DNA of 64,000 nt from Rhizophagus irregularis. Its lineage: Eukaryota. Below are positions 1 to 64,000 of the stretch, piece by piece (within the stretch, counting starts at the first letter, position 1; every line of letters begins with the position of its first letter). The position numbers and the translations under genes were made by a program. The notes beneath the pieces were generated by a model that saw only the letters and a program-made list of their open reading frames with translations, was not told where the DNA came from and did not search any database. The stretch covers positions 3,534,001 through 3,598,000 of the forward strand of contig NC_089435.1 in assembly GCF_026210795.1 (NCBI RefSeq), read 5' to 3'.

Positions 1-3000
1 TCGGAAGACCATATGAAGAACACGAAGAAGTGCTAATGAATCTGAAATTCGAAAATGGATCATCTCAAACAAGATCAGTTGGTAAGTCCACTACTTCATT
101 TTCATGTATATGATTGGTTATGTAGTAAAACTTATAAAATTCTTTTTTAAGAAACCAGACAACATGTTAACAGAAGACAAACTCGGAAATGGAATTAGCA
201 CTCGCAGAAATTCCGGGGGCAAATCGACAAACCGGGAAAACAAGCAATGGAACTCTTTCCACAATAAGAACCCAAACCACCGCCTGTAAGGAAGGTAAAT
301 ATTGCAGCCAAGATTCTGGACCAGAGAAATTAACAAAGTACACGAATCAGATGCATCGAGATCTACAAAAAGACAATATTCTTAATGATGTAATTTGCCA
401 TAATACTGTATTATTGGGGTAGTTAGGGAATTTTAAATTTAATAAAAAAAGTGGTACCACATATATATATATATAAATCATTACTTAATGTTAAGACACA
501 GGGGTCAGGTGCTTGGCATATTTCTCTTATCCATGGTTCCTATACACAATTTCTTAACATATTCTTTACTAATAAGATCTCTAGCAATAAGCCTTAAAGA
601 ATTATAATATTTTTTTTTAATACCGTAGTATGAATCGCAATATGTAATTTTTTTTATACAAATAATAAACCAAAGACGCGTTTTTACATGGCTATATATT
701 TTGTCGTATGATGTAGCGAGTGTGGGTTTGTGGGCATTATTTTTCGTTGCAGCCAATATAGAACACGAAATATACAATGTAATTCTTCAGAAATATCTTG
801 TCAAGATGATTGGTGATCTTTGAATGGTGTTAGACTTTATTAATTGATCGATTTCCGCGACGAAAAATCATTTTTTTACGTAATGATCTATTCCAATTTG
901 TGCTTACCACAAAAAATATACAATAAAAGGTTGAAACACTAGTTAATGATCCATTTATCCGATTTGTGCATAATTTAGCGAAACAAATAAATCTTAGCAA
1001 TCCTATGAAAATTTCGGACATATTATTCTTGTTAAATATGATCATCCGAGAGAAAATTGTGATCTCCAGCATATATTTTGTTTAATTATTTTTTATTTCC
1101 ACAAATTCAATGTATCGCAAGAATTTCGTTTTTTCTTATTTACTTTGCGAACGTAATAAAATCCAACTAACGTGATAAACACCTAATTATCATCATTGTC
1201 AAATATATAGTAGAATTTCCTGATTCTAAGAATACATAGAGTTCTATGAATTCTAAGATTTTTTTCTCATGTATATATAGATTATATATCTATAGAAAAA
1301 TGAGTAACTCGTTATTTCCATCTTTTAACACATACTACACAACACAACTTAACCAACTTTCACGTTCTATTAAAATGATATATGACGAAGTCTCAAAACT
1401 CGGAAATATCCACTAACAATAGAAGAGGTGAGTGGTATTCATCCTGAATTGGAAGAACTATTGAATCAGAGGTAGTCAATTACACAAAGAAAAAGGATCA
1501 TCAACGACCGAGAACAACGCCAGGTGGTATTGATGTTACTAACAGGTTAGTTTTATTCGAACAGACTCTTTCTGAACGAGAAAGGAAATAACTGACCGTG
1601 AAAAACCGTCATACCAATGTGAAGAAGAATATGCGAAGAAATTGGAACGGGCAAAATTAGAAAATCAGAAAATAATAACCAATCAAATCAAAATGGAAAA
1701 CGATGCTTATCTTAGTGCTGAATCCTAACGTTTGCAAGATGAACAAGAGAGATTTGCGGATGGTTTACGTTCATTAAAGAAGAATCTGAGGGAGCAATAT
1801 AATATCAAAATGTAACGTGAAACTGTCATGAATAAACCATAGAAGAGAAAGACAAAAAAATCGCTCAATTATTATCTGTGTTTAGTCATAATATATTTGT
1901 TTTCGATGATATAAAGTATAAATGTTTGTCTAATTTTATTGCAACGAACTCTTGATAGTATTAAATAATACATCATAAAAGGCGAAAAATATTCGCTGCA
2001 GATTTAATAGCTGTGCAATACATTAAAAATGCGTTAAATTTATTACCAAATTAATTTTTAAAACAAGAAAGTTGTGAGAAATTAACTGAACTACACAACC
2101 GTGATATGATACAACCCGCTCTTTAAAAATATGATCGATTTCATTTGAATTTCTTCCTGAACTTCTAATTTTTTGCTATATATAAGAAATGGCAACTCCG
2201 ATAATATATGAATATATTCAGTGGTTTTTCTTACTTAGTTAAATGAGTTAAATTACGAAAAAAAATCAAATGGGAATGGATCTGGAACTTGTACCTTCAA
2301 ATTTTCTATTGGTTTAAGGATATTACTTGCGCTCTCTCTTTTCATCAATCAACTTACATAAAACCAGAAATAAATATTTGATATAAATCTGGATTCTGTC
2401 GTCTTGTATATTATTTATCACACAAATTCCGTAGCTTTATGGTAAATTTTAAAAAATGTCGTGTTCATGGCCGTGCGGAAGGTCTTTTTTTGATAACATT
2501 CATACAGCATTCTCTAGTTTAACAGATTTTTCTGGTTACAACGAATGCATTTTTCGGTAGGTGTATTTCAATTCGTTTATTAGTTCTAAGGATAAAATCT
2601 ATATGTACTTACAAAATCTGAAAATTTATGGAAGTACAAATCATATTACTCATCTGGCGCTCGCTCGTTCACTTGACGATTGCGGACTGTCTTTTTTTAC
2701 TTGATTATAAATGGTGATTCTGATATTAAACAACGAGGAACTGATTAGGAAACAATTTAATATTTGCGAAAAAATTTTTTCTCTGAGAAAGAAAATATTT
2801 AATCGACAGATATGAAATTTTTTTTTTTTCTTTTTCGGTTAGTTTTTTTCCAAACTGAAAATTTTTTTTCCCTCTTCTTTTTTCAGGTTGGTTTTTTTTA
2901 AACCGAATGAATTTTTTGTTTTTTTTTCTTTTTTCACCATTTAGATAGGTTCTTTTTTACTTTTTTTTGCTGATTTTTTTTCCGCTTAATAATTTAATAT

Positions 3001-3917
3001 AATAATACTTATTTTTATTAATGTTAATAAAAAAAATCTATATAATATTGCTGCCATACTTCTTTAATATAAAAATAGAAATACAAATTTTTCTAATAAT
3101 ATTGTTAATACTAAATCCACATGACACTACTTCATAATATCAAAATTATCATATCAAGAATTTATTAATATAGAATGTAAATATAATTTGTATTTAATAA
3201 TATAATAAATTATATCATTTCAATATTGTGAAATATTAACAAATTATAAATAATGTAATATCGAATAAATATATATCTGAAATTTTTTTTTATGTTGATT
3301 TAACTCATTAATCCTATTAATCCTATTTGCAACGCAACAGGTTATAGTTAGTTATTCCGGCGACCTTATAGTGAAACTTACAATGCGAAGGAACAAAAAC
3401 CATGGAAGACGCATATCTCTAATTTCTTTATTCTAATTAAATAGATAAAATTATTATAAAAGTAAATCAATGATAATTATTACGTACTTTACTAAATTAA
3501 TCATTATTTTATATTTCATATTCATCTCAAGTATATCTAATAACAAATTGTAGAAATTATTTATTCAAAAGATGATAACAATTTGTACTTACAATCTTAC
3601 AACATAGATCACAGATTTATTTTACTGATCGTCTGATCGATAAATTTATACGGTAAGATTTGATATCTTTAAAAACTGCATTTTTTTTCTATGGTAGTTT
3701 AACAAGTTAGTACATATGATTATAAATATAAAGGACAAAAATGTAATGAGTTGGGACAATTTTATTTGAAATAAAATTTTATTAAGAAATTATTTACTAT
3801 TATTAAATAATTGAAGAATAAAGTTGTTAATATTTTAGTGAAAAAAAACCCCGTTAAAACTTCTCTAAACCAAATTACTGTTAAACTTTCTTATTCCTAA
3901 AGGCTAAAGCAATAATA

Positions 3918-4216
3918 GCCCTGTTCATTTCCGGTCGGTCGCATTTTTCGGTCAGATTTAAGTTAATTTTGATTGGGCTGATCAGTTTGTACAACGCAAC
4001 CATTTTCTGTTTGGGTTTTTTGGTCGAACATCAAAAATAACCAACCAAAATTAGATGACATTTAAGAAAAAAATATATATCAATAAGAGGAGTTCGAACT
4101 AAATTTCAATCTAAAGCAGTTCAATTTGCGATCGAAAATAAAAAAATTTTATTGGATAATTTTTGTACACAACAAAATCCGACCGAAAAATGCAACCGAC
4201 CGGAAATGAACAGGTC
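3918..4216. mobile_element. MITE with ~35-bp terminal inverted repeats, TA-flanked
   Basis: Left (ta)gccctgttcatttccggtcggtcgcatttttcggtc is the near reverse complement of right gaccgaaaaatgcaaccgaccggaaatgaacaggtc(ta); non-coding interior. Confidence 0.8.
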
Positions 4217-4782
4217 TAATGTATCAATTAAGAATAGTTTTATAATTGCAAATAAGCTGTTAAAGATGACAAACATAAAATAGTTGTATTACCAAATCCT
4301 GAAATAATATTCTGACTTTTAAACTTGTAAAATTTGCAGATTTGATCAATATACTAAAAGGTCTACTTTTATATATAGCAACTGACCGGATAATTTGTTA
4401 TTATAAATCCAATATCATATAATTTGCTACCAAAAGGAATAAATATATGATATCATAACATTTGGCAACATTGTTGCATTAATCAATAAAACATTCAGGT
4501 GCATTTGCCTTCAATAATAAGATCTCGTCTTCACTCGTCATTAATTTTCTCATGTTTCCTGATTTGCAATAATTACTAATTATCATAAAATTTTGTGTTG
4601 AAATTTTGAGTAGCTCAAAAGTATCGATTAGTGTAATTGTAGAATAATTGTGTTTAAAGATAAAATTATTATTATTAAATACAAAGGTTCTTTTGTTCTT
4701 AACTTTATTATATAACATTAATATACATAAACCATACCTTTTAGATTCAATGTTTTTTAGAATCATTAAGTTCCTTAATTTT

Positions 4783-4990
4783 CCCTATAGAAAATTTTTA
4801 TCCGAATATTTCTATTATTTCTCCGTGTCTTCCGTAAGAATTCCGTGAAAATGATACATTCACGGATATCCGTGTTAGCGAGATAAAAATTTCCATGATT
4901 TAAGGCTATAAATTACATGAAAATAATACATTCACGGAAAAAACATGGAAAGATGAAACGCGGATCAGATTTTTTACATGGTTTCTGTGG
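4783..4990. mobile_element. CCC-terminal MITE family copy with degenerate right end
   Basis: Starts ccctatagaaaattttttatccg and aligns closely along its length with the copy at 20177-20358. Confidence 0.7.
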
Positions 4991-5699
4991 AATATCATGA
5001 TTTTTACGCCCATTCCGTGAAAATAAATAACTATTACATTTATCAGAATAAATAAAACCACATTAATCATTTTTTTTTCACATAATTTTTTTACCGATAA
5101 ATTAGTTTTTATTTCTCTTTTAACTATTTTTTCAAAGTATACTAATATTAATTCCTTGATTTTTCAAAATGTCTTAATTTTTCTGATAAATATAAAAGTA
5201 TTATATTAAATAATATATTCTTTGAATTATCGGTCGTAGTAGTTTTTGAATTAACGATCTTAAAATATTTGATATTAACTAAAATCATGAAAAGAGAGAT
5301 TTAATCATGCAGTGACTTCCATAATTATTGTACCACTTCGTAAAATTTTACACTGCCCAGAATTATAAATTATGGCCATTTTGGTCGGCATTAAGTGCAA
5401 ATCGTTGTATCTCATAACCAAATAACTTATAAATAAAATATTTAAATAGTTTATTGTTTGCAAATTTTATTAATGCTTTATTTTTAGTTTTTCGAAAAAA
5501 AAACGTTAAGCAATTTTTGTGGTACAATAATTTTGGCACATATATAAAAAATTCAATTACATTGATTTTGTACGTTGGGTGACTTTGATGCTAAAAAAAT
5601 GATATACAGTAACGTTTTTATCGTAAAATTTTCTCATTTTCTTTCTCCTTCTCATTTACTCTCTTCTAAATTCTAATATTTTCAGCTTGATTAGAAACT

Positions 5700-6040
5700 G
5701 GTGACAATTTCTATATTATTAGAAGTAGCAGTTATACATGATCATGGATACGTACATCGCGATTTTCATAGCGGAAACGTTTTATATGAATTTTTCAGAA
5801 TCTTTTGAAGAAAAAATCAAATTATAGTGTTATACAAAATATGATATATTATTATTACGTAATGAATTTTTCGATATCAAAGGAACTTCAAAATCTTATT
5901 TGGATTTAATGATAAAATGTTGGGATAATTCGCCTTTAAATAGATCAAATATTAATGAAATTATTGATATTATTGAAAATTGAAACATTCTATGGAATTT
6001 AAATCCTGAAATTATCGAAATAGCTAAAATTGAAAGAAAA
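5700..6040 (+). pseudogene. Protein kinase gene remnant
   Basis: Translates to IHDHGYVHRDFHSGNVL (catalytic loop) and KSYLDLMIKCWDNSPLNRSNINEII (subdomain XI), separated by deletions and stops. Confidence 0.8.
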
Positions 6041-6514
6041 GTTTGGTTAAAAGTAATGATTGGTTTTTTTTAATAATTGTAAAAATGTCAAAGGATAGCA
6101 GATTTATTTATTTATTTATTTCTAGTAAAGATTAAAATATACATTTTATAATTTGTTAAATAAAATTTATTATATCAAATAAATTAATATACAATACATT
6201 TTATTTCAGTGATGTTTGTCGTTAATAGCAAAACATTGGCTGTCTAATATAATTTGTTATATTCTAGTTAAAAATTTGAATAAATGTTTTATATAATATT
6301 TTATCACTTACTATAAATACTAAACATTTTATGAAGTATTCTACACCATACAAATTTGTTTGTGCATCTTCCCAGGAGTAGATAGTAAATTTCCAACAGG
6401 TATGTATCAATTTTAATTTTCAATAAAAAATTCTTGAAACGAACGATTCTCTAACGAACGATTCTCTAGTATGTTGAATAAAGCAAAAATGATAATATTA
6501 AGAAAAGTATATAA

Positions 6515-9500
6515 TTATAAGCTGTTAAGGATATCTTTTAAATCAAGTAAATTTTCCATTTCTTTTCTTGAAAAATACTTGTCTTTGAAAGTTTCTGGAA
6601 CATTTGAGAAAAATTCGTGATAATCTGGTAATAAATAACCTATAAAACTCGTGTCGGGAATGTAAGTTATTTCGCATGGATTATATCCAAATCGAATATA
6701 TTCTATTTGCTATGTGAATCAAAAAATAATATTATATTTTGTTCAAAAAAAGGAAATTGATCTGAATAAGTAAATAGGAACATACCATTTCAATAGAATT
6801 TATTTCAATTTCAATTGAAAGTTGAGTATCATAATATAGGCCACGTATTGAAGTCCGATATTCTATCCAACCTAACCCCTCAAGTTTTGATACACCTTCA
6901 TGTTTTAACATATAATCTTTTTGATAATTCTATAATTAAGTTAATATTAATTTAAAATTAAATAAAATAATAGAGATTTTAATTAATTAACTTACGCCAT
7001 TGGGTATAAATTTTATAAAGCAATCCTTAGATAATATTTTTTTAACATTCATTTTACAAATGAGATGGTCATAATTATTTTTTAGTGTAGGCAAAACCAA
7101 ATGAAGATTTTCATTTTTAGAAGACAATACCAGCCCTGATAAACTTTAATTTTAAAATTATGATTAATTTGTATTTAAGACAATTTGACTTAAAGTATTA
7201 TTATGAGTAGACTCTACTACCTGCTTATATCACTTTCTTGAAATTGACAAAGTTCACTATTCAAATTTGTAAGATTTGAAACAAAATATACTCCATGTTC
7301 TAATGAGTTTAAGATATCAATTATGATTATCTTAAATAGAAGATAATAAATAATTTGAATATTTTCTTACCTTTATACATATATTTACTAAATTTATCGA
7401 CAATTCCAAATTCGGTAAAATCATTTTTGTTAATTTCACAAACTTCATATAAATATGACCAAAAATCCGGATGATCTTGTATAAAATAACCAATAAATGC
7501 AGATACAATATAACATAAATGAAATTTTGCTTTACTATACTCTTTTAATTCAATATAAATTTTGCATTTAATAAAACGTAGTAAATTACTAATAGGAATT
7601 TGATCGATTTTTGTTAATATATTGTTTAATTCTTTAGAACTATTATTATTTAGCAAGTATTCTAGATAAAATAAATGAACCTTTGCAGAATCATTGTCAG
7701 AATTCAATAATTTTGCACACTTTTTAAATGATACTTTAGCATTGTTATTATCATTCTTTGTATAATACGTTAAACTTTTAAGATAATATGCTGAACTATT
7801 TAAGGGATCTAATTGTATAATTTTATCAAGATCTGATAATACTTTATCATATTTCTTAATAATATAGTATGTAATAGCTCTTCTATTCAAATTATGAATG
7901 TTTTCTGGATCTAAAGTATAAGCTTTTGTAAAGTATGATATAGCTTTCCTATATTGTAACAATTTATATAAAATTTCTCCATAATAACATAAAACCAAAG
8001 AATCCTCATTATTGATATTTAATAATTTATCCAATAAATTTAATGTACTTAAAAATTGTGCATACGCTTATGAAATGAAAAGAGATTATTTAAGACATAA
8101 ATAATTATTTGGATCATTTTTTAATGCAATATTATAATTTTCTATAGCTTTTGTATAATTATAATAATTATTATAATTACGTAATAAGTAACTATTTCCG
8201 AGTAATATATGTAAGTTAATTATTTTTGATTTATATCCTAATGATTTTTCTATATTATATATTGCTTCACCATATATATTTTGTCTAAAAAATATTTCTC
8301 CACAAATAAAATAAGCAATTGATCTTTTGGGATTTAAATCAATAGCTTCTTTTAAAAATAGGTGTGTTTGTTCGTAATTGGTAAGACATCTATAAATATA
8401 CGCTAAAATACATCTTAAAGAATAACTTTTAGGAAAAAAATTTATAAATTCTTTGCATAAAGATTCAGCTTTTTCATAATTTTTTTCATTTATTTCTTTT
8501 ATAATATTTTGATATGTTGGATGTTGTTTTTTTATAATTCTTGAAAGTATTGGAGATGATATTTTTGAATTTAATTTAATAATTGAATTCATAAATTTCT
8601 TTTTTTTAGTTAATATGAGTTCAACTTCTGAATTATCTGAATCATCACTGTCATATAATTGATCGGAATTTTCTAATTCAATTGAAGGTAAAATATGTCC
8701 AGATTCAAAAAATTTTGTATATAAGTTTTTATAAATTGAATTTTGTGGTAAATATCTTATATCATTATCTTCAATTTTTTCTCGACAATTGGGACATATT
8801 TTTTGCTTTAAATTTTCTAAATTGCTTAATGCTAACATATGTTGGCATTTTAAAATACATAATTGATCCGTTGGTTCACTATTAATTGGACAAGTAATTT
8901 CATCTGCTATAACATCTAAAATGTTAGAATTTGATATTTGTTCTTTCTTTAAATATGAATTTTGATTTGATTTTTTTCCTTTCCCCTCTTTTCCTTTTCC
9001 AGTATTATTACTTAGAATTTTTAAATCTTCATGATATTTCTCTTTAACAAAAGTTAATAAATTTCGAAATTTTTCTAAAGAATCTTCCAAATTATTTTCA
9101 CTTAATTTTTGTGTGTATTGATCAAAATCAATTTCAATCATTGAAAACATTTTATTATCAATATTATATAAATGTAATAATAATTCAATAGATTTAAACT
9201 GAATAAAACTGCTTGGTGCTTTATTAAGTGATTCAATTGCTAAATAATAACAAAGACCATATGTTGCTATTCGAGATGATCTTTGGATAAGATTTTGTGC
9301 AAGATCTAATATTCCAAACACCAAAATATGTGGTAGTGCTATAGGTTCATTTCCAGAAAGTTCATTTAAAAAGCCTCCAGTATTTTTCAAAGCTTTAGCG
9401 ACTTTATTTGATACTTCATCAAATTTTGTTTGAGAATCTAAAATAGACTTGTCCACAGCATTAACCCATTCTCTTTCCAAAAAACTCCAAATATATTCCA

Positions 9501-10470
9501 TTAATACTAATTCTCCAAATTTTTTACTTATAATCTTTTCACTTTCAGACCAAATAAAAAGATTATGTTGAATTATTAACATAATTCTCCAATCTACATA
9601 ATAAGATGCTACCGGATATTTAAAACTTAAACTCTGACGTATTTGAGTAAGCAGTGATAAGATTGAACAATTATCATTTGGAAGAGTAACTCCTGCTATT
9701 GATAAAATTCCTGGTGTAATATTTAATGCAGCTTTAAGAAAATCTTTAGTTCTTCGTATAATTTCTTGCATCATCACGTAAACTATGAAGAGTATCTCGT
9801 AAATGGATTAATAAAAAATCAATATTATAATTACGCTTTTTAATTGCAATTTGATCATTATTTTGTTGATTGAATTGATTAAAATTTGTTCTAAAATTAT
9901 TATCAAGTCCTATTTCGATAACCTGAGTTGTTTTACGATGAATTTCTGCAAATTTTGCCAAAGAATTATAAACTTTATCTCGAAGTTCTTTACTAAGTAC
10001 TATTGGTGAAAAACATATCCGTTCTAAAACAGTAACCAAAATTCTTAAATGTAATTCCAATCTAGCTACACTTTCTTTTGAATAATGTTTAAAAGAAGTA
10101 TCAACTAAACCTTCTAATGAATTTTCTAAAACTTGAGACGAAAACTCATTTTGTAAATTTTCAAAAAGTAATTTAAGTGCATACAAATAACTTGATTTAG
10201 TTAGATTTTTTAAAAGTTCTTCTACTTTGTCATCTGGAGTAATGAATCCATCCTCTTCTAATTTGAGAAGGATACGATTGTTGAACATAGTATTTTCATA
10301 CAAAATCGTTTTATATGAAACAGGGTCATTATTTTCTAAGCTACCAGAAGCAGTATTGGTAGAAGAATTTCCACTCTGTTATTATATAAAATTAGTTTTA
10401 TTGATATGCAATTAATTAAAGTTTAATATTGTTTAAAATAATAATTTACCTGACTTGAACTTCCTTTCAT
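6515..10470 (-). pseudogene. Multi-exon RING/U-box-like + TPR-repeat protein gene, disrupted
   Basis: Exons with GT-AG borders: 10470-10450, 10375-7371, 7299-7221, 7143-6996, 6929-6786, 6709-6515. Contains CPI..CQH..CPNC RING-like motif and TPR helices. Frameshift near 9770 and two in-frame stops at 8088-8068 within an inverted segment. Confidence 0.8.
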
Positions 10471-10904
10471 ATTTTTTATTACAAAAAGAAGTAAGAAAAA
10501 ATTTTATTATATCGACAGAATTAAGTAAAATTATAATCAAAATGTATGTAACATAATAACTGTGTATTTGAACTCATTGTCTCATTCAGTATTTATTTAA
10601 TGTAACGACTGTAACGTGTCGCAAATATTTGTAAAAATTTGGACGTAAATTCTAAGCGCTGATCAGCGTGATTTAATTGGTTATTCTTTTTCTTTTTTTT
10701 TCAGTACTAGAGAAAAAAAAAAAATTTTTTTCCCGCAGACATACAATTTGTAAATACCAAAAATGTAAATCCTATAATTTATATTAACTTTTCTATTTAT
10801 GCTAACTAGGATATTGTAAACTTTATTTACCGCCCCTCTAATTTTTCTAAGAAGTATTGATAAAAGAATTTTCACTCTATATTATATAAAATAAGTTTTC
10901 ACGA

Positions 10905-11050
10905 TTTGCAATTAATTAAATTCTAATATTGCTTAAAATATTAATTTACCTAACTTGAACTTCCTTTCATATTTTTTTTATTACAAGGAAATAATAATTC
11001 TATACCGATAGAATTAAGTAAAATTACAATCAAAATTCGTGTATCACGAT
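10905..11050 (-). repeat. Duplicate of exon 1 and flanks of the RING/TPR gene
   Basis: Matches ~10405-10560; the exon copy reads ATG AAA GGA AGT TCA AGT TAG (CAG changed to TAG) followed by gtaaat. Confidence 0.8.
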
Positions 11051-12359
11051 AACGTGCATTACTGCATTTTTGTACTTCCAACACTTCATTCAAAAAATTC
11101 GATTCAAATTATTCTCGAGTAATCATTTAATATTATTTTTCATTTAAACAACTTGATGGGGCGTTCTAAACTGTTATATGCAAGGCAATAACTTGAAATT
11201 AGAAACAGGAGTTGTAACTGAACATTTATTGTTATAAACTTATATCCATATAACTAAAAAAATACAATGTGTAGCCGTAATGTTTAGATTAGCCTGTATA
11301 AATTGATTTTGAATTGCTGATCCGTATTCTTTATAATGAAATTTTAATCAGAAATTTCTTTTTTTTGCATTATTAGACTACCGATTTATTTTTTTTTTCA
11401 AATATTTATTTTTTTCATTTTTTTTAAACCTATTTTTTTCCTTTTCTTTCGAACCGATTTGAATTCTTTCAGTTCCCTTTTTTTTTAATTTTCTTTTTTT
11501 TTCTTAAATCGATCTTTTACTTTCGTTTTTTCTTTTTTTTAAATTTTCTCTTTTCTCTTTCGAACCACCTTTTTTTTTTCTTTTCCAAAAATTTCGTTTT
11601 TTTTTCCTCTTTCTTTTTCGGTTTGGTTTTTTTTTCGAACCCGAGAATTTTTTTTGGTTTTTTTTCCCAATCTAAATTTTTTTTTATTAAATAATCCTAT
11701 TGTTTTGGTCTTTTAAGACCGATTTTTATATTATTATTTTTTTCGGTCTTCTTTTTTGGACCATATTATTAATTTTTTTTTATTCAGTCTTTTTGGACCG
11801 GATTATTGTCCTTTTTTTTCGGAATTTTTTTCGGTACTTATTTTTTTTACGGTTTCGAAAATTTCCCTTTTTTAAACCGATTTCTTTCTTTATCCTTTTA
11901 TCCTTTTTCAATTTTATTTTTCGTTTTTTTTTTCAAATTTTCTTTATTGTTATTTTTTTTCGGTTTTTTTCGAATTCTTTTTCGTTTTTCTTTTTTCGGG
12001 TTGGCTTTTGACTTTTTTCTCAATCTGAAAAAATTTTTTCACCCTAAGTTTTTTCAGTGAAAGTTCGGTATATAAAGAAAATCACGTGATTAATATCCCA
12101 ATTTCGACCAGAATTAAAGATGTCTTAATTTAGGCAAAATTTAAGTGGTTCTAATTCTGGCCGAAATTAATTAATTTCAGGCGAAATTGGAAAATCATGT
12201 GACTGAGTTCGGTATATCAAAAATTTTTTTACTATGTTTTATAATACGCGGTGAATCAATAAAAGTTCGGTATACGTTATACAAAGTTTATATGATGTTC
12301 GATATATCAAGATGTTTTTAAATACTATGAAACTGGTTTTTAAAAAAAAGTTCGGTAAG

Positions 12360-12406
12360 TCGAGAGTTCGTTACATCGTGGGTTCGTTACATCGAGATCA
12401 GACTGT
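12360..12406. mobile_element. One Tc1/pogo-like terminus
   Basis: gttcgttacatcg repeated twice and ending in gactg-ta; no partner terminus found; preceded by T-rich low-complexity DNA. Confidence 0.4.
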
Positions 12407-13127
12407 ATGTTTATATTTCACGTTTTCCACACGTGTCAGTCGTGTCACGCTTATCATGCAATTCAACTATATTTAATTACGTGCGTTAAAATGATTATTA
12501 TATATTTAACAAGTATAACAAATCTGATTATTTTCGTCTGAAGGTATTTCTATGATAACTTTAAATTTAGAAAAATTTTATAGCATCAATAAATATCCGT
12601 ATAAATACCTTTTCTTTTATTAAGTTATTTATTAAACCGGATAGATTTCCTTTGTAGTTGCTGGAGAAAAAAAAACTTTCTCTTGTTAATTTTTTCTCAA
12701 GTTTCAACAATCAACTAAAATGAGTTTTGATGTATCGTTCTTAATGTTAACGTCGTCTTATTTTGTAGGAGTTTGACATCACGAGCCTGAAGTTAAAATT
12801 TTGGAGATTAATATTTGAACTTTTCTATAAGCTAGACTAAAAAAACCGGATCGATCATCGATTATCAAATATAATAGAGGAATATTATAACATATAACAA
12901 GATACATTTATTCTATGAATGTTTATTATAGATAAAACTTGGTGATATATCAAAAGATCTAATAAAAATTCTACATTAAACACCATAAAAATATTATTTA
13001 ATAGGAACATTACTGAAATTTCTTAAAAATTCTCTTTATTTGTAATAATAATGAATATTATTGACAAATTCTAATCCTAATACTTCTAAATAATAATAAC
13101 AAAATATATTCTAACAGATAAAATACA

Positions 13128-14711
13128 TCAATAAAAGTAATATTCTGACTCTTCTTCTTCCTTTATATTCTCAATCCTAAATTTAATAATATCTAACTTT
13201 TTATATTCTTCAATTATTTTCAAATTTTGATCACGATTACTTAACTCATCATGACTATCCTCATTATTCTCATCATTAATAATATTCCCCTTATACTCCT
13301 CATACTCATCAATAGTAGTATTCCTAATAATAACTAATGTAAGTAATTTTTTTGGTTTTCTATTCTTCCAACTTATAAGAAATAATTCTAAATCTTTTGA
13401 ATTTATCAAGTATAAATTTGAATTGTACAATACTAATTCACAAAAATATTTTGACGAATAAGTTGCAACAATATCAAATAATATTCCAGTCATATCTTTT
13501 TTCCCACACCAAACGCTAATGAATTCTAAGTATTGACAATTATTAAATATAGTCTCTAATGTATTATATGATTCACCTGAATTAATTCTTACACTAAGTC
13601 TTTCAAGATTTGGACAAAAATTTGCAATAGATAAAATTAAATTTTTATTCAAGCCTTTCGGATTAAATACAGTATTAAATATCCCTTCACATATTCCTTC
13701 ACATATATAAACCCTTCTAAGATTTTTTCCATTAATTTCTAAAAATTTCATCAAATATTCAGGCTTTGGACATTGATAAGGAATTTTTAAAGTTTGTAAT
13801 TTAGGAAAATTAATATGTTGTAACTTTTCGAAATCTTTAATATTAATATATGATACAAAATAAGATAAGAATGAAAATTTAAATTCTTGTAAATTTGTGA
13901 ATAAACTTATAAATGATAATGGTAAATTATCATTATTTTCACTATGAAGATGTAATTTTGTTAACTTATTAGAGTTTTTAGTTAAAGAAGGTATAATTTT
14001 TTTCCAACTAGTACCAGAACGAACTCTTAAAGTTAAACTTTTTAAATTATTCTGTAAAGAAATTAATTCTTTTAACTTATTTGAAATATCATTTTCAAAT
14101 GATATAGAAATTGATTGTAAATTATGACATATCTGGGATAACTGATGAAAAAAATCAGAAGAAAGATTTGAATTACATTGAAATTCTGAAAGATTTCTTA
14201 TTCCAGGTAAACAGGAGAAAGAATAATTATTCTTTAATGGACAATAACAATAAGTCAATATTTTTAAAGAAGCTTGATTCATAAACATCTTGATAACTTC
14301 ATTTGTAATTAGATATTTTTTATCTTCTATATTAATTTGATTAATAGTTAATTCATTTCCAAGACTATAATTAATTATTTTACTTATATCAGTAATTGAA
14401 AGTTTCTTACAAAATTTTGCATAATTAAATAATGGTGATTGTAAAGTTGGTTTTGAAATGAAAATTTCATTATTAAATATGAGTTCTTTTGATTCATTAG
14501 GAAGACATGCAATTATTGTATTGAAAAATGATAATGATGAGGTTTTGTAACTACTAATATCCTTAATATCTCTCCACAAAATTTTAACAGAAATTTCACA
14601 CAAGAGACGATTAACTAACAAACATGAATGTAAAGTAATTCTATCTTTCTCAAAATATTCAATAATTTCATGTAAACAATCAAATGGAAGAGTTGTAAGT
14701 TTACAAGTCAT
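13128..14711 (-). CDS. F-box domain protein with LRR/RNI-like C-terminus
   Basis: LPFDCLHEIIEYF..LHSCLLVNRLLCEISVKILW F-box-like N-terminus. Start chosen at MTCKL (14711) by comparison with the paralog at 23538-25040. Confidence 0.85.
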   Translation of the reverse strand: MTCKLTTLPFDCLHEIIEYFEKDRITLHSCLLVNRLLCEISVKILWRDIKDISSYKTSSLSFFNTIIACLPNESKELIFNNEIFISKPTLQSPLFNYAKFCKKLSITDISKIINYSLGNELTINQINIEDKKYLITNEVIKMFMNQASLKILTYCYCPLKNNYSFSCLPGIRNLSEFQCNSNLSSDFFHQLSQICHNLQSISISFENDISNKLKELISLQNNLKSLTLRVRSGTSWKKIIPSLTKNSNKLTKLHLHSENNDNLPLSFISLFTNLQEFKFSFLSYFVSYINIKDFEKLQHINFPKLQTLKIPYQCPKPEYLMKFLEINGKNLRRVYICEGICEGIFNTVFNPKGLNKNLILSIANFCPNLERLSVRINSGESYNTLETIFNNCQYLEFISVWCGKKDMTGILFDIVATYSSKYFCELVLYNSNLYLINSKDLELFLISWKNRKPKKLLTLVIIRNTTIDEYEEYKGNIINDENNEDSHDELSNRDQNLKIIEEYKKLDIIKFRIENIKEEEESEYYFY

Positions 14712-15319
14712 TTTTATTTTTATGTTAATAAAAAAGATTCCAAAATGTGGGATAACCATTTATATGTAATTTGGCGTAAAACAACCCCTGCATTGTGTAA
14801 CTGTGTAACTTTCACAAGTTTTTTGCAGATGTTGATCAATTTGACTTATGATTCGTAATTCCGGTCAAATTTATCTCTAACCGGTTTTAAGCAGTCCAAA
14901 TTAAAAAATGATATACATACCGTATATCGAGTAAACTTTAAATTTAAACCAAATTAGTATAAGGTATATTTCATAAATATTGAAATATATGGTTGGACAG
15001 TATCTGATTGTAGTTGGTAGTGATTCTATAATCTATTATTATTCCCTTTATGGAAAATAACGCCCAGAATATAATTGTTAGTTGTACAGCATACCATATT
15101 TATTTACAACATGACATCTATCTAATTTATTATTTATGGTTACCATTTTGTTTTCACAAAGAAGTTCAAACAAAATAAAATCATACTGCGTTAAATGCAA
15201 TGACTACGGTAAAAATTTCTATTTCTGTATAGTTTTAACTACAATAAGAATGTGGTGTAATAATAAGTGCTATATAGCAAAATAAAAATGTGGCGGGCGG
15301 ACTGGGTACTTTTTTGTTA

Positions 15320-15883
15320 GGGTATGGTACGAAATCCCGAAACTCAAAATCCAATAGGCCAAAGTCCCGAAACTCAAAATCCAACAGGCTAAAATCCCGA
15401 AACTCAAAATCCAACAGGCTAAAATCCCGAAACTCAAAAATCCAAAAATCCAAAAATCCTGACAGGTACAAAATCCCGACTGGTCAAAATCCCGAAAATA
15501 TATTTTATTTAATCCTAACCAACCCTAACCTAAGTCTAAGCTCTCCTTCCAATGCAATAAATCTTAACAAACTAACTCTAACCTAACCCTAAGTTCCCTC
15601 TCCCAACGCGATAAATCCTAACAAACTAACCCTAACATAACCCTAATAATAAAAAATGGAACACTTGAGTATAAATAATTAATATAATATACCACCTGTC
15701 CGAATCTCAAAACTCGAAAAAATTCCAAAACTTAATTCCTGGCAGTATATATATATATATTTACATATATAAACATTAAAGCTTAATGCGGGCCAATTTT
15801 TCTGGATTTTGGACCTGTCGGATTTTGAACTGTTGGGATTTTGGATTTCGGGATTTTGAGTTTCTGGATTTTGGACAGCACCC
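15320..15883. mobile_element. Non-autonomous TIR element with 30-bp subterminal tandem repeats and 8-bp target-site duplication
   Basis: Termini gggtatggtacgaaatcc / ggattttggacagcaccc; ttttgtta on both flanks (15312-15319, 15884-15891); aaatcccgaaactcaaaatcc repeats on the left and their complements on the right; internal aaccctaa motifs. Confidence 0.8.
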
Positions 15884-17606
15884 TTTTGTTATATGCTCTG
15901 TAGGAAATCTTTGCAAACCCTGACAATTACACGAGATTGTCAACTTTATTTTAATAAGTAGCGATGCAAAAAGATTTTCCTATAATTCATACCTGAAAGT
16001 ACCTAATAATGAACTACTAACAGATAAACAGGTAACGTTAGTTCCAACAAAAATTATTATCATAATTAGTAGTCAAGCAATATTTTTTCTCCAGCATATA
16101 GTACATCGTTTAGTAGATATGAAATTTACTCTCTAAACCATATAATAAATTCCATGCGCTGTTGGTATTCTTCAAGTATGTGGTTAACGTATTTCCTCTC
16201 ATTGTATAATCTGTATATCGTTCTACTTAATAAAAAAAACTAAAAATATTCCGCTTGTTATTTAACTACACTAGTGATCCAAATGAACGAATAAAAGATT
16301 CAAACACGTGTCATAATGATAATGCGATAATATTTTTTGTAATCGATGGGACTAAAACTGTTATAGTGAAAGTACGACGATGAATATGTCAATTTATTTT
16401 TTATGCATCCATACTATTATTAATTTTTTCACTCAAAATACTTTCGAATTAATAAATTATAAATATTTTATTATATTTAGTTAATTGACTGGCGACATCG
16501 GATAATTGAAATTAATTATACATATGATTATACGAGAATAATAGAAATATTTCGAAAGTGGTGTATTTGAATTAGTATTGAATGTGTTATCTGATCACGA
16601 AAATAATTCCATCGTAATTATTATGTAATAATTATTTTTATGATTAATCTGTAGAGTAGCTGAATACTATAATCACATATGCGATCACAGTTGAAGAGAT
16701 GGGATCTTGGTTATTCTCGTAATACAAAAAAAATGGCTAACGGGTAAACAGATTGGAACACTATAATATGTTAAGCACATACCGTAGGTTGATCTTTATC
16801 AGTCCAGGTTTGATGGTTTTGTTCAGCTCGGCTTGCCATAATTTACATCCCGACTATTATCGACTTCATCAGCTTTGTATTTATGCCAATGAGAAAAAAC
16901 AGAGATTGAACTAATCGTTACATTAGCTGTCATCTAATTTATTTTTTTATTTTTTTAATTTTTTAAAAAAAAGGATTAATAAGGTATTATTTTTTTTTTA
17001 CATAAATAATAGATTAAAAATTACTTCCAAAATATCATCATGAGGAGGTTCCTCATTGAGAGAAAATTTCCTGTAAACCTATTAAACTACATCACCAGAT
17101 GTAAAATCGGGAATCCATTTCAGAACTGATGGATTTTTTGGAAAAAAGGAATTTATTTTTAAATTCTTTGTCGTATTATCTTCTTTTCTCATAATACCAA
17201 TAGTTTCTTTTGTAATAAAATTATTACTTTCTCATTCAACAATTGAATGAATTACACAAATTAAAGTGAGTTTTTCTGATTTAGTATTTATTTTTTTTTA
17301 TTTATTTAATTTAATATGAAATAATTTATTTTTTTTATTTTTTATGTAAGGAATAGACATTTTATTAATATATTTTTCTTAATCGATTTTTTTTTCTTTT
17401 TTTTCCTTTTTTTTTCGAAAAAAAAGAAATATTTATTAAATATTTTTTTTATATGAGCATCATTAAATTAAAAATGAAGTCAATATTTCTTCATAAATAG
17501 AATCTTTTTTTCTTTACGATCAAATATTTTTTGATGCAATTATATTATATCTTGTAAAAAAAAAAAATATTTTAAATGGGAAAATTTGATTACATAATGA
17601 TTGACA

Positions 17607-17761
17607 CCCTGTAAAAAGACTAATATCCGTTTTTTTTTATTCCACCTTTTTTCCGTAAAAGGCTCATATTTCCGTAATTAATATCTTTATATCACGGAAT
17701 TTTATCGAATTATTTGCATTTTCCGTGAATGGATCAATAACGGATAAAATTTTTTATAGGG
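17607..17761. mobile_element. CCC-terminal MITE
   Basis: ccctgtaaaaa...ttttttataggg with (g)aca duplicated on both flanks; related in reverse orientation to 44495-44676. Confidence 0.7.
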
Positions 17762-18145
17762 GACATTTGAAATCTTCCATGTTTTTTCTTTATTTAACTG
17801 ATAAATGGTAAAAGAATATAAACTTTTTTTTTTTAATTAAAAAAAAAAAGAAAAAAAAGAAAAAAATAATTCATTTTATTTATCTGTGATATCATTTTAT
17901 GGTGATAAATTTTTTTTTTTTTGATAGCTTTCATAGTACTTTTTTTTATCATAGTAAATAAATTAATTATGCTTATCATTTTCCATTTTGTTACGTACAT
18001 GCGTACATGATTGCGTACATGATTATGTACATGATTACGTACATGATCGTCATTTTTTTAAGAATCACGTTTTTTTTTAAAAAAAAGATAGCCATCCGTA
18101 GAGAGGCTAACTGCGGATCCAATACTTGAAGCTTCAAGCTTAGTG

Positions 18146-18322
18146 TTCCAATCCGTTAAGCTGGCGGATAAACGGATAAGGCGATTATTTACACTGACCT
18201 GTAGAGCCCAATATCTATTAGCTTAGGTCAATTTATAATTTATCAGAATATACTATAGGGTAGACATCTGATATATTTATTTGAATTCTATCTGTTTATC
18301 CGTCAGTTTAACGGATTGGAAC
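18146..18322. repeat. Inverted repeat / foldback
   Basis: gttccaatccgttaagctggcggataaacggata versus tatctgtttatccgtcagtttaacggattggaac. Confidence 0.65.
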
Positions 18323-18469
18323 TCTAATTCAAGCTTCAGACTTAATATAAAATGCTGGAAAGCTTAAGCTATATTTGGGCATCAAACTAACAATAAATTT
18401 ATTAAAATAATGCTACAATTAAAGCTAGACACATTACACAGGCTTTTCGGTATTCTTATCTAACAAGCT

Positions 18470-18715
18470 AATAAAATTTCATTAAAGGTAAATCGTTGAT
18501 AGAAAGTTTTGAAAGCTAAAAGTAAGAGCGAAAACTATAGTAAAATAGATAATAGTCGCACAGGTAAGATTACATTAATTATTATTATTGGATTAATAAA
18601 ATTTCATTAAAGGTAAAAGTAAATCTAAAGAAAATAGTTGATAGAAAGTTTTGAAAGCTAAAAGTAGAGCGAAAACTATGTAAAATAGATAATAGTCACG
18701 CAGAGTAAAATTACA
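18470..18715. repeat. ~120-bp tandem duplication downstream of the secreted-protein gene
   Basis: taataaaatttcattaaaggtaaa...gttgatagaaagttttgaaagctaaaagt...gtaaaatagataatagtc occurs twice. Confidence 0.8.
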
Positions 18716-18827
18716 ATATATTGTATATAGTATTAACTTAATAGAACAAGGTTCTGATGATCAGAATCCGTTAAAAATGAATGATTGAAAAAAAAAGAAA
18801 TCGTGTAACATTATTGCTAAAGTTGAT

Positions 18828-19274
18828 TTAGCATTCGTATACATCCCAAGAATCTATTTTACCATGAAAGTGCCAACATTTATCTCCATCATTATTATAT
18901 GGGCCGCGCCATTTATCATCTTCAGTAGACGCAGCAACTCTAAAAGCAACCCAATATGATGACACGTTATCAGGAACATTCAAGCTATAACCTGTATGAG
19001 CCCAGTCGCCCTCTATGTCAATTGCGCCAGCATCACCACTCCAATCAAAGTTCCCTTTTTTATTTGTTAAGACGGTTGCAGCATTAGTCCATGTACCAGC
19101 AGTTACCTTGTTATGTATCCATACGGTATGGTCCGCATACACTTATTCAATAGAAAGTTATTAGAACAGAAGATTATTTTGTCATGATTATTAAAATTTA
19201 CCTTCAGTGAACGGCGTTAAGGCTTGGATAAAAATGATTGCAACGATCATGGTAAAAGAAAAGGAAGATTTCAT
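18828..19274 (-). CDS. Small secreted protein, 128 aa, two exons
   Basis: Exon 1 19274-19202 encodes MKSSFSFTMIVAIIFIQALTPFTE (signal-peptide-like); 60-nt GT-AG intron; exon 2 19141-18828 continues in frame as VYADHTVWIHNK...WDVYEC. Trp-rich, two Cys. Confidence 0.85.
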
Positions 19275-20176
19275 GGTGAATGAACTTTTTTTTTTTTCAG
19301 TAGAGGTAGTGAGGAATTTTTTCGGTGGGTGAAATGGGGACCTTTTTATTAGACACTTAGCTGATCTCAGTCATGTGAACAAAATTTAGCAATAAATGTG
19401 CTCTCCATTCTACTTTCTGTTTTATCCCTTAATATAATACGGAGAATGATGCAAATCTGGATGAAATAAATGACAACGACTATATATAAAATCATTATGT
19501 ACTTAAAAAAAAAAAACTTTATTAATGAAAATGTAAGTGATAATGAAAAGTTATAATGAAAATATCTTAATAAAAAAGGACCGCATGTTTCCAAAAGTCC
19601 CTGAAACCTTCTTTCTAATTCATGTTGGCCTTTGGTCGGCCTTTATTAGAGGTATAATATACGTTGTAAACTAGAACTGTGGCCCGCCAAGAATTCAGTA
19701 AATCAATATTCGGGAATTCCTGGTAATCCTTCTCCTTGTTTCGCATGAGATGCTAATCCTTATTGAGGATGGACCGGATCTATACCTAAATAAAAAAGGG
19801 TTATTCGATCCCTTAACGGGTATTACTCATTTTATACTTTACCATATATGACCTGAGTAATATCCTGGTATACTTGGGTAAATAATTTTATAAAATTTAA
19901 AAATTTAACGCAATTTTATTGTTATAATTTGAAAACAATCCATTTTTGTAATTTTATAGTTACTGTAAATTTAATAAAACAATAAAATTGTTTATAAAAT
20001 ATCATTTAATTATTTCAACTTTTTTCCGTTAGTAGCCTTAAAAATTAAAATACATTAATAAAATGAGTATGTTTATTTTGGAAAGTAAGATTCAGCTTAT
20101 TCTTACCATATGGAGGGTTCCGCCTTAAAAAGAGATTTTTTTTTTTAATATATTTGCTCCATACTCCCATTTTTAT

Positions 20177-20358
20177 CCCTATAAAAAATTTTTATCCGAA
20201 AATGTCCGTGTCTTCCGTAAAAATTCCGTAAAATGATACATTCACGGATATCCGTGTCGGTGAGATGAAAATTTCAAGACTATTATAAATTCCATGAAAA
20301 TGATACATTCACGGAAAAAACATGGAAAGATAAAACACGGATCAGATTTTTTACAGGG
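20177..20358. mobile_element. CCC-terminal MITE with 3-bp TSD (tat)
   Basis: ccctataaaaaat...attttttacaggg; tat on both flanks; second copy at 4783. Confidence 0.75.
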
Positions 20359-20447
20359 TATTAGTAATATGGTTGTTTGCGTCAAATACTTTAATCATTT
20401 TCTACTTCCGTGTATATCCGGATCATCTAGAGACTGCCCCGAGCAAT

Positions 20448-20610
20448 ATATGGGAGGTGGTCAGTAGAAAAGGAGGAAATCCAAATTTTGGTCAAAATTT
20501 TTTTTATCAGTTTACTTTGCCAATCATGGTCATGGGAACAAAATTAGCTTAATAACCAAAAATCTTAAAATTTTTGAATTTCCCCCTTTTCTACTGACCG
20601 CCTCCCATAT
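20448..20610. mobile_element. MITE in a TA-repeat context
   Basis: tatgggaggtggtcagtagaaaagg versus ccttttctactgaccgcctcccata. Confidence 0.8.
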
Positions 20611-21138
20611 ATATATATATATAGGTAACAAGAAAGGTCAAAAAATTTATAATAGCTCTACGCAAGGTTTTTATTAAGATAAATAAGCAAACTCAACATG
20701 TGAATTCACTAATTGAACAAATCAAATCATATTCCCTTATAAAATTTTTTAGTACGAAAAAAATCACAGTATCCAACTATTGTCATTTTATTATTCATTT
20801 TATCAATTAGTTCATCATTTTTTCAATAATGACATCACGACCAAAATATTCATCATATTTCTTTTCATTCTCTATCAGCTTAGTATATTACCATCAATTA
20901 AAACTTTTGTTTATTAGATGGTACATGATATCACTAATGGAAATGTTAATTAAGAATTTTCATAATTAAATATTGCCTAATTTATAAAAAAATAAGCAAT
21001 AATAACATATGACTTGTTGAAATCCCGCCAAAATTAAGCAAATAAAAATTATGACGTTAGCCATAAATATCGTTAATTTTAAGCAAATATTAACCTGTCA
21101 AAACGGTATGTGGCTAAGCAAATAATATTGTTTCCTAT

Positions 21139-21728
21139 GGTATCAGGCATTTCACTGAAGGCCGTTTCGCCGAAACCCATTTCGCCAATGCCATTTCGCA
21201 TTTCGCCGAAGGATGTTTCGCCGAAGCCATTTCGCCGTATAGGTTATTTCGCCGAATGACATTTGCCGAAACATTATTTATTACATTTGTTTATTTTATT
21301 GTTTTTTTTTTACATTTTTTACACCTATTAAGCCACTTTCGATCATCAATTAGCTAATCTTCAAATAAACGTACATATCCCCAAATAAACTACAGTACAG
21401 TACAGTTACAGTACAGTGTATACTAAAATAAAAAAATACATACAAAAATAAACTGCATAAAACTAAATATATATATTATATTAATATTATTTCTAAATAA
21501 ATGCTAAAATTCACGTAACATTCATTACTAATAATTTCACGGCTTAATTTTTTTAACTATTAGTGATCGCTTTATGTTTTATTCATATATTTTTTTAATA
21601 AATAAATAAAAAAATTTTTTATTTTCATTGCGCGATTAATATTTTTATAAAAATAATAATCGTTATCATTTCTATCATTTTCGAAATGGCTTCGGCGAAA
21701 TGGCTTTCGGTGAAATGTACCGTAACCG
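21139..21728. mobile_element. Non-autonomous TIR element with tttcgccgaa subterminal repeats
   Basis: Repeated catttcgccgaa on the left, ttcggcgaaatg on the right; GG...CC termini. Confidence 0.7.
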
Positions 21729-23537
21729 CTGGAATTATGAATTAGCCGCAGTAATATGAGATGCATTGATTATATTAATCTGGTGCACACGAATTTGTAC
21801 AAGATTTTATTTATTTATGGATAGTTGAGATAAATACAGTAAATACCGAAAATATTATATAATAAGATCAGCAAAGAATAAAACTGTAAAAAAATCGTCC
21901 AATTACTCAGACCTCAAACTACACAAAAGAAGGACTCTAACTGAAACCCGACCGAATCAGCAAAGCCAAAAACGAGATAAAAAAAAAAGCACCGGGGAAA
22001 AGAATATGACCAAAAAAGGGGGGAAAAAGGAAAAAAAGCTAAAGCTAAAATTAAAAAACCCGCAGACCGTACCTACACCATCCTACAAAACTCCTTACCA
22101 CCACCTTTTTGTCACCAACACTCTACAGTGGTTCCTACAAAAAGAAAAGAGAGAAGGGAGACCGAAGTTAGCAACAACCGTTCGTCTTCTACTCCGTTAG
22201 AAAGATTTTGCTCGAAATCATATTAAGTGAGAAGATTCGGGATTAATTTCAACAAGGAGCGAGTATCGTCATTCGTTTTTTTATCTTTCTTGGATTTGTC
22301 ACGTGACTTGGTCGAAGAAGAGGGTTGTTTAGAACCCAACTTCTTCTCCTTGTTGGATTTCGAGTTTCGCTTTCCAACGATCAAGAATATTACAATAAGA
22401 TTTAACCTTCGAAGTCTCGAGTAGACGTCGAATGGTTGCCCTTTTAGGTAGTGGAAACGTTCACGTTCCTTTCGCGAATTTGTACAAGACATTCCACTAG
22501 ATTGCATTTTGATCGGTAATAAAAATCAAACCGCAATCACGTGACATTAACTACCCGTTTTCATCACGGTCATGTTTTTCGTTTCTTAAAATATTTCTCC
22601 GGAGGTTGTACAGATTTTTTTTTAACGATATTGGATTTTTTTATCAGATTTTTTTTTTGCAAAGTTTTCTTTAAATTTTTCAAATACTTCTTTTGAACGC
22701 ATTGTGTTGCAACTTTTGCAAAAGGGTATTGTTAGATGTTAAAGACATAACACAAGAAAAAGAGAATGATAGTAGGTTTCATAATCAAATTAATTATATT
22801 ACACGGATCAACGTGTAATACTTTACCAGATCGTATCAAAATTTTAGTTAAAAGTTATACTATCTGGTTACTATTTTGTTACTAAAGTATACGTTTCGAT
22901 ATTTTTCATAGTACTATTATCTGTTTCGTGTGATAATATCTTTTACATCAATTTTTCTATTTATATAACACAAATTATTATTGATACTAAATTCATATAG
23001 CTTCTTTAATGAAATATTTGAAGGTGAAATGGTCAATTATATGTTACTTTCTCAAGAGTAACTTTATATCAACATATTAAAGTTCTCATAGATGATAGTG
23101 AAAATCGCAAGACAAAAAACATTGTATACCATGAGATATTTCATTCTATAAGTAAATTTGTATTTGATAATAATAAAAATTCACTATTATTTGCATAAAC
23201 ACATAAATTATTTAAATTTATTATATTTCATTTTTTACTAATACATTATAATAATAGTAAAAAAAACAAGATCTATTATCTAATAAAATATAAATATGTT
23301 ATTATTACTTTCTTAGTTCGATAGTCCTTGGCGCAACATGAAGGGTACGCCTACTAGTTTTTATAATAAAAAATAAATAAATAAATAAAATACAATACAA
23401 TTTTGAAATCTATTAACCATCTACATTAACCTTAACATTTCAATGAAAATAAACTTTTTATATATTGATTTCCTTATTCGAATCTCAATCACCCCAAAAT
23501 AAAAAACAAACAATATAATAGTATATATGTAAAAAAG

Positions 23538-25040
23538 TTAACCACAATAATGGTCCTCCTCCTCCTCTTCTTTTTCTTTATCATCACTTTTAGTCAAAAA
23601 TTTAATAGTACCCAAGTCTTCATATTTTCCTATTATTTCTAAAGTTTCCGAACTAGTATTATTATAATAACGATCTTCATCATCCACAATAATTATTATT
23701 GAAAGCAATTTTTTTGGTGTTCTTTCTTCCCAACTTATAAAAAATGATTCTAAATCATCTGGAGATAAGTCTGATTTTGAAATATTGTATATTTTTAATT
23801 CACAAAAATTATTTGGTGAATATTTTGCAACAGTTTCTAATACCTCCTTTTCAGATAAAAATTCACTAAAATAACCTTTACCACACCAAATTTTAATACT
23901 TTCTAAGTATTGACAACTAATAAATATAGTTTTTAATATATCAATTTCACCGTTATTAAGTATTACGAAAAGACTTTTAAGGTTTGGACAAAATTTAGCA
24001 ATAGATAAACTTAAATCTTTGTTATTTTCATCTGTATAAAACTTTTTAAGGGTTTTTCCATTATTTTCTAAAAATTTCATCATATACTGAGGATTTGGAC
24101 ATTGATAAGGAATTTTTAAAACTTGTAATTTAGAAAATTTAATATATTGTAACATTCTAAAATCTTCAAAACCTGTTCCATCAAAAAATGAAAATAAAAA
24201 TTCTTGTAAATTTGAAAATAAACTGATAAATGAAAGTGGTAATTCTTCATTACCACCATAAAGTTGTAATTTTGTTATTGTATGAGAGTGTTTTGTTATA
24301 GCAGGTATAATATCTGCCCAACTTTTCTCAAAAGCTGATAGAGATAATTTTTTTAAATTATTTTGTGAAGAAATTAATTCTTTTAATTCATTTGAAACAT
24401 AATCATCAAATGATATAGAAATTGATTGTAAATTATGGCATATTTGAGAAAGTTGATGAAAAAAATCAGAAGGAAGACTTGAACTACAACATAATTCTAA
24501 AAGATCTCTTGCTCCAGGAAAATGAGAGAAAGAAATACTAGTGTAAATATATTGTCCATGATAATAGTAAGGATGATAAGTCAATTTTCTCAAAGAAAAA
24601 ATTTGGTTTGCAAACATTTTGATAATTTCATTTGCAACTAAAATATTTTTATCTTTTGAACTTAATAAATTAATAGATGGTTTATTTTTGAAAATACTAT
24701 TAATCATCCATTTAATCTCATAAATTGAAAGAGCTTTACAAAATGATGCATAATTAAACAGTAATGGTTTTGAAGTAGGGGTTGAAATGAAAATTTTATT
24801 ATCACACAAGAGTTTTTTTGATTCATCTGGAAGACAAGCAATTAATGTACTAAGGATTGATGATGCTACCCTCGATGAACGTTGTTGATAATTAAAATTC
24901 CAAATATTCCTCCACAAAATTCTAACGGAAATTTCGCACCAAAGATGATTAGCTAACAAGCATGAGTGCAGAGTGAATTTATCCTCCTCTAAATATTCAA
25001 AAATATCATTTAAACAATCAGTTGGAAGTTGACATGTCAT
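23538..25040 (-). CDS. F-box domain protein with LRR/RNI-like C-terminus
   Basis: Intact 500-aa ORF, LPTDCLNDIFEYL..LHSCLLANHLWCEISVRILW; collinear paralog of 13128-14711. Confidence 0.9.
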   Translation of the reverse strand: MTCQLPTDCLNDIFEYLEEDKFTLHSCLLANHLWCEISVRILWRNIWNFNYQQRSSRVASSILSTLIACLPDESKKLLCDNKIFISTPTSKPLLFNYASFCKALSIYEIKWMINSIFKNKPSINLLSSKDKNILVANEIIKMFANQIFSLRKLTYHPYYYHGQYIYTSISFSHFPGARDLLELCCSSSLPSDFFHQLSQICHNLQSISISFDDYVSNELKELISSQNNLKKLSLSAFEKSWADIIPAITKHSHTITKLQLYGGNEELPLSFISLFSNLQEFLFSFFDGTGFEDFRMLQYIKFSKLQVLKIPYQCPNPQYMMKFLENNGKTLKKFYTDENNKDLSLSIAKFCPNLKSLFVILNNGEIDILKTIFISCQYLESIKIWCGKGYFSEFLSEKEVLETVAKYSPNNFCELKIYNISKSDLSPDDLESFFISWEERTPKKLLSIIIIVDDEDRYYNNTSSETLEIIGKYEDLGTIKFLTKSDDKEKEEEEEDHYCG

Positions 25041-26926
25041 TTTATTATTTCAAAAATTTTATTTTGGTATTTACGACTTAATGGAGTTATTTAAATTATT
25101 TTATTAAACACCTGCTGACCTATTGTGTAATAAACATTGCCATTAATTGATTGCACTATTGTGTAACAAAATTTTTGTTGATCGGTATAAATTTAGATCA
25201 TATGATGTAATCGCAGTCTAGATCGCGAAAATTAGAGCTGACTCATTTGATGTAACAAAAATTTTTTTGTTGATCGGTATAAATTTAGATCATATGATGT
25301 AATCACAGCGGCTATTGAGATTTACGACTACCTATTGTAATCTCAGAACTCGGAATTTTAGTTCATTATCAAAACTGACTGGTAATAAATTTGTTACACA
25401 GCGCATATGATTAGATGATGCGCGATTAATTTACACTGTTTTAAGTATTGATGATGTGCCAACTTATGAAATTTTGAATGGGATAAACTCATTTTACATT
25501 CATGTTTGTTGATTAATCGGTTATGGTGCAAAATTTGTGTAAGAATTTGTGTAAGAATATTTGGAATTTTAATCGTCAACAACGTCTATTGAAGGTAGCG
25601 TCATCATTCTTAGTATATTGATTGTTTATCTTCCTAATAACCAAAAGAGTTCTAATACAATATTAAAATTTCATTTAAACTTCCACTTCGAAATGATCAC
25701 TGCTTAATTACAAAGTTCTTCTCAATTGTAAAATGAGTAAAATAGTCAAATTTTAAAATTAATGAAATAATGGATGGCACACCTATAAGGATCCATTCTT
25801 TAGAACTGACCTTTTATAATAATAACTAGAGAAGTCGGTGACTAGATTTTAATAATATTTGTAGTATTCATTATTTATCATGATAAAGTATTTTATAATA
25901 ATATTTTTTTATTAAAGATTTAATAAAAGTTTTTAAGTTATAACGCATTTAAATTATGAAATAAGAAAATTCCATCACATTATTTCCATTTAATTTATCG
26001 TGATGTGTAATAAATAAAAAATTTCAATCAATGACAGATAAAGTATGGACGGGCAGATTAACAAATTCTGAATATTAGTAGATAGTTTGATTTTTCTCAA
26101 ATTAAGAAAAAACTTACAGGGAACTTAATTTTTTTTCAACCTTGATCTATTTTAGAAACTGTTGTTAAAAAATCATAAATTAACTAGAAAACGTATATTG
26201 TAAACCCAGGGCGGCGAATGTAAATAATTTAGGAAAACGCAACGATTTAATAAATTTTATAACGTTTTCAAAAATTGTTTTTTCTAAGATCAGACGTGCG
26301 TGATGCGGCGTGACAACCGGCGGATATCTTATGTTACAATTATTAGTGTTCTGCTCTTCGTTCTAGACGAATGAAAGTCGTACCAGAACCCTGGAAAAGC
26401 ATGTAGGTAAGTTGAAGAAGTGCGTAAAATAATCGTGTAGGTCTTTGCTTTTATGAATAATTTCTTGATAATACTAGTTAGGAATTATCATTATAATCCG
26501 GCCCTGAAAGAGATGTAAAATTTTTTGGCTGCAACTTGCCTATACGAGACCGCCCCGTACCCAATAATATCTCATATGTTAATTTAATCGCGATTATGTG
26601 TATAAAACTTGTGCACTTGTATAAGATGCTTTGCAAATTAAACATGAATCTCTATTCTCACCTAATTCAAATTTATTGGAAGACAAATCTTGTAATCGTA
26701 ATTATGAACTTCTAATTATATTGATAATTTTATAGATCTTTTCTCTCGGATGAAAATACCTAAAAATTGAAAGTATAGCATAGTCAGTAATTAACTGAAG
26801 GCTAATAATAGATATAATCATCACGCATCGTATTTTATTTCAAAAAAAAATATATATATTTGTTAAAATAATTTAAAATGATGCTTTATTATAATAAAAA
26901 TTACAAATTTATTTATATAATTAATC

Positions 26927-28690
26927 TCAATAAACTGCCAAAATGACTTTTAACATATCCTTTGCTTCTTTGATTCCGTTTTCAGCCGCTTTTGTGTACC
27001 AATAAATTGCTTTGTCATAATTTATATCAGCTTCAATACCATAATAATAGCATCTTCCTATATAATTTTGTGCTGCTGCATATCCACTTTCAGCTGATTT
27101 TGTATGCCATTCAAATGCTTTTTTCATATTCTTATCTACACCTATACCAAACTTATAACAATTTCCTAAATTATTTTGTGCTATTGCATATCCATTATTA
27201 GCTGATTTGAGATACCATTCGAATGCTTTCGTATTATCTTTTTCTGTCCCTATGCTATTTTCATAACAATAACCTAAACTACATTGTCCGTTAACACATC
27301 CTGCATCAGCTGATTTTATATACCATTCAAATGCTTGTATTTCATCTTTGTCTGTTCCTTTTCCATATTGATAACAATTCCCTAAATTATTTTGTGCCAT
27401 TGCACATTTGTTATTAGCTGATTTAAGATACCATTCAAATGCTTTTGTATTATCTTTTTCTGTCCCTATGCCATTTTCATAACAATAACCTAAATTACAT
27501 TGCCCACTAACACACCCTGCAATGGCTGATTTAAAATGCCATTCAAATGCTATCATTTCATCTTTGTCTGTTCCTATACCATGTTCATAACAAAGTCCTA
27601 AATTACATTGTCCATCAGCATATCCTGCAAGAGCTGATTTAAAATACCATTCAAATGCTTTTTTATCATCCTTATCTGTCCCTATTCCATGTTCATAACA
27701 AAGCCCTAAATTACATTGCCCATTATGTAATCCAGAAATAGCCGATTTCATATACCATTCAAATGCCTTTTTTTCATCTTTATTTGTTCCTTTACCATTC
27801 TGATAACAATATCCCACATAATTTTGTGCTTTTGAATTATTTGATATTGCAAGTTTTAAATTTATTTCAAAGATTTCCTTTTCATTTTTATCTTGGATAG
27901 ATTCATTTTGTTCAGATTTTAAAAAAAATTCATATGCTTTTTTTTCATCTTTTTTTGTTCCCTTTCCATCCATATAACAAATTGCTAAATTATATTGTGC
28001 ATTTAAATTATTTTCTTTTTCAGCTAAACTTAAAAATAATTCAAAAGCCTTTTTATAATTAGTTTTAACACCTCTCCCACTTTGATAACAAATAGCTAGA
28101 TTATATTTTGCTTCCAAATCATCATTTTCAGTTAATTCTAGAAGTTTAATAAATTCATTTTGTTTCAAATTAATATCTAAAATGATATCCTCATAATAAA
28201 ATAATGATAATAAATATTTTCCAATAATTATATTTTTATTTTTTAATGAATTAAAAGTATCATTATCATCATCATCCTTTTCAATTAAATTTAATTGATT
28301 AAAATTTTCATTTAAAGAATAATCATTTTCAATTTCATTATTAATAGCCAATAAATAAAATTCTTGAGCTTTTAACTTATCCTGATCACAACCAATACCA
28401 AGTTTATAAAATAATCCAATAATACTTGTGAACCAAAAATTACTTTTTTGATGATTTTTCATTAATTTAAGAATATTTATAGAATCTTTATAATTATTAT
28501 TATTATTATTATCATCAAGATAATATTTTATCCAATCATTTGAAATTTTTTCGAAATCATTAAAATCTTTTGTTTCAATAATTTTATGATAAAAATCTTT
28601 TAAAAATTTTTTCAGGAAATTTTCATCATCTTTACTAATGAGATTAAAATCTATAATTTTTTCAATATCGATAATTTTATTAATATCCAT
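26927..28690 (-). CDS. Sel1-like repeat protein
   Basis: 587-aa ORF with 36-aa repeats of the form GQCNLGxCYExGIGTxKDxxKAFEWYxKSA. Confidence 0.92.
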   Translation of the reverse strand: MDINKIIDIEKIIDFNLISKDDENFLKKFLKDFYHKIIETKDFNDFEKISNDWIKYYLDDNNNNNNYKDSINILKLMKNHQKSNFWFTSIIGLFYKLGIGCDQDKLKAQEFYLLAINNEIENDYSLNENFNQLNLIEKDDDDNDTFNSLKNKNIIIGKYLLSLFYYEDIILDINLKQNEFIKLLELTENDDLEAKYNLAICYQSGRGVKTNYKKAFELFLSLAEKENNLNAQYNLAICYMDGKGTKKDEKKAYEFFLKSEQNESIQDKNEKEIFEINLKLAISNNSKAQNYVGYCYQNGKGTNKDEKKAFEWYMKSAISGLHNGQCNLGLCYEHGIGTDKDDKKAFEWYFKSALAGYADGQCNLGLCYEHGIGTDKDEMIAFEWHFKSAIAGCVSGQCNLGYCYENGIGTEKDNTKAFEWYLKSANNKCAMAQNNLGNCYQYGKGTDKDEIQAFEWYIKSADAGCVNGQCSLGYCYENSIGTEKDNTKAFEWYLKSANNGYAIAQNNLGNCYKFGIGVDKNMKKAFEWHTKSAESGYAAAQNYIGRCYYYGIEADINYDKAIYWYTKAAENGIKEAKDMLKVILAVY

Positions 28691-31600
28691 AATTTTTATT
28701 TATTAATAATTTTTATTTTTATTAAGAATTTTTGATGGATTTTGATTTTTATTTAATTAACGTTAATAATTAAAAAATTTAATAAAAAAAAAAAGAATTT
28801 TTGGCGTTCGTTATTAATATTACCAAATGTGGTACAACAGTTATGGCACAGTAGAGTATTCGTTTACAAGCAATTTAGTAAAGATTTTCTGTTGTAACAC
28901 GTAATCTGGAATTCATTACCGACAGTTCCGTAAATTATCCATATACAGTAATTAAAGCAAGAAGTTTACGACTACTTCTGTTACTTGCCTTTGAAAAGTG
29001 CTAACTGACATGATGAAATAATTTTACTATCTATCAGTTTAGAACCTCAGATAGAAAATAATTTAAATCTATATTTTTTTTTTTTTTTTTGGTAAATGAA
29101 ATACTTTATTATTTACTATATGATAGAGAACATACAAAATTTATAAAATACATCTTGAGTTTGGTAATACCATTACCTCCTTCCATACCAAAACGTTACT
29201 ACATACAGTAATGTTGTAGTACTATTACCTACTACCTTAAATATTGTACAGTAAGTTCCAATTTTGTATCCCATTATCTAATTCGTTTACTTGAGTATTC
29301 ATTACCCTATTTTTTATATTTTCTACCTAACTTTTTTTTATTAATTTTAGAATTTTTTGTTATTATCACTATTTTTTATATCTTCCGTACTCCCCTTATC
29401 AAGTTATCCTCCTCTGACATAAATATCCTTTTTCTTTTATCCAATTTACCTATTCCCTGAGACTTCTCAAAACTTACGACTTCTTCACATCTTATTTTCC
29501 AAATATAAATCACATATCTTTAGCATCTTCGAATCAGATTTCTTATGTTGTTCATTTTTCCAAATCTTCAAATTAATAAGTCCTCGTGTTAATAAATTCT
29601 CTAAAGGAAATAATCGTGATCTTAACGCTACAATATCATAACACTTTTCCCTTTCTTTTTTGTGATCGCCTCTTTCCCATACAATTGAATTTTTATTTTG
29701 ACTGCATGATTTCATGACTCTACTTGATCATTACACCTGATACATTTGTTTGAAGAAATACCAAAAAATTTACGTTGATATAATATTTCATACATTGGCA
29801 ATAATTTTGCTACGTTGAATTCATTACGAATGATCATAAAAGAAATCGGTCAATTAATGTCATAACTTATATTCGTTACAAACAAATTTTCTAATTGTTT
29901 TAAACCCATAAGTTCCGCCTTATTGTTAAGATGACTAAGGCCTTTTGCCCATTTTCTATAGCATCCTTCTATAATAAAATTATTCCATCGTAAGTTGAAT
30001 TTGCCAACTAATATATTATTCTGACATCTAACATTGACGACGTATTATCCATTAAATCCTTCTTCATTGTTTCAATCTTAACGTCAAATTCTGACATCTC
30101 TTCTAGTATATCGTAACTAAAACTAACTCGTAAACTTTTCTCTGTGAATATTTGAAATAACAAAACATAATTTTTGAAATCTAATTTTTTCCTGTTGCTC
30201 ATCTCATCCCGAAAATTTTCTAATTCTACGAAAAATTTCTTATTTATTTCTATAATAATTTTTTTGTTATCAGGAAACAGTCCTGAAACTATTATTAATG
30301 TTATCAACATTCTTTTTATTTCGTTCATGCCTTTTTCAATACTAAATTTAAGAAATATTTTTTCAATTTTCTTGTATCTCGTCATTAATTTGATTTCTAC
30401 ACTTCCTAAGTTTGTCTTTTCCCGTCTATATTACTAATAATATTTAAAAAAATAGATGCTGCCGTGATCGTCAATTTATCAATAATTCTCTTTGTTTGTA
30501 CAAATATAATCTAACCATATCAAAAAAATCCGTCTCTTCTATATCTTCCATACCCGTTCTTTTGACTTCATTTACTTCTTTATCTTTGTTGTTAATTAAA
30601 ATATTATTTATCTATAATATTAAATATACTCTCATATGGTTTAATACCTTTTCCCCCTTTAATAAATTATTTTCCTTACTTTAATTTCTCTACTTAATCC
30701 ATCCCCAATATTACAATGTAATAAACAAATATCATCATCTTTATTTCTAGAAATATTCTTACTACATCCCGTGCACTTTTTTAACCAAGGAGAATCATTA
30801 TCGTCGTAAACTTCTGAATCCTCCATCATATAATGAATACCTATACTATTAAATTCTTTACTCTTCAATTTTCATTTATATTTACAAAACTTCACTCCAC
30901 TGTTTCGTTCCACGTAATCAATCTATCACTTTTCTTAGAAACTGTATCATTTTTTTTAAAATAATCTATTGATTTCTGTTCCGCCTTATTAATTTTATAT
31001 TTATCTTTGATCTCTCGTGTCTCCTCTATACATACAAGTTGTTTCAACCGTTTATACCAAAGAGGTTCACCGCCACACTTATTAAATCCATTTTCCACGC
31101 AAAAATGATGCCACTTCATTAAATACTCCTTATCGTGTTCTATGATTTGATCTAAAAACAAAATCTTCTTATTCATTAACTGCATTTTCCATTTATTGTA
31201 TACTTTTTCACTAAAGATGTCAACTAATTCATAAAGTCCCCCGAATATCTATGATCTTTATAATTATCATTTATTAATTCATGATCGCAAATAGATATTC
31301 TGTTGTCTTTTAGCATTTTTAGACTATCATTCGCGTAACTGTGATCCACCCTTTTGAAATTCACATTTTTACTTTCTCCAACGCATTTTGCTGTCCAATA
31401 TGTATTTTGTAAATTTATCATGTTCATCTTAAAAATAATTTTTTTTCGATCCTTCGACCATTAATGTAACACATTATATTATATTCTTAGACAAACTTTC
31501 TAGTTCAGTGCATAAATGTTTTTTACCTTTAATATATCCTTATCGTAAATTATGGCGTTAGGACAACCTATTGCCAGATTACAGCTATGTTTAAATATTT

Positions 31601-31835
31601 TATTTACTTTCGCCAAAATATTTTCGCATTCTCTTTCCATTAAGACCACTGCTTGCAAATGATACTCAATTGCCGGAATCATAACTGCATTCCATAATGA
31701 TATCAAAATTTTGTCCGTCAACTTACTCCATCTTGTTTGTGCACAGAATCCCTCTACCATCATAGTAACTTTCCTAACGTATACTTTTCTGTCATCTTTA
31801 TATGACAAAAAGATTCCCAAAAACTATTTCCTTCA

Positions 31836-33174
31836 CAGTAGTAGCGAAAAATAATGATAATTTTAAAGTTATAAAATTTTCGGCCAATTTTTATTTTATT
31901 TACTTAAAATTTTAATGACATATAGTATAATACCACAAGTTAATAAAACTAAAATTTTAATGATTAATTATACGTCCCTCCTTTTCAATAACTTCTTCTA
32001 AACGTTTTTTCATGCCTGCACATAATTTCGATAAGAGTCTGGACTAAGATTATCCCATTCTGACCGAATAATTGACAAAAAATCATCTAATCCAACCGGG
32101 TTTTTTTGTGCAATATGTTGATTTACCCTCTTTTCTACCTTTTTCTTCATTATTGCCCATAGATTTTCTATGGGGTTAAGGTCGGGAGAATAGGATGGCC
32201 AATCCAACATACGTGGACACCTTTCTTGAAGAAGAATTGTTGTCAACTTTGCCCTATGCTTAGGGTCATTGTCCTGTTGGAATGTCCACCTTCTCCCAAG
32301 TATCCTTGTAGCATTAGAAAAAAGATTTTTAGTTAAAATATCGCGAAAAAGCTCTCCTGGCTAATTTTCCGAGTTGAATACATTTTTTTGGGGATAAGAG
32401 TTTGGGCCTTCCCGGACGTGGTTTTGATTTAATAGTACCGGAACTTTTGAGTTTTTGGACATATCTATATAAAGTAGACTTCGAAATATGTGTTATTTTA
32501 TGTAATTCAGGTATATTACAGATTCCATTGGCTCACAAATTGCCTACAAATGAACGTTTTTTCATCAATTCCGGCATTATTAAAAAAAAAGATGGATAAA
32601 AAAATTTTTTTTTAGCTGATCTCCTGACTTTTTATAGGTTGTAGGATAATCGGTACGGTACGAAATTGCAAACCTGTACGGTACGGTTGATCACCCAAAC
32701 AAAATTACAAAATTTGATCAAAACATGACCGTACCGTCCGTACTGACACTATAATAAAGAGAAAATCAGTACGGTACATTTAGCATATAATTAATTGGAC
32801 ACCAGTGTCCATTTTAATAATTTGTACACCTATGTCCAAAATGTCCATTTTGATAATTCGGACGCTAATGTCCAAAATTTTCATTTTGATAATTTGGACA
32901 CCAATGTCCAAAATGTCCATTTTGATAATTCGGACACTAATGTCCAAAATGTCCATTTAAAACAATAACCGTACCGTACTGTACTGGTTCTATATATAGA
33001 GAGATTATTATAGAGCCAGTACGGTACGGTACGGAATGATTATCACAAAAATTGATCAACCGTACCGTACTGGTTAAATATATATTCACTTTTTAATTAT
33101 TTATTAAAAATTACGTAAAAAAAGGAAATGCTGATCAAATCACGTGATTTTATCATTATTTTCCGCCACTACTG
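31836..33174 (-). mobile_element. Tc1/mariner element (internally deleted) inserted in the LINE RT region
   Basis: 25-bp TIRs cagtagtagcgaaaaataatgataa / ttatcattattttccgccactactg (2 mismatches), flanks ca/ta. Transposase fragments FQQDNDPKH..WPSYSPDLNPIENLW and an N-terminal HTH with RPGRP. Confidence 0.92.
32650..33075. repeat. Palindromic and tandem repeat block inside the Tc1 element
   Basis: gtacggtacg / cgtaccgtac inverted motifs flanking ~36-bp tandem units ggacacyaatgtccaaaatgtccattttgataatt (about 32798-32958). Confidence 0.75.
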
Positions 33175-35748
33175 TATTTTCGTTATCCTATTCTCATAAA
33201 TTTTGAAGTATTTGTGATCCCCGTCAGGATTATTAATTCTTATTAATTCATATTTCTTCACGTTAGCTTTAATATCGCACATTTTATAAAAGCTGTGACA
33301 AATATCTAATAGATATTTAATCAAGTTTTCATCTTTTGCTATAAGCGTTGTGTCTTCCATGAATGCAATCGCATTATACATTGTTGTATTTTTTCTTCTC
33401 TGCTAAATTTTGTTGTAAACTTATTTTTGCATAATCCAATTCATATTCCGTATTTAATCGTACTGATTCCAACTTTGTTAATAATGGATTGTAAAACATT
33501 CTCCATAATTATTATGGGCGACCACGCCTCCCCTTGATCGATCCCATCTTCAATATAATATGCTTCCGAAAGCTCACCATTCACTAAGACTCTACTATGT
33601 CTATCTCGCATATATCTATTATTAATCTATGAATTTGTTTGGTAACTTACAACGCTTTAAACCTAATTCCAGAAAGTAACATTCACATAATCATAAGCTT
33701 TACTAATATCTAATAATAACGACCATGCTTCTTTATGGTACTGATTTGCATGCTCGATTATATTTTGAAATATTTTAATTGGTTCAAATGTACTTTAGTT
33801 TTTCAAATCTGCAAAGTTATTAATCTTAAATGCATTATATTACTTAGTATTATACTCAAGCGTTCCGTTAAGATTTTGATCATTAATTTCCTGGTTACTT
33901 CTATCAATGTAATCGGGTATTGTCAAACTAACCCATTCTTTCTTTTTAATTGGAAAAATTATAATTTCTTTTCATTTTTGTATCCTATCTCATTATTTTA
34001 TTCATAATTGTTATTATAAAAATTCTTGTCTCTTTTTTTGACTTTTTCCAAAAGTCATACGTTATACCGCTTGAACCCAGTGTTTTACCTGTCTTTACTT
34101 TACTTATTGCCAATTTAATTTTTCTTCTGTTATTGTCACATAAATGAACGTAAATATTTTCGTTGACGTTTTTTTAATCACTATAATTCACCATCATATA
34201 TTATTGTACAGTATGTAGTTCTATTACGTATTATCATGTCGATCAGGGTTGGGATAAGTTCTACTTTATAAAGTAGTTATTTGAGTTGTTATAAAAATAA
34301 AAAAAATTTTATTTAAAAATATTTATGATAAAAAATTATAGGTGCAGTAATTTCTGCGCAAACCTAATAATCGTATAAAATTATTTTGTTGCTGGAAATC
34401 TTCGTCGCCATTCAACTTTTAGTCATTGGAAGCGATCATAATACTATAAATCTCAATTCCGGTTTAAGTTTTCAACGTATCCTATATAAATACAAACGAA
34501 GTTTTTATTAAAATGCAAAAATTATTATTATTATAAAGACTTTTGATTATAATTATAAATAAAGCAATTGACCAATACAAAGAAAAAAGGAAATTTAGGT
34601 TCATAGCCATTCTAATAGTTTAACTTCGCAATCCAAGCCTCCAATCCAAGGGATCAAGTACTCTTATGAGACTTGAAGACCATACAATCCTCTTATTTCA
34701 AAGTTTCTAGTATAAAAAATAATATATTTAACAATTTTCAACTCAAATTTAATAATGGTCTTAAAATATTATTCTTTACTACTGTAAATAATATTTGAAA
34801 TAAATAATTAAAAGAAACGACCAAAATAAAAATAATTATTCTATTATGTAATTAATCTCAAAAACTGATAAACTAGCGTCTATTATATACAGTTTTGCAG
34901 CGTATATCTTTACTGAGCCCAGTCCAATGATCTTTCTGAGTCCAGTCATCTCAATTTTTAGCACAGTCATGTGAATTTTGATGCAGACCGAATTTAAACT
35001 TTGATCGGACTTCGCTACCATCGGACTGAGTTAACTATGCTGAGTCCTGTGATTTTGATCAACCGAACTAAATTTACATGACCGATCTACATTTTGATTT
35101 TTTTCTTGTATTTAATAGTAATCATTAGTTGTAAATTTAAATAAGTATTTTTTATACAAAAAACTTATAATAAACAATTCATTTTACCGATCAGTGACAT
35201 AAAATGATTAGTGTAATGTGGAGCAAAATTTTGCTGATGGAAATTGCAAAAATTAGCCAGGCTTATATTGGTAATATGCACTTTAACTGGAGTGCTTTTT
35301 TTTTTATATAACTTTATATTTTATTTCAAAACTTTTTAATGGTGGAAAGGTTTGCAAATCATAAATTAAGGTTTTTATTTCATATATATTTACATAATAA
35401 GAAAACAATGAGACAACAATCAAATACTTATGAAAAATGGAAACAAAAGAAGGGTGTGACGCCGGTGTAAAAAATGTCACGTGATTTTACGTGACATTTT
35501 TTTCTGGGAAAATCATTAACCAGTTACTGCGGTTTTGTAATAATTGATAGTTGTGCAAAATTTGTTTGTCATATATGCAATTATGCAAATGCTTGTACTT
35601 GTGATCAACGTTTTTGCACATTATGCATTTTGCATAAATATTATTACCATATTTATTCATTACTAATAAACTGAAGGCGTTTAGTAATAATAATAATATA
35701 AAAAAAGATATTTACTTTTTTTCAACTAGGGAAAATTTTGATATAGCA

Positions 35749-38700
35749 ATGGACCAATGTATTGGTAAAGGTAAAGCATATAACATGAATAATAATATAA
35801 ATTAGAATTATTCAAAATTATTAAACCAAATTTACAATATAACAAAAACTAGTTTCCAGTAATATTGAAGAATTTGAAGAAAATGGCACTGGAGAATTTG
35901 AAAGTAGTAGTATTAAGGAATTTGAAGGAAGTAACACCAAGGAATCTAAAGGTATATCAAACAAGCTGAAATATTAAGTTTTTATTTATAAACAATTCAA
36001 ATACTACAATCTAACTATATTATATAAATATTATGTTAAATATCTAGCTCGTAAGTTAGTTAATATAATTGAATAAAATGAATTACTCATTATTTTTATT
36101 GTATTCCATATAACTAAATAATTTATTTAATGGTTAATAATACTGTAGTTGGTAAGTCATCAGTCATTTAAATCTTTAGTCCTTTACTTTATTTATTCTA
36201 CATAACATTCAAATAACCAAATTTTTTGTTTAAATAACTATTTAATAATTAATTATATTACAGATGGTAAGTTACAATAATATATATATTATATTTATTT
36301 ATTTAATATTATACATAATTCAACTAATTATATTTTAATTTAAATAACTAGATTGTAAGTAATATATATAATTTACAGTAAATACTTCTATATTATCTTT
36401 ATATCTAACTAATTAATAATTAATAATACTACAGGGTGTAAGTTATATGATATCTATATCTATATTATTTATATAATTTAACTAATTTCTTTATTTAAAA
36501 AATTATTTTGTAATTTAATTTAGTTGGTAAGTTATAAGTTATTTATTTAATTCTATTATTACTTATTATTATAATATTTACATATAATTTAAACTAACTT
36601 ATTTTATAGCTGGTAAGTTATTTATTTAGTTCTATTATTATTGTTATAATATTTTACATATAATTTAAACTAACTAATTTCTTTATTTAAAATTATTAAA
36701 TAATATAGGGTGTAAGTTATTTATTTAATTCTATTATTACTTATTGTTATAATATTTTGAACTAACTAATTTTTTTATTTAAAAAATTATTTTATAGCTG
36801 GTAAGTTATTTATTTAATTCTATTATTACTTATTTTTATAATATTTTACATATAATTTAAACTAATTATTTAAAAAATTATTAAATAATATAGGATGTAA
36901 GTTATTTATTTAATTCTATTATTACTTATTGTTATAAATATTTACATATAATTTAAGCTAACTAATTTCTTTATTTAAAAAATTGTTTTGTAATTTAATT
37001 TAGTTGGTAAGTTAGAAGTTATTTATTTAATTCTATTATTACTTATTATTATAATATTTACACATAATTTAAACTAACTATTTCCTTATTTAAAAAATTA
37101 TTAAATAATAAAGGGTGTAAGTTATTTATTTAATTCTATTATTACTTATTGTTATAATATTTATGTATAATTTAAACTAACTATTTCCTTATTTAAAAAA
37201 TTATTAAATAATAAAGGGTGTAAGTTATTTATTTAATTCTATTATTACTTATTATTATAATATTTATGTATAATTTAAACTAACTAATTTCTTCATTTAA
37301 TAGATTGTAAGTTATAAGTTATTTATTTAATTCTATTATTACTTATTGTTATAATATTTACATATAATTTAAACTAACTAATTTCTTTATTTAACAAATT
37401 ATTTTATAGCTGGTAAGTTATTTATTTAATTCTATTATTACTAATTGTTATAATATTTTACATATAATTTAAACTAACTAATTTCTTTATTTAAAACATT
37501 ATTAAATAATATAGGGTGTAAGTTATTTATTTAATTCTATTATTATTTATTGTTATCGTTCAGCCCAATAGGATCATGCAGATTTTCATAGACCGATATT
37601 TTTATTAGCCATAGCAATAACACATGATTGATATAATAGAGTGGAGTAAAAAAATGGTGTATATGAATATTTTGTAGGAAAAGTTTAATTAAAATTTATA
37701 AAGTAGATTAAAAATGAAATTTAGTATGATCAAAAACGTCAGAACGATAACACACTTGGATGTGGGCTATATCGGTCACAGGGACCTTCATTGATTGGTG
37801 AAAATGGCCACTACGTGGCCCATTTTCATCCAATCATTCAGTCCTGTGACCGATATAGCTACTCCATCATCCAATAACTATTTATTATAATATTTACATA
37901 TAATTTAAGCTAACTAATTTCTTTATTTGAAAAATCATTTTGTAATTTAATTTAGTTGGTAAGTTATAAGTTATTTATTTACTTATTGTAATATTTACGT
38001 ATAATTTAAACTAACTAATTTCTTTATTTAATAGATCGTAAGTTATAAGTTATTTATTTAATTCTATTATTACTTATTGTTATAATATTTACGTATAATT
38101 TAAACTAACTAATTTCTTCATTTAAAAAATTATTAAATAATATAGGGCGTAAGTTATTTATTTAATTCTATTATTACTTATGATTATAATATTTTACATA
38201 TAATTTAAACTAACTAATTTCTTTATTTAAAAAATTATTAAATAATATAGGGAGTAAGTTATTTATTTAATTCTTATTGTTATAATATTTACATATAATT
38301 TAAACTATCTATTTATTTAAAAAATTATTAAATAATAGGGAGTAAGTTATTTATTTAATTATATTATTACTTTTTGTTATAATATTTACATATAATTTGC
38401 TAACTAATTTCTTTATTTAAAAAATTATTAAATTATATAGGGAGTAAGTTATTTATTTAATTCTATTATTACTTTTTGTTATAATATTTACGTATAATTT
38501 GAACTAACTAATTTCTTTATTTAAAAATTATTTTATAGATGGTAAGTTATTTGTTTAATTCTATTATTACTTATTGTTATAATATTTACATATAATTTAA
38601 TTTCTTTATTTAAAAAATTATTAAATAATATAGGGCGTAAGTTATTTATTTAATTCTATTATTACTTATTGTTATAATATTTACATATAATTTAAACTAA

Positions 38701-41267
38701 CTAATTTCTTTATTTAAAAAATTATTTTGTAATTTAATTTAGTTAGTAAGTCATAATTTATTTATTTAATTCTATTATTACTTATTGTTATAATATTTAC
38801 ATATAATTTAAACTAACTAATTTCTTTATTTAAAAAATTATTTTGTAATTTATTTTAGTTGGTAAGTCATAAGTTATTTATTTAATTCTATTATTACTTA
38901 TTGTTATAATATTTACATATAATTATATAATTTAAACTAACTAATTTCTTTATTTAAAAAATTATTTTGTAATTTAATTAGATTGTAAGTCATAAGTTAT
39001 TTATTTAATTCTATTATACTTATTGATATAATATTCACATATAATTTAAACTAACTAATTTCTTTATTTAAAAAATTATTTTATAGATGGTAAGTTATTT
39101 ATTTAATTCTATTATTACTTATTGTTATAATATTTACATATAATTTAAACTAACTAATTTCTTTATTTAAAAAATTATTTTGTAGATGGTAAGTTATTTA
39201 TTTAGTTCTATTATACCTATTGCTATAATATTTACATATAATTTAAACTAACAAATTTCTTTATTAAAAAAATTATTTTATAGATGGTAAGTTATTTATT
39301 TAATTCTATTATTACTTATTGTTATAATATTTACATATAATTTAATTTCTTTATTAAAAAATTATATATGAACTAGCTTGTAAGTATTTCTATTGTTATA
39401 TATTTTATATAATATTTATTTGTTAACTAAATTTCTTCATTTAAAAAATATCTGTTACTTTAGTTGGTAAGTTGTAAATTACAGGTTATTATATGTATTT
39501 TCCAAAAATTAAGACTTATATTACATTAAATTCCTATTTAAATTTTAGAGTAAGTAATAATTTATTTTGTGTAAATTATAATACAATACTATAATATAAT
39601 TTTAATTATTTAAATTTATAGATTTGGGAAAAGTGGAAATACAATTATAGATGATTTTATTCTTGAAAAACAATTGAGATGGATCCCTTTTAACAAGTTT
39701 AAAAATGTTGAATATCTTAACGAAGGAGGATTTGGTACTATATACAAAGCTATTTGGGTAAAGAATAATGGAAATAAATATAAAGATAATGAAGATGATG
39801 AAGATAATGAAGATGATAAAGATGATGAAGATGATGAAGAAGGTGAAGATGATGAAGATGATGAAGAAGGTGAAGATGATGAAGAATATAAAGAATATAA
39901 AGAAGATGAAGAAGATGAAGAAGTAATTCTTAAATGTTGCAAGAAATTAAATGAAAATTTAAATGAATTTTTGAAAGAAGTAAGATAGATTGATAGTATA
40001 TTATTTTTTATTTTTATAATTTAGATTAATAAATTATTATTATATTTTATAGTGGAAATATCATACAAGTGTTTTAAGTTCAAATGATATTATAAATTTT
40101 CATGGATTTACAGAAGATCCAAATACTTCAAAATATATGGTAGTAATGGATTATGCAAATAAAGGTAGTTTAAGAGAAAATTTAACAAGTATAGTCAAAA
40201 ATAATTGGAATCAAAAATTATATATGTTGTACGAAATTATTTCTGGACTAAGTAAGATACATGGAGAAGAACTTATTCATTGTGATTTTCATGATGGTAA
40301 TATTTTAAAACATAATGATGAGAATAAGGATAAAATTTATATTAGTGATTTAGGATTATGTCAACCTGCAAAATCATTTTTGAAAAAGTATGATATTTAT
40401 GGTGTTATACCATTTATGGCTCCTGAAGTTTTAAGAGGCAAATCTTATACTCCAGCTAGTGATATATATAGTTTTTCTATGATTATGTGGGAGTTTACAT
40501 CTGGAATACCACCATTTAACAATCGAGCACATGATCTTCAGCTTAGTTTAAGTATTTGTAAAGGTGAACGTCCTGGAATTATTGAAAATACTCCACAATG
40601 TTATGTAAATTTAATGAAAAAATGTTGGAATAAAAATCCATTAAAAAGACCATCTACTTCAGAAGTGAAAGGTGTTTTTGAGAATTGGATTATCCGTCCT
40701 TATAAAAATGAAGTCAGTAAAGAATTAAAAAGCAACATTATGGAATTTATAAATGCACCAATTGGGCATAACAATCTTACTACTAAATCTCATCCTAAAG
40801 CATGTTTTACAAGTCGCTTACTTGATTTTACTAGTAAAAAATTGAATGAAATTCTTGAAAGTGAAAATTTACAAGCATATCATAAAAGTCATTCAGATTT
40901 GAATGATTGTGTTATTAAAGATTTGAGGTCATTAGGTATATACTATAATATATAAAAAATTAATCTTGCAAATTATTTATATGAAATTAATTAATTTATT
41001 TAATTATTAAAACAGATGAGAATATTAATAAAAAATTGAATGAAATTCTTGAAAGTGAAGATTTACATGCTAGTGTAAAAGCAAATGAAATAAATGAAAT
41101 GCTAGTAAGTGAAGATTTGAATAATTATATAATTAAGGATCTGGGGTCATTAGGTATGTACTATGATATATAAAGAATTAATCTTGCAAATTATTTATAT
41201 TATTTATGTGAATTAATTTTATTTAATATTTAATTATTTAGATATTAAAAAAGCAGATGAAAATTAA
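35749..41267 (+). CDS. Tyrosine-kinase-like protein kinase with micro-exon-encoded N-terminal segment (predicted 540 aa, 39 exons)
   Basis: Exons 35749-35770, 35853-35951, 32 x 3 nt (36048-39466), 1 nt (39549), 39622-39979, 40053-40935, 41016-41153, 41242-41267 total 1623 nt with no internal stop. Motifs EGGFG, VILK, HCDFHDGN, DLG, APE. The kinase part is secure; the micro-exon part is predicted. Confidence 0.85.
36048..39549 (+). repeat. Tandem array of ~100-bp intron + micro-exon units
   Basis: 33 occurrences of AG|exon|GTAAGT, 32 with exactly 3 nt between the sites; spacers of about 72-120 nt (one 438 nt), most with branch-point-like (a)ctaac/ctaat. Confidence 0.9.
37557..37880. mobile_element. 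Insertion in one intron of the micro-exon array, with internal hairpin
   Basis: Interrupts the unit consensus tgttat^aatattt; its start tatcgttcagcccaatagga is the reverse complement of 63018-63037; hairpin at 37766-37859. Confidence 0.7.
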
Positions 41268-42445
41268 CTAATCATTGTTGGTTTTTTAAAAAAATTTATA
41301 TTTTTTTTTAAGTACTATTTGATATTACACATTCAAAAGAAATTGTTTTTTATTTTATTCTTTTTAAATTTATTTAAACACTAAGGCTAGAGTAGTAAAA
41401 TATTTTACAAGTTTCTTAGTTTGCAATTTAAATAATTCTTTTTTTTTTTTAACTTCTGTATTTATATTCACTTTTTTTTATTACACTTAGAATTATTTAA
41501 ACACTAAGATTAGAGTAGTAAATATTTTACAAGTTTCTTAGTTTGTAATTTAAATGAATCCTTTTTTTATAACTATTCCAATTATGAGATATAAAACCAT
41601 TTCCAATGATAATGTAAAATTTTTTATACTAATACTAAATTTATATTTGTTGACTTTTATTTTTAATATTATTTAAATATTTTGATAAGAAACTACAATG
41701 ATAACTGCTGTATTATATAATGCATCAGTTATTTTTTTTCTTGATAAACCAAAGTCTTCTAACTTTATTTTATTTTGATGTACAAGTATAATGTACTCAC
41801 TAAAATGAATATATGATATTAATTTATTGCTTGATATAATCAAATTAAAAAAAACTCACTTGTTATGCATAAATTTTACAGAATTTGCAAGTTGAAGTAC
41901 TAATCTATATTTATTATTCCATCCAAGTTTATTGCTATTCTCTTTTAATAGAATTGTATGTAATAATCCACAATCAAGTATACTTCATAATAAATAAATA
42001 TGTCTTCCATTTTTAGGATTCCATAAAATTGGATGATAATTGCATGATAATCTGTTGCATTTTAACTATTTTTAAAATATAGTAACATATAATATTAATA
42101 GTGTATACCCATAATATTACAAATACTTTTAAATAATTTACCTCATTAACAATTTCATTAATAGTTAAATTAAATGGACATTTTAGAGCCATAATAGTAT
42201 TAGAATCTTTATAATTTGTATGAATAACATTTCCAAATGACCATTACTTATTCCTTCTTCATTAGTAAAGTTTGCATACTAATCATAATAATATTTGATG
42301 TAATCTTCTAATATTGCTTTTCCTAACCAATCAATTAATATAAGTTTTAGAATTATCCATTTATTCTTTGGTTGCAATCAGTGTTTTATAAGTACCACAC
42401 CTTTTTATGATAAGATAATAATGAATTTATAATATTTGTTGCTAT

Positions 42446-43336
42446 TGTTACCGGTAATAACGGTAATTAAGAGTTGGATAACTAGCGATATTATATCGTA
42501 TAAACACTCGGTTATCAATGGGATTCTTACTCAATACTACCTATCCTGGTATTCCGGTATTGTTCGTTAAGAATCGTCAGATAAACAACTACAAAATACG
42601 ATAAATAATAATACGCAATAGTTATAATAACAAATGTTATATGACTGTTAGAAACAACGGGTAATATTTGACCAGGATATAACGATTTTATTAATAGATG
42701 TAAATTTCGGGTCTTTACAACAAGTGATAAAAAGTGATAAAAAGGGATAGAAAATATATCTTAAAGATATTTAGCAACAAGATAACTATAGAAAATAGCT
42801 ATGAAGGTAACTACTCTATCAAAGAGTTGGCAGAAGGTATATTTATATCTTATTTTATCTAACTGTCATCTCTTTTTCCCGTCATCAAGACAAAATCTAA
42901 TCTATAGATGTCTATTGATGGGTTATTGATTTTCTATTGTCAAGTTTCATCGTGATATATCGTAATATATCAATACGATTATAAGCCACTTTAATAAAGT
43001 ACAAATGATAATTTTGGACGGTTAATTACTATTGAGCTGATTTCCCCACAATAACTTCTAATAAAATCTTATACATATAAACAATACAAATAAAGAAAAT
43101 AAATAATATAAACAATAATAATATGAATAAAATAATAATACTACTTATGTAAATATAATAAAAATAAATAAAATCAATATCTTCTATTAGGTTAATCTGG
43201 TGTACACAAATCACCGGTTGTATAACGATATAAATCGGCACGTAATATCAGAAATCGACATGTACACAAATGTACTGTATTCATATCGGATCGTCATATA
43301 TCGTCGGAAATCATGTGAGTAAGATTTCGTGTAACA
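42446..43336. mobile_element. Solo LTR (891 bp)
   Basis: TGTTAC...GTAACA termini with ctat duplicated at 42442-42445 and 43337-43340; no coding capacity. Confidence 0.75.
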
Positions 43337-43549
43337 CTATTAATCAGTTCACACTGAATATTTGAATATGGGTGTATAATTCAATATGATTTTATTTTAT
43401 TTGAGTTAAATAATTTATTTGTCTTTTTTTTTTATTTAAAGTAGGAATTCATGAAAAAAGGATATATCTTAATTTCATTATTATCATCATTATCATATTC
43501 ATCATTAAATGATTAATATAAAAACTTGAAAAAATACAAAATACAAAAC

Positions 43550-43990
43550 AATGGATTCATCAAACAAAATTCAAACATTGCTGATAATTCTCCATCATTT
43601 TTATTCATAAAAGTATTTAAATAATTTAAAACACTTTACAGGTTGGTACAGGATTAGGATAGCAGGTTTATGTTACAACTTACAAATAGAATTGGAACAG
43701 ATAGAGATTATGATAATGGTATTTCAAATCACCTAATAATGGATTTACTTTGGGTCAATATAGTTTATACTTTATACTTTACGGGAATTAACAAAGTTTA
43801 TTCTAATTGAATGCTTTTTAAAATCAACTAATAATGGATGTGCTAAAGGTCAATATAATTTATGTTATTGACATGATGTCATGATAATGAATTGGAATAA
43901 ATAATAATTACAAAATGACATTTGAATTGTATTTAAAATCCACTGAATCAGGAAATGGAATGGTAAAGAATAGTTTGAAGGAAATATAAA
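43550..43990 (+). pseudogene. Sel1-repeat gene remnant
   Basis: Fragments AGLCY, IGTDRD, LKSTNNGCAKGQYNL, FELYLKSTESGN in broken frames. Confidence 0.65.
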
Positions 43991-44494
43991 GAGTTTGATA
44001 TGCAATATTTGTCATATTTTGAGTAATTTAAAAACTAGAAATGATAACATTTAATTTTGTAACGGTTTCCCTTTATGAAAATCTTTTATTACAGGATTTC
44101 ATATGAATTCAATTAATCATTGTGGAAAAAATTAACTTTATAGTAATGAAATTATCAAAGTCAGCCATTACATGTAAATTATACTAAGAATTGAATTATA
44201 TTTGTTTAATTCTTGTATTTTTGAATAAAGTTATTAATTATTTCATTTATAACAGTTTTTTCATGATTTAACATTTTTTTATATCGCATAATTCCAAATT
44301 TTACAATATCTAATATAATTAAATAAAAAGTTTCTATATAATTCATGATTAAATTAGAATTATCTCTTATTTCATCATCTATAAAGTGAATTAGCAGTGA
44401 ATTATTACATTTGATAGTGATTTCTTCTTATTTAAGTATCTCGCGGATTCTTCTATAAAATTGGAATTATAATTTCTCAATATTTGAAAAGTTA

Positions 44495-44676
44495 CCTCTA
44501 TAAAAAATTTTATCTATTATTTCTAAAAACTCCATAAAAATGAGCCTTTCACGGATCCATTCATGGAAAATGTAAATAATTCGATAAATTTCGTGATATA
44601 ACAAGGTTATTAATTCTAGAAATATGAGCCTTTTACGGAAATAAGATGGAATGTAAAAAATGGCTTTTTTAGAGGG
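44495..44676. mobile_element. CCC-type MITE with 3-bp TSD (tta)
   Basis: cctctataaaaaattttatc...ttttttagaggg; related to 17607-17761. Confidence 0.65.
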
Positions 44677-44877
44677 TTAACATATCTTGACTTGAAAAGG
44701 ATCTTCGTGTCAAGACTTGTTTTTTTTTCAAATTGTTTTCTTACAAATTTAATCTTTTTTGAAATTTTTGGTTGTGATAGCATGTAAGAGAATTATATTT
44801 ATATTTATAAACATAATACATTATTAATAAATTACTTTTTGTAAATCATGACGGGAAAATGTCTGTCGGGATATATG

Positions 44878-45172
44878 CCCTATAAAAAAAGAAAATTCGG
44901 AATTTGTCCTGAAAAGTATGGAAAATGTCCGGAAATTTTCCGTGCGTCCGGAAAACATTTGGAAACGGTCACGTTTTGGAACACTTTCCGGACGCACAAA
45001 TTCCAGACATTTTCTTGACACTCCAGAATTTGTCCAGAATTTGTCCAGAATCGAGCGTCCAGAAAATGTTCCAAAACATGACCGTTTCTGAATGTTTTCC
45101 GGACGCATGGAAAATTTCCGGACATTTTCCATACTTTTCAGGACAAATTCCGAATTTTCGTTTTTTATAGGG
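44878..45172. mobile_element. Near-perfect foldback MITE with 3-bp TSD (atg), nested in another short-repeat element (~44850-45325)
   Basis: About 120-bp arms ccctataaaaaaagaaaattcggaatttgtcc... / ...ggacaaattccgaattttcgttttttataggg; atg on both flanks. Confidence 0.88.
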
Positions 45173-45997
45173 ATGTTGTTGGGATAATGTCATGTCGGAA
45201 AACTAACATGTAGTATAATGTCCATTAGGGAAGGTGTCATTTCGGTAAAATGTTCATTCGGGAATATGTCTTGTCGGGCAATCATCATCGGGCAAAGGGT
45301 ATGTCGGAAAAAGGTTGTCGGAAAGTTGTAAAAGGATAAATAATTAGTAAATCAGTTGCCACAACTGCGCCTTATACTCCATAGTTGAGAAGATTCTCTA
45401 GGGAGTATCTGTTTTATAAAAAAAATATCGAGTGCAGCAAAATCTGATTTTCATGCATAAGAATAAACCTTCAAATGTTTTATAATTTCTTTAAAAACGA
45501 TCTAAATTCTCAGTTTGGATCGATTGAAGCTTCTAAACAGTTTTCGAATTAGTGTCAGGTTATTCGTATCTAAATAAAAAAAAATACGGTATATAATACA
45601 TTCGGATAAAGAATTAGTTCAAAAACTGCATATATCTTTTTTGGTAAAATAAGTAAGAACACAGTACTTAAAAGAATAATAGCATCTGTATAGTGCATAG
45701 CGCCTAGAGAATTTAGTGATTATACCATACGATCACAAAATTATCTTTCTAAATTTAATAATTTTTGGTGTTGACGCGTTGTAATTGGCTTTTCGGATAC
45801 TGAGTACCAACGATATAATATTTATAAAATATTTCACATTTAAAATATTTTTAAACGCAAAAAAAGAATTTATTTATTTATTTAATAAATATAAAAAAAA
45901 ATTAAAATAAAATAAAATTAAAATTATTATTAATTAATTAACTATTAATTTACTTATTATTAATTAAAGATTCGTGTAAAATGGGTACATCAAACAC

Positions 45998-46510
45998 TTA
46001 TAAAAAACTCCAAAAGTCAGGTACAGCAGAAGAATCACTAGGACCAAAAATAGCAGCTGAACAGGCTAATGCTTCAACATTAGGTGGTGTTCCATGTTGC
46101 ATTGCAACTAAAATAACGTATGATTGAGGCAAATCTTTTGGTGCAGTGTATTTCTGCGTTGTAGAAAATGCAGTTCCGGCTTTAATCGGACAAGTAACTC
46201 CAGGTATTGTACAAATATCCACAACAAGGGGAATTCCTATGGGTGCTTGCGCGACAAGATCGATGAATCCAAGACCTAACAAATCTCCAGCGACAACATC
46301 TTTTTTCAATGTTCCCTTAATGTCAAACGTTTCTTCTTGTCCAGGAACGAAAGGATCAGGTGTCATTTTTACATCGAGTCCCACTACATCTGGTGGCAAA
46401 CCGGGACATGGTGAAAATTTAGTTTCTCTTTTTACAAGTTCAAGTGGTGCTGCATTGACCGCAAAAAGCATAGCAAATAAAACGAATGCCAAAATAAAAA
46501 TTCGATTCAT
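45998..46510 (-). CDS. Secreted MD-2-related lipid-recognition (ML/NPC2-like) protein
   Basis: Signal peptide, KR processing site, FSPC..V.MTPDP..PG, DIC..GVTCPIKAG and terminal AC cysteine pattern. Confidence 0.88.
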   Translation of the reverse strand: MNRIFILAFVLFAMLFAVNAAPLELVKRETKFSPCPGLPPDVVGLDVKMTPDPFVPGQEETFDIKGTLKKDVVAGDLLGLGFIDLVAQAPIGIPLVVDICTIPGVTCPIKAGTAFSTTQKYTAPKDLPQSYVILVAMQHGTPPNVEALACSAAIFGPSDSSAVPDFWSFL

Positions 46511-48628
46511 GATTACTTAAATTTTCTTGTAATTAGATTTTTATTAAAATAAATGTTTATTATTTTTTTTTTTTGAATTCGGATTAAATCAGTTACTTCT
46601 TTTATAAGAAAAAAACAACAACCAAAAGATTAACTTTGTTTCATTTATTCTTTTTCTTCGTATTAAATTTATTAATTTGCAAATCTAAAATCTTAGAATA
46701 GAACGATTATCATCATGCTATATATCAATCATGTTGGAAGAAAATCATGCTAAAATAATTATGTATTATTACTGCGTTGGATATCTTAACTAATTTCGTT
46801 TTTGTTTAAAAAAAAAAATTTAATAGACATCTCTGGTCGTTGTTTCTTATCGGCTGTTCTTTGTTATGAAATTCCAGCCGTCAGAATTTAAAAAAGGATA
46901 TGGGAGTGTAGAAATTTGAGATCATGTGAGGAATACAAATTTTAGGGGCTTTTATTAAGAAAGGAAATAAATTGTCTATTATAAAAATAAAATAAAATAA
47001 AATAAAAAAGGAAATAAAAAATAGGGGGACGGATAATCATTCATCTAAAATTAATTTTAAATGAAATTATGTCATTCAAAATAAATCGTAAAGTTTATTC
47101 GAATGCATAACTATTTCATACAAGAGGCATCACCATATGATCCCGAGGGGGAATAATAGTGCTCCAAACTAGTAAGGTAAACCGGGTGTTTCTCTTACAA
47201 GAATCTTTCATTTAGACACAAACAGAGTTATAATGGCAAATATTGTCCCAACGCATTTCTAAATGTCGAGATTTTCAATGCACATTCGGCATTCCATATG
47301 CCCTTATTCTCAAACACTATTGATTATAATAAAGAAGTTCCGAATTTCGTTCAAACGTTAGAAAGAGTTAAAAAACTCATACCAGCCGAGAATAAGTTTC
47401 GTCTAGATAGATTCCAAAGTTTCGGCCAGGAATGAAGAGTTTAGCAAAACCACATGCCCGAGCCCTTTCATCTTCTATTACTTTCCATTACTCCATTGTT
47501 ATTTCATTTTTTTTATTAGCATCTTTCTCCTTGATCATTGTAATTTATTTATCTTTTTATTTATTGTTATTGTTTCTTTTATTTGTATCACTTCATTAAA
47601 AATACAGTTTAAAATCGTAAATGTATGACTTAAATTTTAATATTTGCAAATAAAATTTCATTAAATAAGATTATTTTGAATAATATGTTTGCAAAAAAAT
47701 TTTTTTTAAAAAAATATCTTTTGTTAAAAAATCAGCTGTCAGCCGATCAATTATATATTGTACATCATGTGACATATTTGAAAAAAAAACCCAGGCGACA
47801 ATCACCCAGGAGACGTTTAGCAATTCCCTTAAATTTTTACTATTTTACTATTTTGACTTATAATAAACCGAAATCTGCCATTTCTCTATACTTAATTTAC
47901 TCATTATAAATAGAAAACATAATTTGTTTATTTATATTATTAATTTATTTATTTTAATGAAGCTTATTTATAAAAGTGAGATCAACAATTTGCATATTTA
48001 TAAATTGGTCTTTTTTTTTATAATAACTTTCACTTAAAAGATCTTTTAAAAGCATGCCAAGCTCCCCCATTAAAATGACCTCTTTTTTAATTCAAGATGT
48101 GTGATCGTCAATGATACTCCGATTCATAATGTTTCATTAATTGAATATCATAATCTCATTTAACTGCATGTGGTAATTTTGTTAAATGAGACGATTGATA
48201 GACTGGTTACAGTACGGTTTCCTGAATGTCATTTTACTGAAATCAATTTTCCGATTGGCCATTTTCCGACCGGATCATTTCCTGAATATCTCGAACTTTA
48301 CGATATATATATAAATTTCCTTTTTTAGAATAGATTTTGTTTATATTTATAGTTAAATCACAAATGACAGAAAAATAAAGATTAATTCCTTAAATAATAT
48401 TTTCCTATAATTTTTAGGCTTCTTTTTAACCCATTCCATTTTTTTACCAAAAGATTATTTGATTACAAAATTTAAAATAAAAATAACTGATAACGATAAT
48501 TTTCAAACAAATATTTTAATATATGATAAATTGATAATAAAAATAATGATACAATAGTATGTAACTATATATATACTGTACGTAAACTTTTTTTGCGTAA
48601 GAACCATAAAAGAAAAATTCATCTGAAC

Positions 48629-49060
48629 GGTTACAGGACAATTTTAATATTCTACCGACATGAAATTGACTGACGCCATTTTGCTGACTTCCATTTTACC
48701 GACATGTAAAATTACCCGACTTGCCATTTCACCAAAAATTTATTAGCTGCGCCTCACTCCTTACTGCGCCTTAATTTCAAATTATTTCAAATGCTGAAGT
48801 TCAATAAACTGATTAACAAAATGCAAGATTTTATAGCACCAATCTAATAATTCCTTTGTAATCTTTTCTCTATTTTTTTTTCAAATATTACAGTTAGAAA
48901 TTTAGAAACAAAAAATTTTTTTCATTGAAAATATTTAATACTGTAAGGGCAAATTTCATGATCGTCGACAAAATAAGGATTCGTTAAAATAATTTCGGCA
49001 AAATTATGTCGGTAAATTTTATGTCGGTGAAACAAGTGTCGGTAAATTAGGTGAATACGC
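48629..49060. mobile_element. Degenerate TIR element with ttaccgacat subterminal repeats
   Basis: accgacat motifs on the left and atgtcggt motifs on the right. Confidence 0.55.
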
Positions 49061-52039
49061 ATCTGATCTACTACGCAATAATTATTGCTGGTGCATACAG
49101 TAAGTACATAGATTTAATAACTCAATAAAATTCTTGAAGCAATAATTCCTTAATCCTTGTTTTATTTTATACAATGTTTATATAAAAAAATAAATTTAGA
49201 AATTAAATAGTTAATCTGTATAAACCTGGAATTTGTCGGTTAATGAGTAATGAGTAATGATTAATGATTAATGATTGTTTTCTATCTTACGATAATGTTT
49301 GTAAACTGATTTATTAAAAATTCTCTATAGAACTTTTTTTTCTGATTTGAATTCCATGGAAGAAATATTTATGTAATAATTTCTGAATATAATCATTTAT
49401 TGCCATTTTTATCCCAATTGAATGTGTCAAAAGTCCGATAATCCGCAGTAGACTGTTCCTCAATAATCGGCCAGGTGCATATTTATGACGAAAAAAGAAA
49501 ACTAGTAGGCAAAAAGTTCAGCCAATTATCTCACAAAAATTGGTTAAAAATTTTCCAGAGGCCAGGTCGATTTTTCATATTTTTTTTTTGTATGGGAAAC
49601 CTATTTAGCCTTAGGATAACGTTTCAAAACGTTTCAAAAAATATAGTTCTACACCAAAAAATATTTCTTTTAGTTTTACGATGCTTTAACGAACATTAAA
49701 ATTAAATATATCGATATATTTAGGTTCTATTATATTTTTGAAAATTAATTAATTAACGTGATAAATTATTTGAGTGTTATTTAACTAGAACGATGTTGAC
49801 CTTAAATTGTTGTTATTTATATTAAACAAAACAATCAAATTTGAATTAAATTTGGCGAGGATGAAATAAAATAAGTATGTATTGCAAATTGAGGTGATAT
49901 GTATTCTTATTGACGGTTTGTAGTAGTCATTATATATTTTTAAATAAAATTTATCAATATACACAGTTTGCACATACTTCGATACTCGATACTTGAGAAT
50001 AGAGTTAATATATACTTTAACACTCTTTTAATATAAGGCTTTATAATACTCTAATTAGTATATAATATATTATCCCATTTAAGCGCGTCTGTCGAGTTAT
50101 GTTATTGTTTGGTCGGCATAATATTAATAATAGGATTAAAAAAAAACATTTTATTTTATTTTATTTTATTTTTTTGCTTTCTTCAATAACGTATCTTAAA
50201 TATTTATAATTTATGTATATAACTTGCAATCCTGGGTTTCATTACGGTATTGAGGATTATTATAATTGCAATTGCTTAATAATAAATGGGAAAAGTAAAG
50301 AGTAGTGACATTTGATGGACAAAAACATTTCACTAAGTGATTTTAAGAATTTATACATTTTGGTTTTAATTTGTTAATTTCGACTTCCATTGAATTATTT
50401 TTATTTTACTGGGAAAAATTTACTTTAGACGAAAATATAGAAATTTTTTTTTCGATCATTCAAGTAAAAAAATCACTAAAAGGAATATTACTAAAAATAG
50501 ATTTTTTTTTGGAAGCGAGAAAATCAATTAAAAGTTAAATACTAAATCATAAAAAAAGAATTATTGTGAATTAAGATTTGATTATGATATTAATATTTAT
50601 ATTTAGTTAATATAATTATATGTATTAGCATTACACAATCGAAAATTGACAAATAATAAAATTGATTTGAACCGCAGTATCAAAAAGATCACATGTTCCA
50701 TCTGTATTATGATCACCATGGTCAGAACGAATTGTCAACAGATTAAAAAAAAAATTTTTTGTCTTTAGTTTTTAAATTAGAAAATTTTTCATGGAGAATT
50801 TTTTTTCTTTTTTATTAGATTTTTATAAAATATAATTTTTGGTAAAGAATTCTTTTTTTTTGATGGAATTTCTTTGAGTAATTTTTTTTTTCTTGATAAA
50901 AAATTTCGTTGGAGAATTTTTTTTATTGATAGGGGAATTTCTTTTAATAGAGGAGTTTTTTTTTTATGATAGATAATTTCTTTAAAGAATTTTTAATAAG
51001 GAGATTTTTTTGATAGATAATTTCGTAGGAAAATTTTTTAACAGGAGAGATAAAAAATGATTCATTGAGGACAATATTCTCATTTTTATTTTTGATAGAG
51101 AATTTCGGTAAAGAATTCTTTTTTTAATAGGAGGGAAGGGTTTTTTGATGTTGTATAATATAGTTAATGAAAATCTATACAGTATGCAGAGTATATATAT
51201 ATATATATTTAATTGGTAACGCATTTCTTTATTAATTAAAAATTCATATATAATACAGTATAGATTATATAATTAAATAAAAGAAATACATAGAGATAAT
51301 GATACTAGTACACATATATCCCTATAACTAACTTTAATTATCTAAGAAACTTTTCCTTTTTCCTATTTTCATAGTTATTAACAGGGCAAAATTTATTATT
51401 GTAATATTTCTTTTATTATAGTATATCGGTTTATTTTTTTTTTCATTCCTTTCGTCCTTCCTTCAAAACTCACTTGTATTAATTAACTGGTTTCAATAAC
51501 AATAATCCGATAAAATAATACAAATAGAAATTTTAAAGAAGCTTCTTTCATTCCTTTACAACAAAATTTTTATTTGATATCTGGCCCTAAAAACATAGTA
51601 TTTGAAAGAAAAATCTCTTCCATATAACTCATGGTTAAACATTTTGATGATTTCATTTGTTACAAATATATGGTTCTAACAGAAATTTTACACCAAAGAT
51701 AATTAACTAATAATCGTTAATAAAAGTGATTTATTTTTCTTATGTGTCCAAAAATTCACGTAGGCACCCGGAAATGTTAAAAGTTGACAAATCATTTTAT
51801 TTTTGTGTTTAAAACTTTAAAAATACAAGAAAAAAAATTTCATTATATTAATCTCCCATCGACACATTGTGGTTGAGCATTCATGTACGATAGGAGATAT
51901 ACATAGAGTTTGGCTAGTGAGAAACAAGAAGACGATTTACGAGGAAGATACAAAGAAAGAGAAAGATAAAGAGGAGATAGATAAAGTGACGAATAGGAAA
52001 GAAAACACAAAGTCAGTTTCAAGTTTGCCTCTATAACGT

Positions 52040-53000
52040 CAAATCGAAATGAGGATGCCAATGACACCACCGGATAGAATTTACATGGAATTAGCGAATT
52101 TCACTTCAAACAAAGAAAGATTTTCATCAAAGAAATCATCAGAGAAGAAAAAGAAAATCAAGACGCCAAACGAAGAAGTAGTTGTCGATATGATCAAAAA
52201 TTTGAGAATAGAGAATAGTAAAGGAGAGAAGGAAGTAGAGATAGAAATAGGATCAGCTGTTTCAACAATCTAGAAAAATGGAATAGCAAACCTTTGAAAC
52301 GTGACAACGTAGCGACAGACGAGATTGTTGAGATCATAAAAAATTATTGAACAAATGAAAAATTCAAGTATGTTCAATTGCAAGACTCAGCAAGTGACAA
52401 GGAGGTAATGGATAAGATGTGGTTAAAAATATCTTTGACCAAACGTCCAACGAAATGGAATAGGAAAAAATTAACTTGGACGCTATAACGGAGATAAAAG
52501 AAGAGCGGAAGATAAAGACGGGTGACGAAGTCAGGGCTTGGGCAATAGAAGAGAATAATTTTCTCCTGTTGGGGAAAAAAATCATCAGGTGGAACAAAAT
52601 AAAATTCTATTAGAATATACAACGCTAAATAATGATTTTAAACAAAGGTTGAAGGACGAAAATAGATACCAAGATGAAAAAGAAGTTGAAGACAAAAGGC
52701 CAATTTTGGAATCACCATCTCCATCAACTCGAAAGACTTGGTTCTTAGAAGAAATTAACAATGACCTGGAAAAAAGGAAACCCTATAAGAAAGATATAGA
52801 AGCGATGGGTTTTACGTCATCACCATCACTGGGTGCAGATAAAGATAAAGATAGTGAGGAAGGAAAGAAGAAAGACAAGGAAGAGCTAGCCAAAAAGAAA
52901 AAGAAGAAGAACAAAAAGAAACGAGGATAACAAGAATTTATTTTATTACTAAAAGAGTGTTGGAACCCAGACTATTACAAATAAAAGAAGAAAGAGTTCG
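52040..53000 (+). pseudogene. Degenerate K/E-rich coding remnant, probably repeat-derived
   Basis: Several broken purine-rich ORFs; no recognisable domain. Confidence 0.35.
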
Positions 53001-53299
53001 AAAAGACTTAAAACTAATATGTGTGTATAGACCTTTGTTCTTCATCCCCTACGGGACCCCACTCTTCGATCTGTACTATTTGATAAAGTAGGACTACGCT
53101 AATAAATCAAATCAATCATTAATATAAAAAAAAATGATCCGTATTTTTCTTTCAACCCAAGGGTTGCCAACCATAAATACTGTCATAGTTGGATTGATTC
53201 ACACTATTCTAAATTGTTTGTTTGTTAAAATAACCTGGTACGAATATGTACTATATACTTATAAGAAAAGAAACTATATAAAGGGGTAATTTTGACTCA

Positions 53300-55341
53300 A
53301 AAATGGTACTTGGCGTGAAAGCTACGTAAATGATTGAACGTTGAAGGACCTGCTCCTGATGAGTCATCAGCTTCTGCAGGTGGGTTTAGCCTTCGTTTGT
53401 ATTCATTCTCTTAACTGGTAAAAAAATTGTTAGGAACCATCGTAGGGTTACGTTTGTTAGGGCGACGTTCAAGTTCCTTGGTGTTATCGGAAAGTTCTGA
53501 TTGTGGTATACAACATTTACCGTAAGTACTGGCTATATAATTCTCATTAAATACCTTGAGTTCATGATCGATATAGGCACGGTGGTCCCTATCAGATCCA
53601 AATTGTCATAAATCAGACGTGAATTTTTTCATATTATAATCAAACTCATTAGACTTGTTAACAAGTCGATTAACTTCACTAGATTGATCCATGAATCGTG
53701 GAAAAGATGTTCCAAAAGTTTTATTGATCCTTTCATGGGTCTCTTCCCTTTTGCGTTGGTTTGTAGTGATAAGATCTTGTTCTGCATAATATTCACTTTG
53801 AGTTACTTGACGCGTAAGAATAGGTATCGGTATAGTACCTGATTGATGTAAATTATACATATAAGTAAACCATTCTCTTGATCCTGGAATGATAAAATTC
53901 CCTTTATTGTTATAGATCAGATCTTTAGGTATGATATTCCTATATTTATGCGGAATAAACATATCTGGATATGGCCAATATGGTGCAACCGTGTGAAAGA
54001 CTTTCGGTGAGTACTCATTCGTAAACGTCGCGCTTGATATTAACTTCTTTTGATTATTGTGCTGATCAATACGGTAAGGAGTGACAAAGCCGTAATTTGG
54101 ATGGTCTAAACCATGAGTATATTTTAAATGTTTGATCGGTTTGTTAATATATTGTGATGGGAGAAATAAGAATCTGTAGCGTCGCGCTGTGTTTAATTGA
54201 TGATGAGGTGTATTACGTCAATTATGTTCAGGTTTATTGAAGATACATCTACAAATGCGTGCGAACTGAATTTCTTGTCATTTTTTTGTTTTGTCATTAT
54301 CACTATATTTGGGTGAGAAATTATCTAAACGTTTCTCATACATGTGTATATTGTTGAATTTAAGTACTGAGCTAACATTGCGAGCATGATAGGATGAATC
54401 ATAGGAAATGCCCAATTCATTTGAATAAATTTTCTTCTTTACTCGATTATTCTATCTTTGGTGTAATAGGTTTCCATGTGATTGTTTAGAATTTACAACA
54501 CCACTAGCACTAATTGTTCTAGTATTATTATTATCAGTTCTAACATTGTGATATAAATTTGATTTAAAGAATGCGTGTTGATGCATAACGCATGCTCGTC
54601 TACAGTTTAACATAACAAAAGGTGCAGGAACCATACAACGACTTGGACGTGAACCTATTCCAGAAGTGGTTGATGATTGGCAACAGGGGATATATAGTCC
54701 TAAATAAAAATGATATTTCTTATATGTAAAATTAAAAAAAGTACGAGTATGAATATTACGTGTCTTGTGAGTATTAGCACGTGATCCAATGATCTCTTTT
54801 CGAGCCAATAATTTATCTTGAATAAAGTTAAAATATTTTTGTTGAATACGTCATGGAATAACTCTTTGTGAGGAAAAAAAATGCGTGAGCATACAGCTTA
54901 TTCTGTATTTGTCATTTGGCATTGTGCTTGTGTTATAATAACTTATTGGAGAATTTTTCACATGGTAATCATTTGTGTAAATCGTTAGATTAATTTCATT
55001 GGTGTCGAGAGGAAGATCATTTAACTCAAAGAAGTAACATCTTGATCGTCTGATTTCATAGATCTTGTTATATCCTGCCTGATTCGGTTAGTCACGTGAA
55101 ATTTTGAAAAAGAGATTTTCAAAGGTTTTTTATTCTCAAGCGTGCGAGAAGGAATTTTACGAGGGTTATTAGTCGAGTACGGGTGTAGGTACTTGGGAGT
55201 AGCAGTCGGAAGTATGCTGTTATGTGCGTTATTATCACTATTTCTGTGGTTAGTAGTTGTAGAGACTGTATTACTATTTGTAAAGTGTGGGTACAAACTA
55301 GGGACGTTAAAGTCTATGTGTATAAAGTTAGAAGAGGTCAT
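53300..55341 (-). pseudogene. Degenerate ~2-kb ORF of unknown function, probably repeat-associated
   Basis: Collinear minus-strand ORF pieces (HTRTFFNFTYKKYHFYLGLYIPC; IPHKYRNIIP..IIPGSREWFTYMY) broken by stops. Confidence 0.55.
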
Positions 55342-56048
55342 AATCCGTGAGTATAGGATATAGGTACAAACAAAGAAAACCTCGTCTTATGCCCGAGGCG
55401 CCCTCACTGGACCTCTTCCCCTTTAGTTTTCAATAGAAAACTTGAAGAAAAACGAACCAAAGCAAAATTGCTATATTTACTGCGGAAAATTAATAAAATT
55501 GGAAAAAAGGGGAAAGAGTTTTTTTTTTTCTTTTTTTACGAGGACAACAAGAAGGAATGACCAACGAATTTTCAATATTTATTAATCGAAGTCACGTGAT
55601 TCCACGTTAAAAATATTCCGATAACAAAGGGAAAATAAATAGTTAATTCATTTTTAAATTTCTTTTTTTTAATTTCGATTAGGATAGAACATAAAGTTTA
55701 GGATATAGTAGAGATTAAATTAGATTTGTAACTATAGATTAAGAGATATATCTTAGTTTAATCTGATATTCTTTGCAATTTATGTCTTGAATAGCCTTTT
55801 ATCCAAATAATTTTAGATTAGTTAGGTCTGGATTGGTAGGTTAGAGCATAGGAAGGGTATAGTATTTATTTTTATTATTTTTTGTAATGTGTCTTTTAGT
55901 GCTAAAGAATACTCTGTTATAGGTTGTCACCTGATTTGCACGGATGGCTCTAAGTGTCTTAATTTGTTGGGAGCGATTTATGTATCAAACAGAATATAAA
56001 AATTTGATAGATCTTCGTCATTTAATTTGAGTAATAAATCACGGTATA

Positions 56049-56211
56049 CAGTCAACCCTATATGATCACACCCTTCGGGACTAAAAAAATTGGTGAAATA
56101 CTATATGAAATGATGTGACTAAAGAGGGGTTTTTTTAATAAGCTCACTAGTAACTTAAGTCAATATAAATGTGATGTGACTATATCTGGGTGACTATGAA
56201 GGGGCCAACTG
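56049..56211. mobile_element. Tc1/pogo-like MITE
   Basis: (ta)cagtcaaccctatatgatcacaccc ... gggtgactatgaaggggccaactg(ta). Confidence 0.65.
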
Positions 56212-56479
56212 TAAATCAAATTCGAAGATCAATGTTCATCCTACTTTTAATCTAATTAAACTTGTAAATTCTATGTAATATGTAATTTCAGAAGCTTTGC
56301 AATTAGTATGCAAGGTTTAATCATTAAATAACTCTGCAACTGTAAAAAGTATGTTAAATGTCTAATGAAATTAGACAAACAATTTTATTTTAATGACAAT
56401 TATAAAAATGATCCAATTACAAACCAACTTTATTTAAATAAAATAAGGTAACCATAGATTAAAAAAAAATAAAAATATA

Positions 56480-59400
56480 TTAATTTTCAATTATACATTC
56501 CACACACTCAGAATCTTCTTTAACTAAGATTTCAGTAAGTTTGCGACTTGTATAATATGCTTGTGAATGATGTTGTATAATAGAAGTACCTGCTTGTCCT
56601 TGTACTAAAACTTTGTTTGCTTCTACAAATTCCAACATATCATTTTTTAACTGTTTATCAATATTAGGTACTTCATATTCATAATTATCATCCCTGTTTG
56701 TCTCATAAAATTTATTAATACTTCTAACCCATTCAGATATGATATTTTCAAGCATTATTATGTTTGGTCTATTAGAAGGATTTGTATCCCAACATTTTTT
56801 CATTAAATCTACATAACATTTTGGAGTATTTTTTATAATTTCAGGACGTTCCCCTTCACAAATACTCAGGGTAAGGTGATAATCATGTGCTTTACGATTA
56901 AATGGAGGAATACCTGATGTAAATTCCCACATTATCATTGAAAGGCTATAAATATCACTTGCTGAAGTATAGGGTTTTTTTCTTAATATTTCAGGCGCCA
57001 TATAAGGCAAAACTCCATAAACTTCATTTAATTTACTATCAGAATCTTGTAAATCATTTATAGGTTTACATAATCCTAAATCAATAATAAATATCTCATT
57101 GTTATCTGACATTAAAATATTACCATCATGAAAATCACCATGAGTTAAATTTGATTCATGAATTACTTTAAGTCCTAGTATAATTCTTTTTAATAATTGT
57201 AACTTTTCTTGCCACTTAAATTTAATTATATCAGATAAACATTTTCTCAAACTTCCTTTTCTTGCATAACTCATTATTATTATATAATTTAAATTTTTTG
57301 GATCTTGGGTAATTCCAAAGAATTGAATAAATCTTGAAAATGATTTTTTCTGACAATTATAATGATATTTCCACTATATAATCGATAAAAAATTATTAAA
57401 TTTTTGCAAAAGAAAATAAATATACAATTAAATAATATAAGTACTATACCTCATCCAGAAATTTGCTATTTAAACTTGATGAATTATTAAGTGTTTTAAG
57501 AATAACTTCATAACCTGTTTGTCTATTCCATTGTTCTTTGTCAAAATTCCAACCAAAAATAGGTCCATCTGACCAGATAGCCTTATAAATTTCACTAAAC
57601 CCTCCTTTATTATAATGATTAATTTCTGATAATTTATTATAAGGTATCCACTCTAAAATTTCATAACTATTTTTAGCATTTAGTTGTGCCTCTTGAATAA
57701 ATTTATCAATAAATTCATTTTTACTAGTCCACTTTGAAAAATCTTGTTGAAATCGTTTAGTATTACATTGTTGACACCACTGATAATCAGTATATGGTTG
57801 TTTGCATTCACTGCATAATTCAGATTTATTTCTAGGACTTATTTTGTTACTTTCTACCACTTTTTGATGCCAATAAAATGCTTTTTCTAAATTTATTTCT
57901 GTTCCTTTTCCTTTTTCATAACATATGGCTAAATTATACATTGCTTTAATGTGACCATTAACTGCTGCTTTTTGATACCAATGAAAGGTTTTTTCTAAAT
58001 TCTTTTCTGTTCCTTCTCCATTACAATATCTATTGGCTAAATTAAACATTGCTTCTTTAACACCATTTTCCGCTGCTTTTTGATACCAATGAAAAGCTTT
58101 TTCTAAATTCTTTTCTGTTCCTTTTCTATTATAATATCTATTGGCTAAATTAAACATTGCTTTAACATGATCATTTTCTGCTGCTTTTTTATACCAATAA
58201 AAGGCTTTTTTAAAATTCTTTTCTGTTCCTTTTCCATTATAATATTTATTGGCTAAATTAAACATTGCTTCTTTATCACCATTTTCTGCTGCTTTTGATG
58301 CCAATAAAAGGCTTTTTCTAAATTCTTTTCTGTCCTTTCTCCATTTTCATAATAAATGGCTAAATTAAACATTGCTTCTTTATAGTCATTTTCCGCTGCT
58401 TTCTGATACCAACAAAAGGCTTTTTCTAAATTCTTTTCTGTTCCTTCTCCACTTTCATAAAATATGGCTAAATTAAACATTGCTTTAATATGACCATTTT
58501 CTGCTGCTTTTTGATACCAATGAAAGGCTTTTTCTAAATTCTTTCCTGTTCCTTCTCCATTATTATAACATGTGGCTAAATTGAACATTGCTTTTTCATC
58601 ACTACTTTCTGCTGCATTTTGATACCAATAAAAGGCTTTTTCTAAATTTTTTTCTGTTCCTTTTCCATCTTCATAAAATATAGCTAAATTATACATTGCT
58701 TCTTTAGCACCATTATCTGCTAACTTTTGATACCAATGAAAGGCCTTTTCTAAATTCTTTTCTATTCCTATTCCACTATAATAATACATGGCTAAATTAA
58801 ACATTGCTTCTTTAAAGTCATTTTCTGCTGCTTTTTGACACCAAAAAAAGGCTTTCTCTAAATTTTTTTCTGTTCCTTTTTTATTATAATAACATATTGC
58901 CAAATTAAACATTGCATTAATATGACCATTTTCTGCTGCTTTTTGATACCAAAAAAAGGCTTTTTCTAAATTTTTTTCTGTTACTTCTCCATTTTCATAA
59001 AATATGGATAAATCAAACATTGCTTCTTTAATACCATTTTCTGCTGCTTTTTGATACCAATGAAAGGCTTTTTCTAAATTCTTTTCTGTTCCTTCTCCAT
59101 TATAATAGCTATTGGCTAAACTATACATTGCTTTAACATGATCATTTACTGCTGCTTTTTTATACCAGTGAAAGGCTTTTTCTAAATTCTTTTCTGTTCC
59201 TTCTCCATTATAATAGCTATTGGCTAAATTAAACATTGCTTCTTTAATACCATTTTCTGCTGCTTTTTGATACCAATAAAAGGCTTTTTCTAAATTCTTT
59301 TCTGTTCCTTCTCCATTATAATAACTATTGGCTAAATTAAGCATTGCGTTTTTATCTCCATTTTTTGTTGCTTTTTGATACCAATAAAAGGCTTTTTCTA

Positions 59401-61342
59401 AATTTTTTTCTATTCCTTCTCCATTAAAATAGCTATTGGCTAAATTAGTCATTGCTTTTTCATTACCATTCTTTGCTGCTTTTTTATACCAATAAAAGGC
59501 TTTTTCTGAATTCTTTTCTGTTCCTTCTCCACTTTTATAAAATATAGCTAAATTAAACATTGCTTCTTTATAGTTATTTTTTGCTGCTTTTTGACACCAA
59601 TAAAAGGCTTTTTCTAAATTCTCTTCTGTTCCTTCCCCACTTTTATAAAATATGGTTAAATTAAATATTGCTTCTTTAATACCATTTTCTGCTGCTTTTT
59701 GATACCAAAAAAAGGCTTTTTCCAAATTCTTTTCTGTTCCTTGCCCATTATAATAACTATTTGCTAAATTATACATTGCTTTAATATAATCATTTTCTGC
59801 TGCTTTTTTATACCAATGAAAGGCTTTTTCCAAATTCTTTTCTGTTCCTTTTCCATTATAATAGCTATTGGCTAAATTAAACATTGCCTTTTTATCACCA
59901 TTCTCTGCTGCTTTTTGATGCCAATAAAAGGCTTTTTCTAAATTCTTTTCTGTTCCTTCTCCATTATTATAACATATGGCCAAATTGAATATTGCTTCTT
60001 CATTATCATTTTCTGCTGCTTTTTGATACCAATAAAATGCTTTTTCTAAATTTTTTTCTGTTCCTTCTCCATTTTCATAAAATATGGCTAAACTATTCAT
60101 TGCTTTTTCATTACCATCCTCTGCTGCATTTTGATACCAATAAAAGGCTTTTTCTAAATTCTTTTCTGTTCCTTCTCCATTTTCATAAAATATGGCTAAA
60201 TTGAACATTGCTTCTTCATCACCATTTTCTGCTGCTTTTTTATACCAATAAAATGCTTTTTCTAAATTCTTTTCTGTTTTTTCCTCATTCTCATAAGATA
60301 TGGCTAAACTGCTCATTGCTTTTTTATTACCATTTTCTGCTGCTTTTTTATACCAATGAAAGGCTTTTTCTAAATTCTTTTCTGTTCCTTCTCCATTATT
60401 ATAACATATAGCTAAATTGAACATTGCTTTAATATGACCATTTTCTGCTGCTTTTTGATACCAATGAAAGGCTTTTTCTAAATTCTTTTCTGTTTCTTCT
60501 CCACTATAATAGATATTGGCTAAATTATACATTGCTTTAATATGACCATTTACTGCTGCATTTAGATACCAATAAAAAGCTTTTTCTAAATTCTTTTCTG
60601 TTTCTTCTCCATTATAATAGCTAATGGCTAAATTAAACATTGCTTCTTCATTACCATTTTCTGCTGCTTTTTGATACCAATAAAAGGCTTTTTCTGAATT
60701 CTTTTCTGTTCCTTCTCCATTTTTATAATTATTGGCTAGATTAAATATTGCTTCTTTAAACCCATTTTCTGCTGCTTTTTGATACCAATAAAAGGCTTTT
60801 TCCAAATTCTCTTCTGTTCCTTCTCCATTATAATAGCTAATGGCTAAATTAAATATTGCATAAATATGACCATTTTCTGCTGCCTTTTGATACCAATAAA
60901 AGCCTTTTTCTAAATTCTTTTCTGTTCCTTTTCCAGTTCTGTAATTATTGGCTAAATTAAACATTGCATCAGTATCACCATTTTCTGCTGCTTTTTGATA
61001 CCAATAAAAGCCTTTTTCTAAATTCTTTTCTGTTCCTTCTCCATTATTATAACATATTGCTAAACTGAACATTGCTTCTTCATCACCATTTTCTGCTGCT
61101 TTTTGATACCAATAATAGGCTTTTTCTAAGTTCTTTTCTGTTCCTTCTCCATTTTTATAATTATTTGCCAAACTAAACATTGTTACTTTATCACCAATTT
61201 CTACTAATTTTTCTAAAGAATTAGTATATTCCTTACACCATAATTCTTCAGTAAGAGGTTTATTGCAATATGAACAATTTTTCGTATTTATATTATCAGT
61301 ATTTTTATTTGAGATATTAGATTTACTAAATTTAGTTTCCAT
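56480..61342 (-). CDS. Sel1-repeat (~30 units) + tyrosine-kinase-like kinase fusion, with a 1-nt frameshift
   Basis: 108-bp repeats encoding AMFNLAxxYxNGEGTEKNLEKAFYWYQKAAENG; frameshift at 58293-58296; intron 57449-57374; kinase motifs KGGFS, VILK, HGDFHDGN, DLG, APE. Confidence 0.88.
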
Positions 61343-62389
61343 TTGGCTATTTTAAGGATTTATTTTATTGAAAAAATTTTTTATTTTTTTTTTATAATTT
61401 TTTTTGACAATTTATTTTTATTTAATATCATGAAAATTTTTTATAATACTTGAAATAACGTAGTTGGATAATTATGCTACGCTTCAATTTTTTTTAAAGG
61501 GCTAAGAACCTAATAACCCTGATTGTTTTTTTGTGACTAAAGAAAATTATTATTATTTTATCTTTTATTTCACTAACGTAAGGAGGGTTGGTCAAACAAA
61601 AAAATATTCGGAAACGATACTTTCATAGGTTTTAATATATTTTTTTTATTATTATTCCGGATTGTAACGAAAGGCTAGTTTCACAAAATTTTTGTGTTTT
61701 TATGATTAGTTACATTAGTTACATTTGTGCTTACCGTTCCAAATTTTGCAGATCATCGGAATTCTGCAGATCAACGGATATCTATATTTTTTTAGTATCA
61801 ATCAAGACATGAAGAGCAAAATATGATGACATATATATCATTAAAATTATATAAGCAATGTCTTTCTTCCATCTTTATGGCCTTCAGGCCTGAAATAAAT
61901 ATCTTTCCGGAATTCTATTTTCAAAAAACTTATTCATTTTTTGTGCTACATGATTGACATCAATTTCATCCATTTTGAAAATATTACTAAGCTTATGTAA
62001 TACTTACATAAGTTTAAATTGTGTTATATAAATTTTCTTTTTGGAATTCTAGTTTAAAAATATCATGAATTAATCACTAATTTAACCAAAAGTAGAAATT
62101 AGGCTGGATTATCTTGCCATACCATCCTTGCAGGTCATTTTGATCGGCAGTCTGCTTTTGTTTTTAGATTTGAACAAGTTGCAAGAGAGAGATCTTATTT
62201 AATACAAAACTATAGTCCCCGGGCGAAAGCAATGGCGGTGTGAATGAAATCTCATTTTTAAGTAATAGCACGAGCATTTTCCCAATTTGGAATTATTAAT
62301 TGTTTCCAAATTGGTAAATAGGCTTTACATTTAAAATCAAACGAGAAAAAAATAATATACAATAAATTTTTTCTGTTTTTTCTTTTAAA

Positions 62390-62718
62390 ATGGCATTAAC
62401 CACCATTGAAAAAAACAGAAATGTCGTTAAACTTCTTTGGCAGCAAAAAAGCTGAAATGCAAGGGAAATTTCACAAAGAACAGGAGTTCCCTTACGCTCC
62501 GGTGAACGGTACGTTAGTTCATTAAAAAAAAGTGTCAAAGTTATTAGGTTATCTGTCTGGTCGACCGTACCACTACAGCTGGTGAAACGAAGGCACAACT
62601 TGAGGAAAAAAATCCAGAGCTTGAGGTTAGCGAACGTACCATTTGTCGTGAGCTTAAAAACCTTTGGTTTTGTATCCATTCGTTCCAGGAGGGTTTCTCT
62701 TTTGACACAAAAAGCAGT
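62390..62718 (+). mobile_element. Tc1-like transposase N-terminal remnant
   Basis: MALTTIEKNRNVVKLLWQ..AREISQRTGVPLRS..GRP..VSERTICRELKNL, a paired-like HTH with a stop and frameshifts. Confidence 0.75.
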
Positions 62719-64000
62719 AACACGATAGATACGAGTATCATTTGGTAAATGATAATAAAACTCAAATATAATATTATGAGGCGCAAGAGTCGTAGAATTA
62801 ATATTATTAATGTGCAAGGTGTTTAAATTCGTATCAGATACACCAACATTGTTAATTAAAGTATGTTGATTATTTTCATTATTATTATTAAGAATTTGCA
62901 TTTTTATGCTATTTTAATCCACTTCATAAACTTTATTTAAACTTTTCCTATAAAAATTTCTCCACTTTATGTATTATTGCTATGCCTAATAAAAATATCG
63001 GTCTACGAAAATTTACGTCCTATTGGGCTGAACGATATTATTAGACAGATTTTATTATATAAAATAAATATTATTTTCCATCTCTATTATTGAAAATATT
63101 TAAAATATTATTATTATTATTTTATATAATAAAGCATTAATACATCAAATTTTTCCATGATTTTCTGTAATTCAAAAAGTCGTGATTTTTTAATTTCTTT
63201 AACACAAAATTGATACAGCAGAAGAAGGTATTATTATTATTATTATTAAGAACATTTTTTTATTTATTATAATGTAAAATTTAATTTAGATTAGTTCAAA
63301 CATTTCATTATTTTATTACATTATAATGATTAAATATTTATTTAAATTAATTTTCTATTATAGTAATTATGATAGAATGTTCAAATTTTATTAAATCTTT
63401 TAATATCTTTAAATAAATCAATTTTTTATTATGATAATTATGATAGAAACTAAATTTTTGGTCAATTATAATTAAATTTTATAAATTTTTTATTTAAAAA
63501 AATCAACTAAAATTATATTTTAACATATTCCAAAAAAGTACTTTTTTAATGAAGAGAGGGCAAAGGAATTTGTAATTTGATCGTCATTAAACAATTAAAC
63601 AATCGCAAACTTTATTTTTTTTAAAAAAAAATTTTTTTTTTTGCTCTTCTTACTTTTCCAAATTTTAGTCAAAACTAATTTTGGATGATAATATCGAAGT
63701 TGGTGAAGATCCAAATGAATAATATTTTGCGCGTATATGATTATACCGCCGTTCTCCTTTAAGATTAAGGCGAACTTTGGCTTTCAATAAAAAGAATGAT
63801 AATCATGATGTCTTGTCTCACATAAAAATTGTCAAATATTTCACCAAAAACTTTTCAAATTTTTCCACAATATTAAAGTTATATACCAATTTTTTTTATT
63901 ATATTAAAATTTTTGTTATCTAGATATATTTATAGTGGAGTTATTTTATTAAATGAACAAGAAACTTCAGAGTTTTGGTCGTCGCTTCTTCAAGAACTAA

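Follow-up and report, generated by a model that had tools for sequence, protein, structure and literature searches.

The single A at position 39549 of the window (the whole 64,000-nucleotide stretch of Rhizophagus irregularis DNA analyzed here, from contig NC_089435.1) is very probably a real, routinely included one-base exon, which turns the phase 1 of an array of three-base exons into the phase 2 required by a protein kinase exon. This exon was strongly supported for the paralog family and showed its testable features at the family level, and the gene in the window presumably splices as its paralogs do. The DNA of the window was AT-rich and eukaryotic (GC 0.15-0.35). An ATG exon at 35749, a 99-nt exon 2, 32 triplets, the lone A, and four downstream exons gave a model of 39 exons and 540 amino acids (Table 1), in which GT-AG ends were found at 38 of 38 introns, and the frame and the kinase motifs were intact.

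Table 1. Predicted features of the kinase gene (positions of the window).
Feature	Position	Strand	Basis
Exon 1, predicted; 22 nt coding, ATG, phase-1 donor	35749..35770	+	Sequence and frame; N-terminus shared with predicted Rhizophagus proteins P0063, P0049, and P0051
Exon 2, predicted; 99 nt, acidic, Glu/Ser/Gly-rich in the phase-1 frame	35853..35951	+	Phase-1 frame matches P0063, P0038, P0103, and P0104
Array of 32 units, AG-NNN-GTAAG	36048..39466	+	Predicted splicing; paralog transcript ends parse into similar triplets
Last two triplets, CTT and TTG	39377..39466	+	xTT-TTG in all four loose-end consensi; intron 33 diverged from the repeat
82-nt intron upstream of the lone A	39467..39548	+	GT..AG; without a YTRAY match; retained in run X3
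One-nucleotide exon A, second base of the Glu codon GAA	39549..39549	+	Sequence, frame, paralog transcripts; kept in L003
72-nt intron downstream of the lone A, GTAAGT..TAG	39550..39621	+	Spliced out of the X3 contig in which the upstream intron is retained
First kinase exon: FGKSGN motif, glycine loop, Asp/Glu-rich insert, catalytic Lys	39622..39979	+	Joint 39979>40053 in X1, X3, and X4
Main kinase exon: HCDFH, SDLG, and MAPE motifs	40053..40935	+	Pfam PF07714, PF00069
Two predicted C-terminal exons, 41016-41153 and 41242-41267 (stop)	41016..41267	+	C-terminus shared with P0097
Insertion of ~320 bp with inverted repeats inside intron 18	37551..37873 (ends approximate)	.	Repeat arms

The lone A was found in the context TAG-A-GTAAGT, flanked by GT-AG introns of 82 and 72 nt (72-120 nt for the other introns of the gene, apart from one of 438 nt), and both intron ends described in an earlier note on this DNA were confirmed in the sequence. 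That note had also placed the upstream introns in phase 1 and assembled a GAA codon from three exons, and this held with the ATG at 35749: 34 of 34 introns upstream were in phase 1, the kinase exon at 39622 needs phase 2, and the junction codon was G+A+A, with one base from each of three exons. Inclusion of the A left 540 amino acids open; when it was skipped, with the acceptor at 39622, the frame closed at codon 82, and when the upstream intron was kept, at codon 76. The motif TAGNGTAAG occurred twice in the window, where 1.0 was expected, and 29 of 100 shuffles yielded at least as many; being no commoner than chance, it was not used as evidence by itself.

On the other hand, the fit of the frame had been taken as an independent check of the whole model, and this did not stand: exon 2 and the triplets were open in two frames, and alternative joins also stayed open. 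The second frame of exon 2 contained an internal ATG, and the 32 units were free of stops in both phase 0 and phase 1, phase 0 being hydrophobic. This second frame of exon 2 ran without a stop through all 32 triplets as a hydrophobic stretch, by constraint or by composition. The related claim that skipping would frameshift the kinase was correct for the acceptor at 39622 and failed for another AG, at 39649-39650, which is in phase 1: a join there after the skip keeps the frame open and drops ten residues. Because exon 2 was open in two frames and this AG would rescue the skip, the frame argument was not decisive, and only transcript data can choose among the routes.

Runs were labelled as RNA by inference from splice joints and exon-restricted cover, none of them being on record as RNA. 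The splice joint 39979>40053, with GT..AG ends, was detected in X1, X3, and X4; X7 showed cover on exon positions only in the stretch examined, with no listed splice joint, and X2, in which the introns were covered, behaved like DNA. Loose ends before 39622 were present in 12 contigs from three studies (X1, 4; X3, 3; X7, 5), and all three consensi of these ends closed with TTG-A after a triplet xTT, none ending in AGTAA. The last three triplets of the X1 consensus were identical to those of the window, and the same TTG-A ending was obtained from 3 contigs of X1 at a stricter likeness of 85%, as overlapping and not independent data. When read back from the kinase frame, the consensi were stop-free in phase 1, and polar rather than hydrophobic. 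These readings are of consensus letters, not of single contigs or raw reads, with an agreement of 0.61-0.72 over 30 letters. The contigs at the junction were paralogs, 80-94% identical to the window; zero-mismatch contigs covered 39641-39754 (X1) and 39641-39751 (X3), and started short of the junction. The cDNA signature predicted in the earlier note (TTG, A, and ATTTGG, with two A's) was recovered in the paralog consensi of three runs, but not in contigs of this gene itself, which start at 39641.

At least 17 contigs reached the acceptor (X1, 4; X3, 6; X7, at least 7), and at least 16 of the 17 started exactly at 39622, a start unexpected for the skipped form because its G would match 39621. 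Zero depth over 39610-39621 was observed in X1 and X7. One contig of X3 (depth 4.9, 86% identical) started at 39619, so without the extra A, and may represent the skipped form, an unspliced molecule, or a differently built paralog. As for the contrary outcomes named beforehand (an AGTAA exon, another acceptor, or no extra A), AGTAA was absent from the consensi and the starts were those of the acceptor at 39622, with this X3 contig as the one departure. Assembled contigs lose rare forms, so that low-level skipping could escape and contigs yield no ratios. In the DNA-like X2, no variant at 39546-39555 was present among the 40 of 72 variant rows listed, and this was not counted as evidence. As read from transcripts, the lone A of the paralogs could, in principle, derive from a different structure of their genes.

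The two introns around the A behaved differently in X3. One contig kept the upstream intron through TTTAG-A and then jumped to 39622, and a second spanned exactly 39467-39549; the donor directly after the lone A is used in this X3 paralog contig. Depth in X3 was 5-23 over the upstream intron, with no cover over 39550-39609, and X1 and X7 were likewise without cover over 39550-39609, which was covered in the DNA-like X2. Only one study showed the upstream intron retained, and this retention, rather than skipping, was the deviant form observed. A YTRAY branch-point match within the last 48 bases was found in 35 of the 38 introns, and introns 1, 22, and 34 (the 82-nt intron upstream of the A) had no such match there. 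The captured intermediate points to an order of intron removal: with moderate confidence, we propose a sequential removal, in which the downstream intron precedes the upstream one. The retained-intron form by itself gives no kinetics, and the retained introns beside the lone A may belong to unfinished pre-mRNA. If the downstream intron leaves first, the A would already head an ordinary long exon when the spliceosome encounters it, so that a one-base exon would never need to be defined, and the upstream intron, without a consensus branch point, would be the slow step. Stepwise removal of the flanking introns has been proposed for the Arabidopsis APC11 exon, with reference to second-intron-first splicing around the 9-nt exon of potato invertase (PMC4674806), and frequent intron retention beside microexons has been reported in plants (PMC8831610).

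Three alternative readings, which are not strictly exclusive of the preferred one since minor isoforms could coexist, were weighed against these data. The earlier note had proposed that the lone A could act as an on/off gate, since skipping it would shift the frame of the kinase; in a wider form, either skipping the A or keeping the upstream intron would, in certain conditions, leave the kinase frameshifted or truncated. The stops at codons 82 (skip) and 76 (retention) would provide such a gate, the X3 contig from 39619 agrees equally with a skipped TTG junction and with an unspliced one, several X3 contigs had retained the upstream intron, and the one-nucleotide exon of VPS55 is isoform-dependent in some plants (PMC8831610). 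Nevertheless, this proposal was unsupported by the contigs that reached the acceptor, at least 16 of 17 starting at 39622 and one, from X3, at 39619; X1 and X7 had zero depth over 39610-39621, no form was tied to any condition, and retained introns are common beside microexons (PMC8831610) and may be unfinished pre-mRNA. A regulated gate is, thus, unlikely, and the lone A is better read as a structural frame adaptor than as a demonstrated switch.

It is more doubtful still that this copy skips the A and uses the AG at 39649-39650, in frame and minus ten residues, or that it is a silent or decaying copy. The former join gives an open frame, which the N-termini of the P0063 and P0051 models end in a way to fit, and for either version it counts that the junction contigs were paralogs, none coming from this gene, and that the array carries an insertion. 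The contigs aligned from 39622 and not from 39651, however; the AG at 39649-39650 was altered in some paralog contigs of all four runs, and the residues lost would include a family-conserved motif, SGN..IDDFI, which lies between the two acceptors and was matched widely in a search of representatives (best 150 of 643). The GT-AG ends at all 38 introns, the intact frame, and the zero-mismatch contigs of the first kinase exon in X1 and X3 also speak against these readings. The least probable of the alternatives, and in our view a very remote one, is a real exon of 5 nt, AGTAA (39549-39553), which would join phase 0 to the kinase, so that the array is read as a hydrophobic, membrane-anchor-like N-terminus, as in many database models. 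In phase 0 the 32 units do form a hydrophobic stretch without stops, the corresponding frame of exon 2, with its internal ATG, is open as well, and xK precedes the FGKS motif in 25 of 62 database homologs (SK in 16 of them). In spite of this, the loose-end consensi all ended in TTG-A and none in AGTAA, contradicting the 5-nt exon for the majority form; the retained-intron contig was cut immediately after the A; translation of the 5-nt form from the ATG at 35749 would end at codon 74; and the database models are predictions, several of them partial and mutually inconsistent.

Conservation of AG-A-GTAAGT in relatives, which the earlier note had suggested as a check, was seen in the one homologous genomic locus available (1 of 1). 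A metagenome scan returned 4 loci, three of which were chance matches in a non-kinase context; the fourth, the true kinase homolog L003, kept AG-A-GTAAGT and the 72-nt intron with 96% column identity. A scan of prokaryote genomes gave 0 matches. In seven predicted database proteins, one of them named R. diaphanus, the end of the corresponding intron is translated along with the A, which hints indirectly that the seven loci have it too. A search with the 50 residues encoded at the start of the exon at 39622 gave 102 homologs among 106 candidates, mostly named Rhizophagus, and 62 of the 102 contained an FGKS-type motif. This motif was preceded by xK in 25 (SK in 16), LE in 3, R in 5, and other residues in 21, was the very start of the protein in 8, and was preceded by FE in none; a transcript-supported junction was modelled in 0 of these 62. 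The xK would be explained if GTAA of the donor had been read as exon in the database models. A search with the exon-2 protein gave 4 matches of 1129 candidates, and neither among these nor in the representatives search (best 150 of 643) was there a transcript-supported junction in the proteins inspected. The closest database model, P0097 (R. irregularis), shares 98% identity with the model of the window across two aligned blocks. It begins within the 82-nt intron, contains no array, and lacks the catalytic core, even though the frame of the window is open over 40053-40935. These results indicate wrong N-termini in public protein models of the kinase family, several of which, being in the hydrophobic frame, would falsely suggest membrane-anchored receptor kinases.

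The product of the gene is a predicted protein kinase (PF07714/PF00069). The main exon matched both families far above the cutoff: PF07714, E 5.7e-32 (111.5 bits), and PF00069, E 7e-31 (108 bits), and the kinase motifs EGGFG, VILK, HCDFH, SDLG, and MAPE were present. When the two long exons were scanned against Pfam, only kinase families and a sub-cutoff low-complexity match were obtained, with no NACHT or ankyrin; since the remaining exons are too short, the gene has no NACHT-ankyrin architecture. A tandem Asp/Glu-rich insert of ~50 residues is located in the kinase N-lobe exon at 39765-39920, and is absent from most homologs, e.g., L003. The neighbouring genes, all on the minus strand (56480-61351, 26927-28699, 7327-9807, 23538-25049, and 45998-46516), include a second kinase beside ORFs with Sel1 repeats (27 and 4 repeats); another Sel1 ORF, TPR ORFs, a weak F-box-like match, and an ML-domain ORF belong to the same set.

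The array of 32 three-base exons is a larger finding than the one-base exon itself. The pattern AGNNNGTAAG had 35 matches in the window, 32 of them inside the array, against 3.3 expected, and none of 100 shuffles reached 35. The introns of the array were 76-120 nt long, with one of 438 nt, and introns 8-32 were homogenised copies of one repeat (scores of 0.62-0.82 versus ~0.4 when shuffled). The introns flanking the A scored 0.35 and 0.38, equal to their shuffled controls (0.36 and 0.40), and an origin from the array repeat was not detectable in them. Intron 18 owes its 438 nt to an insertion of ~320 bp at 37551-37873, with arms at 37551-37589/37714-37752 (72%) and 37766-37782/37843-37859 (100%); a second, partial copy is found at 62912-63037 (71%), and the insertion is probably a small mobile element. 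Two units, 37114-37116 and 37217-37219, have AAG acceptors, the other 30 having TAG or CAG, and are candidates for more frequent skipping, as judged from the splice-site letters.

The ends of the paralog transcripts consisted of different triplets before a constant xTT-TTG-A; these triplet differences among contig ends may be differences between paralogs. As xTT-TTG occurred in all four loose-end consensi, a fixed adaptor is likely, and xTT-TTG-A would couple a variable N-terminal peptide to the kinase. The units being in phase 1, the codon of each residue combines the final base of one unit with the two leading bases of the following unit, and 15 amino acids are reachable by unit skipping. 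Of the 496 unit pairs, 3 produced a stop, whereas the shuffles averaged 25 (P = 0.034, by a shuffle that ignores the kinship of the units), a weak hint that stops may be avoided under arbitrary skipping of units. The junction codon X+A+A gave Glu after the 14 G-ending units and a stop after the 10 T-ending ones (of 32); since T+A+A is a stop, the last unit before the A must not end in T.

A wider reading, which we offer tentatively and regard as possible rather than probable, is that the kinase family is a splice-coded peptide library, in which a variable N-terminal sensor segment is dealt from dozens of phase-1 three-base exons, and the invariant TTG and the one-base exon serve as adaptor and proofreading gate. 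Skipping one unit would then delete a residue and rewrite its neighbour, and proofreading would consist in the stop made whenever a T-ending unit (10 of 32) comes to lie before the A. If true, the family would be a convergent counterpart of the truffle nank receptors, wired to kinases, and would provide a fungus long regarded as clonal with somatic diversity of proteins for sensing self and non-self, hosts, or endobacteria. Alternative splicing of the triplets within a gene would bear on the recognition diversity of arbuscular mycorrhizal fungi. Most interest is owed to the array that the one-base exon terminates. The exon itself is of interest because one-base exons are documented in few genes in the literature found, while here such an exon is apparently common to a whole paralog family, which provides numerous natural replicates for studying how an exon of the minimum possible size is spliced.

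The combination of an array and a one-base exon in a kinase family was not found in the literature searched, and none of the papers listed as matches dealt with one-base exons or arrays of microexons in Rhizophagus, most subscription journals lying outside the search; the available portions of PMC10234402 and PMC7539958, supplements apart, contained nothing on microexons. The closest single case is the one-nucleotide exon of Fusarium CYP621A, presented as the first in a fungus (PMC12940212). Like the exon described here, it is fungal, has the spliceosomal form AG-N-GT, supplies the middle base of a codon, and leads from phase 1 to phase 2; it was also missed by annotation, a miss common to both, and was confirmed by reads (PMC12940212). 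In CYP621A, however, the base is a G between two ordinary exons of a single-copy P450 gene (PMC12940212), whereas in the kinase of the arbuscular mycorrhizal fungus Rhizophagus it is an A after 32 three-base exons, and is repeated among the paralogs of a family. One-nucleotide exons are also known in plant APC11 and VPS55 (PMC4674806, PMC8831610), where, as here, the frame needs one base, the donor is GTRAGT, and the exon is absent from annotations. These are isolated microexons of conserved genes with no adjoining array, and were tested by RT-PCR or constructs (PMC4674806, PMC8831610), whereas the Rhizophagus lone A is known from assembled contigs of paralogs. The exon of VPS55 is present or absent by isoform in some plants (PMC8831610). 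The model for a gate is Trichoderma Xlr2, in which microexon inclusion decides whether a domain is made, and for which condition-dependent inclusion was shown (PMC11121469); by comparison, inclusion of the Rhizophagus lone A looks routine.

For the array, the nearest counterpart is the nank family of NLR genes in Tuber, with arrays of codon-sized, alternatively spliced exons (PMC4986451, PMC13449251, PMC10197012). Both are expanded families of a mycorrhizal fungus with tens of 3-nt exons. The nank genes are of the NLR type, belong to an ascomycete, and have reported alternative splicing (PMC4986451, PMC13449251, PMC10197012), whereas the Rhizophagus array lies N-terminal of a kinase domain, is accompanied by no NACHT or ankyrin match in the exons scanned, and is closed by a one-base exon. 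The Rhizophagus gene, thus, resembles the nank arrays in anatomy and may work alike, yet is not a nank gene.
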